A stretch of DNA of 64,000 nt from an uncultured Acidobacteriota bacterium (GTDB lineage: Bacteria; Acidobacteriota; Thermoanaerobaculia; UBA5066; Gp7-AA6), in NCBI GenBank assembly GCA_963832145.1, contig CAWHTA010000005.1:54562-118561 (forward strand), in the 5' to 3' direction. Each line of letters opens with the position of its first letter. Within the stretch, counting starts at the first letter, position 1. The notes below the pieces were generated by a model, which made no database searches, was not told the DNA's origin, and worked only from the letters and a program-made list of their open reading frames with translations. The translations under genes and the position numbers were made by a program. Shown piece after piece: positions 1-64,000 of this stretch.

Positions 1-192
1 GTCATCAAGGGCCTCGACCTCAACGGCAAGGAGATCACCATCGAAGGGAAAGATCTTCTCGCCCGAGCGTTCTGCCACGAAATGGATCATCTCAACGGCG
101 TTTTCTTCCTCGATCACCTCAGTTTCATCAAGCGCGACATGATCAAGCGGAAGATTCGCAAGCTGGTGAAGCAGGGCGAGTGGGAGCGTTAA
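1..192 (+). CDS. def: Peptide deformylase, 3' end (partial)
   Basis: Frame 1 translates to ...LLARAFCHEMDHLNGVFFLDHL...EWER*. It has the HExxH motif and lies directly before fmt. Confidence 0.93.
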   Translation, partial: VIKGLDLNGKEITIEGKDLLARAFCHEMDHLNGVFFLDHLSFIKRDMIKRKIRKLVKQGEWER

Positions 193-1155
193 CCACGTCG
201 GCTGCAGCACGCATCGTCTTCGCAGGCACTTCTTCTTTCGCAGTTCCCATCCTTGAGACCGTGTTCAAAGCGGGTTACCCGATCGTCGGCGTGGTCACGC
301 AACCGGACAGACCGGCCGGCCGAGGGCAGCTCTTCCAGCCGCCTCCGGTAAAAAAGAAAGCTCTGGAACTCGGTTTCCCGTCCATCAGCCCGTGAGTTTG
401 AAGAACGACGACGCGCGGCGACTCTTCGCGACTCTGGCTCCCGAACTGCTCGTGGTCGTTGCGTACGGAAAAATTCTGCCGGCGTGGCTGCTGGAATTGC
501 CGCGCTACGGGGCGGTCAATCTTCATGGGTCTCTTCTGCCGCGCTATCGTGGCGCCGCTCCGATCCAATGGGCCATGGCCAACGGGGAATCCGAAACCGG
601 GGTCTGCACGATGAGACTGGATGAAGGCCTCGACACCGGGCCGGTGTACGCCTGCGAGAAAACTCCAATCGATCCTGAGGAGACCGTGCAGCAGTTGGCG
701 GAGCGGCTGGCGTCACTGGGCTGTGAGACTGATGGAGCGGACCTTAGACGGAATTGTCGCAGGAACTCTTGAGCCGGTTCCGCAGGATCACGAGCGCGCC
801 ACGCTTGCGCCGATTCTCAAAAGGGAAGATGGGAACATCGACTGGAGCCATCCGGCCCGAGCGATCCATAACCGGATACGCGCTTTCCATCCCTGGCCGG
901 GGTGCCGGACGGCCTTCCGTGATCTGACCTGCAGAGCTGATCCGGTCGCGGGTGAAGGGACCTGCTGCGGGCCATGGTCCGGGAACACTGGTCACTGGCA
1001 GCGGTGCGGAACGGTTCCTGGCGGTGGTCTGCGGTGACGGCCTCTTGCTCGAGCTTCTGGAAGTGCAGGTTCCGAACCGCAAGCCTCAGACAGGCATGGA
1101 TTTTGTGAATGGTTTCCGCATTACGACCGGCGAAAAACTTGGCCAGGTCCAATGA
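180..1155 (+). CDS. fmt: Methionyl-tRNA formyltransferase (frameshifted across 4 ORFs)
   Basis: Motifs VVTQPDRPAGRG, VVAYGKILP, NLHGSLLPRYRGAAPIQWA and IHNRIRAFHPWPG are spread over ORFs 180-395, 392-772, 621-1037 and 952-1155. Confidence 0.9.
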
Positions 1156-1167
1156 GGCTGTCGGATA

Positions 1168-1911
1168 ATGACGACTGTGAGTGAAAGTACACGCGACAGA
1201 CTCTCTCACGTTTCCAGCATCGCTCTCATGATCGCCATTCTCATCGTTGCGGCGGGCGTGAGCGCGATCACGGCCATGCGCTGGCGATTCAGGGAAAGGA
1301 AATCACGATCCCGGTTCTGACCGGAAAAACCGAAGGCGAGGCGACGGCCATCCTGGTGGAGAACAAGCTGGTTTTGCGGGTGTCCGGGAGACGATTCAAC
1401 AAGGAAGTGCCTGCGGGTTACATCGTCGAGCAGATTCCCCCTGCCGGGTCGCGGCTGAAGACGTCGCGGAGTGTAAGAGTGCTGGTTTCGGCGGGACCGC
1501 CCAGCTATGCGGTGCCGAATCTCGTGGGATCGAGTCTTCGCGCCGCAAGATTGACGCTCGAGCAGCGGAACTTCGCTTTGGGCAATACCTCGATGACACG
1601 AACTGCGGACGGCGAACCGCTGACGATCCAGCAGCAGGACCCGCTGCCTGGTTCTCAGGAATCTGCGGATCCGATCGTGAACGTTCTGGTGTCTTCGGGC
1701 CGGATTGAGGAGTCTTTTGTCATGCCGGATGTTGTGGGCAAGCGCCTGGATCAGGTTGCGTCGCGGATTCGCGCCGAAGGATTCCAGCTTGGCAAGTTGA
1801 GCTACCGGCGGGCGTCCGGAACCGAGGCCGGTGTTATCGTCCAGCAGCAACCGCAGGCCGGTCATCGCGTGTTAAAGAAGCGACGCCATACTTTTGGAAG
1901 TGAGCCAATGA
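1168..1911 (+). CDS. Membrane-anchored PASTA-domain protein (frameshifted)
   Basis: N-terminal transmembrane (TM) segment from ATG 1168, then three PASTA-like repeats (IPVLTGK, VPNLVG, MPDVVG, with Q.P.AG motifs). The fmt-PASTA-rpe order is typical. Confidence 0.8.
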
Positions 1912-2595
1912 GCATCCGAATCGCGCCGTCCATCCTGTCCGCGAACTTCGCCGCGCTTGGTGAAGACATTCGCAAGGTCGAGGAGGCGGGAGCGCACCTG
2001 CTGCACATCGATGTGATGGACGGGCATTTCGTACCCAATATCACCATCGGACCGCCTGTCGTGAAGTCGATCAGGAAAGTGGCGACAAAGCCCCTCGACG
2101 TCCATCTGATGATCACCGATCCGGATCAAGTACATTCCGGAATTCGTGGAGGCCGGCGCTTCCATCATGACCGTCCATGCGGAGGCCACCGTCCATCTGG
2201 ACCGGACCCTGAATTTTATCCAGTCTCACAATGTGCTGCGCGGGAGTGTCTATTAACCCATGCGACCCCTTTGACGGCGGTCGAGCATGCCCTCGATCAG
2301 GCGGATATGTTGTTGATAATGAGCGTCAATCCGGGATTCGGGGGGCAGAAGTACATCCCCTACGTGACTGAGAAGATTCGTCATGCCCGGGAAATCATTA
2401 ACAGGAGAAAGCTGAAGGTGCGTGATCGAGGTGGATGGGGGAATCGATATTCCGCTCATGCCGGAGGTCATCGCTGCCGGGGCGCAGATTCTAGTGGCAG
2501 GATCCGCCATCTTCAGCGACGCCGATCCTGCCCGTAAACTCAAGGAGATGCTGGCAACTGCGGCCCGCCTCAGCTATCATTCAAACGTTGTTTAA
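1908..2595 (+). CDS. rpe: Ribulose-phosphate 3-epimerase (frameshifted)
   Basis: [40 protein letters not shown]. Confidence 0.92.
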
Positions 2596-2608
2596 AGGAA
2601 TTCTCCCA

Positions 2609-3325
2609 ATGCGCAGATGGCTCGCTCTGGCCCTGCTTGTTTGCCTTTCGGGCTGCGGCAAAAAGGTGCCGCTCGCGACGTCGAACTCCGGTATCGTCGA
2701 ACGGGATCGAGAACTGTACGAGCAGGCAATGAAGGCACTCGGAAGAGCCGGTTTACCGTGGCCCGGCTGCAGCTTCAGACCCTGCTGGAGACCTACGAGG
2801 ACAGCGAGTACTCGGCCCAGGCGAAGTACGCCTACGCCGATACGTTCTATCTCGAAGGCGGCGCATTCCAACCTGCTGTCGGCGGAGTCCGAATTCCGGA
2901 AGTTCATCACGTTCTTTCCCGACGCATGAGTTGGCGGACGACGCCCAGCTCAAAATCGCGATGACCCATATCAAGCAATTGCAGAAACCGGATCGGGATG
3001 ACACCGAGGCCCGTCTGGCCGAACATGAACTGCAACGCCATGATCAGATGAACTATCCGGAAAGCCCGTTGCTCGAGGAAGCCAAAGAGAAGCTGCGGGC
3101 GGTTCAGGAGATTCTGGCGGAGAGCATCTTGGGTCCGGCCAAGCAGTACTACATGCGCCAGGCCTATCCGGCCGTCATCGATCGGTGCCAGGAGATCCTG
3201 AAGAAGTATCCCGACTTTTCGGGAACGGATCGGGTTTTGTATCTCCTCGGCGAAACCATGCGCAAGCTCAGTCCCGAGCAAAGCTCGGCGATACTACGCC
3301 CAGATCGTTCGCGACTATCCGCTAC
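2609..3325 (+). CDS. bamD: Outer membrane assembly lipoprotein BamD (frameshifted, 3' end lost at apparent junction)
   Basis: Lipobox LSGC, FRKFITFFP, PDRDDTEARLA and YPDFSGTDRVLYLLGE. Homology ends after YYAQIVRDYPL. Confidence 0.8.
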
Positions 3326-3357
3326 ACAAGCGTACCGAGCGGCGCCGGGCACGGACG

Positions 3358-3984
3358 GTGCAAGCTCAGCCACGCATGCGCCACGAACATCGGATTCCGC
3401 CGCTGCTCGTAGTGGGACTGGTGATTCTCATTCTGGCGGTCGGCGCCCTGGCCTATTACGCGGGGCGCTTCGGCCGTTCAGACGACGATCGCCCGGCCCG
3501 GGACGAATCCGCGTTCGAGCTGCCGACCCCGGGACCACCCGACCCTGCGGTCGCCGTCGTAATCCCGACGCCGGCTGAGGTTCCGCCAACGGTGACCCCG
3601 GGCGTCGCGGCCATGATCGAGAGAGAGACCCGCACGACGAGAACGATCCGCGGCTCCGCTCCTCTGGTCGAACGTTCCTCACAGGTCGAAGTTCCCGTGC
3701 CCGCTGTGATCCCGACGGCGCGCTTTCGCGACCCGGTTCCGACACGCGTGCCGACGCCGCGTCGCCCGATCGTCGTCCAGGTCGTCTCCACGCCCGTCCC
3801 CCGGCCGACGCCGACGCCCGAGCCGGTCGAGCCGGAAGTGATCTTCGAAGACCAGCCGAACGTGCCGGAGGATCCACCCCCGCCGGAAGCGACGCCGGAG
3901 CCGGTGCCGACGAGTCGGCCGAGCCGCGGGGGGACGGGGATCAGCGAGTCCGAACGGACCCGCGACTTGGCGAACCGGGCCTGA
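3358..3984 (+). CDS. Hypothetical single-TM protein with Pro/Thr-rich tail
   Basis: 208-aa ORF with one hydrophobic helix and PT-rich low-complexity sequence. The 5' end is uncertain. Confidence 0.55.
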   Translation: MQAQPRMRHEHRIPPLLVVGLVILILAVGALAYYAGRFGRSDDDRPARDESAFELPTPGPPDPAVAVVIPTPAEVPPTVTPGVAAMIERETRTTRTIRGSAPLVERSSQVEVPVPAVIPTARFRDPVPTRVPTPRRPIVVQVVSTPVPRPTPTPEPVEPEVIFEDQPNVPEDPPPPEATPEPVPTSRPSRGGTGISESERTRDLANRA

Positions 3985-4471
3985 TCGAACGAGAGGCCTC
4001 ACTCGGCCCTCGGAGGAGCTGGTCGACGGATCGATTCCGAACCCACGAGACCAGATTGCTAAGGGAGCGGCTCAGTGCGGGGTCGATCTGCTTCTCCAGA
4101 CTCTTCGCTCTCTCGGCGCCGGGCGTCTTGAGTTGATATCGCCGGCTGCCGTCCTCGGCCGAGAACCGGATCGAGACGAGACCCTTCTTCGCGAGGGCGT
4201 GCGCATCGGAGTAGATCTGTTCGGAGAAGTCTCCGCCGGCCACCGGGCGAAACTCGTAGAAGCCGTTTTCGGCGACCGCCGGGTGGCGCTGGCCGAGCAG
4301 AAAGAGGGCCTTCTGCAGCTGAACCGGGTGCAGACCGTCGGAAGCGGCGATGACCAGAAGTGTCCAGTCTTCACGCGCGACGACGGCTTTTCGAGACCCA
4401 TTCCCCAGGCGGAATCCCACCAGATTGACTCTTCCCGAAACAGTTCTGTCACGTTGAAGTCGTCGCGTCAA
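3941..4471 (-). CDS. Hypothetical winged-helix protein, YwgA/SocA-like (start uncertain)
   Basis: PVQLQKALFLL...FYEFRP..GDFSEQIYSD...GLV..RYQL pattern resembles that family. The assignment is from recall only. Confidence 0.5.
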   Translation of the reverse strand: MTRRLQRDRTVSGRVNLVGFRLGNGSRKAVVAREDWTLLVIAASDGLHPVQLQKALFLLGQRHPAVAENGFYEFRPVAGGDFSEQIYSDAHALAKKGLVSIRFSAEDGSRRYQLKTPGAERAKSLEKQIDPALSRSLSNLVSWVRNRSVDQLLRGPSEASRSIRPGSPSRGSVRTR

Positions 4472-4506
4472 CGGAAATCGGGGGGAGGGATCCTCCGCTG
4501 GACAGG

Positions 4507-4782
4507 TTAAGGCGGGAGGCCGAGCTCGAGCTGGTCCTTGGGGAGCGCGATCGCATTCTCCTTGCGGCCCCGGTCCACGCAGACGAAGCAGGCCTTGAAG
4601 ACGTTCTCATACCCCATCTTCATCTCGCGCGCCGTCACGTGGATATCGCGGGGCGGGTAGGGCTCGTCGAGGCGCCGCACCGTCACGAGGATTCCGTTTC
4701 CGACGCGCGTCCGCTCACCGAGCGCGAAACGGTGGGGAGGCTCGGCCGTGCACTCGAGAGGCGGTGATGCCTCAGCGGACAT
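4507..4782 (-). CDS. Small hypothetical protein, possible Zn-binding
   Basis: 91-aa ORF overlapping the STAS gene end. Contains C..H and CFVC. Confidence 0.5.
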   Translation of the reverse strand: MSAEASPPLECTAEPPHRFALGERTRVGNGILVTVRRLDEPYPPRDIHVTAREMKMGYENVFKACFVCVDRGRKENAIALPKDQLELGLPP

Positions 4783-5137
4783 CGGTATCCGCTTCCTTGT
4801 TCGCGATCGTGCCGAGGGCTTCCGCGACCGTTTCGTAGATCTCGAAGAGCGAGTCGAGCTTCGCCGTGCGAAGAAGCGAGGCGATCCTCTCGCGCGGATG
4901 GACGAGCGCGAGCTCGCGGCCTTCCCCCTTCAAACGGTGAAGCGCTCCCACGAGCACTCCGACGACAGTCGAGTCCATGTACTCGAGGTCGGTGAGGTCG
5001 AGGATGAGCGCGCCCGTGCCTTCGGTTGCCGCGCGCTCGAGGCTCTGCTCGAACTCCCGTCCGGTCTCGCCGATCTTCACCGAGCCCTTGACCCGCAGGA
5101 CGGTGTTTCCACCGAGGTGGTCGTTTTCGATGAACAT
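4772..5137 (-). CDS. STAS-domain anti-sigma factor antagonist
   Basis: ILDLTDLEYMDSTVVGVLV has the phosphorylatable DS motif. ATG at 5137. Confidence 0.88.
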   Translation of the reverse strand: MFIENDHLGGNTVLRVKGSVKIGETGREFEQSLERAATEGTGALILDLTDLEYMDSTVVGVLVGALHRLKGEGRELALVHPRERIASLLRTAKLDSLFEIYETVAEALGTIANKEADTDVR

Positions 5138-5159
5138 CGCTAGCGACAGACCATGCCGG

Positions 5160-5570
5160 TCAAGCCGCGCCCTGCCGCACGAGAATCGAGCCGCGCGCGA
5201 CCGTCTCCGGGCCGGAGTTGACCTCGCCCTCGAACTTGAGAACGGCGCCGAAGCGGGCCGCGAGGCGGACCACGACTTCCAGGCTCTCACCCGCCTGAGG
5301 CCGGCGCAGGACTTCGAAGCCGTCGATGCCGGCGAGAAATCCCTTCCGCCCCGCGTCGACGTCGCCGCCCTGGAGCAGCAGTGCCGCCTGGGCGAGCGCC
5401 TCGGCGAGAAGGACCGGGCTCCCCCACTCGGGTCCCATGGCGCCCCGGGCATTCGCCGTCAACCGCGCCGACACGGAGCCGCCAAAGGAGTCGCCGCCGC
5501 TTCTCTCCCTGACCGTGTCCACGAAGCGGAACGGGTAGACGTGCGGGAGACCCGGGTCGGTCGTGGTCAT
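5160..5570 (-). CDS. FabZ/FabA-like hotdog-fold dehydratase homolog
   Basis: LPHVYPFRFVD and PVLLAEALAQ motifs; adjacent to the ACP gene. Confidence 0.75.
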   Translation of the reverse strand: MTTTDPGLPHVYPFRFVDTVRERSGGDSFGGSVSARLTANARGAMGPEWGSPVLLAEALAQAALLLQGGDVDAGRKGFLAGIDGFEVLRRPQAGESLEVVVRLAARFGAVLKFEGEVNSGPETVARGSILVRQGAA

Positions 5571-5827
5571 GCGATCTTCTTGTGCTCGATGAAGTCGACG
5601 AGCGCGTTCACGGAGGCGAAGGCCTTGACCCCTACCTCTTCGTCCTCGACTTTGATGCCGAACTCCTGCTCGAGCCCGAGCACGAGCTCGAGCGCGTCGA
5701 TCGAGTCGAGCCCGAGCCCTTCGCCGAAGAGCGGGGCGTCGTCCTCGATGCTCTTCGGATCGATGTCGAGCTTCAGGCGCCGCACGATCAGCTCCTTCAC
5801 GCGCGGCGCCAGGTTTTCATTGCCCAT
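5567..5827 (-). CDS. Acyl carrier protein
   Basis: GLGLDSIDALELV phosphopantetheine attachment site. Confidence 0.93.
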   Translation of the reverse strand: MGNENLAPRVKELIVRRLKLDIDPKSIEDDAPLFGEGLGLDSIDALELVLGLEQEFGIKVEDEEVGVKAFASVNALVDFIEHKKIA

Positions 5828-5889
5828 CCGGTCTCCTCAAAGGGAAAATTATAGACGGACCGCCTGTTTCACCCTCAGCCGGCTCCCGC

Positions 5890-6618
5890 TCAGGCCATCC
5901 CGCCGTCCACCCGCCAGACCTGGCCGGTCACGTAGGACGCCCGTTCCGAGACGAGGAATGCGACGACCGCCGCTATCTCTTCGGGCGCGGCGAAACGAGC
6001 CATGGGGATTCTGCGGAGGAATTCCTCGCGGGCGTCGTCTTTCAGGTGCGCGATGATCTCGGTCGACACGAGGCCGGGCGCGACGGCGTTCACCGTGATC
6101 TGGCGCGTCGCGAGCTCGAGCGCGAGCGCCTTCGTGAACGCGATCAGGCCCCCCTTGGCCGCCGAATAGTTCGTCTGGCCGACGTGCCCCGAGATGCCGG
6201 ACACCGAGACGACGTTGACGATCCGGCCCCATCCCTTGTGCAGCATCCCGCGAATGACCGCCTTGGTGATCCGGAACGCTCCCTTCAGGTCCGTGTCGAG
6301 GACGAAGTCCCAGTCCTCCTCCTTCATGAAGGGAAAGAGCGCGTCCTTGATGACGCCGGCGTTGTTGACGAGGATGTCGGCCCCGCCGAACTCCGAGGCG
6401 ACCCGCTCCCCGAGGGCGCGGACTTCAGCCGCCTTCGTCACGTCCGCTCCGATCGCGGCGGCCTCGCCCCCCGCGGCGCGGATCTGCGCCACGGTCTCCT
6501 CCGCGCTCGCTTCGTCCTGCCGGTAGGACACGACCACGCGATGTCCGGCCGCCGCGAGCTCGAGCGCGATCGCGCGCCCGATGCCTCGGGAGCCCCCCGT
6601 CACGAGCGCCGTCTTCAT
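5890..6618 (-). CDS. fabG: 3-oxoacyl-ACP reductase
   Basis: TGGSRGIG, NNAG and YSAAK short-chain dehydrogenase motifs. Confidence 0.9.
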   Translation of the reverse strand: MKTALVTGGSRGIGRAIALELAAAGHRVVVSYRQDEASAEETVAQIRAAGGEAAAIGADVTKAAEVRALGERVASEFGGADILVNNAGVIKDALFPFMKEEDWDFVLDTDLKGAFRITKAVIRGMLHKGWGRIVNVVSVSGISGHVGQTNYSAAKGGLIAFTKALALELATRQITVNAVAPGLVSTEIIAHLKDDAREEFLRRIPMARFAAPEEIAAVVAFLVSERASYVTGQVWRVDGGMA

Positions 6619-7547
6619 GCGCCGGCGAGACTATCCGACAGGGACCGGATGGCCGCGAGCGTCCCCGCCGGCCGGCAGGTCGTCGAGCGATCGATCCAGC
6701 GCGCCATCTTCGAGAGCATGTCTCCCGGACCGACTTCCACGAAGGACTGCATCCCATCGGAGACCATCGCCTGGTAGGTGTCGTTCCAGAGCGTGGGATG
6801 GATGAACTCCGTGCCGAGGAGCTCGCGGACCTGCTCCGCTGTCGTCGCTCGCCGGCCGTCGGGTCCGTAGTACGGCAGCGCGGGCGCGCGGATCGATCGG
6901 CAAGCCGCCACGACGGGTGCGACCGCCTTCGCGACCGGGTCCATGAGCGGGCTGTGAATCGGCCAGCTCATCGAGAGGCGCAGGACGGTGAGCGAGCGGG
7001 GCGCGAGGAGCGTGAGAGCCTCCTCCACCGCTTCCGACAGGCCCGTCAGCACGAACTGGGTCGAGGCGTTCACGTTTCCGATCCACACGGGCCGGCCGCG
7101 TCCGCGCAGGTCCGCGCAGACCTCGTCCACCGTCTCGCGACGGGAGCCGACGACAGCGCCCATCGATCCGTGGATACCGAGCCTCTCGGTCTCCCGCCAG
7201 ACCGCGACGAGGACGTCGAGCGCGTCCTCGTACGAGATGGCTCCGGCCGCGACGAGCGCGGCGTAGTTTCCGAGGCTGTAGCCCGCGGTCGCCGCGGGCC
7301 GGACGCCCTGCATTTCCAGGGCGCGGGCGGCGAGCGTCGAAACGAGATACACCCCGGCCTGCGCCGCGAGGTTCTCGTGAAGGTCCTTCTCCGGTCCCTG
7401 GAAGAGGATCCTCTCGAGGTCGCGCCCGCAACGCGCCGACGTCCGGGCGAAGAGGTCGCGCGCCGCCGGATCCGACTCCCAGAAGTCCCGCCCCATCCCG
7501 ACGACTTCCGCGAGCTGCCCGGAAAAGAGGAATCCGACGCCGCTCAT
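6615..7547 (-). CDS. FabD-like ACP acyltransferase (atypical active site)
   Basis: FLFSGQ, GYSLG nucleophile motif, HSPLM and FVEVGPG. Confidence 0.85.
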   Translation of the reverse strand: MSGVGFLFSGQLAEVVGMGRDFWESDPAARDLFARTSARCGRDLERILFQGPEKDLHENLAAQAGVYLVSTLAARALEMQGVRPAATAGYSLGNYAALVAAGAISYEDALDVLVAVWRETERLGIHGSMGAVVGSRRETVDEVCADLRGRGRPVWIGNVNASTQFVLTGLSEAVEEALTLLAPRSLTVLRLSMSWPIHSPLMDPVAKAVAPVVAACRSIRAPALPYYGPDGRRATTAEQVRELLGTEFIHPTLWNDTYQAMVSDGMQSFVEVGPGDMLSKMARWIDRSTTCRPAGTLAAIRSLSDSLAGA

Positions 7548-8419
7548 GGCGCTGCCAGGGTGGGAAGGACGTCGGCGAGGGGAACGCTGCTATCCGCGGC
7601 GAGCCAGCGGCGGAACCGGGCGGGGAGCCGGCCGAGCCGGAGAAAGTGAACGGTGCGCAGGAGCGCCGGGAGCCCGTCCATGCGCGGATGGGCGGAATCG
7701 AACTCCCACGGGTGAAACGTGAATACCGCCGGGAACCCGCGGTCTCGATACGCCCGCTCCGCCTCCGCGATCCGCTCCTCGGGGAGCAGCCGGAACGGCC
7801 AGCCGCCGCCGACGGGGAGGCGCCGTCCGAAGCCGCGCCCGGTCAGGGGCGGCACCTCGAGGATCGACGAGCCGTTTCGCTCGATGCGATAGGGGCCGAG
7901 GGGGTTCTCGAAGCGGCCGAGCGGCGGCACCGCCGTAGCGGAAGCGTCGCAGGCGAATCCCTCCTCCGCGAGGATTTCGAGCGCCGGATCGCCCGGGTGC
8001 CGGATCGACCACTCCGCGGCGCGGTGGGACCCGCAGCGGACTCCCCCGGCGTCCTCGATGGCGGCCCGGGCGGCGACGAGGTCGGCGCGGAACTCGTCCG
8101 CAGTCATCTCGTCGGCGCGCCGGTGGCGCTCCCCGTGCACGCCGACCTCGTGGCCGCGACGCAGCGCGTCCCGCACGAGATGAGGCTTCCGCCGCGCGAC
8201 CCAGCCGAGGAAGAAGACTGTCGCGCGGTGTCCTCTCTCTTCCAGCAGGTCGAAGAGATGGGTCAGAGTCGTCTCGATCCGCGACGGAAAAGTGTCCCAC
8301 CGCCGCCAGTCCGAGTAGTAGTCCTCGCCGCAGACGTGAAACCAGTCTTCGGCGTCGATCGTGAGGACGCGGGGAGCGCGGCCGGGGGTTCGGAGAAGGG
8401 TGATTCGGGGCTCTTCCAC
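7544..8419 (-). CDS. Polysaccharide deacetylase (DUF3473/XrtA-associated type)
   Basis: LTIDAEDWFH, ATVFFLGWVA, GHEVGVHG and FHPWEFD. GTG start chosen at 8419. Confidence 0.85.
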   Translation of the reverse strand: MEEPRITLLRTPGRAPRVLTIDAEDWFHVCGEDYYSDWRRWDTFPSRIETTLTHLFDLLEERGHRATVFFLGWVARRKPHLVRDALRRGHEVGVHGERHRRADEMTADEFRADLVAARAAIEDAGGVRCGSHRAAEWSIRHPGDPALEILAEEGFACDASATAVPPLGRFENPLGPYRIERNGSSILEVPPLTGRGFGRRLPVGGGWPFRLLPEERIAEAERAYRDRGFPAVFTFHPWEFDSAHPRMDGLPALLRTVHFLRLGRLPARFRRWLAADSSVPLADVLPTLAAP

Positions 8420-8508
8420 GGAGACGATCTTAGCGGCCGCTCGACGCGGCCGGGAGAGAGCAGGCGGCCGCTTCGCAACAGCCCATGGCTGTAAAGATCG
8501 CTCCTGAA

Positions 8509-9189
8509 CTAATCGACTTCGAAGACCTTGTAGTACACGGCGCCCCACGAGACGGTCCACGTGTCCCGGAAGGGGCGGTAGTGCGAAGGTTCGCCGTTGT
8601 AGATCGCGTGCACCGGAACGCTCGCGAACCGGCGCACGTGAGGCGCGGCCTTCAGCAGGATCTCGGTCTCGATCGAATAACCCTTTGCCGAGAGCGATAG
8701 CCGCCGCAGGAGCGGCGCAGCGATCACGCGGTAGCCAGACTGCCCGTCCTCGACGTCGTGGCCCGTCATGCGGGCCAGGATGCGGCTGCCGATCTCGTTC
8801 GTCCGGAAGCGTACGGTCGGGATGCCGTCGCTTTCCCGCATGCGCGAGCCGATCACGAAGTCGTCGCCGCTTCGGGCTGCGTCGAGAAGCGCGGGCAGGT
8901 CCGCCGGGTCGTGCTGCCCGTCCGCGTCGACAAAGACGACGTGAGTAGCCGCCGTTGGAAGGACGATCTCGAGCCCGGCGCGGAGCGCCGCGCCTTTTCC
9001 GCTGTTCGAGTGAAGCCGATGAACCCGCGCTCCGGCGCGCTCCGCCTCTTCGCTCGTTCGATCCGTGGAGCCGTCGTCGACGACGAGCACGTCGGGCACG
9101 TGGCGGCGGAGACTTTCGACGACCGCGCGGACGGTGCCCGCTGCCTGGTAGGCCGGCACGATCGCAACCGGAAGAAACTCTCGACTCAC
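8509..9189 (-). CDS. Glycosyltransferase family 2
   Basis: IVPAYQ, VVDDGSTD, NSGKGAAL, DADGQH and DGQSGYR. Confidence 0.9.
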   Translation of the reverse strand: MSREFLPVAIVPAYQAAGTVRAVVESLRRHVPDVLVVDDGSTDRTSEEAERAGARVHRLHSNSGKGAALRAGLEIVLPTAATHVVFVDADGQHDPADLPALLDAARSGDDFVIGSRMRESDGIPTVRFRTNEIGSRILARMTGHDVEDGQSGYRVIAAPLLRRLSLSAKGYSIETEILLKAAPHVRRFASVPVHAIYNGEPSHYRPFRDTWTVSWGAVYYKVFEVD

Positions 9190-9245
9190 GTCGTCGATCG
9201 TAGCGCGCGGAGCGAAGACTTCTCCCGTTGACTCGCCCTCCGCGC

Positions 9246-9263
9246 TTGTGAAAAAGTTCACAA
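9246..9263 (+). promoter_or_regulatory. Rex operator upstream of nuoA
   Basis: Perfect TTGTGAA-AAAG-TTCACAA, the Rex consensus. A TTGACT -35-like hexamer sits at 9228-9233, and rex is in the same operon. Confidence 0.88.
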
Positions 9264-9316
9264 CCGCGCGGCCCCGGGCAACTCGCCGCGCCAGCCGAAA
9301 CGAGCGCGAGGTGCGG

Positions 9317-9670
9317 ATGGCCGAAAGCTACCTCCCGATCCTCATCCTGATGCTCTTCGCAATCGGCGTTGCCGGCGTGATGATTCTTCTCTCTTCCTTC
9401 CTCGGACCCCGCCTTCGCACGCGCCGCAAGCTCGACACCTACGAGAGCGGGATGCCGCTGCTCGACGCGTCGCACAAGCGCATCTCGATCCAGTTTTTCC
9501 TGATCGCGATGGTCTTCATCCTGTTCGACGTCGAAATCGCGTTCCTCTACCCCTGGGCGGTCGTGTTCCGGGAGGGCGGGATTCCCCTCTTCATCGAGAT
9601 GCTCGTCTTCTTGGGGATCCTCGCCGTCGGATACGCCTACCTCTGGAAGAAGAAGGCCTTCGACTGGTGA
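9317..9670 (+). CDS. nuoA: NADH-quinone oxidoreductase subunit A
   Basis: YESGM and FILFDVEIAFLYPWAV. Confidence 0.95.
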   Translation: MAESYLPILILMLFAIGVAGVMILLSSFLGPRLRTRRKLDTYESGMPLLDASHKRISIQFFLIAMVFILFDVEIAFLYPWAVVFREGGIPLFIEMLVFLGILAVGYAYLWKKKAFDW

Positions 9671-10176
9671 CCGGCCGCCGATACGGGGTCGAGTCGGCCG
9701 GCCGACCCGCCGAGTTTCCTCCCGAGGCGCGAGAGCGCATCGACCGGATCCTCGCCCGCTACCCGACGAAGCAGGCGGCGCTCCTGCCGATCCTCTGGGT
9801 CGCGCAGGAGACGTGGGGCTGGGTGTCCCGCGAAGCGGCGGAAGAGGTCGCCCGGATCGTGGAAGTCCCTCCCGCGCACGTGTCCGGCGTCCTCACCTTC
9901 TACACGATGTACAACCTCGCGCCGGTCGGCCGGCACCTCCTGCAGTTCTGCACGTCGATCTCCTGCCACCTCGCGGGCGCGGGGAATCTCCTCGAGCACT
10001 GCCGGCGGCGCCTCGGAATCGACATGGGCCAGACGACACCCGACGGGAGGTTCACTCTCACGGAAGTCGAGTGCATCGCGGGGTGCGACCGGGCCCCTTC
10101 GATGATGGTGAACGACGCGTACCACGAGCCGATGGACGCGCCGAAGCTCGACGCGCTCCTGGAGCGACTGCCATGA
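9667..10176 (+). CDS. nuoE: NADH-quinone oxidoreductase subunit E
   Basis: TFYTMY, with CTSISC and ECIAGC as [2Fe-2S] ligands. Confidence 0.95.
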   Translation: MTGRRYGVESAGRPAEFPPEARERIDRILARYPTKQAALLPILWVAQETWGWVSREAAEEVARIVEVPPAHVSGVLTFYTMYNLAPVGRHLLQFCTSISCHLAGAGNLLEHCRRRLGIDMGQTTPDGRFTLTEVECIAGCDRAPSMMVNDAYHEPMDAPKLDALLERLP

Positions 10177-11489
10177 CGTTCGAGCCGGTCCTCCTCGCGC
10201 GCGTCGGCCGGGACCGTTCCCGGGACATCGATACCTACGCCGCCGACGGCGGCTACGAGACCCTCCGGAAGGTGCTGACCGGCGGCGCCACTCCGGAGTC
10301 GGTGACGGAAGAAGTGAAGAAATCGGGGCTGCGCGGCCGCGGCGGCGCCGGATTCCCGACGGGCGTCAAGTGGGGCTTCGTCCCGAAGGACACGAAGGGC
10401 AAGCCGGTCTACCTCCTCTGCAACGCCGACGAGTCGGAGCCCGGCACGTTCAAGGACCGGCTGCTCATGGAGGCCGATCCGCACCAGCTCCTCGAGGGAC
10501 AGATCCTCTCGGCGTTCGCGCTCCGGTGTCGGACCTCCTACATCTACATCCGCGGCGAGTTCTTCGACGGCGCCCGCATTCTCGTTCGCGCGATCGAGGA
10601 GGCCTACCGCGAGGGCTTCCTGGGAGAGAACATCCTCGGGTCCGGCTTCTCGCACGACATCACCGTCCACCGCGGGGCGGGCGCCTACATCTGCGGCGAG
10701 GAGACGGGGTTGATCGAAAGCCTCGAGGGCAAGCGCGGCCAGCCGCGTATCAAGCCGCCCTTCCCCGCGGTCTTCGGTGTCTTCGGCGCGCCGACGATCG
10801 TGAACAACGTGGAGACCCTCTGTTGCGTGACCCACATCATGCGCCGCGGAGCGGAGTGGTTCTCGAAGATCGGCCGGAACGAGAAGAACACCGGGCCGAA
10901 GCTCTACTGCCTCTCGGGACACGTGAACCGCCCCGGCGTGTACGAGGCGCCGATGGGCCTCCAGATGAAAGACCTCCTCTTCGGCGAGGAATTCGGCCGC
11001 GGGATGAAGGACGGCCGGAAGGTCAAGGCCGTGATCCCCGGAGGGGCATCCGCGGCGATGCTCACGCCCGAGGAGATCGAAGACTGCCCGCTCGACTTCG
11101 ACGGCCTCGCGGCGAAGAAGTCCATGCTCGGCTCCGCCGCGATCATCGTCATGAACGAGGACACCTGCATCGTCGACGCGGCGACGAACCTCGCGAAGTT
11201 CTTCTCCCACGAGTCATGCGGGCAGTGCACGCCCTGCCGTGAAGGGACGCCCTGGCTCCATCGCGTGCTTTCGCGCATCGAAGCGGGCGAGGGGCGGATG
11301 GAAGACATCGACCTGCTCGAGAAGATCTCGAACCAGATGGCGAACGGCATGACGATCTGCGTTTTCGCGGACGCGGCGATCGCGCCGGTGCTCTCCTCCA
11401 TCGGGAAGTTTCGCGACGAGTACCGCTTCCACGTCGAGAACAAGCGGTGCCTGGTCGGTTCGAAGGCTTCGGAGGCGGTGATCGCGTGA
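10173..11489 (+). CDS. nuoF: NADH-quinone oxidoreductase subunit F
   Basis: GLRGRGGAGFPTG, NADESEPGTFKD and ESCGQCTPCREG. Confidence 0.97.
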   Translation: MTFEPVLLARVGRDRSRDIDTYAADGGYETLRKVLTGGATPESVTEEVKKSGLRGRGGAGFPTGVKWGFVPKDTKGKPVYLLCNADESEPGTFKDRLLMEADPHQLLEGQILSAFALRCRTSYIYIRGEFFDGARILVRAIEEAYREGFLGENILGSGFSHDITVHRGAGAYICGEETGLIESLEGKRGQPRIKPPFPAVFGVFGAPTIVNNVETLCCVTHIMRRGAEWFSKIGRNEKNTGPKLYCLSGHVNRPGVYEAPMGLQMKDLLFGEEFGRGMKDGRKVKAVIPGGASAAMLTPEEIEDCPLDFDGLAAKKSMLGSAAIIVMNEDTCIVDAATNLAKFFSHESCGQCTPCREGTPWLHRVLSRIEAGEGRMEDIDLLEKISNQMANGMTICVFADAAIAPVLSSIGKFRDEYRFHVENKRCLVGSKASEAVIA

Positions 11490-13159
11490 GCATCCCGGCG
11501 ACGCCGTCGACACCCCCGCCTCCGGCCGCGCCGGAGAAGAAGACGCTCACCATCGTCTTCGACGGGAAGCCGGTGGAGGTTCCGCCCGGCATCAACCTGA
11601 TCGAGGCCGCCAAGCTCGCGGGCATCGAGATCCCCCACTTCTGCTTCCACCCGCGGTTCTCGGTCGTCGGGCAGTGCCGGATGTGCCTCGTCGAGATCGA
11701 GGGGATCCCGAAGATCCAGGCCGCGTGCACGACTCCGCTGAAGGAGGGCCTCGTCGTCAAGACGACGACGGACAAGGTCCGCGACTCCCGCGCCGCGAAC
11801 ATGGAGTTCCTGCTGATCAACCATCCGCTCGACTGCCCCATCTGTGATCAGGCGGGCGAGTGCAAGCTCCAGGACAACGCGTTCGGCTACGGAGAGCAGA
11901 GGTCGCGGCACGACGAGCGGAAGCGCCAGTACGCCGGCTACGACCGCACGATGATCGGGCCGCACGTCGTCGCCGACATGACGCGGTGCATCCAGTGCAC
12001 GCGGTGCATCCGCTTCTGCGAGGAGATCGCCGGCACCGGGGAGCTCACGTTCCTCGACCGCGGCGGGCGCACGCTGGTGTGGACCCACGACGGCAAGCCG
12101 CTGGCCAACGACTGGTCCGCCTGTGCCGCCGACGTCTGCCCGGTCGGGGCCCTGACGACGAAAGAGTTCCGCTTCCGCCGGCGAGTGTGGGACCTCAACA
12201 AGACTCCGTCGGTCTGCCCCGGCTGCAACATCGGCTGCAACATTTCGCTCGAGACCCGGGACGCGATCGTCTACCGCTTCCTCCCGAGGCTGAACCCGGT
12301 CGTCAACGACTACTGGCTCTGCGACTACGGGCGTTTTCTCTCCGAGAGTCTGAACGATCGGGAGATCTCGAAGGCGACGTCGCGCGAAGGGGCCGACGTC
12401 CGCACACTGATCGTCCCGGAGGCGATCGCGCGCATCGCGACCGAGATCCGGAGCGTCGTCGAGTCCGAGGGTCCGTCGGCGCTCTTTTTCCTCGGCTCGG
12501 CTCACCTGTCGAACGAAGAGAACTTCCTTCTCCGCAAGATCGCGGACCACCTCGGGTGCGATAACCGCGACGTCGTCGTGGACCGCTCGCGCACGCGGCG
12601 GATGAAGTCGAAGACCGATTGGCTGGAGGGCGACCATGCCGGCGCGAATTACGCGGGCGCGCGGGACATGGGACTCGCCCCGCGCCCGGGGGGGCACGGC
12701 CTCGACGACATCCTCTCCGGAAAGTGGACGCCGCGCGCCGCCGTGATCGGTGATGCCGCCTTCGCCGCCGCCGCGAACGAGACGGACCCGGTCGCGCAGC
12801 TTCGCCGCGCCGGGTTTCTGGCCGTCGCGGGGAGGACGGAGACCGCGCTCTCCCAGGCCGCGGACGTGGTGCTTCCGGCGGCATCGCTCGCGCAGAAGGA
12901 AGGGTCCTTCACGAACGTCCAGGGTCGGGTCCAGCGATTCGAGCGCGCCTTTCTCCCGCCGCCGCCGATCCGAGCGCACTGGGAGCTCTTCCTCCTTCTC
13001 GCGGTCGCGCTCGGGTGGGGTGACCGGAACTGGACCCCCGCCGACATCCGCCGGCTCATCCGGGAGGAGGTCGAGGAGTACGCCGACGTGACGGAGGAGG
13101 AGCTGGCGGGCGGCGGCCTCATGAAGAAAGGGCTCTTCGTTTCGACGGGCGCCCTGTGA
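11486..13159 (+). CDS. nuoG: NADH-quinone oxidoreductase subunit G
   Basis: CRMCLVE, NHPLDCPICDQAGECKLQD, CIQCTRC and CPGCNIGC. Confidence 0.95.
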   Translation: MSIPATPSTPPPPAAPEKKTLTIVFDGKPVEVPPGINLIEAAKLAGIEIPHFCFHPRFSVVGQCRMCLVEIEGIPKIQAACTTPLKEGLVVKTTTDKVRDSRAANMEFLLINHPLDCPICDQAGECKLQDNAFGYGEQRSRHDERKRQYAGYDRTMIGPHVVADMTRCIQCTRCIRFCEEIAGTGELTFLDRGGRTLVWTHDGKPLANDWSACAADVCPVGALTTKEFRFRRRVWDLNKTPSVCPGCNIGCNISLETRDAIVYRFLPRLNPVVNDYWLCDYGRFLSESLNDREISKATSREGADVRTLIVPEAIARIATEIRSVVESEGPSALFFLGSAHLSNEENFLLRKIADHLGCDNRDVVVDRSRTRRMKSKTDWLEGDHAGANYAGARDMGLAPRPGGHGLDDILSGKWTPRAAVIGDAAFAAAANETDPVAQLRRAGFLAVAGRTETALSQAADVVLPAASLAQKEGSFTNVQGRVQRFERAFLPPPPIRAHWELFLLLAVALGWGDRNWTPADIRRLIREEVEEYADVTEEELAGGGLMKKGLFVSTGAL

Positions 13160-14193
13160 GCCTCGCGGACGTCGCCGTCGTCATCCTGCGGGTCCTCGGA
13201 CCCGTGCTCGTGATCCTCCTCATCCTCCCGATCCCGATGTGGGTCGAAAGGCGCGGCGCGGCGCTCATCCAGGACCGGCCGGGTCCGAACCGCGTCGGGC
13301 CCTTCGGCCTCCTGCAGCCGCTCGCCGACGCGGTGAAGTTCTTCATGAAGGAAGACATCGTCCCCGCCAACGCCGACCGGTTCCTTTACGTCATCGCCCC
13401 CGGGATCGCGGTGTTCTCCGCGATGACCACGTTCGCCGTCATCCCCTACGGCGCGACAGCGACCATTGGCGGCCGGGAGATCCCCCTGATCGGCGCGGAC
13501 GTCTCGATCGGGATCCTTTACCTTTTCGCGCTCACGTCTCTGTCGGTGTACGGAATCGTGCTCGCGGGCTGGTCGTCGAACAACAAGTTCTCCCTGATCG
13601 GAGGGATCCGCTCGAGCGCCCAGATCATCTCGTACGAGCTCGCCATGACGACGGCCGCGGCGGGAGTGATCCTCGTCGCTGGCTCCTTCCGGCTGACCGA
13701 CGTCGTCGCCATGCAGTCGGGGACGTGGTTTGGATTCCTGCCGCGCTGGAACGTCTTTCCGCAGTTCCTCGGATTCGTCGTCTTCTACGTCGCGACGTTC
13801 GCGGAAACCAACCGAGTCCCGTTCGACCTTCCCGAGGCGGAGGCGGAGCTCGTCGGCGGATACCACACGGAGTACTCGTCGATGAAGTTCGCCATGTTCT
13901 TCATGGCGGAATACGTCAACATGATCGTTGCGGCGGCGCTGACGGTCACGCTCTTCTTCGGCGGCTGGACGCTTCCCGGCTTCCACCCGGAAGGACTCGG
14001 CGGCGTGCTCCTCTCCGTGCTGGTCTTTGCGGTGAAGACCGCGTTCTTCGTGTGGGTCTTCATCTGGGTCCGCTGGACGCTCCCCCGCTTCCGGTACGAC
14101 CAGCTCATGCGCCTCGGGTGGAAGGCGCTCCTTCCGCTCGCGCTCGTCAACCTCCTCTGGGCCGCGGGGCTCGTCGTCTGGGGCGTCCTGTGA
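13156..14193 (+). CDS. nuoH: NADH-quinone oxidoreductase subunit H
   Basis: GLLQPLADAVK and PFDLPEAEAELVGGYHTEYS. Confidence 0.97.
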   Translation: MSLADVAVVILRVLGPVLVILLILPIPMWVERRGAALIQDRPGPNRVGPFGLLQPLADAVKFFMKEDIVPANADRFLYVIAPGIAVFSAMTTFAVIPYGATATIGGREIPLIGADVSIGILYLFALTSLSVYGIVLAGWSSNNKFSLIGGIRSSAQIISYELAMTTAAAGVILVAGSFRLTDVVAMQSGTWFGFLPRWNVFPQFLGFVVFYVATFAETNRVPFDLPEAEAELVGGYHTEYSSMKFAMFFMAEYVNMIVAAALTVTLFFGGWTLPGFHPEGLGGVLLSVLVFAVKTAFFVWVFIWVRWTLPRFRYDQLMRLGWKALLPLALVNLLWAAGLVVWGVL

Positions 14194-14708
14194 CGGCGCG
14201 GCTCGTTTTCGACGTCGCCGCCGGCCTGGCGATCCTCTTCGCCGCCGTGATGGTCGTCCACCGCCATCCGGTCAAAAGCGTGCTCGCGCTCGTCGTTTCG
14301 TTCTTCGCGCTGTCGGTCTCCTACGTGATGCTCACGGCGCCGCTGATCGCCGCCCTGCAGGTCATCGTGTACGCGGGCGCGATCCTCGTCCTCTTCCTCT
14401 TCGTCTTGATGCTGTTGAACGTCCCGGAGGAGGTTCGCCAGAAGTCGGGCCGACCCATCCACCACACGCTGTCCGCGATCGCGATCGTGATTTTCACGGC
14501 GGTTCTGCTCGGCGCGCTGAGGGCGCACGGAGCGACGAACGCCGCCCCGCCGGCGGGCGGGTCCGTCGACGGGACGGCCGGGGAGATCGCTCCCGTCGCG
14601 CGGCTCCTCTTCTCCGAGCACCTTCTGGCGTTCGAGGCCCTGTCGATCCTGCTGCTGGCGGCCCTCGTCGGAGCGTTCGCTCTCGCGCGCCGGGAGACGC
14701 CGAAGTGA
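14190..14708 (+). CDS. nuoJ: NADH-quinone oxidoreductase subunit J
   Basis: QVIVYAGAILVLFLFVLMLL. Confidence 0.95.
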   Translation: MTARLVFDVAAGLAILFAAVMVVHRHPVKSVLALVVSFFALSVSYVMLTAPLIAALQVIVYAGAILVLFLFVLMLLNVPEEVRQKSGRPIHHTLSAIAIVIFTAVLLGALRAHGATNAAPPAGGSVDGTAGEIAPVARLLFSEHLLAFEALSILLLAALVGAFALARRETPK

Positions 14709-15022
14709 CGACGCCGAACGGAATCCCGCTCGGGGACGTCCTTCTGGCGTCCGGTGCCCTCTTCGCACTCGGTCTCGCGGGGGCGCTCATGCGGCGCAAC
14801 GCGATCTCGATCTTCCTCGCGATCGAGCTGATGATGAACGCCGCGAACCTGGCGATCCTCGGGTACGCGTCGACGCTCCAGAGCCTGGAAGGCCAGATCG
14901 TCGTCTTCTTCGTGATCGCGATCGCGGCGGCGGAGGCGGCCGTTGGCCTTGCCATCTTCGTCGCGATGTTCCGCCACACCGAAACGATCGACGTCAACCG
15001 CATCAACCTGCTCAAGTGGTGA
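14705..15022 (+). CDS. nuoK: NADH-quinone oxidoreductase subunit K
   Basis: IELMMNAANL and AAAEAAVGLA. Confidence 0.96.
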   Translation: MTTPNGIPLGDVLLASGALFALGLAGALMRRNAISIFLAIELMMNAANLAILGYASTLQSLEGQIVVFFVIAIAAAEAAVGLAIFVAMFRHTETIDVNRINLLKW

Positions 15023-16959
15023 TGCTCCCTCTCTGGCTCATTCCCGCGCTCCCGCTGGCCGGGTTCTTCCTCTGTCTGTTCTTCGGTCGCCGCCTGGGGA
15101 AGGCGTTCGTCTCGGCGGTGGGGGTTGGTTCGGTCGGGCTCGCGACGCTGGTGGCCGGCACGCGGCTCGTTCCCTACTTCTCGGAGGGAGCCGGGCCCGT
15201 CGTCGAGACCCTGGCGCCGTGGATTCGCGCCGGCAACTTCTCGGTCGACCTCTCCCTGAGGCTCGATCCGCTCTCGGCCCTGATGGTTTCTTTCGTGACG
15301 TTCGTCGGCTTCCTGATCCACGTCTACTCCGTCGGGTACATGAAGCACGACGAGACGGACGCCGGGTACGCGCGGTACTTCGCCTACCTGAACCTCTTCC
15401 TTTTCGCGATGCTCGTCCTCGTTCTCGCGAACAACTTCCTCTTGATGTTCGTGGGCTGGGAGGGCGTCGGCCTCTGCTCCTACCTCCTCATCGGCTACTA
15501 CTTCGAGAAGGAGTACGCCGCGGCGGCCGGCAAGAAGGCGTTCGTCGTGAACCGGATCGGGGACTTCGGGTTCCTCCTCGGAATGTTCGGCATCTTCTCG
15601 CTCTTCGGCACCCTCGACTTCGACGCCGTGTTTTCGGAAGCGGCGGCCGATCCGGGCCGCTACGCGCCGGGCCTGACGCTCGTGTGCGTGCTCCTCTTTC
15701 TCGGCGCGATGGGCAAGAGCGCCCAGTTCCCGCTCCACGTCTGGCTGCCGGACGCCATGGCAGGACCCACGCCGGTGTCCGCCCTCATCCATGCGGCAAC
15801 GATGGTCACGGCCGGTGTCTACATGGTCACCCGCTGCAACGTTCTCTTCCGGCTCGCCCCGGAAGCGATGGGCGCGATCGCCATCGTCGGCGCCTTCACG
15901 GCCATCTTCGCCGCGATCATCGCGATCGCCCAGAACGACATCAAGAAAGTCCTCGCCTACTCGACGCTCTCGCAGCTCGGCTACATGTTTCTCGCCTGCG
16001 GCGTCGGCGCCTACGTGGCGGGAATGTTCCACGTCGTGACCCACGCCTTTTTCAAGGCGTGTCTCTTCCTCGGATCCGGCGCGGTCATCCACGCGCTCGG
16101 GGGCGAGCAGGACGTCCGGAAGATGGGAGGCCTCTCGAAGAAGCTCCCCGTCACGTATCGGACCTTCCTGATCGCGACGCTCGCTCTCGCCGGGATCCCG
16201 CCGCTCGCGGGGTTCTTCTCGAAGGACGCGATCCTGGCGGAGGTCTTTGCCGCTCACCGCCCGATCCTCTTCGCGATCGGCCTCGTGACTGCGGGCCTCA
16301 CGGCCTTCTACATGTACCGCCTCGTCTCGCTCACGTTCGCCGGCGAGTTCCGCGGAACCGCTGAAGCGGCGAGCCACGTTCACGAAGCGCCGCGGTCGAT
16401 GACGGCTCCGCTGATCGTGCTGGCCCTCCTCTCGGCCGTCGCCGGCTTCCTCGGCCTTCCCGCCGTCTTCGGCGAGCGCGCGAACTGGATCGCGGGTTTC
16501 CTCGCCCCCGTGCTGCCGCCCGTGCACCTCCCGGGCGCGGAGGGGGCTCACGGCCACCTCCCCCACTCGACGGAGTGGCTCCTGATGGGGATCTCCATCG
16601 CTGTCGCGGTGTTCGGACTCCTCCTCGCCGGGAAGTGGTACGCGAAGGAGGGAGGGCGCACCCCGGCGCGGATCGCGGCCCGCTTCCCCGCGCTGTACGG
16701 CCTCGTCGCGGACCGGTTCCGCGTGGATGAGCTCTACGACCTCGTCATCGTCCGACCGTTCGTGTGGCTCTCACGGGTGCTCTGGAAGGTCGTCGACGTC
16801 CTCCTGATCGACGGCGTGTTGAACGCCGGCGCTTTCATCGTCGAGCTCGTCGGCGACTCCCTCCGATTTCTCCAGACCGGCAACGTGCGCAACTACGCGC
16901 TGACGTTTCTCCTCGGGATCGTGGCGCTTCTGCTCTTCGTCATGGGCGGGACGCCTTGA
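15016..16959 (+). CDS. nuoL: NADH-quinone oxidoreductase subunit L
   Basis: GWEGVGLCSYLLIG and WLPDAMAGPTPVSALIHAATMV. Confidence 0.97.
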   Translation: MVMLPLWLIPALPLAGFFLCLFFGRRLGKAFVSAVGVGSVGLATLVAGTRLVPYFSEGAGPVVETLAPWIRAGNFSVDLSLRLDPLSALMVSFVTFVGFLIHVYSVGYMKHDETDAGYARYFAYLNLFLFAMLVLVLANNFLLMFVGWEGVGLCSYLLIGYYFEKEYAAAAGKKAFVVNRIGDFGFLLGMFGIFSLFGTLDFDAVFSEAAADPGRYAPGLTLVCVLLFLGAMGKSAQFPLHVWLPDAMAGPTPVSALIHAATMVTAGVYMVTRCNVLFRLAPEAMGAIAIVGAFTAIFAAIIAIAQNDIKKVLAYSTLSQLGYMFLACGVGAYVAGMFHVVTHAFFKACLFLGSGAVIHALGGEQDVRKMGGLSKKLPVTYRTFLIATLALAGIPPLAGFFSKDAILAEVFAAHRPILFAIGLVTAGLTAFYMYRLVSLTFAGEFRGTAEAASHVHEAPRSMTAPLIVLALLSAVAGFLGLPAVFGERANWIAGFLAPVLPPVHLPGAEGAHGHLPHSTEWLLMGISIAVAVFGLLLAGKWYAKEGGRTPARIAARFPALYGLVADRFRVDELYDLVIVRPFVWLSRVLWKVVDVLLIDGVLNAGAFIVELVGDSLRFLQTGNVRNYALTFLLGIVALLLFVMGGTP

Positions 16960-18512
16960 GAGAGTTTCTCGGGAGCCACCTGCTCACCGTGCTCGTCTTC
17001 CTGCCGAGCGCGGCGGCCGCGCTGCTGCTCCTCTTCCCGGAAAGCCGCCGGCGCGAGGCAAAGGTGTTCGCGCTCGCCGCGTCGCTGGTGGAGCTTGCCC
17101 TGTCCCTACCGCTCTGGTTCGGGTTCGACCTCCGGACGTCGGGTATGCAGTTCACCGAGCACGAGAGCTGGATCCCGGCGCTCGGAATCACCTACAGCCT
17201 CGGCATCGACGGGATCTCGCTGCTGCTCGTTCTTCTCGCGACGGTCCTCACGCCGGTATCCCTTCTCTTCTCGCTCGCGCACGTCGAGAAGAGCGTGCGG
17301 GCGTTCTCGATCGCCTTTCTCGTACTCGAGACCGGGATGATCGGGACCCTCGTGGCCCTCGACCTGGCGCTCTTCTACGTCTTCTGGGAAGTGATGCTCG
17401 TGCCGATGTACTTCATCATCGGCATCTGGGGGGGCGGGAGGCGCATCTACGCCGCGATGAAGTTCTTCCTGTTCACCATGGCGGGAAGCCTCTTCATGTT
17501 CCTCGCGATCCTCTATCTCGCGATCCGCCACCGCGCGGAAATGGGCCAGTGGTCGTTTCTCCTCTCGGACCTCGCCCGCTTGAGCTACCCGTCCATGGGC
17601 ATCCAGACGCTCCTCTTCCTCGCCTTCGCGATCGCGTTTGCCGTCAAGGTGCCCGTCTTCCCGCTGCACACGTGGCTCCCGGATGCCCACACGGAAGCTC
17701 CCACGGCGGGCTCGATCATCCTCGCGGGCGTCCTGCTGAAGCTCGGGGTATACGGCTACATCCGGTTCGCGCTGCCGCTCTTCCCCGACTCCGCCCTTCG
17801 ATTCGCGCCCTGGGTGGGCGCGCTCGGAGTCATCGGAGTCATCTACGGCGCCTTCGTCGCGTACGCCCAGAAGGACATGAAGCGGCTCGTCGCCTACTCG
17901 TCGGTGTCGCACCTGGGGCTCGTCGTGATCGGCATCGGCGCCTTCACGAGCACGGCGCTGAACGGCGCTGTCCTTCAGATGGTCAACCACGGGCTTTCGA
18001 CCGGCGCGCTCTTCCTCCTCGTGGGAGTGCTCTACGAGCGCACCCACACGCGGGAGATCGCCGACTACGGGGGGATCGCGGGGGTCGTGCCGGTGACGAC
18101 AGGACTCTTCCTCTTCGCGACGTTCTCGTCGATCGGCCTGCCCGGCCTGAACGGGTTCGTCGGCGAGTTCCTGATTCTCCTCGGAACGTGGACGTCGCCC
18201 TATCGCTGGTGGGCGGTTGCCGCGGCCACGGGGGTCGTGCTGTCCGCCGTCTACATGCTCTCGCTCGTGCAGCGCGTCTTCTGGAACCCGCTGACGCGCG
18301 AGGAGAACCGCACCCTCCCGGAGATCCGGCCGAGCGAGCTCATCGCCGCCGCCGTCCTCGTCGTCCTGATGGCGTGGATCGGCGTCCGGCCGAACGACTT
18401 CCTCGATCGCATCGGCCCCTCCGTCGAGCAAGTCCGCCTGTCGGTCGTCGTCCGGAAGATCGACCCGTCCTTGCGCTCCGCAGCGCGCCCGCCCGCGGAG
18501 GTCCGGCCGTGA
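16956..18512 (+). CDS. nuoM: NADH-quinone oxidoreductase subunit M
   Basis: FYVFWE and PLHTWLPDAHTEAPT. TTG start overlaps the nuoL stop. Confidence 0.96.
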   Translation: MREFLGSHLLTVLVFLPSAAAALLLLFPESRRREAKVFALAASLVELALSLPLWFGFDLRTSGMQFTEHESWIPALGITYSLGIDGISLLLVLLATVLTPVSLLFSLAHVEKSVRAFSIAFLVLETGMIGTLVALDLALFYVFWEVMLVPMYFIIGIWGGGRRIYAAMKFFLFTMAGSLFMFLAILYLAIRHRAEMGQWSFLLSDLARLSYPSMGIQTLLFLAFAIAFAVKVPVFPLHTWLPDAHTEAPTAGSIILAGVLLKLGVYGYIRFALPLFPDSALRFAPWVGALGVIGVIYGAFVAYAQKDMKRLVAYSSVSHLGLVVIGIGAFTSTALNGAVLQMVNHGLSTGALFLLVGVLYERTHTREIADYGGIAGVVPVTTGLFLFATFSSIGLPGLNGFVGEFLILLGTWTSPYRWWAVAAATGVVLSAVYMLSLVQRVFWNPLTREENRTLPEIRPSELIAAAVLVVLMAWIGVRPNDFLDRIGPSVEQVRLSVVVRKIDPSLRSAARPPAEVRP

Positions 18513-19963
18513 GCCCGTCCTTTCTGGTCTTCGGTCCGGCCGACCTCGCCGCTTCCGCGCCGGAGATCGCCCTCGCGGCGGCGGGCTGTCTCATCCTCCT
18601 GCTCGACGCTTTCGTGCCCTCCTCGCGGCGCTGGCTGGCGACCCTTTCGCTCGCGGCGATCGCGGCGTCGGTGTGGTTCCTGCTCCGCGCGCCGGCGGGT
18701 CTGACGTTTGGCGCGCGGTACGAGACGTCGGACCTGACGACGGCGGCAGGAATCATCGCCGCGGCGACCGCGGTCCTCGCGATCCTCGTCGCCAAGCCGT
18801 ATCTCCAGCGCACCGGCGAGGAAAAGGGGGAGTTCTACGCACTCCTTCTCTGGGGACACCTGGGCGTCTCCCTCATGATCCGGGGAGTCGACCTGCTGAT
18901 CGTGTTCATCGGGCTCGAGACCCTCTCGCTCTGCTTCTACGTCCTCGCGGCCTTCTTCCGAACCATGCCCGCTTCCTCGGAAGCCGGCCTGAAGTACTTC
19001 CTGACCGGCGCATTCGGCTCGGCTTTCACGCTCTACGGAATCGCTCTCCTCTTCGGGAAGTCCGGAAGCGTCCGGATCGCTGCGCTTTCCCGCCCGGACC
19101 TGGCCGCAGACCCGCTCGTCGCGCTCGCGCTCCTTCTCCTGCTCGTCGGGTTCGGTTTCAAGATGTCGCTCGCTCCGTTTCACGCGTGGGCGCCCGACGT
19201 CTACCAGGGGATGCCGACGCCCGCCGTCGCCTATCTCTCCGTCGCTCCGAAGGCCGCGAGCCTCCTCGTGCTGTACCGCATCCTCGCGGCCGTATTCGAG
19301 GCCGGGCTTCCGGACCGCTTTCGGGCCGCGATCGCCGCGCTCGCGATCCTCTCGATGAGTCTCGGCAACGTCGTCGCGCTCGCACAGAGAGACGTCAAGC
19401 GGCTCCTCGCCTACTCGGGGATCGCGCACATGGGATACGTCACGATTGCCCTGGCCGTCTTCGGAACCGACGCACTCGCCGCGGTGATCGTGTACTTCTT
19501 CGCGTACGTCGCGTCGAACGCCGGCGCCTTCGCCGCTGTCTCCGCTCTTTACCGGGACGAGTCGAAACCTCATCCCGTGGGGCTCCTTGCGGGCGAGGGA
19601 CGGCGCTCCCCCTTTCCCTCCGCGGTCCTCGCGCTCTGCCTCTTTTCGCTCGCGGGCATTCCCGCGACAGCGGGATTCATCGGCAAGTTCTTCGTCTTCA
19701 AGTCCGCCATCGAGAGCGGGCTCTACGCGCTCGCGATCGTCGGTGTGGTCAACAGCCTGGTGTCGATCGGCTACTACCTGAAGGTCGTTTACGTCCTCTA
19801 CATGCGGGATCCCGTCGAGGAGGAGGCGCCGCCGCGCCTCGCTCTCGCCGACCGTCTTGCCCTCGGCCTGTGCGCCGCCGGAATTCTCGTCATCGGGATC
19901 TTTCCCGCGAGGCTCTGGGACCTCGCCCGGCAGGCCGCCGCCGACCTCGCCATCGGTCCATGA
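18509..19963 (+). CDS. nuoN: NADH-quinone oxidoreductase subunit N
   Basis: EAGLKYF, PFHAWAPDVYQG and KRLLAYSGIAH. Confidence 0.96.
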   Translation: MSPSFLVFGPADLAASAPEIALAAAGCLILLLDAFVPSSRRWLATLSLAAIAASVWFLLRAPAGLTFGARYETSDLTTAAGIIAAATAVLAILVAKPYLQRTGEEKGEFYALLLWGHLGVSLMIRGVDLLIVFIGLETLSLCFYVLAAFFRTMPASSEAGLKYFLTGAFGSAFTLYGIALLFGKSGSVRIAALSRPDLAADPLVALALLLLLVGFGFKMSLAPFHAWAPDVYQGMPTPAVAYLSVAPKAASLLVLYRILAAVFEAGLPDRFRAAIAALAILSMSLGNVVALAQRDVKRLLAYSGIAHMGYVTIALAVFGTDALAAVIVYFFAYVASNAGAFAAVSALYRDESKPHPVGLLAGEGRRSPFPSAVLALCLFSLAGIPATAGFIGKFFVFKSAIESGLYALAIVGVVNSLVSIGYYLKVVYVLYMRDPVEEEAPPRLALADRLALGLCAAGILVIGIFPARLWDLARQAAADLAIGP

Positions 19964-19991
19964 GCGCTCCCGGCGGTTTCCGTCCACCGAG

Positions 19992-20657
19992 ATGAGCCGC
20001 ACGCCTGCCCTCTCGCGGCCGGCCCGGGACCCGAGGGATTCCGTTTCCGAGGCAACCGCCTCCCGGCTGTCCGTCTACCTCCGATGCCTCGCCACGCTCG
20101 AGGCGGACGGGAAAGCGCACGTCTCCTCCCTCGAGCTCGCCCGCCGCTTCCGCCTGAACTCCGCGCAGATCCGGAAGGACCTCGCCACGTTCGGCGAGTT
20201 CGGCATCCGCGGAGTCGGATACGAGATCGGCGCGCTGAAGCGCCACCTGATCTCGATCCTGGGCCTCGACCGGACGCGCAAGGTCGCGATCATCGGCGCC
20301 GGACGTCTCGGGTCGGCGCTGGCGGACTACGGCGGATTCCGATCCGGCGGATTCCGCATCGTGGCGCTCTTCGACAACTCCCGCGAGCGGATCGGGTCGA
20401 AGAGCCGATCGGGAGTTCCGGTGCACGACGTTCGACAGCTCAACGAGCTCGTTTCCCGGGAAGGCATCGAGATCGCCGTTCTCACGGTTCCCGCCTCCGA
20501 AGCCCCCGAGGTCGCCCGTCAGTGCTGGGCCGCCGGGCTGAAGGCCGTGCTGAACTTCGCGCCCGTTCGACTCGACGCGCCCGCCGACGCCTACCTCAAG
20601 AACGTGGACCTGAAGATCAACCTCGAAACTCTGTCCTTCTACATCGCTCGCGCTTGA
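19992..20657 (+). CDS. rex: Redox-sensing transcriptional repressor Rex
   Basis: RLSVYLR, SAQIRKDLATFGEFGIRGVGY, IIGAGRLG and LNFAP. Confidence 0.96.
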   Translation: MSRTPALSRPARDPRDSVSEATASRLSVYLRCLATLEADGKAHVSSLELARRFRLNSAQIRKDLATFGEFGIRGVGYEIGALKRHLISILGLDRTRKVAIIGAGRLGSALADYGGFRSGGFRIVALFDNSRERIGSKSRSGVPVHDVRQLNELVSREGIEIAVLTVPASEAPEVARQCWAAGLKAVLNFAPVRLDAPADAYLKNVDLKINLETLSFYIARA

Positions 20658-20689
20658 GCGAGACTTACCGGGCCCCAAAGGAGATAAGA

Positions 20690-22066
20690 ATGCGTTCCAA
20701 GCCGAAGGCGGTTTCGACGGTGGCCCGTATCGTGCCCCGCCCGAAACCGGGGCCCGCACAACGCCCCTCTCCCCCTCTCGCTCCCGTGCCCTCCCGGACC
20801 GCGAAGCCGAAGGCGGTCACCCCGGAGAACCTGAACCCCTTCGACTTCGCCATCCTGCAGTTCGACAGGGCCGCCGACAAGCTCGGACTCGACGCCGGCA
20901 TCCGCCAGGTGCTGAGCACCCCGAAGCGTCAGCTCATCGTCTCGGTACCGATCAAGATGGATGACGGAACGATCCGCGTCTTCGACGGCTACCGGGTCCA
21001 GCACTCGATCGCGCGCGGACCGTCGAAGGGCGGCATCCGGTACCACCCGGGCGTCACGCTGGACGAGGTCAAGGCCCTCGCAATGTGGATGACGTGGAAG
21101 TGCGCCGTCGTCAACATTCCCTTCGGAGGCGCGAAAGGCGGAATCACCGTCGACACCAAACAGCTCTCGATGGCGGAAAACGAGCGGATGACCCGCCGCT
21201 ACACGTCGGAGATCTCGATCCTTCTCGGCCACGATCGCGACATCCCCGCGCCGGACGTCTACACGACGCCCCAGACGATGGCGTGGATGATGGACACCTT
21301 TTCGATGACGAAGGGGTACTCGACTCTCGGCGTCGTCACCGGCAAGCCGCTCGCTGTGGGGGGCTCGGCCGGCCGCAACGAGGCGACGGCGGAAGGGTGC
21401 TTCGTGGCGATCGAGGAGGCGGCGAAGCGATTGAGCCTTCCCCTCAAGGGTGCGACTGCGGCGATCCAGGGATTCGGCAACGCCGGCGCCGCCGTCTCGA
21501 AGTTCCTCGACGAGGCGGGCGTCAGCGTAGTTGCGGTATCGGACTCGAGCGGCGGGATCTACGACAAGAGAGGCCTCGCGCTCAACGCGGTCGTCGCCGC
21601 CAAGGACCGGAAGGGGTCCGTAACCGCCGCGCGCGGAGAGAAGATCACCAACGACGAGATCCTCGAGCTCCCGGTGGACATCCTCGTTCCTGCGGCGCTC
21701 GAGGGGGTCATCACGCGGGAGAACGCCGCTCGCGTCCAGGCGCAGATCGTCGCGGAGGCCGCCAACGGTCCGACGACGCCCGACGCGGACGACATCCTGC
21801 GAAGCAAGGGCACCGTCGTCATCCCCGACATCCTCGCGAACGCCGGAGGAGTGACCGTGTCCTACTTCGAGTGGGTGCAGGACCTCTACTCCTTCTTCTG
21901 GGAGCCGGACGTGGTTCGCAACCATCTCGAGCGAACGATCCGCCGCGCGTACGAGGAAGTCGACGAGACCGCGCGCCGGCACGGCACCGACCTCCGCACG
22001 GGGGCGCTCGTGCTCGGCGTCGGGCGCGTCGAGGAGGCGCTCCGGATCCGCGGTCTTTTTCCCTGA
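20690..22066 (+). CDS. gdhA: Glu/Leu/Phe/Val dehydrogenase (glutamate dehydrogenase)
   Basis: GPSKGGIRYHP, GGAKGG, DIPAPD and ANAGGVTVSYFEWVQ. Confidence 0.92.
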   Translation: MRSKPKAVSTVARIVPRPKPGPAQRPSPPLAPVPSRTAKPKAVTPENLNPFDFAILQFDRAADKLGLDAGIRQVLSTPKRQLIVSVPIKMDDGTIRVFDGYRVQHSIARGPSKGGIRYHPGVTLDEVKALAMWMTWKCAVVNIPFGGAKGGITVDTKQLSMAENERMTRRYTSEISILLGHDRDIPAPDVYTTPQTMAWMMDTFSMTKGYSTLGVVTGKPLAVGGSAGRNEATAEGCFVAIEEAAKRLSLPLKGATAAIQGFGNAGAAVSKFLDEAGVSVVAVSDSSGGIYDKRGLALNAVVAAKDRKGSVTAARGEKITNDEILELPVDILVPAALEGVITRENAARVQAQIVAEAANGPTTPDADDILRSKGTVVIPDILANAGGVTVSYFEWVQDLYSFFWEPDVVRNHLERTIRRAYEEVDETARRHGTDLRTGALVLGVGRVEEALRIRGLFP

Positions 22067-22077
22067 GGCGGAGAGCG

Positions 22078-22665
22078 CTAGCCGCGGATGAGGATCGCCC
22101 GCACCGGCGACGCGTCGAGGTCGTCGAAGCGAAGCGGCAGCGCCACGAGCTGATAGTCCCCCGGGTCGACCGCGTCGAGCGACAGGTGCTCGAGAAGCGC
22201 CACGCCGCGCGACAGCAGCGTCCGATGCACGGGGAGATCCTCCGCGTCCGGGGGATCGATCGAGAGGGCATCGGTTCCCACCAGGATCGCGCCCCGTTCG
22301 ACGAGCCGCAGGGCGGCGAGCGGGGAAAGGAAGGACCGGCCTTTCGTTCGAAAGAGGACCCGCGGGAACCGGAGACTCCTCGGAGGGAGCGCGTCGGCGC
22401 TCACCTCGCCTTTCCCCGCGAGATCGACGACCCGGGCGCGGCCGACGTAGGCCTCGAGCGAAACGTTCCCGATCGTCGACCCGCCTTCGAGAACGTGGGA
22501 AGGGGCGTCGGCGTGAGTCCCGACGTGTGCGCTCATCGTGTAGCAGGTCGACTCGTAGAGAGAGCGCTCGACGAGTCGGGAAGTGTGCCGGAAGGAGAAC
22601 CGCACGTCGCCCGGCCAGACGGGAGTCTTCTCGTTCACGCGACGCGAGATGTCGTAGATCTTCAG
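22078..22665 (-). CDS. Cyclase family / kynurenine formamidase-like
   Basis: HVGTHADAPSH motif, GTDALSID and DASPVRA. Probable CTG start overlapping the upstream TGA. Confidence 0.85.
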   Translation of the reverse strand: MKIYDISRRVNEKTPVWPGDVRFSFRHTSRLVERSLYESTCYTMSAHVGTHADAPSHVLEGGSTIGNVSLEAYVGRARVVDLAGKGEVSADALPPRSLRFPRVLFRTKGRSFLSPLAALRLVERGAILVGTDALSIDPPDAEDLPVHRTLLSRGVALLEHLSLDAVDPGDYQLVALPLRFDDLDASPVRAILIRG

Positions 22666-23120
22666 CGCATCCGGCGGACGGTCTTTCGCGTCGCGTACCG
22701 TTCCGCGACGTGCGGGTCGTACCCGCGATGACGCGGGTTTAGCGGCAGATCCCGGTACTCGGCGTCGCATCGGTAGCAGATCGTAACCGGTCGGATTCGA
22801 TACGCGACGATCCAGTCGACGACGACCGACACGAGCAGGACCGGCGTGAACCACACCCAGCCGACCTTCCACCCCACGAAGAGCGCGGCGCCGAGCGAGA
22901 GCGCCATGAGGAGGCAGCCGAGCCGCTGATCGAAGTCCTTCTGGAGGAAGAACGCCCGGTTCCCGCAGAATCCGCACCGTTCGACCGGCCCGGCCGGGGC
23001 AACGCCGGGGAGCCGGACGGAATACGCGCTGCCGCACTTCGCGCAGGCGAAGTCGCCGGTTTCGGAAGGACCGTGCTCCCGCGCCGTCAGACACGTCGGG
23101 CAGTAACGCCGGGCGCGCAT
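22662..23120 (-). CDS. Hypothetical Zn-ribbon membrane protein
   Basis: Four CxxC pairs flank two hydrophobic helices. Confidence 0.7.
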   Translation of the reverse strand: MRARRYCPTCLTAREHGPSETGDFACAKCGSAYSVRLPGVAPAGPVERCGFCGNRAFFLQKDFDQRLGCLLMALSLGAALFVGWKVGWVWFTPVLLVSVVVDWIVAYRIRPVTICYRCDAEYRDLPLNPRHRGYDPHVAERYATRKTVRRMR

Positions 23121-23128
23121 CCGGTGGC

Positions 23129-23887
23129 CTACGCGGGAAAGCCGGTCGCGACGGTCAGGTACGAGGCAAGGAGCTCCCCGATCAGCACGAAAATGAGCGC
23201 CACGTAGAGCAGTCCCGTCGCCGCCTGGTTCGACCTCATCTGCGCGGTCCGCCAGATGAAGTAGGACAGCGCGAGCGGCCCGGCGAGACCCCAGAGGACG
23301 CGGAAGAGGAAGAAGAGCGCGTCACGATCCACCGAGAGCAGGGCGTCGAGCCCCTCCGGCCGGGGATTGACGGCCACTGCGGCGCCGAGAAGAACGGTGC
23401 GCGCGGCGGCGAGAGCCGCGAAGAGCGTCGCCCCGCGGGCGAGGAGCTCGAAGGGAAGCGACCGGGACACGAGGTACCAGTGCCCGAGGTTCATCGTCAG
23501 CAGGACGGCGCCGAGAAACAGGCCGCCCAACAGACCACTCGCGACGGTCCAGGCGCCGCCGGGGCCGCGCGGGGCCAGGAGTGCGACCTGTGCCGCCGAC
23601 CAGGCCGCTCCCGCCGCTCCGAGAACCAGGATCGGCCGCGCCGGTCCCGGCTTTCCGGCTTGCGCGGCGAAGGCGTAGGCGCCGAGAAGCGCGGTCGCCG
23701 CGACGGCGACAGTCAAGGGTAAGCCGGTCGGCCGCAGGAGCAGCCCGAGTCCGGCAAAGACCGTCGCAATCGCCGCGTGAAGGGAGAAGAACCCCTTGCC
23801 GAGCGTCCGGGGCGGAAAGAAGAGCAACAGAATCGCGGTTCCGGCGCCGGATTCGAGGAGAAAGAGTCCGAGGCCCGCGCGCGTCAC
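23129..23887 (-). CDS. Hypothetical polytopic membrane protein
   Basis: About 8 TM segments; MNLGHWYLV and SNQAATGLLY motifs. Confidence 0.75.
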   Translation of the reverse strand: MTRAGLGLFLLESGAGTAILLLFFPPRTLGKGFFSLHAAIATVFAGLGLLLRPTGLPLTVAVAATALLGAYAFAAQAGKPGPARPILVLGAAGAAWSAAQVALLAPRGPGGAWTVASGLLGGLFLGAVLLTMNLGHWYLVSRSLPFELLARGATLFAALAAARTVLLGAAVAVNPRPEGLDALLSVDRDALFFLFRVLWGLAGPLALSYFIWRTAQMRSNQAATGLLYVALIFVLIGELLASYLTVATGFPA

Positions 23888-23924
23888 GGCGGGCGATCTT
23901 ATGCCGGCCGCGAGACGGATCGGC

Positions 23925-24569
23925 TCACCCGACGGCGGAGGAACGCTCCGAGAGATCGACGATGTGGCGCGCGATCGTGCCGACGTGTTCCACGAGACCG
24001 TGGTCGCCGCGGGGAATCTCGACGAATCCGGACCCTTCCGACAGGCGGCCCGAATCCTCCCAGCTCTTCCACGTCTTTCGGACGTGATGGAACGGGACGC
24101 TCTCGTCGTTGGTTCCCATCACGAGGATCACGGGCACCGGAGGGGGCTCGGAGTCCTCACCCCGCTCCGCAAGTTCCTCGAAGAAGCGGCGGTGAATCGG
24201 GAGGTCCTTGCCCTGCGCGTGGTGGAAAAAGACCAGAGGATCTCCGGGCGGCAACTTTTCCGTCCACCGGCGACCGAAACCGATCGCCGGCGCGACGAGG
24301 ACGAGAGGAGCTCTCGCGCCGAGGCGGGACACCTCGAGAGCGACCACGGCGCCGAGGGAGCTCCCGACGATCACCGCGGGAGCGTGCTCACTCGCTTGCT
24401 CGGAGGCGAGGCGCGCGATCGCGCGAAAGTCGAGGTCGCGGAAGGACGGCACGTTCAAATCGGGAGCGACGACATCGAGGCCGTGAGGGGCGAGGAGGTC
24501 CCGCAACGCCCCGATCTTTCGGCCCGCCGGCGACGAAGCGAATCCGTGGAGGTAGAGGACCTTCTTCAA
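23925..24569 (-). CDS. YqiA/YcfP-family alpha/beta hydrolase (esterase)
   Basis: LYLHGFASSP, GSSLG, D..VP and GDH. Confidence 0.88.
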   Translation of the reverse strand: MKKVLYLHGFASSPAGRKIGALRDLLAPHGLDVVAPDLNVPSFRDLDFRAIARLASEQASEHAPAVIVGSSLGAVVALEVSRLGARAPLVLVAPAIGFGRRWTEKLPPGDPLVFFHHAQGKDLPIHRRFFEELAERGEDSEPPPVPVILVMGTNDESVPFHHVRKTWKSWEDSGRLSEGSGFVEIPRGDHGLVEHVGTIARHIVDLSERSSAVG

Positions 24570-24608
24570 CGTGGACGAAGGATAGACTCGCCTCAAACCG
24601 GAGGCCAC

Positions 24609-24866
24609 ATGCCGCGTGCGATGACCCGCCGACTGGCGGCGAAGCTCCTTCTCGCAGTTCCCGCCGCGCTCGCGGCGCCCGCTCTCGTCGCGAAGGAACC
24701 GGTGCCGAAGGGGCGTCGCTCCCCCGCGCTCTCGGCTTCCGAAAAGCGCCAGCTCGAAAAGTCCGTCGCACAGTTTCGGAGCCTCGCCGCGAAGATCCGG
24801 GAGATGAAGATCCCCATCGGGACGGAGCCCGCGTTCGTCTTTCGTCCACTCGTTTCGAAGAAATGA
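24609..24866 (+). CDS. Small amidase-partner protein (AtzG/HpxX/GatC-like) with twin-Arg-like N-terminus
   Basis: GGAGG SD, MTRRLAAKLLLAVP, C-terminal EPAFVFRP, and ATGA overlap with the amidase gene. Confidence 0.65.
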   Translation: MPRAMTRRLAAKLLLAVPAALAAPALVAKEPVPKGRRSPALSASEKRQLEKSVAQFRSLAAKIREMKIPIGTEPAFVFRPLVSKK

Positions 24867-26281
24867 CGCCCGAACAGGCGCTCGATTCCACAGTCTCGGA
24901 GGTCGCCCCTCTCGTTCGTTCACGGCAGCTTTCGCCCGTCGCCCTGGCCGAGGCATCACTCGACCGCCTCGAGAAGGAGGGTCGGGCGCTGAACGCGGTC
25001 GCCACGGTCACCTCGGCGCGCGCTCTGGAGGAAGCCCGGGCCGCGCAGAGAGAGATCGAAGCCGGAAACTACCGCGGCCCCCTGCACGGGATCCCCTATG
25101 GCGCCAAGGACCTTCTCGCGACCCGGGGAATCCCCACGGGTTGGGGGGCGCGTCCGCTGAAAGACCAGACGTTCTCCGAAGACGCGACGGTCATTCGGCG
25201 GCTCCGCGAGGCCGGAGCAGTGATCGTCGCGAAGCTCGCGATGATCGAGCTGGCCGGAGGGCTCGGCTACAACACCGCGGCCGCGTCGTCCGCCGGGGCG
25301 ACCAAGAATCCCTGGGACCGGACGCGGTGGAGCTGCGGGTCCTCTTCCGGTTCCGGCTCGGCGACCGCCGCGGGCCTCGTCGGCTTCTCGATTGGCTCCG
25401 AGACGTGGGGCTCGATCCTCTGCCCGTCGGCCTTCGGTGGCGTCACGGGCCTCCGTCCGACGTACGGCCTCGTCCCCCGGACCGGCGCGATGGCCCTTTC
25501 GTGGACCATGGACAAGATCGGCCCGATGGCGAGGTCCGCGGACGACTGCGAGGTCGTGCTTCGCGCGATTGCCGGACCCGACCCCGGCGACCCTTCGTCT
25601 GCCGCGGAAGGTCTCGAGGGCGCGGGGGAAAGTCGGCTCCAGGCGCGCGGCCTCCGGGTCGGAGTCGTCCGCCCGGATTTCGGAAAGATCTACGACCCCG
25701 AGGTCGCGGCGGCGTTCGAGGAGACGGTGCGAACCATTTCCGGCCTGGGCGTCACGACCTCGGAAGCAAAGCTTCCCGACCTCCCGTTCGACGAGACGGC
25801 GGTGCTCATGATCGTCGTCGAAGCCGCTGCGGCCTTCGAGCCGCTGATCACCTCGGGGAAAGTTCGCGAACTGGTGGAACCCGCCGTGAGGTGGGCGGGA
25901 GACGCTGCCCGCACGGTCAGCGCGCTCGACTACGTTCGCGCCATGCAGGCCCGCCGCCTGATTCAGCAGGCTCTCGGGGAAGTCCTCGAGCGGTTCGACG
26001 TACTGATCTCACCGACACTGCCCATTACGGCGCCGAAGATCTCCGACAAGCTCGAGACCTCCTTCGCGTACAGCGATCCAGTCGGTTCGGGCGGAAACCT
26101 GGCCGGATTGCCGGCCCTCTCTCTCCCCTGCGGGTTCTCGAAGGCCGGACTTCCGATTGGCTTTCAGATCGTCGGCCGACCCCTCGGAGATCTTCAGGTG
26201 CTGGCTTTCGGCCGTCTCTTTCAGGAGAGCACCGACTGGCACCAGCGCCGGCCACCAAAGTCGACTGCCGCCCCGGCCTAG
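24863..26281 (+). CDS. Amidase signature family protein
   Basis: PLHGIPYGAKDL, GSSSGSGSA and GSETWGSILCPS. Confidence 0.93.
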   Translation: MTPEQALDSTVSEVAPLVRSRQLSPVALAEASLDRLEKEGRALNAVATVTSARALEEARAAQREIEAGNYRGPLHGIPYGAKDLLATRGIPTGWGARPLKDQTFSEDATVIRRLREAGAVIVAKLAMIELAGGLGYNTAAASSAGATKNPWDRTRWSCGSSSGSGSATAAGLVGFSIGSETWGSILCPSAFGGVTGLRPTYGLVPRTGAMALSWTMDKIGPMARSADDCEVVLRAIAGPDPGDPSSAAEGLEGAGESRLQARGLRVGVVRPDFGKIYDPEVAAAFEETVRTISGLGVTTSEAKLPDLPFDETAVLMIVVEAAAAFEPLITSGKVRELVEPAVRWAGDAARTVSALDYVRAMQARRLIQQALGEVLERFDVLISPTLPITAPKISDKLETSFAYSDPVGSGGNLAGLPALSLPCGFSKAGLPIGFQIVGRPLGDLQVLAFGRLFQESTDWHQRRPPKSTAAPA

Positions 26282-26427
26282 AACATCGGAAAAGGTTTCG
26301 CCCGCTCGCGACGGAGTTGGCGCCGGAGGTCCGAATCCCGCACACGCGGTTCCGGGCGGTCTTTCTTCGGCGGCCGCAATGCCGCGACGAGCTTTCGCCA
26401 GAGACGAATGATGATGCTTTCTCTCAC
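26278..26427 (-). CDS. Putative 49-aa basic small protein (MRESIIIRLWRKLVAALRPPKKDRPEPRVRDSDLRRQLRRERAKPFPMF)
   Basis: Translated by hand. The GTG start overlaps the TPR gene TGA (GTGA), and the ORF fills the gap exactly to the convergent amidase stop. Confidence 0.5.
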   Translation of the reverse strand: MRESIIIRLWRKLVAALRPPKKDRPEPRVRDSDLRRQLRRERAKPFPMF

Positions 26428-27877
26428 GCCTTCGGTTTGGAGGCGTCGCGAATGTCGGCCGGCAGGAGCTTCCGCTGCCGAATTGCTTCCCTCAGCAGGT
26501 TCACCGCAATCACCGCGTCCGCGAGCATCCCGTGCTCCTCAAGCATCGGCAGTGCGGCGCGGATCTCAGTTTCCGCTTCCCTCGGCCGACCCATGGCAAG
26601 GTACGTCTCCGCGATGAGCATGCGGTGGTACCCCTCCGGCCACGTCATTCCGAGCCGGGCGTGATCCTGACGGCTCATCTCGAGGAGGTTCAAAGCCTCG
26701 TCGAATCTCCCTTGCGAGCGATAAATGCAGGAAATCATGGAGTTCAGGTCGGCTAGGCCGACGTATTGCTTGCCCTCCCTAAGGAGACGTGCCGCTTCGC
26801 CGAACTCTTCAAGAGCTTGGTCATACTGCGCCAGGTTCTGATGAATGTCCCCAGATTGAAGCAGTACCCAACCGAAAAGTGCCGGCCGTATCCTCGATCG
26901 CCAGTGTCGTACGGGCTCCAGCACATCGAGTGCGTCATTAGGGAGGCCCGCAAGTTTCAGAGCACCCGCCCAGAGAATGCGACACTTGACACGGCCCTCC
27001 TCCATGCCCAGGTTGGTGAACGCGGCTGTCGAGTTGCGGGGCGACTTTCCCGACGATCTCCAGGCTACCGAGGGTATAGAAGATCGTTAGGCGCTGATAT
27101 AGGACTTTTGCCAGCCCCGGCTTGCGGATTTACGCCAGCTCCGAAATGATTCTCGGCAAGGTCAAGCCACCTCCCACTCTCGGTAAGCGTTTCCCACCCC
27201 ACGCAGCGCTGCTCCCAATAGCACTGCAGCTTCCCCGAGAAAGTAGAGACGAAGATCCGGTTCCATGTCTCCCGTTTCATGCTCGAGAGAGGCATAGACC
27301 GTCCGGAGTGCGTTCGAAACTCCTTTTGGATCTGTTTCGACGCTGTCGTGGAGATATATCAATGCTTGGAAAATGCTCTCGGCGCTACAATCGGAAGGAA
27401 ATCTTCGGAGCCTTCGAACCAACCAGCAGCCAGGTCATTGAAAATGGATGTCCTGAAGACGCTCTTGTACTCAGCCTCCCATCGATGAGCCTCTCCCGAT
27501 TGATCGAGGATTCTAGATGCGCGCCAAGCAACAAACGCGAACGAGCAAAGAAGCGATTCTTTCTCCTCAAGCGCGTCTTCCGGCCAACGCACGTTCTCCA
27601 GACGTGCGCGGATCTGCCCTGCTTCTTCGAGGGAACGCTGAGGGGTGGAGGCGCAATCGGTCATCAGAGCGCGGCAAACAGCGTGGAGTAGGTCCGTCGA
27701 TTCGTCCTGTTGCTCTAGATCCACCCTTGGCTGAATACCGGCCGCAACGTCCAGGCGAAACCGGATCCCTCGTTCCATCGAATCTCTTACGGAAAAACCC
27801 GTCGCGACCGAGACATCGGGAGCGATCTCAAGCCAAAAGGGAATCAGATCGAGCAGATGCGAGTCACTAACTCGAAT
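26424..27877 (-). CDS. TPR-like helical repeat protein 1 (frameshifted)
   Basis: Pieced together from ORFs 27359-27778, 27162-27422, 27065-27295 and 26424-27005. TPR-like helices include IYRSQGRFDEALNLL and IAETYLAMGRPREA. Start uncertain (ATT 27877 after AAGGAGG, or ATG 27778). Confidence 0.7.
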
Positions 27878-28269
27878 GGTCTCCTCCTTGAGGTTCCGTT
27901 TCCCCGTAACCTTCCGGACCCTCCCACTGGTCTTCCCGGACGGCCATCCGCGATTCGGACGGGGACCATTTGGTGACCAGTTTCGCCCGTCGGACCAGTT
28001 TGCGCTGGAAATTTACCGCCAAGTGGTCGACGACCTGTATTAGCCACGCTTTAGGGTTCTTTGAAGGATCGAGTTTCACAAGGGCGACAATAAACGCTTC
28101 CTGAACGACGTCTCGGGCGTCTTCCTTCTCGAAGCCGATGCCTCCACGTTGCTCGGCGGACGAGCGGGAGGAAGTACTGTCGATAGAACTCATCGAATAG
28201 CGCCGGATCGGACAAGAGGGGGTTGCCGGGGACATTCCCGGCCGCGATCTGCTTCCCCTTCCCTTTCAC
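27867..28269 (-). CDS. ECF sigma-70 region-2-only protein 1 (one frameshift near 28130)
   Basis: FDEFYRQYFLPLVRRA..EDARDVVQEAFIVAL..NPKAWLIQVVDHLAVNFQRK matches ECF sigma2. No region-4 HTH follows. Confidence 0.72.
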
Positions 28270-28339
28270 AATTCTCGCTTCGCGCCAAGGTCTCAATATG
28301 TATTGTCGCGAGGATGCGGAACAGGGGATTCGGGTAGAC

Positions 28340-28360
28340 GAGCCGCCCTGACGGCGGTTC
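28340..28360 (-). terminator. Hairpin directly after the TPR protein 2 stop
   Basis: GAACCGCC-gtcag-GGCGGCTC on the minus strand; no U-tract. Confidence 0.35.
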
Positions 28361-29481
28361 CTAACCGGCTTGGAGGTGGGCTTTTAGCTCTTGCAGGGCT
28401 TTGGGATCGGCCTTCCGCCGGCTGACCGACTCGCGAAGCAGGGCAGCCGCCGCGAAAGCTTCGGGAACCATCTGAATCTCATCGATCACCGGAAGGGCGG
28501 CCAGAATCTCCCACTCCGCTTCGCGCTCACGCCTCATCTCGAGCAGTGTTTCTGCAATTACGAGATGGGTGTAAGCGACCTGTCCTCTCAATTCCAGAGC
28601 CCGATAGTCGCCCTGAGCTGCTCGGAAAGCCAGCTCGGCTTCGCCAAGCGAGCCCATGGCCTTATGAACACCGCCCACGTAGAGCTTTAGATCAGCCTTG
28701 GCCAGGCACAATTCTTGACCTTCCAAAGGAGCCAAGGCCTTCTGAAAGGCCGCCATGGCCAATCCGAACTGGCCTACCAACTGCCTGAGGTCGCCGAGTT
28801 CGCTCAAGATTCGCGCGCGCAGCGAAGCATCGTTTCTTAGGGCCGGAGCGTCATGGAGATCGCCGAGGGATTCGATCGCCCTGTGAGTGCTCGCCCAGTC
28901 TGCTTGAGCGTCATGGCGAGAAGGAGAGTGCATTTCGCCGCGTCGACTTCCATCCGGAGTTTTCGGAAGCTCGATTGGAGTGAGGGCGCGAGCTCCAGAT
29001 ACGTGCTGATACCGACCCATTTCGAATCGAAGGGCCAACGCGCATACGCAACGTTCGCGAGGCCCAGGCGCAGGGTTCATGGTGTGCCGAAAACCAGCCT
29101 CTGCCCGATCGAGCCAGAGCAAGGCTTCTTCTCGTTTGCCAAGCTACACGGGATGCTCCAGACGCCAGAAGAGCAAACTCGCCGAGGGCATAGTCGCGCT
29201 CGTCGAACAGTCCGAGGTAAAGCCCGGCCTCGCGATCCATTCATAGACTTCGCGCGTTCCCGCTCTAGGACTATGCCGGGGTCGGCATCTCGTCCTCAAA
29301 ACCGCGCAGATCGACAAGAGAACATCTGGATTCGAGAAGTGCTGCTCCCGATGCGCATTCGGTTCTTTCCTCTGTCGGAATGGAAAGATAGTCACGCGCC
29401 TCGACTTCGGCCTCCTGAGGCGAAAGCCAGGCCTTCTCCGGCCGGGACCGGGAAGTGGAGGATCTTGGCGTTAAGACTCAT
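28361..29481 (-). CDS. TPR-like helical repeat protein 2 (frameshifted), paralog of protein 1
   Basis: Starts MSLNAKILHFP, overlapping the upstream gene. Pieces are ORFs 29144-29395, 28911-29240 and 28361-29122. C-terminus IAETLLEMRREREAEWEILAALP..LLRESVSRRK aligns with protein 1. Confidence 0.72.
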
Positions 29482-29887
29482 TCGGTGTCCGAAAATTCAG
29501 GAGTTCAAGGCTTCGTGAGAAGTCGCGAGCAACGTCGAGCGGTTCACGCTCCAGGAGTCGCTGGAGTTTTTCGTCAGAGGTTCGCGCACCGGAGCCGAGT
29601 ACGTATCGTTGGTACTCCCTTGCAAACTGACAGCACGCGACAAGAAGAAAGGGGCGGGCGTCGCGTGCTGAGGAATTGCCGGGCCGGTAGCAGAAACGGA
29701 GGAACCAAACGTACAGGTCTTTCTCGAGTTCGAGCGCTTCCGATTCGCTGAGCTGGTAGTGCGTGACGAGCGCGATGTGAATGAGACCGAGAGTTTCCTG
29801 GAAGACGGCGCGAACGTCTTTCTCGAAGGTCTCCGCGCTCGAGCGCGAGCCCATCAGATCGTCCACTGCATCCATCGCCATCTCCAT
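29471..29887 (-). CDS. Degenerate sigma-70 region-2-like protein 2
   Basis: Intact 138-aa ORF. YQLSESEALELEKDLYVWF..ARPFLLVACCQFAREYQR parallels the sigma2 DAEDLVQE..WL..IA.N...D..R pattern. Confidence 0.55.
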   Translation of the reverse strand: MEMAMDAVDDLMGSRSSAETFEKDVRAVFQETLGLIHIALVTHYQLSESEALELEKDLYVWFLRFCYRPGNSSARDARPFLLVACCQFAREYQRYVLGSGARTSDEKLQRLLEREPLDVARDFSRSLELLNFRTPNES

Positions 29888-30007
29888 ATGTTCTTGGGAG
29901 TCGGGCGGAGCTTAAATGGTGGGAAGCAGAAATGCAAATCCCCTTCCCCAAAGATTCACAATGGAAGGAAGAGGCTTAGATTGTGTGAGTTGAGGGCCTA
30001 CGAAGCC

Positions 30008-30040
30008 CTAGTTAGGAACGCTGCCCCTAAGACTGGGCAT
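30008..30040 (-). CDS. Micro-ORF, 10 aa MPSLRGSVPN
   Basis: GAAAGGAGG-atttc-ATG, hairpin AGGGCTTCGTAGGCCCT at the stop, and candidate promoter TTGCTG-N16-GACAAT at 30102-30075. Confidence 0.6.
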   Translation of the reverse strand: MPSLRGSVPN

Positions 30041-30398
30041 GAAATCCTCCTTTCGTTCGCAACGCCCCGGACCCATTGTCCGGCGCTAAAGAAAAACAGC
30101 AAGCTTGTGAAAGCGACTGAATCGACGACGCTGGAAAACGGCTGTGTTTACCGGCCTTTTCTCAATGCGAACGACGAAGCCGAAGCTGTCACGAGCTCGG
30201 GGCCCCACCAAAAAACGAGGGGGTTTCCACCAGGTGAAAAACGAATCGGTGACATTCGACCATAGATCCGATCAGCCATGACAAGAAATCTTTCAGTCCA
30301 TTGGTCGTACGACTAAGGTCGTAGAGAGAGGATAACACCTCTCGGGACTCTCGGAGCGAGGAAAGAGGGGTGAATATCGAGAAGGCGGGAGGTGGGGT

Positions 30399-31864
30399 CT
30401 ACCCGTTGGCCACGAGAGCCCGGAGGAGCCGATCCTGGTACTCCTGACCCTGCCAGTCGCTGATGCCCCGGCCGTTGAGCAGGATCGCGAAAACGTAAGT
30501 CCTCCCGGAGCGGCCTTTCGCGTAGCCGGCAAGGGTCGAGACCCTCTCCAGACTGCCCGTTTTGGCCAGGACCTGCCCACGGGTCGTGGGATCCTTCAGG
30601 CGGTGCCGGAGGGTCCCGGCGCTATCCCCCGCTACCGCGAGGGTGTTCCTCCAGAGCTCTCCGTGGGGATGGCGATCCATCGCCCTCAGGAACCGGACCA
30701 GGTCCGCGGCGGCCGCCCGGTTCCCTGACGACAGGCCGGAGCCGTCCCGCAGCTGATACCGGTCGGCGTCCAGCCCCAGCGCCACGAGGAACTCCTTCAC
30801 GAGGACGACGGAGCCGGCCCACGTCCCCTGCCCGGTCTTCGCCGCCGAAAGCGTCTTGAAGATCTGCTCGGCGTAGAACCCCTGGCTCCTCTTGTTGCAG
30901 ACCTCCAGGGTCGGGATCAGGTCGGATTCCGTGGTGGCGACCTGCGTCCAGCCCGTGTCCGGTTTCGTTCCGCTTTCGATCACGCGGCCGGTCACCGCGA
31001 TCCCGGCGTTCTCGAGCCGCTTCCTCAGCGCCTTTCCAAAGTACTCGGGCGGGCGGTCGATCGTGATCGGGGTCGACCACCAGGCCCGCCGCAGCGGAAC
31101 CGTGCCCGACACGGTGACGGCGTTCGAGCCCGCGGCCCGCGAGACGGCGACCCGCACGCGACCGCGGCGCCCGACGGTTCGTGCGAGCGGCACGGGGCGC
31201 AGGATGTCGACGGGGGGCTCGATCGAAACCCCGGCTGGCCTCCCGGCTCGGGACCCGGGGCGGACCGAAACCAGGACGACGTTGTCGTTGTACGAAAGGG
31301 CGGAGATCGGCGCCTGGTACCAGCGCGACTCCTGTCCCGCCGGCCAGTCCGGATGGCGGGCCATCGAGTCGAAGAAGCTCGCGTTCAGGAGGAGGTCTCC
31401 CGTCACCCGCGTCACGCCCGCCTGTCGAAGCCCTTCCGCCCAGCGGTCGAACACGGCGTTGATGTCGTCTCCGTAGAACCGCCCCGAGATGTTGGGATCG
31501 CCCCCTCCGACGACAAGGAGAGACCCCGTGAGGTTGCCCTGCTCGATGGGTCCATGCCTCCAGAAGGTCGTGTGGAACTTGAAGTCCGGCCCGAGATAAT
31601 GAATCGCGGCCGCAGTGGTAATGAGCTTCGTGATCGAGGCGATGGTCTGCGGAGCGTCGGGGTTCCGATCGTAGATCACCTCCCCCGTCTGCTGATCCGC
31701 GATCTGGACGGAAACGCCGCCGCGGGAGCCCCGGCACGCGCAGAGAAGCGCGATCGAGCGCCGCGCGAAGCAGAGCGACTTCCTGGGGCGCAGCCGGGAC
31801 CGGCAAGCGAGAAGACGAGAAGGGCCGCTCCGACGCTCCGGAGCGAGGCGAGAGGTCGTGACAC
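30399..31864 (-). CDS. dacB: D-Ala-D-Ala carboxypeptidase/endopeptidase PBP4 (5' frameshift)
   Basis: ASITK (SxxK), GGGDP, DGSGLS and KTGSL. Confidence 0.92.
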
Positions 31865-31922
31865 TGGAGAATTATAGTCGCTTGTGGGCTGACTCTCGCC
31901 GACAATCGATCCGGAGGCCTCT

Positions 31923-34336
31923 CTGAGATTCGACGCCGATTCGAAGACGTTCGAGGTTTCGGTGCGCGAGCTCGCCGAGGAAGAAGGATTCCGGCGCGTC
32001 GGGTTCGATCGCGGTGACGGATGGCGGCGCCTCGGACTCGGGACCGAAGTTCACTCGCGCGTTCTCGCTCTGCGCCTCGAGACTCATGCCGCCTACCGCT
32101 GCGAAGGTGCACCTCCAGGCGCGCGTGCCGGTCGAGGACTGGACCGCGGTGCTGACCGGCCGTCTCGACGGCTGCGTGGAACGCGCGAAAGACTCGTGGC
32201 TGATCGAGGAGTTCAAGTCCGCCTATCTCTCGTCCGAAGGCTTTCGCTCTTCGGGATACGGGGTCGAGCGCGATCGACGGCAGCTTCTCGGTTACTGCTA
32301 TCTCTGGCGCCGACTCGGACACCCGCACGTCACCGGGGCGCTCGTCTACGTCGACATCGCGACCGGCGAAGAGCTCTCGCTCGCGGTCCCCTACGACGAC
32401 GAACAGTACGATCGGGACGTCGAGGCGCGCCTACACGCCTTTCTCCGCGCCTGGAAGGCCCGCGCCAAAGCGCGGGCGCGGAAAGCCGCTGCGGCGGATC
32501 GGCTCCCCTTTCCACACGCCGCCGCCCGACCGATCCAGGAGAAGCTGATGGAGGCGGTCGGACTGCGCGATCGCGCAGGGAGAAGTCCTGCTCGCAGAGG
32601 CTCCGACCGGCTCCGGAAAGACGGCCGCCGCCCTCCACCCGGCCATGGCGGCCGGGCTCCGCACGGGGAGGCAGGTGGTCTTCCTCACGTCCAAGACGCT
32701 GCAGCAGAAGATGGCGGTCTCCGCTCTGACGGCCATGAACGAGCGTGCGTTCCACACCCTCCAGGTCCGCGCGAAAGAGAAGATGTGCGCGAACGACCGG
32801 ATCCTCTGCCACGAGGACTTCTGCCGCTTCGCCAGGAACTATCCCGAGAAGATGGCGCGCTCCAACATCCTCGGACGCCTTCGCGACTCGTACCCGCATC
32901 AGGATCCGGACGTCGTCTTCGAGGAAGCGCGGCGCGAGGAGGTCTGTCCGTTCGAAGTGCAGCTCGAGCTCGCGCAGCGCGCCGACGCAATCGTGGCGGA
33001 CTACAACTACGTCTTCGAGCCGGGCGTCGCCATGCGCCACCTGATCGGCGAGCAGCTGAAGGACGCCATCCTGATCGTGGACGAGGCGCACAACCTGCCC
33101 GATCGTGCCCGGCAGATCTTCTCTCCCGAGCTTCTGGAGGAGGACCTCGCTTTCGCTCGAAAACGGCCTGGCGCTTCAGCCCGGCGACCTCTTCGGGGAC
33201 CTCGTTGCGAGCGTTCGACGACCTCCTCGCAATCCTCGCGGCGACGGCGGAGGAGCTCCCCGAAGGAGACGCGATCGCGGAGGTCACCCCTCCCGCGGAC
33301 GCGATCCGCGCGCTGGCGCGCCGAGTGGGAGCCCCGGCTGCTGCGCTATCTCGAGTGGAAGCGGGACACGCGGGCCGGCCCTTCCCGAGGATCCCATCCT
33401 CGACCTGCACTTCACCCTTCTTCGACTGGCCGCCGTTCTGAACCTCTACGGGCCGGACTTCGCCTGTGTCGTCGAGAGGCGGGCGTCCGGACTTCGGCTC
33501 GCGCTCGTGTGCCTCGACCCGGCGCGCGCGGTGGGCCCCGTGTTCCGTTCCGCGTTCTCCGCCGTCCTCATGTCCGCGACGCTCGCCCCGCATTCCGCGA
33601 TCCAGCGTCTCCTCGGTCTGCCCGACACGCGAACCGGATCGATCTCGCTGCCGCCCCCGTTCCCGCGGGAGAACCGAAAGGTACTGATCGTGCCGAAGGT
33701 CAGGACCACGTTCGCGGCCCGCGAAAAGAACTACGCTCCGCATCGCGAAGCTTCTCGCCGAGATGTCCGACGCGCACACGGGGAATGACCTCGTGCTGTT
33801 TCCCTCCTATCGATTCCTCGCGTCGGTTGCCGAGAGGATGCCGCCGACCCGCGCGAAACTGCTCGTTCAGCGGGCCGACCTCACCGCTTTCGAACGGCAG
33901 CGCGTGCTCGCCGCGCTCACTTCGCCGCCACCCGAGGGGATCCTGCTGTTCGCGGTGTCGGGTGGGATGTACGCCGAGGGCGTGGACTATCCCGGAGACG
34001 TGCTCTCCGGGGTCTTCGTCGTCTCGCCGGCGCTTCCCCAGGTGTCCTTCGAGCGAGAGCTTCTCCGGCGGTACTTCGAGGAGCGTGAGGAGGCCGGCTT
34101 CGACTACGCCTACCTGCAGCCGGGAATGACGCGGGTCGTTCAGGCGGCGGGCCGGCTGATTCGAAGCGAGACGGACCGCGGCGTCATCGCCCTTCTCTGC
34201 CGGCGGTTCCTCGAAGAACCCTACGCGAGCCGGCTGCCCCGGGACTGGTACGCGGAGAGCCCGAATCGAGCTCGTCTCCCAGCGGCCTGCCGACGAGATC
34301 CGCGAGTTCTTCGACGGATACGGAAGGCCGTCGTGA
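31923..34336 (+). CDS. DinG/XPD-family Fe-S helicase with N-terminal PD-(D/E)XK nuclease-like domain (frameshifted)
   Basis: GRLDG..IEEFKS, then EAPTGSGKT, KMC..C..C, VCPFE, IVDEAHNL, MSATL, FPSY, EGVDYPG and QAAGRLIRSETDRG. GGAGG followed by a CTG start. Confidence 0.85.
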
Positions 34337-34776
34337 AGTCTTCCTCCGCCCCGAAGAGCCCGCGACTGACTGTGGACGCCTGGGTGCGCGACCCACGCGG
34401 GCGGCTGCTTCTCGTTCGTCGCGGCGGGCCGCCATTCAAGGGGAAGTGGGCGCTGCCCGGCGGTTTCTGCGAGGTGGGAGAGAGGACGGAGGATTGCGGC
34501 GCGCGAGAGGTCGAGGAAGAGACGGGCGTGAAAGTCCGGATCGGAGAGCTCCTCGGCGTTTACTCCGATCCGAAGCGGGACCCGCGCGGCCACACCGTGA
34601 CGGTGCTCTACGCGGCACGCCCGATAAAGGGGGTCGCGCCGCGCGGTGGAGACGACGCCGCCGAGGCAAAGTGGTTCACGCGGCGCGAAGTCGCGAAGCT
34701 CGACTTCGCCTTCGATCACCGAAAGATCGCTCGGGAACAGTTCGCGCGCCGCCGGGCGCGCCGCCCGCCTCGCTAG
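34333..34776 (+). CDS. NUDIX hydrolase
   Basis: WALPGGFCEVGE...AREVEEETG Nudix box; RDPRGH. Confidence 0.92.
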   Translation: MKSSSAPKSPRLTVDAWVRDPRGRLLLVRRGGPPFKGKWALPGGFCEVGERTEDCGAREVEEETGVKVRIGELLGVYSDPKRDPRGHTVTVLYAARPIKGVAPRGGDDAAEAKWFTRREVAKLDFAFDHRKIAREQFARRRARRPPR

Positions 34777-35534
34777 GGGACGACCGGCTCGACCGACGGG
34801 GGCGCGGCCTCCGCGCGGGCGGCACGGCGCCGCTCGAGAATGAACTGCTCGCGCGCCGCGTCGAACTTGACCTTGTGGCGCTCGATCTGGGCGACCGCTT
34901 CGTCGATCGAGGGGGCGAGCGTCACGAGGTCGAGGTCCGCGGGATCCATGAGGCTGCGCGAAACCATCTCCCGCCGCATCCAGTCGAGCAGTCCTCGCCA
35001 CATGTCGCCGACGAGCACGACGGGACGTTCGGTCAGGAAGCCGACCTGCAGGAGCTGCCACACCATGAAGAGCTCGAGGCTCGTGCCGACGCCGCCCGGA
35101 AAGATCACGAAGGCCTGGGACATCCGCACGAAGTGGTGGAGCCGCGAGAAGAACGTGCGGTGCGCCGTCACCGTGTCGAGGTACGGGTTGGCCTTCTCGT
35201 AGGGAATCGAGATCGTGAGCCCGAACGACCGGGTCTTGCGCGTTCCCCTCGAGGACGCCGCGCCTTCGTTCGCCGCTTCCATCAGCCCGGGCCCGCCCCC
35301 GGTGACGATGTCGCAGCCGATCTCCGTGAGGCGGGAAGCGAGGCCCCGCACTTCGTCGTACTCGCGGTCTCCCGGTCGGATCCGCGCGCTTCCGAAGACG
35401 GCCACCCGGTAGAAGTGAAGCTCGGCGGGCGTAAGCTCTTCGAGCTCCTCGATCGTGTTCCACAGGCGGACGATCGTGCGATCGATGATCTTGCCGACGT
35501 CCGGCTCCCGCCGGACTTTTCGGGTCTCTCTCAT
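34773..35534 (-). CDS. LOG family (Rossmann-fold nucleotide-binding) protein
   Basis: VFGSAR, TGGGPGLMEAANEG and PGGVGTSLE. Confidence 0.9.
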   Translation of the reverse strand: MRETRKVRREPDVGKIIDRTIVRLWNTIEELEELTPAELHFYRVAVFGSARIRPGDREYDEVRGLASRLTEIGCDIVTGGGPGLMEAANEGAASSRGTRKTRSFGLTISIPYEKANPYLDTVTAHRTFFSRLHHFVRMSQAFVIFPGGVGTSLELFMVWQLLQVGFLTERPVVLVGDMWRGLLDWMRREMVSRSLMDPADLDLVTLAPSIDEAVAQIERHKVKFDAAREQFILERRRAARAEAAPPSVEPVVP

Positions 35535-35607
35535 GGTGGGCACTCTCGAATTTTCTCCTCGGCGGGCGCTTTGCGCGCGACCGGAGGGGCGACCGCTCGG
35601 CGGCGCG

Positions 35608-37056
35608 CTATTCGGACGACCGGAGCGTCACCGAGAAGGCCCTGGAAAGGAGACCGTCCTCGGTCACGGCCCAGACCGTGTAGCGGTAAAAGGTCGCCGG
35701 GCTGGCGGCCGGATCCAGGTACGCATAGGCGAACGAATCGGGCGCGCGGGTGGACGAAGGAATGATCTCGGGCCCGGTCCGCGCGATCCGACCGTCGTGC
35801 AGAACTTCCTCACGGAAGATCGCCCAGCCGGCGAGCCCTTCGTGTGATGCGGTGTTCCACGTCAGGCGGGGGCCGTCGGATCCTCCGGTCGCGTACGCGG
35901 TCAGCCCACCGTAGGGGAAAGCCGCCGCGGCCTCGAAGCCCGCGGGCGCCCGCAGCATCCCGCCCGGGAACCCGCCGGCCACGACCCAGTCGAGGCGCGC
36001 CACTCCCCCGAGTGGCACCGTCTTCAGGTCGCCGGGGGACAGGAAGAGGACGTCGGGAGGAAGTGCGGAATCGCGATAACGAACGACCACCGCACCCGGC
36101 GCCGCGTCCTCGGGCCACGAGACGCGCAGCGCGGCGGCGCCGTCGCCGGGCAGATAGGTCCGGTGTCTCAGGGTGAAGCGGGCCGGTGCAGCGGCGTCGA
36201 GAGCGCCCGCCTGAAGGTCGAGGAGACCGACGCGCGAGGGAGTCGCCTCGGGCTCGAGAACCGAATAGAGGCGGGCCGCGAATCGGGCGAGAGGAACCTG
36301 CTCGCCCTCGCCGGTCCGCTCTCCATAGCTCTTCAGGAGGACCGGAAGGATCGGCTCGCCCGCTTCGGACGCCCGCTCCCACGCCTGCAGCAGAAAGCCG
36401 GGGCCCGCCGAGCGGGCGAGCTCTTCGACGAAGAGACGACCGAGCGTGCCGGGGTTCCCTTCGAGCGAGAGCTGCGGAGCCGCCGCGGCGACGAGGATGG
36501 CTTCGACGTCGCCGGCTGCGTCGACCGCCGCAAGGAGCGATGCGGTCGCTTCGGTCAGGAAGGTGCCGTCGGCGACACCATAGCCCTCGAGGGTCGCGAG
36601 CGCGACCTGCAGCGAGACCTCCCGTACGATTCGTTCGGCGGTCAGTCCGCTTCCGTCGAGAAGCACGGCGGGGGCGACGAGGCGACCCCCCTCAACCGAT
36701 CGGGCGGACAGACGGCGGACGCCTTCGGCTTCCTTCCGCGCCACGAAGACGCGGAGGGCCTGGCTTTCGTTGAAGGGATTTCGCCATCCCTGGCGGGTAT
36801 ACAGCTCGTGGAAGAGGCGTCTGATCTCCACGGCGAGGAGGCCCGGCAGCGCCGGATCGTCGGCTTCGTCGAACAGGATCGCCCGGCCCGGCAGGATCGT
36901 CTGAGCCGGCCCGAAATTGCGGTAGGGGCTCTGGATCCAGGCGTCCGACGAGCTGTCGAGCGCTGGCTGGGCGGGGACGGCTGTGGCGAAGGCAAGCAGC
37001 AAGGCACTGATGATCAGCGACTTGCGGGCAGTCAGTCCCCGGTTCTCCGAGCGCAT
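35608..37056 (-). CDS. Hypothetical secreted protein with C-terminal beta-sandwich (FN3-like)
   Basis: Signal peptide; C-terminal YAYLD...YRYTVWAV. Confidence 0.7.
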   Translation of the reverse strand: MRSENRGLTARKSLIISALLLAFATAVPAQPALDSSSDAWIQSPYRNFGPAQTILPGRAILFDEADDPALPGLLAVEIRRLFHELYTRQGWRNPFNESQALRVFVARKEAEGVRRLSARSVEGGRLVAPAVLLDGSGLTAERIVREVSLQVALATLEGYGVADGTFLTEATASLLAAVDAAGDVEAILVAAAAPQLSLEGNPGTLGRLFVEELARSAGPGFLLQAWERASEAGEPILPVLLKSYGERTGEGEQVPLARFAARLYSVLEPEATPSRVGLLDLQAGALDAAAPARFTLRHRTYLPGDGAAALRVSWPEDAAPGAVVVRYRDSALPPDVLFLSPGDLKTVPLGGVARLDWVVAGGFPGGMLRAPAGFEAAAAFPYGGLTAYATGGSDGPRLTWNTASHEGLAGWAIFREEVLHDGRIARTGPEIIPSSTRAPDSFAYAYLDPAASPATFYRYTVWAVTEDGLLSRAFSVTLRSSE

Positions 37057-37173
37057 GGTTTTTCAGAATAGTCGTCGGGCACCGGCCCGTCAATCGTTTT
37101 ACGGCCCGAACGGGGAACTCGTTGGGGCGAACGAGAGGGAGGGCGGGGCCCGAGGGGCGCCTCCGGAACGCTC

Positions 37174-37992
37174 CTAGGCGACGGCGGGAGTGCTGCCGCT
37201 CGCCCGCTTGCTCGACGCCGGCACCGTGACCACCACGACGGTGATGTTGTCGACGCCCCCCCGCTCGTTGGCGGTGTCCACGAGCTTGCGGCAGAGGTCC
37301 TGGGGCGTCGGCTCCTCCGCTGCGAGGTCGTGGATCTCCTCGTCGGAAAGCATGGTCGTCAGGCCGTCGGAGCAGAAGATGAACTCGTCTCCCGGCTCGA
37401 ACGAAAGCTCCTTGAGGTCGGGCGACACCGATGGGCCGCCGCCGAGGGCCCGAGTCACGACGTTCTTCAGGGGGTGCGTCTTCGCTTCTTCCTCGGTCAG
37501 GATTCCGGCCGTGACCTGCTCGTGGACCCAGGAGTGGTCGTCGGTCAGCCGCGAGAGCTCGCCGTCGCGGAAGAGATAAGCGCGGCTGTCGCCGACGTGG
37601 GCGAGCGAGAGCGTCTTTTCGTTGATGAGACCCGCGACCACCGTCGTGCCCATCCCCTTCAACCAGGGCTGTGCCGCAACGGCCGCCATGACGCGCTCGT
37701 TCGCCTTTTCGATCGCGATCGCCAGCCGGTTGCTGTTGAACTGAAGCTGGTGGTCGTACCGGAACGGCCACGTCGCCTCTTCCTTCTGTCGCGTCGCGGC
37801 GATGAACTCTCCGATCGTCTCGACGGTGATCTTCGCCGCGACCTCGCCCGCTGCGTGTCCCCCCATGCCATCGGCGACGATGAAGAGACCCTCGGAGACG
37901 TCGAGCGCATAGGCGTCTTCGTTGTGCTTCCGCTTTCGTCCAACGTCGGTCAGACCGAAAGCCTCAACGGGAGTCATTGCGCCGCTCGCCAT
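37174..37992 (-). CDS. PP2C-type Ser/Thr phosphatase (Stp1/PrpC)
   Basis: RKHNEDA, VADGMGGH, GMGTT, HVGDSRAY, CSDGL and GGVDNIT. Confidence 0.95.
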   Translation of the reverse strand: MASGAMTPVEAFGLTDVGRKRKHNEDAYALDVSEGLFIVADGMGGHAAGEVAAKITVETIGEFIAATRQKEEATWPFRYDHQLQFNSNRLAIAIEKANERVMAAVAAQPWLKGMGTTVVAGLINEKTLSLAHVGDSRAYLFRDGELSRLTDDHSWVHEQVTAGILTEEEAKTHPLKNVVTRALGGGPSVSPDLKELSFEPGDEFIFCSDGLTTMLSDEEIHDLAAEEPTPQDLCRKLVDTANERGGVDNITVVVVTVPASSKRASGSTPAVA

Positions 37993-38057
37993 CGATCAGG
38001 AAAGCCCTGAAGAGTCGAGCTCGCCAGGGCGCAGTCCGTCCGCTTCGGGCGCGAACG

Positions 38058-38677
38058 TCACGCTTTCACCGCGCGCTCCGCTCGGACTTCCTCGAGCGCC
38101 CGGCGCGCGTCGGACTGCGCAGGGTCCCAGCTCACGGCGTCCTGAAATGACTTCTCGGCTTTCGAAAGGAGTCCCGCCTGGCGAAAGATTTTGCCGGCGT
38201 CCTTCAACAGCACGACGTTGTGCGGATCGAGGGCGACCGCGGTCTCCAGTGCCTTGACCGCCGCTCGGAGATCTCCGGCGCGGGCCGACGCGAGCCCCAG
38301 ATGGTGGTGGGCCCGCGCATCCTTCGGGTCCTTGCGAGCCGCGAGCGCGAAGTTCCCCGCCGCTTCGGTGAAGGCGCCGGAGCGGTACGCGCTGTTCCCC
38401 TGCTCCATGTAGTCGGCAACGACCGGGTCGACGTCGGACGCTCCGTGCGACGCGAGCGCCATTTCGCGGTCGTACGCCTGCCGCCGGTCCTCGTTGCAGA
38501 GGACGTTCAGCGCTTCAGTCAGCGACTGGAACCGGGCTTCGGCTTCCGCCTTCAGTCCGGGCGGCGCGAGGTCGGGATGGGCTTCGCGCGCGAGCGAACG
38601 AAAGCGCTCGCGGATTTCACTCTCGCTGGCCTCCGGCCAACGCCGAGCAGCGCGTAGTAGTCGTCGGTCTGGAACAT
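38058..38677 (-). CDS. J-domain + TPR protein (frameshifted)
   Basis: DYYALLGV..., HPD in AREAHPD, then TPRs in ORF 38058-38462. Confidence 0.8.
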
Positions 38678-38845
38678 GTCTTCCGAGTCGATCGAAGATC
38701 GAGGGTCCTCGGCACTAACATAAGGGATAAGGCTGCATCGGAGCAAGCGAGGCCTTTGTGCCGACGGTCACGTTTGCGAAACGATGCCCGAAATCGGCCG
38801 AGCCCTTGCGGTCGCGACTGCGGCAGGGTCAACGCCGGTCGAGAA

Positions 38846-39949
38846 TCACCGCCGCTTGTCGACGAGGATCCGCCGAGCGGTCGTTCGGATGACCGGCGCG
38901 AGGTTGCGATCCCGGAACACCGACCGCAGATCCCGCACCGACAAACGCTTCACGAGCGGCAGCGAGACGTCGAGCGGTACCCTCGGGTTGCGCACGAGCG
39001 CAATCGTGACGGCCGGGCGGCGCATCCACTCCCGGTTCTTCGTGATTCGGCGGTAGAGCTCCTCGTCGAGGTTTCTCATCGCCGCGAAGGCTTCGACCTC
39101 GTTGTCCGTGAGGGCACGCGACTTGAGGACCGCCAGGCCAATGAGCTTGTTCGTGTCGCCGATCAGGATGCGGCGCTCCTCACGGCTCCCTTTGTACGCG
39201 AGGTCGATTTTCTGGGAGATGGTCATGAGCGCGATCCGGCGGTACACGGCACCGACGAAGAGCGAGCTGTCGTCTTCCTCGGCGGCGCTCTCCGGAGTCT
39301 CCCCCTCTCCTTCGTCGGCGAGTTCGGTGTCTTCGTCGAGATCGAGGTCGAGGTCCGCTTCTTCGTCGACCGCCCCCGTGGCCGCTACGGATTCCGCGGA
39401 CTGATCGGCGCGTTGAGCTTCGAGCTGAAGCCGTCGCCTCCCCTTGTCCTGGAACTCCTCGGTGAACTCCGCGAGGAGCCTCCGCCCTTCCGCCGACAAT
39501 CCGGGGTTGCCGAGGAGAGCAGGGAGCAGCGCCGGTTGGGAGATGAGCCTCGCCTGGTTCGCGATGAGCGCGTCCTGCGGCCGGCCGGTCGCCGTCTCGG
39601 CGAGGTACAGAAGGGTCGCATCGCCGACGACTCGCGACCGTACGACCTCCTCGAGAACGAAAGGATCGTCCGCTTCGTGCGCGAGCACGTCGAGCTCCTC
39701 GGTCGATGGGGGTGCGCTCTTGACGAACGCGACGAGCCGGTCGGGAGGCTGCTCTCGAAGGGTCTGGCGTGCAATTGCCGCGTATTCCGGCTCGGGATCG
39801 CTCACCACCGCGAGAAGCGCGCGGAGGGCGTCTGCGGGCTCGAGGGGGAGAAGGCCGCGCGCCGCAAATGCGCGGATCTCCGCGGGCGCGGCGCCGCTGC
39901 GAAGCAGGGCGACGAGATCTTCGGAACCCGGGAGACCGGTGCTGCTCAA
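38846..39949 (-). CDS. Conserved hypothetical helical-repeat protein
   Basis: 368-codon ORF with an acidic linker and C-terminal ALVRNPRVPLDVSLPLV repeat. Confidence 0.75.
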   Translation of the reverse strand: MSSTGLPGSEDLVALLRSGAAPAEIRAFAARGLLPLEPADALRALLAVVSDPEPEYAAIARQTLREQPPDRLVAFVKSAPPSTEELDVLAHEADDPFVLEEVVRSRVVGDATLLYLAETATGRPQDALIANQARLISQPALLPALLGNPGLSAEGRRLLAEFTEEFQDKGRRRLQLEAQRADQSAESVAATGAVDEEADLDLDLDEDTELADEGEGETPESAAEEDDSSLFVGAVYRRIALMTISQKIDLAYKGSREERRILIGDTNKLIGLAVLKSRALTDNEVEAFAAMRNLDEELYRRITKNREWMRRPAVTIALVRNPRVPLDVSLPLVKRLSVRDLRSVFRDRNLAPVIRTTARRILVDKRR

Positions 39950-39962
39950 CTCGAGCGGGAGA

Positions 39963-40748
39963 TTACCCTCGAGAAGGAGAATCCGGGAGGATGACGTTCC
40001 GGACGACTTCTCCGGGGCGGCCGAGCCGCTCGCCGGGACGACCGTCGACCGAGACACGGACGCCGCCGGCATTGCCGAGCGTCACGCGGAAATCTTTCTG
40101 CGCTTCGAAACGGCGACTCTCTCCCGCCGTCACGAGACCACCGAAAATCTTCGCGCCGTCGGCGGAGATCTCGATCCAGGAGGGCTCGTCGAACTCGAGC
40201 ACGAGCGCGATGCCTCCTGCGCTCGTCGAAAGCTCCTGGAGCTCCTGGGTGTCTTCGCGGATCAGCGGCGTCGGCTCGTTCGACGGCGACACGTTCTTGA
40301 AGGAAACGGGTTCGACGCGCGCGACTCCGGACACGCGCGTATCCGAACGTTTGTGATCAGGGCTCGCAATGAGACCGAGCAGGAGGAGCACCGCCGTCAC
40401 TCCTCCGAGAATCGTGCCGGCGGTCGAACGCCGTCCTCGGAGAAACCGCGAGCCGAGACCCGGCTTCCCCGACGGAAGAAGAGGTGGGGCGCCGGTCTCG
40501 ACGACGGAAAGGTAAGTGTTGATCTTGTCGACGGGGTCGAGCCCGAGATGCAGGCAATAGGCGCGGATGAAACCTCGCGTGAAGACAGGGGCGGGGAGCT
40601 TTGCGAGGTCGCTTCGCTCGAGTGCGGAGAGGAGGCGAAGAGAAATCTTCGTCGCTGCGGAGATTTCTTCGAGCGTGACTTCTCGGACGAGGCGCTCGCG
40701 GCGGAGCTCGTCTCCGAAGCTCGGACCCGACGGTCGAGTGTGATTCAT
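39963..40748 (-). CDS. rodZ: RodZ-like HTH / TM / DUF4115 protein
   Basis: FGDELRRER..LEEISAATKI..RGFIRAYCLHLGLD, a TM segment, and LGNAGGV. Confidence 0.82.
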   Translation of the reverse strand: MNHTRPSGPSFGDELRRERLVREVTLEEISAATKISLRLLSALERSDLAKLPAPVFTRGFIRAYCLHLGLDPVDKINTYLSVVETGAPPLLPSGKPGLGSRFLRGRRSTAGTILGGVTAVLLLLGLIASPDHKRSDTRVSGVARVEPVSFKNVSPSNEPTPLIREDTQELQELSTSAGGIALVLEFDEPSWIEISADGAKIFGGLVTAGESRRFEAQKDFRVTLGNAGGVRVSVDGRPGERLGRPGEVVRNVILPDSPSRG

Positions 40749-40801
40749 CCGTCGATGGAAACCCTGAATTGTCGTTAATGGACCGCTGATTCTGCATGAT
40801 G

Positions 40802-41456
40802 CTAGCCCCCATGCCGGCGGCGCGCAAGGATTCTTTGCGTCGCGGCGCGGACGGCCGGCGTCAGACCGGGCGAGACGCTCCAGGCGGTCAGGTCTTCGTC
40901 GGCCGCCCGCTCGAGGAGACCTTCGAGGACCTCCCGCGTCGCCCTCGGATGGGAGAGAACCGCCTCGCGGACGGGTCGGCGCACGCTCCAGCGGGGGTGC
41001 CGGCGCGACGGCCGCGAGGGTTTCGGGGTGCGCCCTCGGCCCGATGGTCCCCAGGACGTCGGCCTCGGTGGAGAAGCGGTTGTCCAGCAGCGCGGCCACG
41101 ACGCGGGGGTCGGGGTCGTGCCGGAGCGCGGAGAGCATGCCCCGCCCGGCGGTGCGGGCGAGGTGCATTCGCTCGGCGAGCGCCATCTCGCAAGCGCGTC
41201 GGAGGAGGAGCCGGTCGGCCGCCCGGCGGACGTCGGGGTGGGCCCGGACATCGGCCGAAAGGTGCGCCAGGTCGTACGAAAACAGCGTCTCGACCAGGGA
41301 GAGAGCTTCCGAGCGGGGCGTCAGACGGTGAGAGGCGAGGGCGAGGCGGACGGCATGGAATCGGCGAGCCTCCGGGTCGCGAAGAATCCCCTCGAGCTCG
41401 GACTGGGTCAGATCCACCCGGCGCAGCTGCGCGAGAAGCTGTCCTTCCGCTCCCAT
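40802..41456 (-). CDS. Hypothetical helical-repeat protein (frameshifted)
   Basis: [22 protein letters not shown] and [18 protein letters not shown]. Confidence 0.65.
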
Positions 41457-41459
41457 CGC

Positions 41460-42291
41460 CTACGACTTTCGGAGGGGGTGCCGCGGGTCCGCGCGTCGAC
41501 AGGCGCTCGCCAGCTTCCGCGAGAGGCGCCCGAACGCGGCCGGGCCCGCGCGCTCGCGCGGCGCCGACGAGAGCGGACCCGACGACGACGCCGTCGGCGA
41601 GCCGGGCGGCGGCGCGAGCGGCGTCGGGAGTCGAAATGCCGAAACCGACGGCGATCGGGAGTCGGGCGCGGGAGCCGCGCGGCGCGCTCGCGCGACGGTC
41701 GCTCGAAGGCTCTCCGGGAGCGAGTCGCGCGCGCCGGTCGTCCCCGTCCGCGAGACGACGTAGAGGAAGCCGCTCGACAGCCGGGCGGCGCCCGCTCATC
41801 CGCTCGGGCGATGACGTCGGGGAGACGAGGAAGACCGTCTCGAGGCCCGCCGCGCGAAGGATCGGCTGGATCTCCCCCGCCTCCTCGGGCGGGAGGTCGG
41901 TCAAGAGAACGCCGTCGAACCCGGCGGCCTTTGCCTCGGTCGCCGAACGCTCGAGCCCGCGCCGCAGGAGCGGGTTCAGGTAGGAGAAGAGGACGAGCGC
42001 GGTCGCGCTCTCCCGTCGGATCTCGCCGCGCGATGCGCCAGCACCGCGTCCAGGGTCGTGCCCGCCGCGAGCGACCGGGACGCCGCCCGCTGGAGCACCG
42101 GACCGTCGGCGATCGGATCGGAGAAGGGGACGCCCAGCTCGAGGATGTCCACCCCGGCGCGATCGAGGGACCGCGCGAGCGCGACGGTGCCGCCCGCGAC
42201 GGGATCGCCCGCAGTGAGATAGCCGACGAACGCGGCCCTCCCCTCGCCGGCCGCCCGCGCGAAAGCGGCGGCGATCCGGCATCGCCGTCAC
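41460..42291 (-). CDS. trpA: Tryptophan synthase alpha (frameshifted)
   Basis: [40 protein letters not shown] and [11 protein letters not shown] across frames. Confidence 0.9.
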
Positions 42292-43475
42292 CCGAGCCGC
42301 GTTCTCGACGATCTCGAGATCCTTGTCGCCGCGCCCGGAGAGATTCACGAGGATCCAGGACCTCCGCGTCATCGTGCGAGCGAGGCGCACGGCGAACGCG
42401 ATCGCGTGGGCGCTCTCGAGCGCGGGCAGGATTCCCTCGGTCCGCGCGAGGAGTCGAAACGCATCGAGCGCCTGTCGGTCGGAGACGCGCGCGTAGCGCA
42501 CGCGGCCGGTCGATTCGAGGTACGCGTGCTCGGGGCCGACCGCCGGGTAATCGAGCCCCGCCGACACCGAGTGCGTCGGCAGGACCTGTCCGCCGGCGTC
42601 CTGCAGCAGCATCGTCCGCGTGCCGTGGAGGACGCCCACGGAACCTCCGCCGAACCGCGCCGCGTGGTCGCCGGGCCGTCGGCCCCGGCCGCCCGCCTCG
42701 ACGCCGTACAGCCGCGACCGGGGAGTCGAGGTACGCCGAGAAGAGCCCGATCGCGTTCGATCCGCCGCCCACGCACGCGACCGCGGCGTGCGGGTCACGC
42801 CCCGCGAGCCGGCGAAACTGGGCGCGCGCCTCCCTTCCGATGACCGACTGGAAGTGCCGGACCATCGCCGGATACGGATGCGGGCCCGAGCGCCGATCCC
42901 GAGGACGTAGTGCGTCGTCGCGACGTTTTCGATCCAGTCGCGCATCGCTTCGTTGATCGCGTCCTTCAGACGTCCGGGAGCCGGAGTCGACCGGCACGAC
43001 CTCCGCGCCGAGCAACCGCATCCGCGAGACGTTGGGCGACTGCCGCTCCATGTCCACCGCGCCCATGTAGACGACGCAGGGAAGCCCGAGCCGCGCCGCC
43101 GAGGCCGCTGTCGCGACGCCGTGCTGCCCGGCTCCGGTCTCGGCGACGACTCGCGTCTTGCCCATCCGCCGCGCCAGGAGCACCTGGCCGAGGCAGTTGT
43201 TGAGCTTGTGGGCGCCGGTGTGGAGGAGGTCTTCCCGCTTCAGGACGATCCGCGCGCCCCCGGCGCTCGCGGCGAGCCTTGGCGCTTCGGTGATCGGCGT
43301 CGGGCGACCGCCGTACGTCGTGAGCAGGTCACGAAGCTCCTCCCGGAACCGCCGGTCCCTGCGGTAACGCTCGAAGGCGCGCTCGAGCTCTTCGAGCGGC
43401 GCCATCAGGGTCTCGGGCGCGAAATCGCCCGCCGAACGGGCCGAAGTAGCCGGTGTGTCTAGCCGGCGCGCGCAT
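42288..43475 (-). CDS. trpB: Tryptophan synthase beta (frameshifted)
   Basis: [33 protein letters not shown] and NLSGRGDKD. Confidence 0.94.
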
Positions 43476-44085
43476 CGGCTTCCCGGACGGCCGCGAAGAA
43501 CCTCTCCATCTTCGCGTGGTCCTTCACCCCCGGCGAGGCCTCGACGCCGGACGCCACGTCCACCGCCGCCGGGCGCGTTCTCGTGATCGAGTCGGCCACG
43601 TTCGCCGGGTGGAGACCCCCCGCAACGAAGAGCGGCACGGTCCAGGACCGTCCTTCGAGCAACGACCAGTCAAAGGGGACGCCGCTCCCGCCTCCTGCGG
43701 CGCCGGACGAGGAGTCGAAGAGGATTCCGGCGCATCGTGCGAGGAGATCGGGAGCAGGAATCTCTTCTTCCCGGCCTGCCCGGACGACAGCGAGCACCTC
43801 CACTCCCTCGTGCCGCAGGTCGTCCGCGACGAGCGGGCGGTGGAGCTGAACGAGATCGAGCGGGACCTCGGCGACGGCCTCTTCGATGTCGCGATAGCTC
43901 TCTTCCACGAAGACCCCGACCCGAAGGGCTCCCGTCGCGGCCGCGGCGAGGCTCCGTGCACGCGCGGGCCCAACGCGGCGAGGCGAGAGAGCGGAGAAGT
44001 TGAAGCCGACGTACGCGGCGCCGAGAGCGCACGCGGCGCGGACGTCCTCCTCGCGAGTCAGCCCGCAGACCTTCACGTCGGTCAA
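43459..44085 (-). CDS. trpF: Phosphoribosylanthranilate isomerase
   Basis: [20 protein letters not shown] and DVASGVE. Confidence 0.93.
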
Positions 44086-44854
44086 CCCGCGAGCTCCCGA
44101 AGCATCGATTCCGGATCCTCCGACCGAAGGAGGCTCTCCCCGACGAGAAACGCCTTCCACCCCGCGGCCGAAGAGGCGCGCGACGTCGTCCCGGGACGGG
44201 ATCCCGCTTTCCGCGAGCGGAATGGCGCCCGGCGGGATCCCGGCCGCAAGAGGTCGAGCGACGGCAATGGTCCGTCTCGAAGGTCGCGAGATCGCGCGAG
44301 TTGACGCCGAGGACGTCGGGATGGACCGCCGCGGCTCGCGGAATCTCCTCGCGGCCGTGAGCCTCGACGACGACGGCGAGGCCGCGGTCCGGCCGCGGCG
44401 CGGCGGAGCTCTCCGAGCGACTAGTCGTCGAGCGCGCGGACGATGAGAAGAACGGCATCGGCGCCGAGCGACAGCGCGAAGTCGAGCTGGCGTTCGGAAA
44501 CGACGAAGTCCTTCATCAGGACGGGGAGGCCCGAGATCCGCCTGGCCCTCGTCACCCAATCCGGTTCTGCCTCCGAAGTGGTCCTGCTCGGAGACGACGG
44601 AGATCGCGGCCGCATGCCCGCGGCGGAACGCCAGGGCGAACGTTTCGAGCTTGCCGTCCGCGCCGGGGAGGATCTCTCCCGCCGAAGGAGACCTCGCCTT
44701 GATCTCGGCGATGATGCGGGCTCCGGGCTCCGAGAGGGAGGCGACGAATCGCTTGCCGTCGCTCGTCCGGGCCGCCGGTCCCATCGCGGACGTACTCGCC
44801 GCGAGCGAGCCGCAGTCGCTTGTCGGCGAGAATCCGGTCGAGAACCCCGCTCAA
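44082..44854 (-). CDS. trpC: Indole-3-glycerol phosphate synthase (frameshifted)
   Basis: [38 protein letters not shown] and LVGESLL. Confidence 0.9.
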
Positions 44855-45875
44855 GGCGCGGCTCCGGCAGCGCGCAGCTTCCGGAAGGACTCGAGCGCGC
44901 GGCCGTCGTCGACGGCGGCTCGGGCCCGGTCGTAACCCTCGCCGAGCGAGCGCGCGAGATCCGCGACGACGAGCCCGAGCGCGGCGTTCAGCAGGACCGT
45001 CTCGCGCCGCGGACCCTTTTCTCCTTCGAGCAGCGCGGTGAGCATGGCCGCGTTCTCGACGGCGCGTCGCCTCCGGCGAGGTCGCCGGGGTCGACCGCGG
45101 TCTGAGTGACGTCCGCGGGTTCGTACTTCCAGGGGCGGGTCCAGCCCTCGCGAACCTCGATCCCGGTCGCGGGCACTCCGGGTATGAGCTCGTCGAGCCC
45201 GTCGGCCGAGTGGAAAACGACGGCGCGCTCGGACCCGAGCATCGCGAGCGCGTCCGCGAGGAGGGCGACGAGCTCGGGCCTGCCGACGCCGATCATCTGC
45301 CGCGTCGCTCCGGCGGGGTTCGCGAGCGGCCCGAGGGAGTTGAAGATCGTCCGGACACCGAGCTCCCGTCGGACGGTGCCGAGCTCCTTCATCGCCGGGT
45401 GAAACGCGGGCGCGAAGAGAAAGACGAGGCCGATCTCGTCGAGCACCCGCCCGGCGCGGTCCGGGTCGAGGTCGATCGCGATGCCCGCCGCGGCGAGGAC
45501 GTCGGCCGAGCCGACGCGGGAGGAGATCGCGCGATTGCCGTGCTTCGCGACGTCCGCCCCGGCTCCCGCGGCGACGATGGCCGTCGCGGTCGAGAGGTTG
45601 AAGAGGTCGCGCCCGGTCCCGCCCGGCCCGCACGTGTCGAGGAGGGGCGCGCGACGAGTCTGGACCCGGCGCATCCGGGCGCGGAGCGCCGACACCGCCC
45701 CGGCGATTTCGTCGGACGTTTCCCCGCGCGTCGCGATCCCGATCAGGATGGCGCCCTTCTGCGCCTCCGTCGCCTGGCCGTCCATGAGGTCCAGGAAGAC
45801 GAGCTCGGCGAGCTCGCGCGACAGCGGCCGGCGCCCGGCGATGATTTTCAGAGCTTCGGCGATGCGCGGCGTCAT
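44851..45875 (-). CDS. trpD: Anthranilate phosphoribosyltransferase (3' frameshift)
   Basis: [16 protein letters not shown] and [13 protein letters not shown]. Confidence 0.93.
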
Positions 45876-46472
45876 ACGAGCTTTCCCCATCGAGGGCGGG
45901 AGCCGCGCGAGCGCGAGGAAGTTGGCGAGCAGTCTCTCGCCCGAAGGCGTCAGCACGGACTCGGGGTGAAACTGCACGCCGAAGACCGGCTTCGACCGGT
46001 GGGCGAGGGCCATGACGAGGCCGTCCTCGCTTCGCGCGATGACCCGGAGATCGTCGGGAAACCCCTGCTCGCTCACGACGAGCGAATGGTACCGCCCCGC
46101 CTCGAACGGACTCGGCACGCCGGCGAAGAGCGGCGCGCCGTCATGGAGGATCTGCGAGGTCTTTCCGTGCCGCGGCGCCGGCGCCCGCAGGACAGAGCCG
46201 CCGTGAAGCGCCGCGATTGCCTGATGACCGAGGCAGACCCCGAGGACGGGAATCCCCTCGCGCTCCCCCGCCGCGATCAGGTCGAGCGATCGGCCCGCGT
46301 TCTCGGGGCGCCCGGGACCCGGCGAAACGATCACGGCCTCGGGTCGGCGCGAGACGACCTCCTCGGGGTCGAATCGGTCGTTGCGCGCGACTTCGACCGG
46401 GTAACCGAGCTTCCCGACCGCCTGCACCAGGTTCCACGTGAACGAGTCGTAGTTGTCGACGAGAAAGATCAT
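45876..46472 (-). CDS. trpG: Anthranilate synthase component II (in frame with trpD, no stop between)
   Basis: [22 protein letters not shown] and QFHPES. Confidence 0.93.
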
Positions 46473-47912
46473 GGCTCGTCCGGCGACGCGCTCGGCCTCC
46501 GGGCGGCATCGACCGCCGCGAAGAGCGCCTCCGCTTTCGACTCGGCTTCCCGGTATTCGTTCTCGGGAATCGAGTCGGCGACGATGCCGGCGCCCGCCTG
46601 GATCCGGCAGACCCCCGTCTCGACGACAGCCGTGCGGATCGCGATCGCCATGTCGAGATTGCCGGACCGGTCGAGGTAGCCGACCGCGCCGCCGTAGATT
46701 CCGCGGCGGCACGATTCCAGCTCGTCGATCAGCTCCATCGCGCGGATCTTCGGCGCTCCCGTGAGCGTCCCCGCCGGGAAGCAGGACGCGAGGAGGTCGG
46801 CGGGACCCCGGCCGGCGAGCCAGCGTGCCGCGGACTTCGGACACCAGATGCTGTACGTGCGAGTACCGCTCGACGTCGGCATAGCGCATCACCCGGACGC
46901 TCCCGATCTCGCAGACCCGCCCGAGATCGTTGCGCGCGAGATCGACGAGCATGACGTGCTCCGCGCGCTCCTTCGGGTCGGCGAGAAGGCGCTCGGCGAG
47001 AGCGTCGTCCTCCTCCGAGCTCGCGCCCCTGCGGATCGTGCCGGCGATGGGACGCGTCTCGGCAACGCCGTCCCGGCAGCGGACGAGCATCTCCGGGGAC
47101 GCGCCGAGAATCGTCGCCTCCCGCGTCTCGAGGTAGAACAGGTAGGGAGAGGGATTGAGCGCGCGGAGCGCGCAGTACACGTCGAAGGGGTCGCCGTCGA
47201 GCGGCGCCGTCCAACGCTGAGAGAGCACGACCTGGTAGATCTCCCCCGAGAGGATCGCTTCCTTCGCCTCGAGGACCGCCCCGAGGAAGCGTTCGCGGGA
47301 CATCTCGGCAGTGAAGAACGGCGGAACCAATGCCCGCCGCGGCGCGCGAGGCTCGGCTCGGGAGACGTCGGGCACGGCGAGCGCCGCCTCGAGCCGATCG
47401 AGTCGCGCCCGGGCGGAGGCTCCGTCGCCGGACTCCGCGGTCAGGAGGAGCACGCGATTCCGGGCGTGATCGAACGCCGCGACGGTCTCGAAGAGAAGAA
47501 AGAGCGCATCGGGAACGTCGTCCCGCCGCAGGTGGCGGTCGGGCACCTCCTCGAACAGGCGGGCGGCGTCGTAGGAGAGGTACCCCACGGCGCCCCCGCA
47601 GAAGGGCGGGAGATCCGGGTTGCGCCGGTATCCCTCGTCGACGACGAGACGTTCGAGCGCGGCCAGCGCTGGCTCCTCCGAAACGCGCCGCACACCGTCG
47701 GACTCGATCTCGACTTTCGTGTCTCTCACCGTCAGGCGCGCCGAGGGCGCGACCCCGAGGAAGGTGTAGCGCGCGATCGCCTCGTCCCCCTCGCCGCTCT
47801 CGAGGAGGAAGCACTCGGCGCCGGAGCGCCGCAGGCGCCGAAACAGCCCGATCGGTTCGAGGCCGTCGAGCGCGACCTCCCGCGCAACGGGCCGCACCTC
47901 TTCAGCCCTCAT
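46469..47912 (-). CDS. trpE: Anthranilate synthase component I (frameshift near 46820)
   Basis: [29 protein letters not shown] and [12 protein letters not shown]. Confidence 0.94.
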
Positions 47913-49374
47913 CGCCAATGATCGCCGCCGCTTCCTCGCGGGTCGCGTCCCCGACGCCGAAGAGCCGCGCCTGCGCGGCGGCCTGGACCGCGAACATCTC
48001 GAGTCCCGTGACGGTGCGGCAGCCGGCGGCGCGCGCGGCGCGGATCGTCGACGTCTCGCTCCGGTCGCCCCGATACGCGCAGTCGAAAACGAGGGGCCGG
48101 GAGTCGAGCACCCGCGCGGGCACAGCCGGGGGATCGTCGGGGTGGGAGCCGACGGGCGTCGCGTTGACATAGAGGTCCGCCTCGGTCTCCCCCACGTCGT
48201 CCCACGCGAGGGAGTCCACGCCGTAGATACCGGCAACCGCGTCCGCCTCGTCGTTGCGGCGGGCGGCGACCGCGACCTCGTAGCCGAGCCGGCGCGCCGC
48301 GACGACCGCCGCCCGGGCGGTGCCGCCCGCGCCGAGGACGACGGCGCTCCGGCCTTCGCCGGTGTCGTGGTCCGCGAGCGGGTCGAAGATTCCGTCGACG
48401 TCCGTGTTCTCCGCGCGCCAGGCCCCCCCTTCCCGCACGAGCGTGTTCGCCGCCCGGGTCACGCGGACGTCCTCGGACACCCGACCGACGGAGGCCGCGC
48501 GGGTCTTCCAGGGTCTCGTGACGGAGAGACCGCGGAAGCCCGGATCGACGTCGATCACGTGGGGCGCTTCGCGTTCGAAATCTTCCACCGGGAGCGGGAG
48601 GTACAGAAAGGGAAGGCCCCTCGAGCGGAACAACGCGTTATGAACGAGCGGAGAGAGCGAGTGGCTCGGATCGCGCGCCACGACGCCGAAGAGCGCCTCC
48701 GGCGCCGCCGGGCGCGCGGTGTCGTAGACGTCGAGGAGGTCCGACAGAAGCGGCTGTCCGGGGGCCGTCGGACTCCCGACCGACCCGTAGACGAGGGCGG
48801 ATCCCAGATGAGCCGCGAGCACGCGGCCCGCAACGCTCACCGGTCCCATCGGGAAGATGCTGGTCGCGCCGTCGTTCTCGCGGCGCTGGAGATCGGCGAC
48901 CTCGAGGCTCGCCCGGAGGTGCGCGGTCCGCGCGACGACCTTCACGGCGAGCGCCCCGGTCTCCCTCATCGCGGCGAGAAGGTCCCGCCACTCGGCGGGA
49001 AGGCCGAACGGGTAGTGCGCGGACACGACGAGGCGGCTTCGATCGGCGAGCGCCGGATCGGAAGCGAGGCCCGTCTCGTGCTCGACGTCGACGATCGTCC
49101 CGGCGGCGTACGCTTCGAGAACGAGGCGCCGGTACTCCTCGAGGGAACCGTCGAAGCTTCCCCCTTCGCGCACCGTCCGCCACGTGAGGATCGCCGGGCG
49201 AGGGTCGATCTCGGCGAGGGCGGCCGGCGGGATCGCCTCCGCCGCGCCGTCGAGCCGGTATTCGATCGCTGTCGCGCCGCCCGGCACGAAGCCCACGAGC
49301 CGCCGGGCGTCGGCGAGGTCGCGCGGCGCGAGCGACGCGACGTGCGCGGGAAGCGAGAGCCGTGTCTCCTTCAA
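47902..49374 (-). CDS. aroE: Fused type I 3-dehydroquinate dehydratase / shikimate dehydrogenase
   Basis: N-terminal IEYRLD, TWRTVREGG and APGQ (AroD). C-terminal HSLSPLVHN, SVTRPWK, NTD, GAGGTAR and NATPVG (AroE). Confidence 0.88.
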   Translation of the reverse strand: MKETRLSLPAHVASLAPRDLADARRLVGFVPGGATAIEYRLDGAAEAIPPAALAEIDPRPAILTWRTVREGGSFDGSLEEYRRLVLEAYAAGTIVDVEHETGLASDPALADRSRLVVSAHYPFGLPAEWRDLLAAMRETGALAVKVVARTAHLRASLEVADLQRRENDGATSIFPMGPVSVAGRVLAAHLGSALVYGSVGSPTAPGQPLLSDLLDVYDTARPAAPEALFGVVARDPSHSLSPLVHNALFRSRGLPFLYLPLPVEDFEREAPHVIDVDPGFRGLSVTRPWKTRAASVGRVSEDVRVTRAANTLVREGGAWRAENTDVDGIFDPLADHDTGEGRSAVVLGAGGTARAAVVAARRLGYEVAVAARRNDEADAVAGIYGVDSLAWDDVGETEADLYVNATPVGSHPDDPPAVPARVLDSRPLVFDCAYRGDRSETSTIRAARAAGCRTVTGLEMFAVQAAAQARLFGVGDATREEAAAIIGDEG

Positions 49375-49407
49375 AGCAAAACCCCCGGTCCTTTTCGGGC
49401 CGGGGGT
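49372..49407 (-). terminator. Attenuator terminator of the aro/trp operon
   Basis: ACCCCCGGCCCG-AAAA-GGACCGGGGGT followed by TTTGCTTTG on the minus strand. Confidence 0.85.
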
Positions 49408-49465
49408 CGGTCACTCTTCCCGTGTCGCCCCGCCCGAAAGGTTGGCGGCAGGGCGTGGATTCGCC

Positions 49466-49510
49466 CTACCGGTTCCTCTCCCGCCAGCGCCAGGGCGATC
49501 CGACGATCAT
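49466..49510 (-). CDS. trpL: Trp leader peptide MIVGSPWRWRERNR
   Basis: 14-aa ORF with two Trp codons, followed by an antiterminator (TTTCGGGC, 49432-49439) and a terminator. Confidence 0.82.
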   Translation of the reverse strand: MIVGSPWRWRERNR

Positions 49511-49523
49511 CGAGACCACGATA

Positions 49524-50927
49524 TCAAACGGGCGCCGAACGCTTCCACCGCGTGCCAGCGGGCGTGTCCTCGAGGACGATGCCGCTCCGGGCGAGCTCGT
49601 CCCGGATCCGGTCCGATTCGGCGAAGTCCCGCCGCCCCCGGGCCGCGTTCCGCGCCGCGATCTTTTCCTCGATCTCCGCGGAGAGTACGTCCGGTCCGGA
49701 GGGCAGGACCCCGAGCACCCGGTCCGCGCCGGCAAGCGCCGCGCGCGCTTCCCGCGCCCCCGCCGCATCGAGAGTCCCGTCGTTGATCGCGGCGTTGATG
49801 GTCCGCACGAAGTTGAACACCGCCGCGAGCGCGGCGGCCGTGTTCAGGTCGTCGTCCAGGCCGGCGTCGAACTCCGCGCGGAACTCGGAGGCGCGCTCCG
49901 CCGCCGGGAACGCGCCGGGCTTGGAGGCCCCGGACTCGGCCACCTCGTCCATCCGCACGCTCGCGGAGTGCACTCGCTCGAGGGCCGCGGCGGCCCCCGC
50001 GAGCGCATCCCACGTGAAGTTCAGCTTCGTGCGGTAAGGGACCGAGAGAAAGAGGTACCTCACCGCGGCAGGATCGTCGCGGCGCGCGAGCACGTCTTCG
50101 AGCGTGTAGAAGTTCCCCTTCGACTTCGACATCTTCTCGCCGTCGACAACGAGGTGCTCCGCGTGCAGCCACACGTCCACGAACGGGTGACCCGTCGCGC
50201 CCTCGCTCTGCGCGATCTCGTTCTCGTGGTGCGGAAAGATGTTGTCGACCGCGCCGGTGTGGATGTCGAAGTGCTCGCCCAGGTACTTCATGCTCATCGC
50301 CGAACACTCGATGTGCCATCCCGGGCGGCCTTCTCCCCACTGCGAGGGCCACGACGGCTCCCCCGGCTTCGCCGCCTTCCAGAGCGCGAAGTCCTTGACG
50401 TCTTCCTTCTCGTACTCGTCGTCCACGACCCGCTCGCTCCGGCGGGTCTGATCCAGGTCGATCCCCGAGAGCTTGCCGTAGTCCGGAAGGGTCGCGATGC
50501 GGAAGTAGACGGAGCCCTCCGACTCGTACGTGTGCCCGCGCTCCTGGAGGCGGCGGATCAGTTCGATCATCTCGGGCACGTGCTCGGTGGCTTTCGGATA
50601 GTGCTCGGCCGGCTCGACGTTCAAGCGGGCGATGTCGCGGAAGAACGCCTCGCTGTACTTCGCCGTGAAGTCCCCGAGGGCGAGCCCCGCTTCGCGCGCG
50701 CCGTTGATCGTTTTGTCGTCGACGTCGGTCAGGTTCATGACCTGCGTGACCCGGTCGCCGCGGGCGAGGAAACGGCGCCGCAGAACGTCCTCGAAGACGA
50801 ACGTCCTCAGGTTCCCGATGTGGACGACGTTGTAGACGGTCGGACCGCACGTGTAGAGACGCACGTGGCCCGCCTCGATGGGCGTGAAGTCGACGAGGCG
50901 GCGGCCGAGGGTGTTGTAGAGCTTCAC
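49524..50927 (-). CDS. cysS: Cysteine--tRNA ligase
   Basis: YTCGPTVY..HIGN, GRPGWHIECSAM and KMSKS. Confidence 0.97.
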   Translation of the reverse strand: MKLYNTLGRRLVDFTPIEAGHVRLYTCGPTVYNVVHIGNLRTFVFEDVLRRRFLARGDRVTQVMNLTDVDDKTINGAREAGLALGDFTAKYSEAFFRDIARLNVEPAEHYPKATEHVPEMIELIRRLQERGHTYESEGSVYFRIATLPDYGKLSGIDLDQTRRSERVVDDEYEKEDVKDFALWKAAKPGEPSWPSQWGEGRPGWHIECSAMSMKYLGEHFDIHTGAVDNIFPHHENEIAQSEGATGHPFVDVWLHAEHLVVDGEKMSKSKGNFYTLEDVLARRDDPAAVRYLFLSVPYRTKLNFTWDALAGAAAALERVHSASVRMDEVAESGASKPGAFPAAERASEFRAEFDAGLDDDLNTAAALAAVFNFVRTINAAINDGTLDAAGAREARAALAGADRVLGVLPSGPDVLSAEIEEKIAARNAARGRRDFAESDRIRDELARSGIVLEDTPAGTRWKRSAPV

Positions 50928-51439
50928 CACGCCTCCCGCAGGCGCCGGCGCTCGATCTTCCGCCACGTCAGTTCCCTTTTCAGTCCGCGCAGGCGGTCGA
51001 CGAAGAGAAGCCCGTTCAGGTGGTCGATCTCGTGGCAGAACGCCCGGGCGAGGAGGCCGGTTCCCTGGAGCTCCCGTACGCGAAGATCGGCATCCGCGGC
51101 CCTCACGACGACGTGCTCCGGACGCACCACCCGCTCGGCGACGTCCGGAACCGACAGGCAGCCCTCCTCCTCCTTCTGTTCGCCGGACGTGGAGAGGATG
51201 ACCGGGTTCACGAGGACGATGACTGCCGAAGGATCCTCGCCGACGGAGAGGTCCACGATCGCGACCCTCCGGTTGACGCCGATCTGGGGAGCCGCGAGGC
51301 CGATCCCGGGCGCGGCGTGGCACGTGTCCACGAGGTCGGCCACCAGGCCGGGGAGGTCCGCGCCGTCCGTTTCCGCGATCTCGTCGTTGGATTCCAGCAG
51401 GCGCTGGTCCCCCCAGCGAACAAGATTCCGGATGGTCAC
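50924..51439 (-). CDS. def: Peptide deformylase
   Basis: GIGLAAPQIG, EGCLS and HEIDHLNG. Confidence 0.96.
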   Translation of the reverse strand: MTIRNLVRWGDQRLLESNDEIAETDGADLPGLVADLVDTCHAAPGIGLAAPQIGVNRRVAIVDLSVGEDPSAVIVLVNPVILSTSGEQKEEEGCLSVPDVAERVVRPEHVVVRAADADLRVRELQGTGLLARAFCHEIDHLNGLLFVDRLRGLKRELTWRKIERRRLREAW

Positions 51440-51653
51440 GGCGGGAGAGACTAGCAGCGGATGGCCGACCCTCCGCGGAGGGTTCGCGGGCGCCGAACGG
51501 GCCTCCGGAGGGTCGGCACGGCGTCCCGGAGACTGTCCTCGCGCGAGAAAGGCTGTCCGCAGCACGGGACACCCTACTGAGGACCCCCCGGGCACCACCA
51601 TCGTAAACCACTGAGCCACCGATAGTTCTTAATTACCGCGACGCGCGCCGCGG

Positions 51654-51669
51654 TGGCACGGGCATCGCT
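51654..51669 (+). promoter_or_regulatory. Putative sigma54 -24/-12 promoter
   Basis: TGGCACG-GGCA-TCGCT with GG-N10-GC spacing, 24 bp before ATG 51694. Confidence 0.55.
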
Positions 51670-51693
51670 ATATCTCCTCTCGCGGAGGATGCA

Positions 51694-54162
51694 ATGAATA
51701 CGAAAAAGCGAATCTTTCTTGGCGCCGCGATGGCTCTTCTGACCGTCGCGATCGCCCATCCCCAATCGGACTATGACGCCGTGTCGCGGGCCGACACCTA
51801 CGCCAGCTACGACGGCGAGAGAAATGGCTACTCCTACGTGCGCGAGACGGTCGGAGGCGTGACGGTGGACTCACGCTTCAACGGCCGGGTGAGCGCGCGG
51901 CGGAATATGCCGATTTCCGCCGGCGACGAGATTACCGTCACCGACTCCGGCCGGGCCGAGATCGGGCTTGCCGATGGAAACCTACTCTTCGTGGGCGGCG
52001 GGACCCGTGCGCGGTTCTCTTCCCTCCATGCCCAGCAGGGCGAGGATGACGACTTTTCCGCGATCGACCTGCGGGACGGTTCGGTGGTCCTCGCGGCGAT
52101 CGGAGCCGACGAGGGCGCGATTCCCAGGATCGACACCGAAGCCGCGACCGTGTACCTCTCGGCCGGCGCTCGCGTTCGAGTGAACGCCGACCCGCGCCGG
52201 GGAACCGTCGTGGTCGTTCGGGCGGGTTCCGCGGAAGTTCGCACCCGCGTCGACAGCTACACCGTCGACGCCGGCAGCTACCTGATCGTGGAAGGAGACG
52301 ACGATCCCGAGCTCGCACGGGGGGTCTTCTCCCGTGACCGTTTCGATCTCTGGGCGTCCGACCGGCTCGAAGAGCTCTACTCCGACACGACCCGCAGCGC
52401 GTCGGTCGGCTACGTGGACGAGGAGTACGCCAGCGAGGTCGTCGCGCTCGACGACTACGGTGACTGGGAGTACAGCTCGACCTACTCCACCCAGGTCTGG
52501 ACGCCGCGCGTCTCCGTCGGCTGGAGCCCTTACTCTCGCGGAAGCTGGTACTACACGCCGATCGGTCTCACCTGGTGGTCCTCGGATCCCTGGGGCTGGT
52601 ATCCGCATCACTACGGCACCTGGTACTTCGACGTCGGCTTCAGCCACTGGTCGTGGGTGCCTTCGTACGTCTACTCGCCGGCCTGGGTCTACTGGGGCTA
52701 CACCCCGAGGTACGTCGGATGGTGCCCGGTCGGCTACTACTCCTACTACTCGCCGTGGTTCAACGACTACTACCGCTCGTGGGGCTGGAACTCCCGGTAC
52801 AGCCGCAGCGCGAGCCTCTACTTCGCGATCTCCGGCACGTTCCGGACCCGCGACGTCGACTTCGGCGGCTGGAACTTCGTAAACTCCGGGAACTTCGGGT
52901 CGAGCTACGACCCCATCTCGGTCGTCTCCGGCACCCGTCTCGTGCAGAGCCTCGGCGATCACCTCTCGATCTCCCCCAAGCCGATCGTCGTCGCCTCCAG
53001 CGGAGCCTCGCTGCCGCAGGCGCTCCAGACTTACGCCCGGGAGATGCCGTCGCGCATCGAGAAGGCGAAGGGCATCGACTCCGATCGCCTCGCCCCGGTT
53101 CTCGGACGGCAGAAGGCGCTCAGCGCGTCGACCGTCGAAGCTCTCAAGGAGAGGGCCGTCGTCGCCGGCAACGGCAAGTTCGGAGGACCGGGCGCCGAGG
53201 CGCTCGCGACCCGGGGAGCCAAAGTCGACCGCGGCGGATCGGTAAAGGATTTCCTCGCCGCGCCGGGTAGGGACAAGGGTTCCGTGCGGAGGGATTCGGT
53301 CTTCGCGCGCGATCGCAAGGGCATCGAGCGAGCGGTCCCGGATCTCGGCCGCGAGAAAGCGCAACCAGGCGGCCCGGTTCGGTCGGAAGACCCGGCGGCG
53401 GACTGGCGCGGTCGCGGCAAGGCGGACAAGGGTTCGTCGGCCCCGGTCGAGTCGGTCGACAAGCCGTCGAAGGGCCGTGGTCCGGAGACCTCCGATGCTC
53501 CCCGCGAAGGAAAGCGGATCGAGCGTTCGGCGCCCGCTCCGGCCGACGACTGGCGTCAGCGGAATCCTGGCAAGAGCCAGGGCCCGTCGAAGGCGCCGGC
53601 CGTCGAGCGCCCGAAGTCAGGCAAGCCGTACGCCCGGATAGAGAGCGCGCCGGCTCCCCGCGAGGAGAAGTGGCGGGGCGGTCCGCAGCCCTCTCAGGAG
53701 TCACGCCCCGCTCCCGCTCCGAAGAGGTCCATCGAAAAGTCCTCCGAGGACTGGCGGGGACGATCCGAGCCGCCCGCTAAGCGGGTGATCGACGGAGCGG
53801 TGCCGGGTCGCAGGAGCCAGGAGCTCCGCGACGTGGCGCCGCGCGCCAAGGAGAGAGCACCGTCGGCCGACTGGCGCACCTCTGAGCGCCCGGCCCCGGC
53901 GCCGCGTGAATCGAAAGCTTCGCCGCGTCTGGAACGGCGTCCCGAAGCGGCACCCGCACCGCGCGAGTACCGGCCCGAGTACCGGGCGCCGAAAGAGTAT
54001 CGGCCCGAGCCGCGGGAGTACCGGGCGCCGAGAGAGTACCGTCCTGAATCGCGTCCGGCGCCCGCGCCCCGCGTGGACCGGTCGCCTCAGAAGTCCGCTC
54101 CGCCCCCGGCGAGTGTGCCGAGCGGGAAGAGCCAGGGAAATGGAAAGGGTCGCAAAGGCTGA
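51694..54162 (+). CDS. Secreted FecR-like + DUF6600-like protein with long disordered R/P/E-rich tail
   Basis: Signal peptide, FecR-like beta region, aromatic W/Y-rich block (LDDYGDW, GWSPYSRGSWYY, PWGWYPHHYGTW) and REYRPE repeats. Confidence 0.8.
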   Translation: MNTKKRIFLGAAMALLTVAIAHPQSDYDAVSRADTYASYDGERNGYSYVRETVGGVTVDSRFNGRVSARRNMPISAGDEITVTDSGRAEIGLADGNLLFVGGGTRARFSSLHAQQGEDDDFSAIDLRDGSVVLAAIGADEGAIPRIDTEAATVYLSAGARVRVNADPRRGTVVVVRAGSAEVRTRVDSYTVDAGSYLIVEGDDDPELARGVFSRDRFDLWASDRLEELYSDTTRSASVGYVDEEYASEVVALDDYGDWEYSSTYSTQVWTPRVSVGWSPYSRGSWYYTPIGLTWWSSDPWGWYPHHYGTWYFDVGFSHWSWVPSYVYSPAWVYWGYTPRYVGWCPVGYYSYYSPWFNDYYRSWGWNSRYSRSASLYFAISGTFRTRDVDFGGWNFVNSGNFGSSYDPISVVSGTRLVQSLGDHLSISPKPIVVASSGASLPQALQTYAREMPSRIEKAKGIDSDRLAPVLGRQKALSASTVEALKERAVVAGNGKFGGPGAEALATRGAKVDRGGSVKDFLAAPGRDKGSVRRDSVFARDRKGIERAVPDLGREKAQPGGPVRSEDPAADWRGRGKADKGSSAPVESVDKPSKGRGPETSDAPREGKRIERSAPAPADDWRQRNPGKSQGPSKAPAVERPKSGKPYARIESAPAPREEKWRGGPQPSQESRPAPAPKRSIEKSSEDWRGRSEPPAKRVIDGAVPGRRSQELRDVAPRAKERAPSADWRTSERPAPAPRESKASPRLERRPEAAPAPREYRPEYRAPKEYRPEPREYRAPREYRPESRPAPAPRVDRSPQKSAPPPASVPSGKSQGNGKGRKG

Positions 54163-54192
54163 ACGAATCGATCCGGGGTTTCCTCCTCTTCG

Positions 54193-54218
54193 ACCGCGCC
54201 TTCGGGCGCGGTTTTTTT
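54193..54218 (+). terminator. Rho-independent terminator
   Basis: ACCGCGCC-TTCG-GGCGCGGT followed by a T-run. Confidence 0.9.
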
Positions 54219-54309
54219 ATGTCGGACTGCTGATACGAAGGGTGGGCATATGGGGTCTGATCCCGCAGGGGTCAGAACCCTCCCTGGCGAAGAAACTACA
54301 ATCCCGAGG

Positions 54310-54561
54310 ATGAGCCTACGCGCTTCGACCGTGCTCGGCAGCGCTCTGTTCGTCTTCTACTGCACGGCCGTCGGCGTGTACCTTCTCCTGCGCCCCTGGA
54401 GCACGCCCACCGGGCCTGGTCTCACGGGGTCCGGCTTTTTCCGCGGGTTCGTGTCGGGATTGGGTCTCGTCCACCTCGTCATCGGAGCCGCCGACCTCCG
54501 GGTGCTGTCCCGCGAGCTCTCGACGCCGGCTCCCGGCGAGCCCGAGGAACAACCCGAGTGA
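54310..54561 (+). CDS. Small 2-TM hypothetical protein
   Basis: Hydrophobic 83-aa ORF with GTGA overlap into the next gene. Confidence 0.6.
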   Translation: MSLRASTVLGSALFVFYCTAVGVYLLLRPWSTPTGPGLTGSGFFRGFVSGLGLVHLVIGAADLRVLSRELSTPAPGEPEEQPE

Positions 54562-55169
54562 AGGCGCTCTACGTGACGGACCGGGCCGCCATCGGGGACA
54601 CCCGGTTCGATCGCATCCTCGCGTCGCTGCACGGTGCTCCCGGCCTCGCGGTCGAGCTGCGGGAGAAAGGCGAAGGCGACCGCAAGACGCTTCGAAGGGC
54701 GGAGTCGGCGCGCGAGGCGCTCGGTCCCGACGTCCCGCTGCTCGTCAACGGTCGACTGGACGTCGCGATCGCGGCGGGAGCCTCGGGGGTCCACCTTCCC
54801 GCGGACGGACTCCCGCTCGGGCGGGTGCGGGCCGCGGCGCCCCGAGGGTTCCTCGTCGGCGTCTCGACCCACTCCCCCGCCGAGGCTGCGGCGGCGATCG
54901 AAGGGGGCGCGCACGTCGTCGTGATCGGGCCGATCTTCGACACCCCGTCGAAGCGGTCGTTCGGAACCCCGCTCGGAATCGGCGCGCTGGAGGCGCTCCC
55001 GCCTCGCGAAGGACACGAGAGCGACGTCTATGCGATCGGCGGGATCGGCGAAGCGGAGCTCGAACGGCTCGCGCCGTATCGCGATCGAATCGCCGGCGTC
55101 GCCGCGGTGCGGATTTTCCAGGACTCCAGCGACCCGCGCGCGGTCGTCGAAAGAATCGGCGCGCTGTGA
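54558..55169 (+). CDS. Thiamine-phosphate synthase / TenI family protein
   Basis: LREK, NGRLDVA..GVHL, GVSTHS, GPIFDTPSK and AIGGI. Confidence 0.85.
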   Translation: MKALYVTDRAAIGDTRFDRILASLHGAPGLAVELREKGEGDRKTLRRAESAREALGPDVPLLVNGRLDVAIAAGASGVHLPADGLPLGRVRAAAPRGFLVGVSTHSPAEAAAAIEGGAHVVVIGPIFDTPSKRSFGTPLGIGALEALPPREGHESDVYAIGGIGEAELERLAPYRDRIAGVAAVRIFQDSSDPRAVVERIGAL

Positions 55170-56614
55170 AGACCCTCGACCGGATGAAGCCCCTCGGCGG
55201 GAAGCTCCCCCCGCTCGTTCGCCACCTGATCGGACCGGTCGCCCTCGTCGCCACGGTCCTCGCCGTCGTCCTGCTCCTGACGGCCGTCGGGGTTCCCACC
55301 ACGAACCCGCGCGGCCACGACTACGGCGCGCTTGCGATCGGCATCGCGGCCGCGCTCGTCCTCACGCGCGTTCTCGACTACGTCTTTTTCGACGTGGCCT
55401 TCCGCCTGCGCCGAAAGGTCGCCGCCCCCGCGCTTCTGCGCCAGCTCGTCAGCCTGCTCGTCTTCGGGATCACGGCGGCGATTCTGCTGCGGGTCATCCT
55501 CGGGATTCAGCTGACCGGCGTCGTTGCAACGTCCGCCGTCCTGTCGGTCGTCATCGGTCTCGCGCTGCAGGACACGCTCGGGAACCTTTTCTCGGGTCTC
55601 GCTCTCCATCTCGAAAAGAGCGTGCAGGTCGGCGACATGCTGAAGTCCGGCGACACCCTCGGAACCGTCGAAGAGCTTTCCTGGCGCGCGATCAAGCTCC
55701 GGACGATGGAAGGCAACATCCTGCTCATCCCGAACAGCATCGCGAGCCGCGAACACCTCGAGGTGTTCCCACGGCCGGGACGTCCCATCGCGCGAACGCT
55801 CGGAGTCGGTCTCGAATACGACACACCGCCGGCGCAGGCGATCGCCGCACTCGCGGCGGCGGGCCGGGAGCTCACCGGCATCGCCGCTTACCCCGAGCCG
55901 GTCGCCTACCTGAAGAGCTTCGACGCTTCGTGGATCACGTATGAGCTGCGCTACTGGCTGGAGGACTACGCGCGATTTCTCGAAATCGACTCGACGGTCC
56001 GCGAGAGGGTCTGGTATCGCCTCGGCCGAGAGAACATCCCTTTCGCGTACCCGCTGGCCCGGCAGTGGCAGTGGGCGGCCGGACCACTCAAGGCCCCCTC
56101 CCGGCGGAACGCCGTGGAGACTGCGATCTCGAGCGTCGATCTCTTCGCGCTCCTCTCCGACGAGGCGCGGGGACGTGTCGCCGATGGCGCCCGGGAGAGG
56201 CGATTCGCCCCGGGCGAGACCATCGTCCGGGAGGGGGACCGGGGATCGTCCATGTTCGTCGTCGAATCGGGTCGCCTGGGCGTTTCCGTGCACGGCAAGG
56301 TGGGACAGAGCCAGCGCCTCGCGGTCCTGGAGCAGGGGGCGGCGTTCGGCGAGATCAGTTTGCTCACCGGCGATCCCCGGAGCGCCACGGTGCGCGCCCT
56401 GACCGAAGCCGCCCTCCTCGAGATCGACAAGGCGACGCTCTCGCCGATCCTCCGGGAGAACCCTTCGCTCTGCGGGATGCTCGAGCTCACGATGCGGGAG
56501 CGACGAAAGCGCGCCGCGGACGCGCTCGAGGAGGCCGGCGGGGAAGCCGAGCAGACTGTCGACAAGACCCCTCTTTCGCAGCGCATCGCACGGTTCTTCG
56601 GTCTGAAGGGATAG
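55166..56614 (+). CDS. MscS-family mechanosensitive channel with C-terminal cNMP-binding domain
   Basis: IGLALQDTLGNLFSG, IPNS and FGEISLLTGDPRSATV. Confidence 0.9.
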   Translation: MKTLDRMKPLGGKLPPLVRHLIGPVALVATVLAVVLLLTAVGVPTTNPRGHDYGALAIGIAAALVLTRVLDYVFFDVAFRLRRKVAAPALLRQLVSLLVFGITAAILLRVILGIQLTGVVATSAVLSVVIGLALQDTLGNLFSGLALHLEKSVQVGDMLKSGDTLGTVEELSWRAIKLRTMEGNILLIPNSIASREHLEVFPRPGRPIARTLGVGLEYDTPPAQAIAALAAAGRELTGIAAYPEPVAYLKSFDASWITYELRYWLEDYARFLEIDSTVRERVWYRLGRENIPFAYPLARQWQWAAGPLKAPSRRNAVETAISSVDLFALLSDEARGRVADGARERRFAPGETIVREGDRGSSMFVVESGRLGVSVHGKVGQSQRLAVLEQGAAFGEISLLTGDPRSATVRALTEAALLEIDKATLSPILRENPSLCGMLELTMRERRKRAADALEEAGGEAEQTVDKTPLSQRIARFFGLKG

Positions 56615-56621
56615 CGGACCG

Positions 56622-57005
56622 ATGAAGCTCCTGCTCGGACTCGACCTGACGGAGGTCGACCGCGTCGCGGGGCTGCTCGACCGCTGGGGAGACCGTTTCG
56701 TCAAGCGGGTCTTTCTCCCGGGCGAGATCTCTCCGCGACGCCGCCATCCGAGGGCGCGAGCGCAACACGTCGCCGGGCGGTTCGCGGCGAAGGAAGCGAC
56801 CATGAAGGCGCTCGGCACCGGGACGCGGGGCGTCGCCTTCCGGGAGATCGAGGTGAAGCGTGACCTGCGCGGAAAGCCGACGCTCACGCTCCACGGCCGG
56901 GCGCTCGACCGCGCACGCCGGCTCCGGGTCCGGAGCATGGAGCTCTCGATCACTCACGGCGAGACGACAGCCGCGGCCGTCGTCGCCTTTCTCACGGAGG
57001 ATTAA
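56622..57005 (+). CDS. acpS: Holo-ACP synthase
   Basis: [21 protein letters not shown] and LSITH. Confidence 0.94.
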
Positions 57006-57046
57006 CCGGCCCCGAGCGGGACTCCTGCTATCTTCCCCGCTTCGAC

Positions 57047-59958
57047 ATGGACGTCCCGGGCGACTACAAGGCGACTCTCAACCTGCCGAAGACCGCCTTC
57101 CCGATGAAGGCGGACCTCCCGCGGCGCGAGCCCGCGCAGCTCGCAGCGTGGGACGCGATGGGCCTCGAGGCCGCCGTGCGTGCGGCGTGCGCGGGTCGAC
57201 CTCGTTTCATCCTGCACGACGGGCCCCCCTACGCGAACGGCAACATCCACATCGGTCACGTTCTGAACAAGGTCCTGAAGGACCTGATCGTGCGCAGCCG
57301 CACGATGCTGGGCTTCGACGCCCCCTACGTACCGGGCTTCGACTGTCACGGGCTTCCAATCGAGAAGCAGGTGGACAAGAAGCTGGGCTCGAAGAAGCGC
57401 GACATGGACACCGTCGCGATCCGGCAGGCTTGCCGGGCTTACGCCGCGAGCTTCATCGCGATCCAGTCCGAGGAGTTCCGGCGCCTGGGCGTCGGGGGCG
57501 CCTGGGATCGGCCTTACTCGACGATGAGCCCCTCCTACGAGGCGGAGATCGCCCGCGCGTTCGGTGAGTTCTATCGGCGAAACCTCGTCTACCAGGCCCT
57601 GAAGTCGGTCCGCTGGTGCTTCACGGACCAGACGGCGCTCGCCGAGGCCGAGCTCGAGTACGTCGAGCGGACCGACCCGGCGATCTTCGTCGCCTTTCCG
57701 TTTACGGACGCCCGCTTCTTCGACGCGTTCGGCATACCGAGACCGGACGCCGGCACGGCTCCCCCCGCGCGCGGTCGCGTGGACGACGACGCCGTGGACG
57801 ATCCCTTCCAACCTGGCGATCGCCGTCCACCCCGACGAGACCTACGATCTCGTTTCGGACGGCAAAGGCTTTTTCGTCGTCGCGCGGAAGCTTCGCGACG
57901 CGGTGAGCGTCGAGGATCGGCGCGACGTGGACCGTGGCGGGAAGCGCCGCGGGGCGGGACCTCGTCGGGCTGCGCTACGCCCACCCCCTCTCCGCGGAAA
58001 TGCGCGGCGAGCTCACCCCCGAAGAGGAAGAACGCTCCTTCCGCGTCGTCGCGGCGGACTACGTGACGATGGACGCCGGAACCGGCCTCGTGCACACGGC
58101 TCCGGGCCACGGCGAAGACGACTTCCAGACCGGGGCCCGCGAGGGTCTTCCCATCCTCTCGCCGGTGGACGAGGGGGGGCGTTTCACCACGGCGGCGAAG
58201 TACCGGGGCAAGAAGGTCCTCGAAGCGAACTCCGAGATCGTGGCGGACCTGACCGAGGCGGGAGCACTCCTCCACGTCGACACCGCGTTCCGCCACGAGT
58301 ATCCGCACTGCTGGCGGTGCAAGAACCCCGTCATCTTCCGGGCGACGATCCAGTGGTTCGTGCGCCTGGACGACCCCGAGACGGACGTCCGGGCGGCCGC
58401 CCTCGAGGCGATCCGCCGTGTCCGCTGGCATCCGGCGTGGGGAGAGCAACGCATCTCGGGGATGGTCGAGAACCGCCGCGAGTGGGTCATCTCCCGCCAG
58501 CGGCGCTGGGGCTCGCCGATCACGCTTCTCTACGCGATGCGCGGCGACGAGCGCGAGGTGTATCCCTGGCGGGACGACGCGATCGAGCAGGAGAAGTTCT
58601 TCGCCCACGTCGTCTCGATCTTCCGCAAGGAAGGGGGGGACGCCTGGTACGCCCGCCCCGCCGCGGATTTCCTGCCGCCCGACGCCGATCGGCGCGGGTT
58701 CACGGAGTTCGTGAAGGAGACCGACATCCTCGACGTCTGGTTCGACTCGGGGGTCTCGCACCTCGCGGTCCTGCGTTCCGGCGAGTGGCCCGAGCTCACG
58801 CGCGAGGACCCGGGCCCTCCCGCCGACCTGTACGTCGAGGGGCACGACCAGTACCGCGGCTGGTTCCAGTCGTCCCTTCTCACCTCCGTCGCGCTCTTCG
58901 GAGACGCGCCGTACCGTGGAGTCGTCACGCACGGTTTCGCGCTCGACGTCGAGGCGAAGAAGATGTCCAAGTCGGCCGGAAACGCGATCGAGCCGCGCGC
59001 GATCCTAGGCAAATACGGCGCCGACATCCTCCGGCTGTGGGTCACGAGCCTCGACTACACCGACGACGACCCCATCTCGGAGGAGATCCTCGCGCGCTGC
59101 GCCGAGGCGTACCGCAAGGTCCGCAACACGGCGCGCTACCTGATCTCCAACCTCTACGACTTCGATCCGGCGTCGCACGCGGTCGCGCCGGGCGACCTCC
59201 TGCCTCTCGACCGCTGGGCGGTGCAGCAGGCGCGGCGGCTCGCCGCGCGCGTGCTCGAGGCGTATCGCGACTACGAGTTCCACGTCGTCTACCACGCGCT
59301 GGTCAACTTCTCCGCGACGACGCTCTCCGCCTTCTATCTCGACGTCCTGAAGGACCGGCTCTACGCGTCGCCGGCCGATTCCCCGGAACGCCGTTCCGCC
59401 CAGACCGCGATGCACCGGATCGGGCGCTCGCTCGCTACCCTGGCGGCGCCGATCCTTCCGTTTACAGCCGAGGAGATCTGGGGCGCGCTCCCCGGCGCGA
59501 AGGAACAATCGGTACACCTCGCGCGTTTCGACGGGCTGGATGACTTCCCCGAAGACTCTCTCCCCGAATCGGCGTGGGACCGCCTGATGAAGCTTCGCGA
59601 AGAGGCCTCCGTTCTCCTCGAAGAAGCGCGCCGGGAAAAGGTGATCGGTTCCTCCCTCGAGGGCGCCATCGCCCTTTCGCCGCACTCCGACTTCGACAGC
59701 GACCGGTCGGCGACTGGCACCACGGGGCCCGGCCTCGCCGACCTCTTCATCGTGTCGGAAACGATCCCTGCGCCCGCCGGGTCGGACGGCGAGGGATGGG
59801 TGGAGTCCCGGACGTATCCCGGCCTGCGGCTGAAGTTCGAAAAGGCGCGCGGCCGCCGCTGCGACCGTTGCTGGAAAGTCACGCCGGAAGCGGACGAGAC
59901 CGGGCTGTGCGAGCGGTGTCGACGCGCCCTGGCCCTCGCCAGCGTTCCCACCGCATGA
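57047..59958 (+). CDS. ileS: Isoleucine--tRNA ligase (frameshifts ~57750-57930)
   Basis: [28 protein letters not shown] and C-terminal CDRCW..CERC. Confidence 0.96.
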
Positions 59959-60482
59959 AGTCGTTCCCTCGCGTGAAAGAGAGCGCGGTGTACCGCACCG
60001 CGTACTTCCTCGCCTCGCTCGCGGTCCTGCTGCTCGACCAGTGGACGAAGGGCATCGTCATGCGCAGCTTCCAGCTGCACGAGTCGCGTCCGGTGATCCC
60101 CGGCTTCTTCGACCTGACCTACGTCCAGAACAGCGGCGCGGCCTTCGGCCTCTTCGCCTCGGTCGACTCCTCGCTGAAGGCGATCGTGCTGAACAGCGTC
60201 GCCGTGATCGTGTTCCTGATCGTGTCCGCGTACGCGCTTCGCTCACCGCACAAGAGCGTCCGACTCCAGGTCGGCCTTGCGCTCATCCTCGGGGGAGCCG
60301 TCGGCAACCTCCTCGATCGCGTCCGCTTCACGTACGTCGTCGACTTCATCGACTTCTCGATCTCCGGCCACCACTGGCCGGCCTTCAACGTCGCGGATTC
60401 GGCGATCTGCGCCGGCGTCGCCCTCCTTTTCCTCGACATGCTCCAGCGCGAGGACGAGGCGGAGCCGCACCCGGCGGCCTGA
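59955..60482 (+). CDS. lspA: Lipoprotein signal peptidase II
   Basis: DQWTK, NSGAAFG, GNLLDR, VVDFI and FNVADS. Confidence 0.96.
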   Translation: MKSFPRVKESAVYRTAYFLASLAVLLLDQWTKGIVMRSFQLHESRPVIPGFFDLTYVQNSGAAFGLFASVDSSLKAIVLNSVAVIVFLIVSAYALRSPHKSVRLQVGLALILGGAVGNLLDRVRFTYVVDFIDFSISGHHWPAFNVADSAICAGVALLFLDMLQREDEAEPHPAA

Positions 60483-60495
60483 CCCGGCCTCGAAC

Positions 60496-61281
60496 ATGTT
60501 TCCGCGGCTCATCCAGATCGGGTCCTTCTACCTTCCGACGTACGGCGTCCTCCTCGCGATCGCCTACCTCGTCGGAATCTGGATGCTCCGTCGGAAGGCG
60601 CGCGCGGAGGGCCTGCCCGAGCAGAAGATTTTCGACTTTTCGCTCTACGTCCTCGCCGCCGCGATTCTCGGAGCGAAGCTCCTTCTCGTCATCGTGGAGT
60701 TCCGGCGCTACGCCGCGAATCCCGCCTCCCTCATCGAAGTCCTTCGTTCGGGAGGCGTCTTCTACGGCGGGTTGATCGCCGCGACAGCGGTGGGCGTCTG
60801 GTACATGAGGAAACACCGGCTCCCGGCGTGGAAGATCGCCGACATGGGAGCGCCTTCGATCGCGCTGGGGGAGGCGATCGGCCGGTGGGGCTGCTTCGCC
60901 GCGGGCTGCTGCTACGGCAAGCCGACCGACCTGCCTTTCGGAGTGACGTTCACCGACCCGTTCGCGAACGAGGCCGTCGGCACGCCGTTGAACGTCGCGC
61001 TTCACCCGACCCAGCTCTACCTCTCGTTGAACGCGCTCATTATCTTTTTCGTCCTCCAGTGGGCGTACCGGCGGCGAACGTTCGACGGCGAGGTCTTCTG
61101 GCTCTACGTGCTCCTCTACGCGATCACGCGGGGAATCCTCGAGACCTTCCGGGGCGACTCGATCCGGGGTTTCCTCGTGCCGGGAGTCCTCTCGACGTCG
61201 CAGTTCATCGGGCTCCTCGCGGCGGCCTCCGCGGTCGGCATGCTCGTCTACCTCTCGCGCCGCCGCCGCGCCGCCGCTTGA
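60496..61281 (+). CDS. lgt: Prolipoprotein diacylglyceryl transferase
   Basis: GGVFYGG, IGRWGCFAAGCCYG, HPTQLY and ETFRGD. Confidence 0.93.
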   Translation: MFPRLIQIGSFYLPTYGVLLAIAYLVGIWMLRRKARAEGLPEQKIFDFSLYVLAAAILGAKLLLVIVEFRRYAANPASLIEVLRSGGVFYGGLIAATAVGVWYMRKHRLPAWKIADMGAPSIALGEAIGRWGCFAAGCCYGKPTDLPFGVTFTDPFANEAVGTPLNVALHPTQLYLSLNALIIFFVLQWAYRRRTFDGEVFWLYVLLYAITRGILETFRGDSIRGFLVPGVLSTSQFIGLLAAASAVGMLVYLSRRRRAAA

Positions 61282-62258
61282 TCCGGCGCTTCCGGGTCGG
61301 CGTTCCGTCGGAAGGCACCCGGCTCGACCTCTTCGTCGCCTCCGCCTGCTCGGACCTCACCCGGTCCCGAATCCAGAAGCTCATCGCCGAGGGAGCCGTC
61401 CGACTCGCCGGGTCTCCCGCGAAGCGGGCGCACGTCGTCCGCGCCGGCGACGAGGTCGAGGTGGACGTGCCGGAGCCCCGCGCCAGCACGATCGAGGCCC
61501 AGGACATCCCCCTCTCGATCCTCTACGAAGATGCGCACCTGCTCGCAATCGACAAGCCTCCGGGGATCGTCGTCCATCCTTCACCGGGACACCACTCGGG
61601 CACTCTCGTCAACGCCCTCCTCCACCACGTGCGCGACCTGTCCGGGATCGGCGGCGTCGAACGGCCGGGGATCGTGCACCGTCTCGACCGCGATACCTCA
61701 GGCGTTCTCCTCGTGGCCAAGACGGATCGGGCCCACTCGTCCCTTTCGCGCCAGATGAAGAAGCGTTGGCTGCGCAAGGAATACCTGGCTCTCGTCGCGG
61801 GCCTCTCGCGCGTGCGAAAAGGCGAGGTCGCTCTCGCGATCGGGCGGGACCCGCGCGACCGGAAGAAGATGCGGGCGTTCCGGAACGCCGAGCTCGCCCC
61901 GGCAGGTGCGAGGGAAGCGCAGACGCTCTATGAGATCGAGAGGGATTGGCCGGAGCTCGGACTCACTCTTCTCAAGTGCCGTCTCGTCACCGGGCGCACG
62001 CACCAGATCCGGGTGCACCTCGCTGCGGCCGGGATGCCGGTCGTCGGAGATCCCGTGTACGGCCGGCCGCGCTACGACCGCGTGCGGGACCCGGAGCTTC
62101 GCCGCCGCCTCTCGGAGTTCCCGCGGCAGGCGCTCCACGCGGAGCGGATCGGGCTGCGCCATCCGGAGTCGAACGAGGAGATGGAGATCGTGGCGCCGGT
62201 GCCGGACGATCTCGCGGAGTTGATCGCGGCGATTCAGCAGGCAGCGGCGGGGCGTTAG
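61278..62258 (+). CDS. rluD: RluA-family pseudouridine synthase (RluD-like)
   Basis: S4 domain, RPGIVHRLDRDTSG, TGRTHQIRVH and RQALHA. Confidence 0.92.
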   Translation: MIRRFRVGVPSEGTRLDLFVASACSDLTRSRIQKLIAEGAVRLAGSPAKRAHVVRAGDEVEVDVPEPRASTIEAQDIPLSILYEDAHLLAIDKPPGIVVHPSPGHHSGTLVNALLHHVRDLSGIGGVERPGIVHRLDRDTSGVLLVAKTDRAHSSLSRQMKKRWLRKEYLALVAGLSRVRKGEVALAIGRDPRDRKKMRAFRNAELAPAGAREAQTLYEIERDWPELGLTLLKCRLVTGRTHQIRVHLAAAGMPVVGDPVYGRPRYDRVRDPELRRRLSEFPRQALHAERIGLRHPESNEEMEIVAPVPDDLAELIAAIQQAAAGR

Positions 62259-62259
62259 A

Positions 62260-62298
62260 GCCCCTCACCCTGCGCCCTCTCCCCGGAGGGGAGAGGGA
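62260..62298 (+). repeat. REP-like palindromic element (CCCCTCACCC...CCCTCTCCC..GGGAGAGGG type)
   Basis: CCCTCTCCCC-GGA-GGGGAGAGGG hairpin preceded by CCCCTCACCC, directly after a stop codon. Single copy seen in this window. Confidence 0.6.
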
Positions 62299-62414
62299 TT
62301 TTCGTCGCTACTGACCGGACATTCGTCCGGTCGAAACGGCGGACAGGTGTCACCTCCGGACACTTCCGCACGCGCGTTTCCGTGTGTTTTCGCAGTTTCT
62401 CCTTCGCAAAAGCG

Positions 62415-62430
62415 TGGCAGTGGCGTTGCT
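62415..62430 (+). promoter_or_regulatory. Sigma54 -24/-12 promoter
   Basis: TGGCAGTGGCGTTGCT (GG-N10-GC), with repeated CGGACA motifs at 62313-62362 as a possible enhancer. Confidence 0.7.
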
Positions 62431-62447
62431 AATGCACTGTCAGGAAG

Positions 62448-63725
62448 ATGATCGAAAACCTCTCGACAATGGACAAGGTGATCGCGAAGCCGAAGGGCCT
62501 CTCGCGTCGCTCGCTTTTCGCCATCGGCGCGGGGGTCGTCGTCCTTCTGCTCGTCGTCCTCGCTCTGCCGATGATCACCCGCTGGTCCCGCGCGGATCGT
62601 TCGGTCCCGGCGGCGAGCGTCCGGGTGGGCGAGGTCACGCGCGGAACGCTCGTCCGGGACGCGTCCGCCCAGGGTCGGATCGTCGCCTCCCTCCACCCCA
62701 CGCTCTTCTCCCCCGCCGCGGGCATCGTGACGCTCGCCGTCAAGGCCGGCTCCGAAGTGAAGAAGGGGCAGTTGCTCGCGCAGATCGAGAGTCCCGAGCT
62801 TCGCTCCCGCCTCGAGCAGGAGCGTTCCACCTTCCTGACGCTCCAGTCTTCCCTCTCTCGCGGAAAGATCGCGGCGCGCCAGAGCGTGCTCAAGAACGCG
62901 CAGAACGTGAGCCTCCTCGAGCTGCGGCTCCAGGCGGCGCGCCGGCTCCTCGAGCGCGCGGACCGCGTGGTGAGCGAAGGGCTGATGAACAAGACCGACT
63001 ACGAAAAGGCGCAGGACGACGTCAAGATCGCCGAGCTCGAGCTGAAGAACGCGCGCGCGACGACGGGTCTCGAGGCCGACACCGCGAGTTTCGAAGTGCG
63101 CGAAGCGCAGCTCCAGGCGGAGCGCCAGGCCTCCGCGGTCACGGAGCTCCAGCGCCAGGTGGACCGCCTCGCGATCGAGGCGCCTTTCGACGGGATGGTC
63201 GCGTCGGTGAGCGTCCAGGATCGCGACGCCGTCGCCTCGAACGCACCGATTCTGACTGTCGTCAACCTCACCCAGTACGAGATCGAGATCACCCTGCCCG
63301 AGAACTACGGTGCGGAGGTCCTTCCGGGCACACGCGCCGAGATCCTCTACGAGGGCAAGGAGTATCCGGGCAAGGTCACGGCGATCTCGCCGGAAGTCCG
63401 CGACAGCCAGGTGACCGGCACCGTCGTCTTCGACGGGACGGCGCCGCAGGGATTGAAGCAGAGCCAGCGCGTGAGCGTCCGCATGGTGTTCGAGAACAAG
63501 CCGAACGTCCTGAAGGTGCCGCGCGGACCCTTCCTCGAGGCCGGCGGCGGCCGACAGGTCTACGTCGTGGCCGCGGACGGCATGGCCACGCCGCGCGCGA
63601 TCGAGGTCGGCGCCGTCAGCGTGTCCGAAGTGGAGATCCTGAAGGGCCTCTCCGAGGGCGAGAAGGTCATCCTCTCCGATACGACCGATTTCGCCGGCGC
63701 GAAGAGCGTCCTCCTCCGGAAGTGA
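62448..63725 (+). CDS. Efflux periplasmic adaptor subunit (HlyD/MacA-like)
   Basis: TM anchor, lipoyl half-motifs SPAAGIV..VKKGQLL and IEAPFDG, coiled coil, and GLSEGEKVI. Confidence 0.9.
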   Translation: MIENLSTMDKVIAKPKGLSRRSLFAIGAGVVVLLLVVLALPMITRWSRADRSVPAASVRVGEVTRGTLVRDASAQGRIVASLHPTLFSPAAGIVTLAVKAGSEVKKGQLLAQIESPELRSRLEQERSTFLTLQSSLSRGKIAARQSVLKNAQNVSLLELRLQAARRLLERADRVVSEGLMNKTDYEKAQDDVKIAELELKNARATTGLEADTASFEVREAQLQAERQASAVTELQRQVDRLAIEAPFDGMVASVSVQDRDAVASNAPILTVVNLTQYEIEITLPENYGAEVLPGTRAEILYEGKEYPGKVTAISPEVRDSQVTGTVVFDGTAPQGLKQSQRVSVRMVFENKPNVLKVPRGPFLEAGGGRQVYVVAADGMATPRAIEVGAVSVSEVEILKGLSEGEKVILSDTTDFAGAKSVLLRK

Positions 63726-63733
63726 GGTCGCCC

Positions 63734-63856
63734 GTGAAGACCGGCCGCCTGAAGCTCGTCCTCCTCGTGTTCCTCTATCTCCTCGCGCTCGGCTTCGCCG
63801 CCGTCGAGTCGCGCTCTCCGAAAGCGTCAGCGGCGCAGACCCAGGGCGGCCAGTGA
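63734..63856 (+). CDS. Putative 40-aa membrane/secreted peptide
   Basis: GAGG SD plus GTG; MKTGRLKLVLLVFLYLLALGFAAVESRSPKASAAQTQGGQ. Confidence 0.5.
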   Translation: MKTGRLKLVLLVFLYLLALGFAAVESRSPKASAAQTQGGQ

Positions 63857-63882
63857 TCGCCCGGATCAAGGAGTAAACGTCG

Positions 63883-64000
63883 ATGCTTTCCATGAGGGGT
63901 ATCCAGAAGGTGTATCGGACCGACCTGATCGAGACCTTCGCGCTCCACGACTTCTCCGTCGACGTGAAGGCGGGCGAGTTCGTGGCGGTGATGGGACGTT
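63883..64000 (+). CDS. ABC transporter ATP-binding protein, MacB/LolD type (partial)
   Basis: AAGGAG SD; MLSMRGIQKVYRTDLIETFALHDFSVDVKAGEFVAVMG leads into Walker A. Confidence 0.85.
   Translation, partial: MLSMRGIQKVYRTDLIETFALHDFSVDVKAGEFVAVMGR

What the first reader, a model, noticed from the sequence alone, without database searches (positions are those of the whole stretch)
26278..30110. Candidate new regulatory system: micro-peptide + tandem (sigma2-only protein / TPR protein) modules
Seen: a visibly more AT-rich minus-strand island between the amidase and dacB. Its order is 10-aa micro-ORF > sigma2-like protein (138 aa) > TPR-like protein (~370 aa) > sigma2-only protein (~133 aa) > paralogous TPR-like protein (up to ~480 aa) > 49-aa basic ORF. 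Within each pair the genes overlap or abut. Known: ECF sigmas need both sigma2 and sigma4; TPR regulators of the RRNPP family bind short peptides; split sigmas exist (B. subtilis SigO-RsoA). Inference: a peptide-responsive switch in which TPR proteins partner truncated sigma2 proteins, as anti-sigma factors or as the missing specificity half. I do not recognise this architecture as described.
Basis: partly seen in the sequence, partly recalled or inferred. Interest (0 to 1): 0.85.

Follow-up and report, generated by a model that had tools for sequence, protein, structure and literature searches.

The report
Half-sigma factor with TPR partners
An uncultured soil Acidobacteriota lineage keeps a conserved gene cassette, not described before, in which a sigma factor reduced to its RNA-polymerase-binding half is paired with a large repeat protein predicted to grip it, behind a conserved ten-residue mini-gene.

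Summary
The observation largely holds. Between dacB and an amidase lies a low-GC, minus-strand cassette. Its order is structured leader, 10-codon uORF, 138-aa helical protein ("small A"), ~373-aa TPR-A, a conserved ~22-nt DNA motif, an ECF sigma with region 2 only (~131 aa), then ~480-500-aa TPR-B.

The window copy carries 14 single-base frameshifts and no in-frame stops. Same-genus relatives are intact. Similar frameshift clusters hit conserved genes elsewhere in the window, so these are most likely assembly errors.

The cassette sits at one chromosomal site across many genera of Thermoanaerobaculia MAGs. The uORF (M-x-S-[LIV]-x-G-x-[VI]-P-x) is found in 49 of 66 loci.

The sigma2-only family never carries sigma4. 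A complex prediction places it in TPR-B's N-terminal helical domain (ipSAE 0.80; best control 0.00). Natural fusions join that sigma-binding subdomain to a small-A-like domain.

Not supported:
- Small A as sigma2-like: four tests were negative and there is one weak lead.
- RRNPP membership.
- The 49-aa ORF as a gene.

Peptide sensing could not be tested. Best reading: an ECF-derived sigma/anti-sigma-like switch, a new variant of a known kind.

The parts
30041..30335 (-). Conserved non-coding leader between dacB and the uORF. It holds the palindrome TACGACnnnnGTCGTA (30308-30323), a GC-rich hairpin (about 30086-30064) followed by a U-rich run, and the GCGAAAGGAGGA ribosome-binding region (SD 30052-30045).
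   Evidence: The genus alignment is more conserved here than in coding DNA. The palindrome is present in the 10 loci that cover this site, which come from 6 same-genus genomes, and occurs once in the window. In 31 sequences from many genera, 6 of 6 hairpin pairs show compensatory changes. There is no Rfam match.
30008..30040 (-). 10-codon uORF (MPSLRGSVPN, then stop).
   Evidence: Same length and position in 6 of 6 same-genus genomes, in 10 of 11 loci from other genera, and in 49 of 66 A-type loci. There are 46 distinct peptides; the V/I8-P9 positions are invariant, and Pro uses CCG 9, CCC 20, CCA 8 and CCT 12.
29471..29887 (-). Small A: 138-aa all-helical protein of an unnamed family. It is intact in the window.
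   Evidence: 0 frameshifts and 109/136 identity to the G001 orthologue. 654 homologues, none of the 120 listed with a Pfam domain. AF2 pLDDT 85. The family is in 35 of 36 genomes of the taxonomic family.
28361..29481 (-). TPR-A: about 373-aa TPR protein. Its ATG overlaps the end of small A by 11 nt. It is broken by 9 single-base frameshifts in the window.
   Evidence: Frameshift-aware alignment to the intact G001 protein gives 235/360 identity and no in-frame stop. Intact 373-aa orthologues are seen. TPR-A follows small A in 59 of 59 loci with enough sequence.
28290..28315 (-). Conserved motif cCTCGYGACAATATGTArGTArG upstream of the sigma2-only gene. The window core is TCGCGACAATAC at 28311..28300.
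   Evidence: Found in 53 of 56 sigma2-only upstream regions, 50-142 nt before the profile match; the other 3 carry near variants. It is close to unique per genome, and 4 of 5 hits in five other genomes lie just upstream of sigma2-only genes.
27867..28269 (-). Sigma2-only protein: ECF-type regions 2.1-2.4 plus an acidic tail, with no region 4. It has one frameshift near 28128.
   Evidence: Pfam Sigma70_r2 E 6.7e-7. NCBIfam ECF models match region 2 only. 86/129 identity to G007 with 1 frameshift. The family profile hits sigma2 domains of SigR, SigJ, SigH and CnrH in PDB.
26424..27922 (-). TPR-B: about 480-500 aa. It has an N-terminal helical domain that TPR-A lacks, then a TPR-A-like body. It carries 4 frameshifts in the window and its start codon is uncertain.
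   Evidence: TPR-A matches TPR-B profile positions of about 148-495 only. The N-domain (residues 18-179) forms the predicted interface with sigma2-only.

Best explanation
This is a vertically inherited regulatory cassette of one family of Thermoanaerobaculia (Acidobacteriota). It is not a foreign island, and in this genome it is most likely not a set of pseudogenes.

Shown:
- Five conserved parts lie in a fixed order at a fixed chromosomal site (dacB upstream).
- One part is an ECF-derived protein that keeps sigma regions 2.1-2.4 and has no sigma4.
- Two TPR paralogues each follow a small protein with overlapping reading frames.
- A 10-codon uORF is under selection at the peptide level.
- A conserved hairpin sits before the uORF.
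- A nearly invariant ~22-nt DNA motif sits before the sigma2-only gene.

Predicted: the sigma2-only protein sits in the N-terminal helical-repeat domain of TPR-B. That domain covers helices 2.1, 2.2 and 2.3-2.4.

Inferred:
- TPR-B acts like a cytoplasmic anti-sigma factor. It holds the half-sigma away from RNA polymerase until its TPR body receives a signal.
- Once released, the half-sigma docks on the beta-prime coiled-coil. It then acts at promoters that need no -35 contact. The motif before its own gene is the first candidate, which would give autoregulation.
- Small A with TPR-A is a second, older input module. Small-A-like domains are found naturally fused to the sigma-binding subdomain, so small A probably acts on the same complex, for example by partner switching.
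- The uORF and hairpin set how much of the operon is expressed.
For: Conservation and synteny:
- Intact cassettes lie between dacB and the amidase in G007 and G001.
- In 80 loci from named MAGs, TPR-A follows small A in 59 of 59. Sigma2-only lies downstream in 47 of 50, and in 43 of these at +1150-1700 nt. The TPR-B N-domain is found in 40 of 50.
- In other genera dacB (Peptidase_S13) lies upstream in 5 of 5 loci tested, and a UPF0227 hydrolase lies downstream in 4 of 4.
- Cassette GC is 0.57-0.60 against 0.65-0.70 in the flanks in 12 of 12 relatives.

Sigma2-only.

Binding: ipSAE was 0.81, 0.80 and 0.80, and the best of 3 controls was 0.00. The tool's mark was reached by 58 of 80 solved complexes and by 2 of 110 mismatched pairs. 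The runs agree in at least 67% of contacts, and the partner's pLDDT is at least 63. The interface is TPR-B residues 18-179 with sigma2 residues 24-91. I found no solved complex of this kind.

Fusions: 21 of 24 representative proteins of 200-300 aa carry the TPR-B N-subdomain followed by a small-A-like domain. In G021, one such gene directly follows a sigma2-only gene.

Motif before sigma2: 53 of 56.

uORF and hairpin.

Frameshifts as errors:
- There are 14 indels and 0 in-frame stops in the island.
- Similar clusters of +1 shifts hit conserved genes elsewhere. One example is 5 shifts in a gene with 318/386 identity at 42.3-43.5 kb.
- In run X5, contigs 90-95% alike differ from the window by single-base indels at 27026, 29038, 29061 and 29144. 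Each lies within 5 nt of a predicted shift and has the matching direction. X5 shows none across the coding stretches where no shift was predicted.
Against: - No experiment exists, and every genome is an uncultured MAG.
- Binding is a model's confidence only, and my own alignments (12 and 28 rows) were used.
- The TPR-B N-domain resembles no known anti-sigma fold. Foldseek gave 0 hits at E<=1e-3, and the top hits were designed helical repeats.
- Nothing shows that the half-sigma touches RNA polymerase or DNA.
- The motif could be an operator or an RNA element rather than a promoter. No regulon was found: there are only 1-2 copies per genome.
- The roles of small A and TPR-A are inferred from gene order and fusions alone.
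- Small A with TPR-A also occurs with no sigma2-only gene nearby, in 13 of 13 C1-type loci.
- Frameshift evidence is partly mixed. One X1 contig over 29001-29144 does not show the X5 indels; it has 2 gaps of its own at places not listed. The X5 contigs come from a related population, not from the same strain.
- Some relatives also show fragmented copies.
Confidence: 0.5

Rival explanations
1. Two-subunit sigma factor. The complex of sigma2-only with TPR-B (or with small A) is the active form. The partner replaces sigma4 on the beta flap or on DNA, as SigO does for RsoA and gp33 does for gp55. The TPR body tunes activity, as the TPR extension does in ECF42.
For: The two genes are co-encoded and their frames overlap. 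Binding is predicted. Regions 2.2-2.4 of the half-sigma are strongly conserved. Precedents: the SigO-RsoA split (PMC8103513, passage); gp55 plus gp33 called a split sigma (PMC2988020, passages); the ECF42 TPR extension is essential for activity (PMC8999054, passage).
Against: No sigma4 or HTH was detected in 12 of 12 TPR-B proteins, in the N-domain fold or in small A. The predicted interface covers helix 2.2 and the 2.3-2.4 face. From recalled knowledge these are the core-binding and -10-binding surfaces, which suits sequestration better than co-operation.
Confidence: 0.2
2. Sigma mimic or exapted fold. The sigma2-like protein no longer works on RNA polymerase. It is a decoy or adaptor in a purely protein-protein switch, comparable to the sigma-like domain of PhyR. 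Its conserved residues serve binding to TPR-B.
For: The conserved sigma2 surface coincides with the predicted TPR-B interface. No regulon motif was found beyond the gene itself. A related module (small A with TPR-A) exists with no sigma-like part at all. PhyR as a sigma-like protein is from a passage of PMC8103513.
Against: No full-length ECF close to it was found in these genomes for it to mimic; all hits at E<=1e-8 are short. The motif before its gene looks more like a DNA signal than a by-product.
Confidence: 0.13
3. In this genome the cassette is decaying. The 14 frameshifts are real and the genes are pseudogenes.
For: Frameshift density is higher in TPR-A (9 in 1.1 kb) than in the two direct neighbours (amidase 0, dacB 2). 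Several other MAGs also show broken copies. One X1 contig does not show the X5 indels.
Against: There are no in-frame stops, and identity after frame correction is 65%. Equally dense clusters of +1 shifts lie in well-conserved genes elsewhere in the window. The indel sites and directions match differences to X5 contigs. Small A, the uORF and both DNA motifs are intact.
Confidence: 0.12
4. One reading: the 10-residue peptide is a trans-acting ligand of the TPR proteins (a peptide-responsive switch), not a cis-acting leader peptide.
For: Selection acts on the peptide, with fixed length, an invariant C-terminal [VI]-P-x and synonymous codon variation. From recalled knowledge, TPR domains commonly bind short C-terminal peptides, for example in RRNPP regulators, Hop and PEX5. 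The uORF accompanies only the full cassette: 49 of 66 A-type loci have it, and no credible case was seen at 13 C1-type loci, where the 3 pattern hits lack a ribosome-binding site.
Against: There is no export signal or processing partner. About half the start codons are TTG (24 of 49). A hairpin and U-run directly precede its ribosome-binding site, which suits a cis-acting leader. Peptide-level conservation is also expected for an arrest peptide. Binding could not be tested.
Confidence: 0.25

Closest known systems
[quoted passage not shown]
   Same: The sigma2 function lies on a small separate protein (RsoA) that is co-encoded with its partner (PMC8103513, passage).
   Different: The partner SigO carries sigma4. 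Here no sigma4 or HTH is detectable in TPR-B or small A. The partner is a 480-500-aa helical-repeat/TPR protein.
ECF42-type ECF sigma factors with a C-terminal TPR extension
   Same: An ECF sigma domain is functionally coupled to a TPR domain of about 200 residues (PMC7826278 and PMC8999054, passages).
   Different: In ECF42 sigma2, sigma4 and TPR are on one chain. Here sigma4 is absent and the TPR is on a separate protein. Only 5 longer forms were found, and the one sigma2-TPR fusion looks like a one-base frame fusion.
Phage T4 gp55 with gp33
   Same: gp55 is a sigma with region 2 only. It docks on the beta-prime coiled-coil and uses a promoter with a -10-type element only. gp33 stands in for sigma4 (PMC2988020, passages; the -10-only promoter is recalled).
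   Different: That system is phage-encoded and activated by the sliding clamp. No sequence relation was tested or claimed. Here the genes are cellular and chromosomal and have a TPR partner.
Cytoplasmic anti-sigma factors and partner switching (class I anti-sigma domains; PhyR-NepR-EcfG)
   Same: A co-encoded protein is predicted to cover the sigma2 surface. A second small protein could switch partners.
   Different: The sigma-binding domain is a helical solenoid of about 180 residues with no fold match to known anti-sigma domains. There is no zinc motif and no membrane segment was noticed by eye. The sigma lacks sigma4, which class I domains also contact (recalled).
RRNPP peptide-sensing TPR regulators (Rap, NprR, PlcR, PrgX, AimR)
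   Same: A TPR protein is encoded next to a very short ORF.
   Different: There is no HTH. The peptide gene is 10 codons with no signal sequence. The one Rap structure among the fold hits is not significant (rank 21, E 0.15). The lineage is Acidobacteriota, not Bacillota (the usual RRNPP range is recalled).

Membership tests
ECF (group IV) sigma-70 factors | Sigma-70 region 2 domain (PF04542) | tested here: met
   Pfam E 6.7e-7, 29.5 bits against a cut-off of 24. The profile hits ECF sigma2 domains in PDB. PF04542 is on all 120 best homologues.
ECF (group IV) sigma-70 factors | Sigma-70 region 4 domain on the same protein | tested here: not met
   Pfam and NCBIfam matches cover region 2 only. 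18 of 18 relatives are 113-138 aa and end in an acidic tail. The 120 best hits are 108-165 aa and carry PF04542 only. The ECF classification discards such proteins (PMC7826278, passage).
ECF (group IV) sigma-70 factors | Binds RNA polymerase core and directs initiation | not testable with these tools
   Needs biochemistry.
Two-subunit sigma (SigO-RsoA type) | Co-encoded partner that carries sigma4/HTH | tested here: not met
   Pfam on 12 TPR-B proteins finds TPR families only. The N-domain fold has no sigma4 match. Small A has no Pfam, PDB or Foldseek match.
Class I anti-sigma factors | Anti-sigma domain fold or signature (four-helix ASD, often with a zinc motif) | tested here: not met
   Foldseek of the TPR-B N-domain gives 0 hits at E<=1e-3 and no anti-sigma chain among those listed. 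There is no Pfam anti-sigma family.
Class I anti-sigma factors | Binds its cognate sigma | tested here: inconclusive
   Prediction only: ipSAE 0.80 against a best control of 0.00.
RRNPP | TPR sensor domain | tested here: met
   TPR_12 and related families are found in TPR-A and TPR-B.
RRNPP | N-terminal HTH DNA-binding domain (all members but Rap) | tested here: not met
   None is found by Pfam in 12 of 12 TPR-B proteins or in the C1 TPR-A paralogue.
RRNPP | Adjacent gene for a secreted, processed pro-peptide | tested here: not met
   The adjacent ORF is 10 codons long in all 49 loci where it was found. That leaves no room for a signal peptide.
ECF42 | TPR extension fused C-terminally to sigma2-sigma4 | tested here: not met
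   The genes are separate in 18 of 18 loci mapped. Only 5 longer homologues were found.
Sigma-70 region 2 fold (claim for small A) | Detectable sequence or structural similarity to sigma2 | tested here: not met
   Negative. The only lead is an Atlas feature score of 0.93 to a cluster in which 58% of members carry PF04542; the tool itself notes that such rows are often chance.

The most novel reading that the evidence does not exclude
A cellular sigma factor that has done away with sigma4. The ~130-aa half-sigma, once released from a helical-repeat/TPR keeper, drives transcription from a -10-only promoter (CTCGYGACAATAT...). Release is controlled by a partner switch that involves small A and TPR-A, and by a genetically encoded 10-residue peptide that the TPR domains read. 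This would be a bacterial counterpart of T4 gp55 with its own peptide-gated anti-sigma.
Probability: 0.2. Interest if true: 0.9.

Novelty: new variant of a known kind. Interest (0 to 1): 0.72.

Why it matters
Surveys of sigma factors require both sigma2 and sigma4, so half-sigmas are filtered out before anyone looks at them (PMC7826278, passage). Here a half-sigma family is under clear purifying selection across many genera. It has a dedicated partner predicted to hold it, its own conserved DNA motif, a second paralogous module and a conserved mini-gene.

If the half-sigma acts on RNA polymerase, promoter recognition without sigma4 is not limited to phages. If it does not, this is a new case of a sigma fold turned into a signalling part.

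Either way the cassette gives testable parts: two protein pairs, one DNA motif and one 10-residue peptide. They come from a large soil lineage that has no genetics. The case also shows that frameshift-ridden long-read MAG regions can hide intact systems.

Tried and rejected
- Small A as a sigma2 domain: Pfam, NCBIfam, PDB profile search, Foldseek and hhalign were all negative.
- Small A as a relative of the TPR-B N-domain: hhalign probability 0.1%.
- Sigma4 or HTH hidden in TPR-B: not found.
- Known RNA family in the leader: no Rfam match at E<=1.
- Simple promoter and terminator scan: not above shuffles, with 1 against 1.0 and 8 against 4.9±2.2.
- Defence system: no PADLOC match for 5 proteins.
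- Foreign island: rejected. The site and the low GC are conserved across genera.
- Regulon of the sigma2 motif: only 1-2 copies per genome. The second copy in the own genome lies before a Phd/YefM-RelE-like pair and may be chance (about 0.4 expected by my own estimate).
- Fused sigma2-TPR forms as support for binding: only 5 longer proteins were found. The 607-aa one reads like a one-base frame fusion of overlapping genes, so I do not count it.
- 49-aa ORF: not conserved.
- Expression: no RNA holder was listed for the stretch. Parts of the stretch without contig cover say nothing.

Full report
**What is in the window.** The stretch from 26.4 to 30.4 kb has GC of 0.53-0.61, against 0.65-0.72 on both sides. 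The cassette is 0.581, dacB 0.686 and the amidase 0.686.

Reading the minus strand in three frames gives this order:
- a 10-codon ORF behind AAGGAGGA (30040..30008);
- an intact 138-aa ORF, here called small A (29887..29471);
- pieces of a TPR protein in changing frames (TPR-A);
- a sigma-70 region 2 protein in two frames (28269..27867; Pfam Sigma70_r2 E 6.7e-7; NCBIfam ECF models match region 2 only and stay below their cut-offs);
- pieces of a second TPR protein (TPR-B), 32% identical to the first;
- a 49-aa ORF (26427..26278).

**Are the broken genes real?** Same-genus genomes hold the same locus between dacB and the amidase, with intact genes.
- G007 has 155/137-aa small A, 373-aa TPR-A, 131-aa sigma2-only and TPR-B of up to 540 aa.
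- G001 has 137, 373, about 134 and 501 aa.

A frameshift-aware alignment of these proteins to the window gives these counts:

| Gene | Frameshifts | Identity after frame correction |
|---|---|---|
| TPR-A | 9 | 235/360 |
| sigma2-only | 1 | 86/129 |
| TPR-B | 4 | not stated |
| small A | 0 | not stated |
| amidase | 0 | not stated |
| dacB | 2 | not stated |

There is no in-frame stop anywhere.

The same script, run on ORFs of 40 kb of flanking G007 sequence, finds other clusters of mostly +1 shifts in well-conserved genes. One gene at 42.3-43.5 kb has 5 shifts at 318/386 identity, and its neighbours have 6 and 5. That list also contains spurious high-GC ORFs, which I did not remove.

No public run holds the stretch nearly identically; the shares of shared words were at most 0.09. 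Contigs of run X5, 90-95% alike, differ from the window by single-base indels at 27026, 29038, 29061 and 29144. Each lies within 5 nt of a predicted shift and has the matching direction. X5 shows no indel over the coding stretches where none was predicted. One X1 contig over 29001-29144 does not show those indels; it has 2 gaps at places not listed.

I read the shifts as assembly errors, at about 0.85. Decay of this one copy is kept as a rival.

**How widely is it conserved?**
- Small A relatives are in 35 of 36 genomes of the same taxonomic family and in 0 of 24 genomes of two sister families.
- Sigma2-only is in 21 of 36 and 0 of 24.
- Both tallies include two unpublished genomes, G024 and G025.
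- A scan of one genome per species found 136 encoding stretches. The 80 kept are all titled Thermoanaerobaculia or Acidobacteriota MAGs.

Profile searches over these 80 loci separate two types.
- 67 are 'A-type' loci, orthologues of the window's small A.
- 13 are 'C1-type' loci, named after a second, intact pair on contig C1 of the own genome. That pair is 116 aa plus 368 aa with an ATGA overlap.

TPR-A follows small A in 59 of 59 A-type loci with at least 1.2 kb downstream. Of 50 loci with at least 3.9 kb downstream, 47 have sigma2-only (43 of them at +1150-1700 nt) and 40 have the TPR-B N-domain. Some of the rest are fragmented by frameshifts. C1-type loci have the TPR protein in 13 of 13 and sigma2-only in 0 of 13. 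In an earlier set, 19 of 20 C1-type loci had the paired TPR gene.

In other genera the neighbours are again dacB upstream (5 of 5 tested) and a UPF0227 hydrolase downstream (4 of 4). The cassette is about 10 GC points below its flanks in 12 of 12 relatives. So the island is old and vertically inherited, and its low GC is a lasting property rather than a sign of recent transfer.

**The half-sigma.** Eighteen relatives from 18 loci are 113-138 aa. They share F-Y-R-x-x-F-L-P-L-V-R-R ... E-D-A-R-D-V-V-Q-E-A-F ... A-W-L-x-Q-V-V-D-H-L-x-x-N-F-x-R-K and then end in a short acidic tail. The profile finds sigma2 domains of SigR (5e-5), SigJ, SigH, CnrH and others in PDB. Among 933 database proteins at E<=1e-5, the 120 listed are 108-165 aa and carry PF04542 alone. 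No sigma4 is present on the protein.

Only 5 longer homologues exist. The one sigma2-TPR fusion (607 aa) reads like a one-base frame fusion of the two overlapping genes.

**TPR-B and the predicted complex.** TPR-A aligns to TPR-B profile positions of about 148-495, so TPR-B is TPR-A plus an N-terminal extension of about 147 residues. Pfam sees only TPR families in 12 of 12 TPR-B proteins.

The first 246 residues fold with confidence into ten helices (pLDDT 86.5). They match nothing specific in PDB: 0 hits at E<=1e-3, with designed helical repeats on top.

The one complex job paired G001 TPR-B with G001 sigma2-only.
- Scores were 0.81, 0.80 and 0.80; the best of 3 controls was 0.00.
- The mark was reached by 58 of 80 solved complexes and by 2 of 110 mismatched pairs.
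- The runs agree in at least 67% of contacts, and the partner's pLDDT is at least 63.
- My own alignments were used, so these counts hold only roughly.
- The interface is TPR-B residues 18-179 against sigma2 residues 24-91. On the sigma side that is helices 2.1, 2.2 (including Q58) and 2.3-2.4 (including W77).

From recalled knowledge, these sigma surfaces bind the beta-prime coiled-coil and the -10 element. That is why I favour sequestration over co-operation. This step is inference.

**Small A.** It belongs to a family of 654 detected proteins, none of the 120 listed with a Pfam domain, all named 'hypothetical' where named. Its model is confident (pLDDT 85, five helices) but has no fold match. 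It also has no PDB sequence match, and its profile-profile relation to the sigma2-only family has a probability of 2%.

The short hhalign stretch does pair equivalent-looking helices. A language-model search also puts a cluster with 58% PF04542 at 0.93. The tool marks such rows as often chance. I therefore do not call small A sigma2-like.

A library-wide profile search gave 128 representatives. Of the 24 that are 200-300 aa long, 21 consist of the TPR-B N-subdomain (profile positions about 5-120) followed by a small-A-like domain.

In genome G021, one such gene directly follows a sigma2-only gene. On the other strand of the same locus, a small A gene is followed directly by sigma2-only and TPR-B with no TPR-A. 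These rearrangements tie small A to the sigma-binding domain and suggest that it acts on the same complex. How it does so is not shown.

**The micro-ORF and leader.** A 10-codon ORF with an ATG, GTG or TTG start and a [VIL]-P-x-stop ending lies at a fixed distance before small A.
- It is present in 6 of 6 same-genus genomes.
- It is present in 10 of 11 loci of other genera.
- It is present in 49 of 66 A-type loci, against 8 pattern hits in the remaining 2 x 606,633 nt.
- Many of the misses are in loci that also show frameshifted genes.

The 46 distinct peptides give M-[NT]-S-[LIV]-[T]-G-[GPS]-[VI]-P-[SAG]. Pro9 is invariant with all four codons in use, and start codons are TTG 24, ATG 21 and GTG 4. 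That is selection on the peptide.

Directly upstream lie a GC-rich hairpin, whose 6 of 6 predicted pairs have compensatory changes in 31 sequences, then a U-rich run and GGCGAAAGG. Within the genus about 300 nt of leader are more conserved than the coding DNA, including a perfect palindrome. No Rfam family matches.

A cis-acting leader peptide and a trans-acting TPR ligand both fit, and I could not test either. I lean to the cis reading, because of the hairpin at the ribosome-binding site and the many TTG starts.

**A DNA motif before the half-sigma gene.** In the TPR-A to sigma2 spacer, 53 of 56 loci carry cCTCGYGACAATATGTArGTArG, 50-142 nt before the profile match. The other three have near variants. 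In the window it is at 28311..28300.

It is almost unique per genome. In the own genome there is one further copy, before a Phd/YefM-RelE-like pair. In five other genomes, 4 of 5 hits sit just upstream of sigma2-only genes.

A strongly conserved element with no conserved -35-like partner upstream is what a sigma4-less, self-regulating sigma would need. An operator or an RNA signal is equally allowed by the data.

**Comparison with what is known.** The system works most like a sigma/anti-sigma pair or a split sigma. It fails membership tests for each named family.
- It lacks sigma4, so it is not an ECF as defined. The classification discards such proteins (PMC7826278, passages).
- Its partner has no sigma4, unlike SigO (PMC8103513, passages).
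- The TPR is on a separate chain, unlike ECF42 (PMC8999054, passages).
- The sigma-binding domain is not a known anti-sigma fold.
- RRNPP features other than TPR are absent.
- T4 gp55 with gp33 is the nearest functional precedent for a region-2-only sigma (PMC2988020, passages).

Four full-text searches found no description of this arrangement. Supplements were closed and may hold more.

**Verdict.** The finding is real and conserved, and as far as I could search it is undescribed. I rate it a new variant of a known kind, with interest of about 0.7.

Noticed in passing
window 41400-44900, 18600-20800 and 32000-34200: Clusters of single-base (mostly +1) frameshifts lie in otherwise well-conserved genes. 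One gene at 42.3-43.5 kb has 5 at 82% protein identity. A helicase-like gene at 32-34 kb is split over two frames. The assembly has regional indel errors, so any ORF-based reading of this genome needs frame-aware comparison.
   Followed up: partly
window 31719 and 31774 (dacB, minus strand): dacB (Peptidase_S13) has two +1 frameshifts just after its signal peptide. The listed 426-aa ORF is therefore a truncated reading of a protein of about 485 aa.
   Followed up: partly
window 30308-30323: A perfect palindrome TACGACnnnnGTCGTA sits at the 5' edge of the conserved leader. It is present in the 10 loci that cover this site, from 6 same-genus genomes. It occurs once in the window, where 0.06 is expected even with one mismatch allowed. 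It is a candidate operator.
   Followed up: partly
G000:C1:71835-73290 (L005 1492-2948): A second, intact small-protein plus 368-aa TPR pair (ATGA overlap) lies in the same genome with no sigma2-only gene nearby. This 'C1-type' module is the most widespread form.
   Followed up: partly
G000:C11:209935-209946 (L168 about 1501-1512, minus strand): The only other copy of the sigma2-upstream motif core in the own genome lies about 55 nt before a Phd/YefM-like antitoxin and RelE/ParE-like toxin pair. It also shares an ATTGAG stretch a few bases further on. It may be chance.
   Followed up: partly
L166 (G021:C3:313500-324500): This is a variant locus. On one strand the order is small A, sigma2-only, TPR-B, with no TPR-A. 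On the other strand, sigma2-only is followed by a protein of about 250 aa made of the TPR-B N-subdomain plus a small-A-like domain.
   Followed up: partly
window 26282-26295: About 12 nt just past the amidase stop codon (the C-terminal codons of the 49-aa ORF on the other strand) are conserved among same-genus genomes, while the rest of that ORF is not. The function is unknown.
   Followed up: no
window 26424-30040 and 12 related loci: The cassette keeps a GC content about 10 points below its flanks in every genus examined, although it is vertically inherited. The reason for this lasting composition difference is unexplained.
   Followed up: partly

Follow-up and report, generated by a model that had tools for sequence, protein, structure and literature searches.

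Can a reading frame of only ten codons be a gene and, if so, what might its peptide do? Genes of this length are invisible to annotation, and very few of them are known to be functional, mccA with its 7 codons being the textbook case. The question is raised here by a minus-strand ORF for the peptide MPSLRGSVPN, which lies within the window (the whole 64-kb stretch of DNA that was analysed) ahead of a cassette of genes for a "half-sigma" protein and for tetratricopeptide repeat (TPR) proteins. An earlier note, made from the letters alone, had singled out this micro-ORF for its Shine-Dalgarno (SD) site, a candidate promoter and a 3′ hairpin, and had suggested that the peptide either serves the TPR proteins as a ligand inside the cell or is a leader peptide that governs read-through. 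All of the strings that it listed are present where it placed them on the minus strand, and the SD is indeed exceptional, being the sole AGGAGG-N4-8-ATG site on either strand of the window. Genome-wide, 142 of the 214 sites of this type open ORFs of at least 100 codons and 19 open ORFs of 15 codons or fewer, so that the single sequence on its own would still be compatible with a chance ORF. The features of the locus are collected in Table 1.

Table 1. Features of the micro-ORF locus, in window coordinates and in the order in which they are read on the minus strand.
Feature	Position	Strand	Details
P1-type promoter-like motif	30254..30284	(-)	TTGTCA 30284-30279, 19-nt spacer, TCGAAT 30259-30254
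Conserved 5′ leader, ~205 nt	30041..30247	(-)	conserved across genera
Terminator-like hairpin T1, in leader	about 30156-30139 plus T run	(-)	
Hairpin T2, directly upstream of SD	30064..30086	(-)	covariation
Shine-Dalgarno site	30046..30054	(-)	GAAAGGAGG, 30054-30046; read from sequence
Micro-ORF, peptide MPSLRGSVPN	30008..30040	(-)	ATG (30040-30038), 9 codons, TAG (30010-30008); read from sequence
Spacer, A-rich and stop-rich	29975..30007	(-)	TAAnTAnCTGA-like in relatives; alignment
Hairpin T3, terminator-like	29940..29974	(-)	followed by T-rich ATTTGCATTTCTGCTT; conserved position
P2, putative sigma70-type promoter of the 138-aa gene	29909..29937	(-)	TTGCAT 29937-29932, 17 nt, TAAGCT 29914-29909
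138-aa gene, first of the half-sigma/TPR cassette	29471..29887	(-)	predicted sigma-region-2-like, by fold of a paralog

We compared 49 orthologous loci, which come from a single Thermoanaerobaculia family of soil Acidobacteriota and represent 8 genera, and regard the outcome as unusually clean proof that the peptide is under selection. Absence of any comparable micro-ORF from homologous loci, which the earlier note had named as grounds for abandoning its idea, is not what we found. In fact, 42 of the 49 loci carry an ORF of exactly 10 codons that ends in [V/I]-P-x-stop behind a GAAAGGnGG site, six more hold intact variants of 12 codons (four loci) or 17 codons (two loci), and one is frameshifted; a GAAAGGnGG-like SD is found in nearly all of them. 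One of the 17-codon variants is a tandem duplication of the ITGGVPS core and the other has lost its stop, as in G068, where reading ends inside the downstream stop-rich spacer, while two-residue C-terminal extensions occur in four lineages (…VPGRS, …PPPGRS and …VPSTV). Among 29 distinct sequences the start codon is TTG in 14, ATG in 11 and GTG in 4, and the stop codon is TAA in 15, TAG in 12 and TGA in 2. The start column and ten-codon length are common to 28 of 28 and 29 of 30 sequences in two alignments, with 8 sequences at the runner-up column. The peptide core is kept as well: position 4 is hydrophobic, positions 6-7 hold small residues, position 8 is Val or Ile, and position 9 is an invariant Pro that is usually followed by a single residue and then the stop. 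Codon 9 is always CCN, its first two positions being invariant and its third having an entropy of 1.93 bits; similarly, codon 8 is GTN or ATH (24 Val, 5 Ile), with 1.80 bits at the third position. At these two codons the amino acids are fixed while the third positions are free, which argues that selection acts on the peptide and not on the RNA. Synonymous codon differences, moreover, number 844 in frame, while the two alternative frames give 387 and 120.

A covariance model of the unit, R1, found it in 75 of 105 family genomes, nearly always once per genome, and 70 of its 79 matches lie no more than 450 nt from a match to the 138-aa protein. By these searches, the micro-ORF is a single-copy element just upstream of the 138-aa sigma2-like gene. 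Such conservation next to the half-sigma/TPR cassette across the whole family points to a real micro-peptide gene rather than a chance frame, and the ten-codon ORF is very probably a genuine gene selected for its peptide. It is hardly credible that the frame merely happens to follow an accidental SD, or that faulty assembly has cut a longer gene short: the genome-wide count of short ORFs behind strong sites speaks for chance, but frame, length, start and stop are conserved in 42-48 of the 49 loci, and neither of the two contigs spanning 30008-30040 has an indel listed there (no DNA contig of X1 or X5 covers the micro-ORF).

The micro-ORF also has longer relatives. At 20 of 21 paralog loci the cassette is preceded by an ORF of 44-49 aa that ends in ...G-x-I-P-x, and an ORF of this kind lies upstream of 14 of the 20 sigma2-like copies carried by five genomes. 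In the alignment of this long form F36, I38 and P45 are invariant, the end motif is F-x-I-K-h-x-G-x-I-P-x, and the protein reads as Pro-rich and hydrophilic, with no hydrophobic stretch. Its 267 database relatives are all unnamed or "hypothetical"; the ESM Atlas gave no usable match for the 46-aa protein, and neither Pfam nor NCBIfam matched it or the 138-aa protein. The paralogous ORF has the same promoter and SD as the micro-ORF but a short leader, and the RNA downstream of it differs. The micro-ORF is a shortened relative of this 44-49-aa small-protein family. A pattern search of the window's genome for other ORFs of 8-14 codons ending in [VI]P-x behind an SD returned distinct matches that looked unrelated; the only motif-like match, on contig C2, is contained in a long open frame away from any cassette genes and was taken as chance.

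How might so short a gene be transcribed? The promoter proposed in the earlier note (TTGCTG at 30102-30097, 16 nt, GACAAT at 30080-30075) is not supported: it is not conserved, matches the consensus hexamers at only 3 of 6 and 4 of 6 positions, and is absent from the promoter-scan list. Its "-10" hexamer lies in the loop of the covarying hairpin T2, where relatives have GGCGGT, GGCGAT, GGCATT and the like. P1 is predicted to be the dedicated promoter of the micro-ORF unit. Here TATGG precedes TCGAAT (TGTG in relatives) and GATTC (30247-30243) lies just downstream, and an alignment of 30 loci shows conservation of an A-tract plus CTTGACACC ... TGTGrTnnAAT ... GATTC. The spacing of 19-21 nt is atypical, and the same motif precedes the paralogous 44-49-aa ORF. 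A second pattern, TTGnnT-N16-18-TAnnCT, is conserved in the 30 loci between the micro-ORF and the 138-aa gene, for example as TTGACT-N17-TATCAT in G091 and G089, which belong to one genus; this motif, P2, would drive the 138-aa gene.

Between the two putative promoters the RNA is predicted to be structured on both sides of the ORF. The consensus fold of the leader within one genus has several helices with 31 pairs, only 4 of which show compensatory changes (some references were shifted). In T2, 5 of 7 consensus pairs show compensatory changes, and 93.8% of cells are paired as compared to 81.7% in shuffles (0 of 500 as high) and at most 56.5% in slid controls. Beyond the ORF, the spacer has stops in all three frames. 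The 3′ hairpin that had been proposed there, AGGGCTTCGTAGGCCCT at 30009-29993, does fold in the window but finds no counterpart in relatives; the hairpin conserved in position is T3, which forms a helix of 10-14 bp in nearly all of 28 loci, 22-55 nt (median 33) past the micro-ORF stop, with sequences that differ between genera. Its 3′ base abuts the conserved TTG of P2 (median 0.5 nt). The conserved T3 abutting P2 makes the micro-ORF look like its own transcription unit rather than a classical leader peptide, and we infer that it forms such a small unit. The order of this unit would be P1, a structured leader of ~205 nt ending in T2, the strong SD, ten codons, the stop-rich spacer and T3, with the 138-aa gene starting from its own sigma70-type promoter. 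P1, P2 and termination at T3 are all consensus-based, and while a U-rich tract follows T3 in genera g1 and g10, some genera have no good U tract, which counts against a separate unit.

With so long a conserved leader before only ten codons, the RNA itself may be the chief product, which counts against a peptide acting in trans. The RNA would then be an sRNA-like or riboswitch-like leader running from P1 to T2 or T3, and the micro-ORF would be secondary, for example if ribosome loading protects a dual-function RNA. Conservation of the leader across genera and its covariation-supported hairpins are consistent with this idea, as is the A/U-rich segment plus terminator at the 3′ end, a combination also found at the 3′ ends of sRNAs. 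RNA-library contigs from two studies, which constitute weak evidence, cover 29997-30306 but not the flanking genes, which would suit a separate transcription unit too; within a 1.3-kb stretch they are the sole such contigs, and they lie on the leader and ORF; the best sequencing runs carry only 0.27 of the sampled words, and these are contigs only, so that they give no strand, ends or expression level. On the other side stand the fixed amino acids and free third positions of codons 8-9, the paralogous ORF that shares promoter and SD with only a short leader, and an Rfam scan of 28500-31500 (E up to 10) in which no family reached its gathering score, the two matches obtained being at chance level (20 versus 110 bits and 16.7 versus 45 bits). 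We consider it improbable that the RNA is the main product.

Leader and arrest peptides typically come from ORFs of very few codons that have a strong SD and precede the regulated gene, and their residues next to the stop are conserved. The suggestion of a leader peptide controlling read-through retains the terminator-like hairpin downstream of the ORF, but is otherwise weakened by the intervening P2, the distance of the hairpin, the want of pairing between the two and the want of regulatory codons, since none of the 29 peptides has a repeated or regulatory codon run. Indeed, the locus shares a downstream terminator hairpin with trpL-type attenuators, and differs from them in that it shows no promoter-free 5′ UTR, antiterminator pairing or codon run. 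A cis-acting ORF could also work differently, with the nascent …G-x-V-P-x slowing or arresting the ribosome near the stop and thereby setting T3 termination, and with it the occlusion or supplementing of P2, or else the stability of the leader RNA. This would make the ORF a new short arrest or termination-control peptide. Conservation is strongest close to the stop, where the Pro never varies, and the arrest peptides TnaC and SecM likewise have conserved residues toward their C-terminal ends. One variant, in G096, contains PPP, which is known to stall ribosomes; downstream of the ORF comes a terminator-like hairpin, and the intervening spacer has its stops in all three frames. A precedent comes from mccA, where a ribosome on the 7-codon ORF is reported to induce termination at the next terminator and to stabilise the RNA (PMC4231749). 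However, minimum-energy folds of 28 loci gave no consistent alternative pairing between the ORF and T3, which forms on its own. T3 lies outside the footprint of a terminating ribosome; the resemblance to TnaC and SecM is thus confined to the C-terminal conservation (V/I8, P9) and does not extend to overlap of the stalled ribosome with an RNA element. Furthermore, the regulated gene has a conserved promoter of its own, the peptide motif is kept in paralog loci despite different downstream RNA, and extensions of 2 and 7 codons are tolerated. Taken together, we regard action in cis as unlikely, though it deserves to be kept in view.

The comparison with mccA, the E. coli gene for the microcin C precursor, can be carried further. 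Both ORFs have at most ten codons and their own ribosome-binding site, and in both an intrinsic or terminator-like hairpin occupies the gap before the next gene. According to PMC4231749, mccA yields a short abundant transcript and its peptide in excess of the downstream proteins; for the micro-ORF, termination and abundance would follow by analogy. The two differ in that no MccB-like adenylyltransferase or other modifying enzyme is near the micro-ORF, the sequences are not alike, and the next gene here has a promoter of its own.

The neighbouring cassette, combining a half-sigma with an LGN/Rap-like TPR protein, is unstudied and nearly universal in one soil Acidobacteriota family: orthologs or paralogs of the 138-aa protein occur in 97 of 104 family genomes as compared to 0 of 70 genomes of sister families. 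The literature search, with supplementary files outside its scope, found no description of a system of micro-ORF and cassette. The cassette neighbours are a PBP4-type peptidase, the sigma2-like protein and TPR proteins, and the TPR gene comes two genes after the micro-ORF or the 44-49-aa ORF. A model of the paralogous sigma2-like protein has as its best structural match the SigR sigma2 fragment (Z 8.3, which is middling for a helical protein; rmsd 2.2 Å over 76 residues); Foldseek returned nothing for it at E up to 0.001 and its sequence profile had no PDB match. The 138-aa protein is accordingly modelled, with due reserve, as sigma-region-2-like. For the paralog's TPR protein the model (pLDDT 88.8) is matched best by peptide complexes of LGN/Pins (Foldseek E 7e-7, TM 0.55-0.66), ahead of Rap proteins including Rap-Phr complexes (E 2e-5 to 1e-4, TM 0.51-0.57), and its sequence profile finds Pins/LGN at 1e-16, NprR at 8e-7 and RapH at 7e-5. 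In the genome that the window comes from, the cassette's TPR genes are broken into fragments, so the peptide here may have lost its partner, or the assembly may carry indels. In G007, which has an intact 373-aa TPR ortholog, the gap before a second cassette pair (a sigma region-2 gene and a 540-aa TPR) showed no micro-ORF when read.

These resemblances suggest where a peptide might act. In the RRNPP systems of Firmicutes, phages and plasmids (Rap-Phr, NprR-NprX), as here, a short peptide gene stands beside a TPR protein, which in RRNPP is a cytoplasmic receptor controlling transcription, and the TPR partner modelled here appears to match Rap and NprR by fold and profile. One might therefore ask whether the micro-ORF encodes an exported signal, or the precursor of a modified peptide in the pheromone or RiPP manner, that is sensed back by the TPR protein. 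The likeness to Rap and NprR would fit, as would the tandem duplication of the core in one genome, but a ten-residue product is too short to include a signal or leader part, the 44-49-aa form lacks any hydrophobic stretch, and the cassette showed no gene for a transporter, peptidase or modifying enzyme; we hold export to be very improbable. Unlike RRNPP peptides, then, this one has no secretion signal or pro-part and, as read from the alignment, is probably not exported. Its TPR protein is paired with a sigma-region-2-like protein rather than a response regulator or HTH domain, the phylum is Acidobacteriota, and the best fold match is LGN/Pins and not Rap. The complexes of LGN/Pins TPRs with NuMA, Inscuteable and Frmpd peptides (PDB 3sf4, 3ro2, 4wnd) are the best match to the TPR partner in both structure and profile. 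LGN binds long unstructured peptides along its inner groove, and one could imagine the Pro-rich 46-aa protein, or just its final 10 residues, doing likewise, although LGN is eukaryotic, has no functional relation to the cassette and is alike in repeat architecture only.

The reading that we favour, tentatively and at somewhat less than even confidence, is that a separate small transcription unit produces an unsecreted peptide that acts in trans on the cassette. The architecture of the unit would suit a tiny peptide made in excess of the downstream proteins and regulated apart from them. The peptide would most likely sit in the groove of the LGN/Rap/NprR-like TPR protein, or less likely on the sigma2-like protein, and its occupancy would switch the transcriptional output of the cassette. 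Gene neighbourhood and the modelled fold resemblance are what suggest the trans-acting step. The ligand role first suggested for this peptide gains plausibility from our finding that the peptide appears selected, that its C-terminal motif is kept in paralogs and that the TPR protein resembles LGN, NprR and Rap. Its strict form, a C-terminal tag held in a TPR pocket, is weakened because the two-residue extensions and the core duplication make a free carboxyl one residue after Pro non-essential. The micro-ORF would thus supply the missing piece of the half-sigma/TPR cassette and, if the peptide is a ligand, transcription would come under peptide-receptor control outside Firmicutes as well, and with no secretion step.

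A more specific version of peptide action in trans, which we think improbable as it stands, is that of a peptide-gated split sigma factor. The sigma-region-2-only and TPR proteins would together constitute a two-part initiation factor, switched by the 10-residue peptide, or its 46-residue relative, in the TPR groove. P1, with its odd 19-21-nt spacer and its occurrence before both peptide genes, would be the autoregulated target of this factor. If true, this would represent intracellular peptide control of promoter recognition, and the micro-ORF would be among the shortest functional bacterial genes known. By analogy, a similar split is seen in SigO-RsoA of Bacillus subtilis, where a small protein with nothing but a sigma region-2-like domain works with a second protein; in the cassette, the second partner would be a TPR solenoid, and the two are preceded by a gene for a peptide.

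A 510-nt gap on the minus strand of the window, between the gene for a PBP4-type D-Ala-D-Ala carboxypeptidase and a 138-aa ORF without a match in Pfam or NCBIfam, contains the ten-codon micro-ORF. The 138-aa ORF is sigma2-like and is the first gene of a half-sigma/TPR cassette. Direct reading recovered, in this gap, every string that an earlier note made from the sequence alone had quoted. The note had also singled out the strength of the Shine-Dalgarno (SD) site, and indeed it is the sole AGGAGG-N4-8-ATG site in the 64-kb window. The window is C5:54562-118561 of genome G000, which spans 3.47 Mb in 12 contigs. Across G000, 214 sites fit the AGGAGG-N4-8-ATG pattern: 142 open frames of at least 100 codons and 19 open frames of at most 15 codons, and the case for the micro-ORF from this genome alone is only suggestive. 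Comparison with relatives settles that the micro-ORF is more than chance, which we now regard as extremely improbable.

Features of the locus and of its paralog (window positions unless a contig is named)
Feature	Position	Strand	Remark
PBP4-type carboxypeptidase gene	30399-31679	-	Pfam Peptidase_S13, E 8.4e-87
P1 promoter-like motif	30284-30254	-	A-tract and TTGACACC-like box, 19-21-nt spacer, TGTGrTnnAAT, then GATTC; conserved
Structured leader, about 205 nt	30041-30247	-	conserved
Hexamers of the earlier note	TTGCTG 30102-30097, 16 nt, GACAAT 30080-30075	-	read in window
Hairpin T2	30086-30064	-	7 pairs, 5 with compensatory changes
SD site GAAAGGAGG	30054-30046	-	read in window
Micro-ORF	ATG 30040, TAG 30010-30008	-	ten codons, MPSLRGSVPN; read in window
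Inverted repeat AGGGCTTCGTAGGCCCT	30009-29993	-	read in window
Hairpin T3	29974-29940	-	conserved in place; 10-14 bp, sequences quite different between genera
P2, TTGCAT-17-TAAGCT	29937-29909	-	conserved TTGnnT-N16-18-TAnnCT
CTCC…GGAG stem	around start of 138-aa gene	-	conserved element
138-aa ORF	29471-29887	-	borders gap downstream
373-aa TPR gene	start near 29479, then 28361-29122	-	split, compared with G007
Region-2 sigma gene	about 28296-27870	-	broken, compared with G007
540-aa TPR gene	27359-27778, 27065-27295, 26424-27005	-	in pieces, compared with G007
Paralogous three-gene module	G000:C1:71607-73291 (locus L064 608-2292)	+	46-aa ORF, 116-aa sigma2-like protein, 368-aa TPR protein

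Of 14 other genomes of the genus, 8 yielded the intergenic region in a DNA search of 40 relatives, and the within-genus alignment has the micro-ORF in 6 of the 6 relatives covering the region. The family, a single one within Thermoanaerobaculia, has orthologs or paralogs of the 138-aa protein in 97 of its 104 other genomes; the two sister families have none in 70 genomes. These tallies take in the unpublished genomes G099, G024, G090 and G098. In 28 of the 30 best orthologous loci a 10-codon ORF ending [V/I]-P-x-stop follows a GAAAGGnGG-like site and precedes the 138-aa gene by 105-175 nt. Twenty further orthologous loci were fetched, one of them too short to keep; the 19 scored comprise 14 with exactly 10 codons, three with 12, one stop-loss form and one with a 1-nt insertion. 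Comparison of homologous loci, proposed in the earlier note, thus finds a comparable micro-ORF, intact and with its core in 48 of 49 and exactly 10 codons long in 42 of 49.

Among the 29 distinct 10-codon sequences the start is TTG in 14, ATG in 11 and GTG in 4, and the stop is TAA in 15, TAG in 12 and TGA in 2. Every one has CCN at codon 9, with all four third bases used (1.93 bits), and codon 8 is GTN or ATH (24 Val and 5 Ile, with 1.80 bits at the third position). In the micro-ORF frame 844 codon differences are synonymous, versus 387 and 120 in the two others, and in an internal control on two alignments start and length were common to 28/28 and 29/30 sequences, with other columns at 8 or fewer. 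The codon pattern shows selection acting on the predicted peptide sequence. A covariance model of hairpin, SD site and ORF, run on 105 family genomes (G099 counted in), found the unit in 75 of the 105 and in 39 of 47 high-quality ones, almost always singly. Compared with an incomplete list of protein matches, 70 of 79 model matches have a hit of the 138-aa protein no more than 450 nt away; of the remaining nine, five are within about 350 nt of a contig start and two are partial. The putative peptide gene is fixed in place and copy number beside the cassette.

A second, paralogous cassette in G000 has AAAAGGAG in front of a 46-aa ORF. Some 90 nt that include a hairpin lie between this ORF and the 116-aa sigma2-like gene, whose product is 39% identical to that of the window over residues 19-125 and whose stop overlaps the start of the TPR gene; a '-10'-like TGTA(A/C)CCT stands just before the sigma2-like gene. 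Of 21 paralog loci, drawn from several genera, 20 have a small ORF of 44-49 aa, and the alignment of these ORFs has a conserved N-terminal PVRVPERxPEP segment, a C-terminal RF-x-IK-h-x-G-x-IP-x and invariant F36, I38 and P45. The last eight residues of the long form correspond to the micro-ORF motif (in G000, …KVRGMIPN versus …SLRGSVPN), showing an end motif common to the two predicted peptides, and the P1 motif and SD site are likewise common to both ORFs. Among 20 sigma2-like copies in five genomes, 14 (one ambiguous) have an upstream ORF ending [VILM]-P-x, of about 10 or 36-50 residues; the 12-codon variant accounts for one of the 6 misses. Database relatives of the long form number 267, all unnamed or 'hypothetical', with no Pfam domain. 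The micro-ORF is therefore the minimal member of a cassette-tied small-protein family. The P1-type motif, T(T/C)GA(C/T)ACCC ... TGTGrTnnAAT with an unusual 19-21-nt spacing, lies at 30254-30284 (-) in the window and at about 520-560 (+) in L064, and could be a target site of the cassette's own proteins.

Around the micro-ORF, P1 through T3 would form one small transcription unit, giving the ORF its own promoter and terminator, and P2 would be the cassette promoter. T2, followed by a short T run, precedes the SD site and ORF; its pairing holds in 93.8% of cells. Shuffles give 81.7%, with 0 of 500 as high, and slid controls stay at or below 56.5%. The promoter proposed in the earlier note falls here: its '-10' GACAAT sits in the loop of this covarying hairpin, relatives read GGCGGT, GGCGAT or GGCATT, and TTGCTG/GACAAT is absent from the promoter-scan output. 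The proposed 3′ hairpin is present in the window but has no counterpart in relatives. The spacer after the ORF is A-rich, with stops in all three frames in most relatives; a U-rich tract lies 3′ of T3 in genera g1 and g10, and P2 directly abuts T3 (median gap 0.5 nt), reading TTGACT-17-TATCAT in G091 and G089. Contigs from two metatranscriptome studies, on a 1.3-kb stretch, cover 29997-30306 (leader and ORF) and neither flanking gene; carrying no strand, end or level information and coming from libraries in which DNA may be present, they are the sole hint of expression, and a weak one. The two that cover the ORF list no indel within 30008-30040. Some 25 nt ahead of the P1 box, at 30309-30322 (-), a perfect palindrome, ACGACCTTAGTCGT, looks like an operator; it is kept as ACGACTTTAGTCGT and similar in all 7 aligned relatives of the genus and was not seen in other genera.

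The leader could itself act as a regulatory RNA; a function centred on the RNA is improbable in our estimate. An Rfam scan found no fitting family, and the consensus fold for one genus shows little covariation in the leader helices. That the ORF acts in cis, as a leader or arrest peptide, is rather unlikely. Conservation does adjoin the stop, with an invariant Pro, one variant has PPP, a terminator-like hairpin follows the ORF, and PMC4231749 offers a precedent in the ribosome-induced termination of mccA. However, the ORF shows no consistent pairing with T3, the distance from stop to T3 is variable and long (22-55 nt), a predicted promoter intervenes before the 138-aa gene, regulatory codon runs are absent, and the motif persists at paralog loci despite different downstream RNA.

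A trans-acting peptide partner of the cassette has, we estimate, somewhat less than an even chance. Selection falls on residues, the SD site is very strong compared with weak or no signals at the sigma2-like genes, the unit appears separately regulated, and the candidate partner is a TPR protein of a predicted peptide-binding type. Models were built of the paralog's proteins. For the TPR model (pLDDT 88.8) the top matches are LGN/Pins TPR domains in structures with extended peptides (E 7e-7 to 1e-5, TM 0.54-0.66), followed by Rap proteins, Rap-Phr complexes among them (E 2e-5 to 1.5e-4); the sequence profile gives Pins/LGN 1e-16, NprR 8e-7, RapH 7e-5 and RapJ 1.7e-4. The 116-aa model (pLDDT 88.0) has no Foldseek match; its best VIA-align match is a SigR sigma2 fragment (rmsd 2.2 A, 76 of 78 residues) at Z 8.3, a middling value where helical proteins are concerned; the top 25 include many ECF sigma factors. 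Against a trans-acting peptide, extended and duplicated variants show that the peptide need not have a free end directly after Pro-x. Length variants occur at L040 (G015; 17 codons, a tandem duplication of the ITGGVPS core, MNGITGGVPSITGGVPS), L025 (G096; 12 codons, MACLNGPPPGRS, reading GPPPGRS), L100 (G109), L095 (G091), L097 (G089) and L103 (G068), and comprise core duplication, 12-codon ends GRS or STV, and a stop-loss form terminating in the three-frame stop spacer. Among the 19 further loci the 12-codon forms end …VPGRS once and …VPSTV twice, and the stop-loss frame runs on into the spacer for 17 codons in all. At G020:C1:823677-826694 two micro-ORF units lie about 2.4 kb apart; the first (MNSLGTSIPT) precedes a broken sigma2-like copy, and the entire unit has thus been tandemly duplicated.

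The architecture of tiny ORF and terminator, as read here, resembles mccA, but there is no MccB. Similarly, the logic may be that of Rap-Phr or NprR-NprX, but there is no secreted pro-peptide; an exported or modified peptide is very doubtful. Unlike leader peptides, the unit has no leader-peptide features beyond the hairpin. Our literature search, of texts without supplementary files, found no description of such a system. We rate the unit as a peptide gene beside a TPR receptor of predicted peptide-binding type, and there is a real chance of a peptide-gated split sigma factor, which would be further removed from known kinds.

The intact cassette of the relative G007 reads dacB, leader and micro-ORF, 138-aa, 373-aa TPR, 131-aa and 540-aa TPR, the 131-aa protein matching Sigma70_r2 only (E 2.1e-7). 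By this comparison, the window's own TPR and region-2 genes are in pieces. Metagenome DNA contigs from two runs, 95-99% identical to the window, have one base missing at 29448, inside the first TPR gene; assembly indels and strain-specific decay are both possible for the fragmented 26424-29470. The PBP4-like frame, from its first start codon, encodes 426 aa versus 485 aa in G007 and has no N-terminal signal part. At its upstream end it is overlapped by a 568-aa ORF in a different frame (30622-32328); a frameshift or an indel from assembly may be involved. G+C is 55-60% at 26.4-30.4 kb versus 64-73% in the surroundings, and this lower-G+C block (26400-30400) coincides with the cassette and leader.
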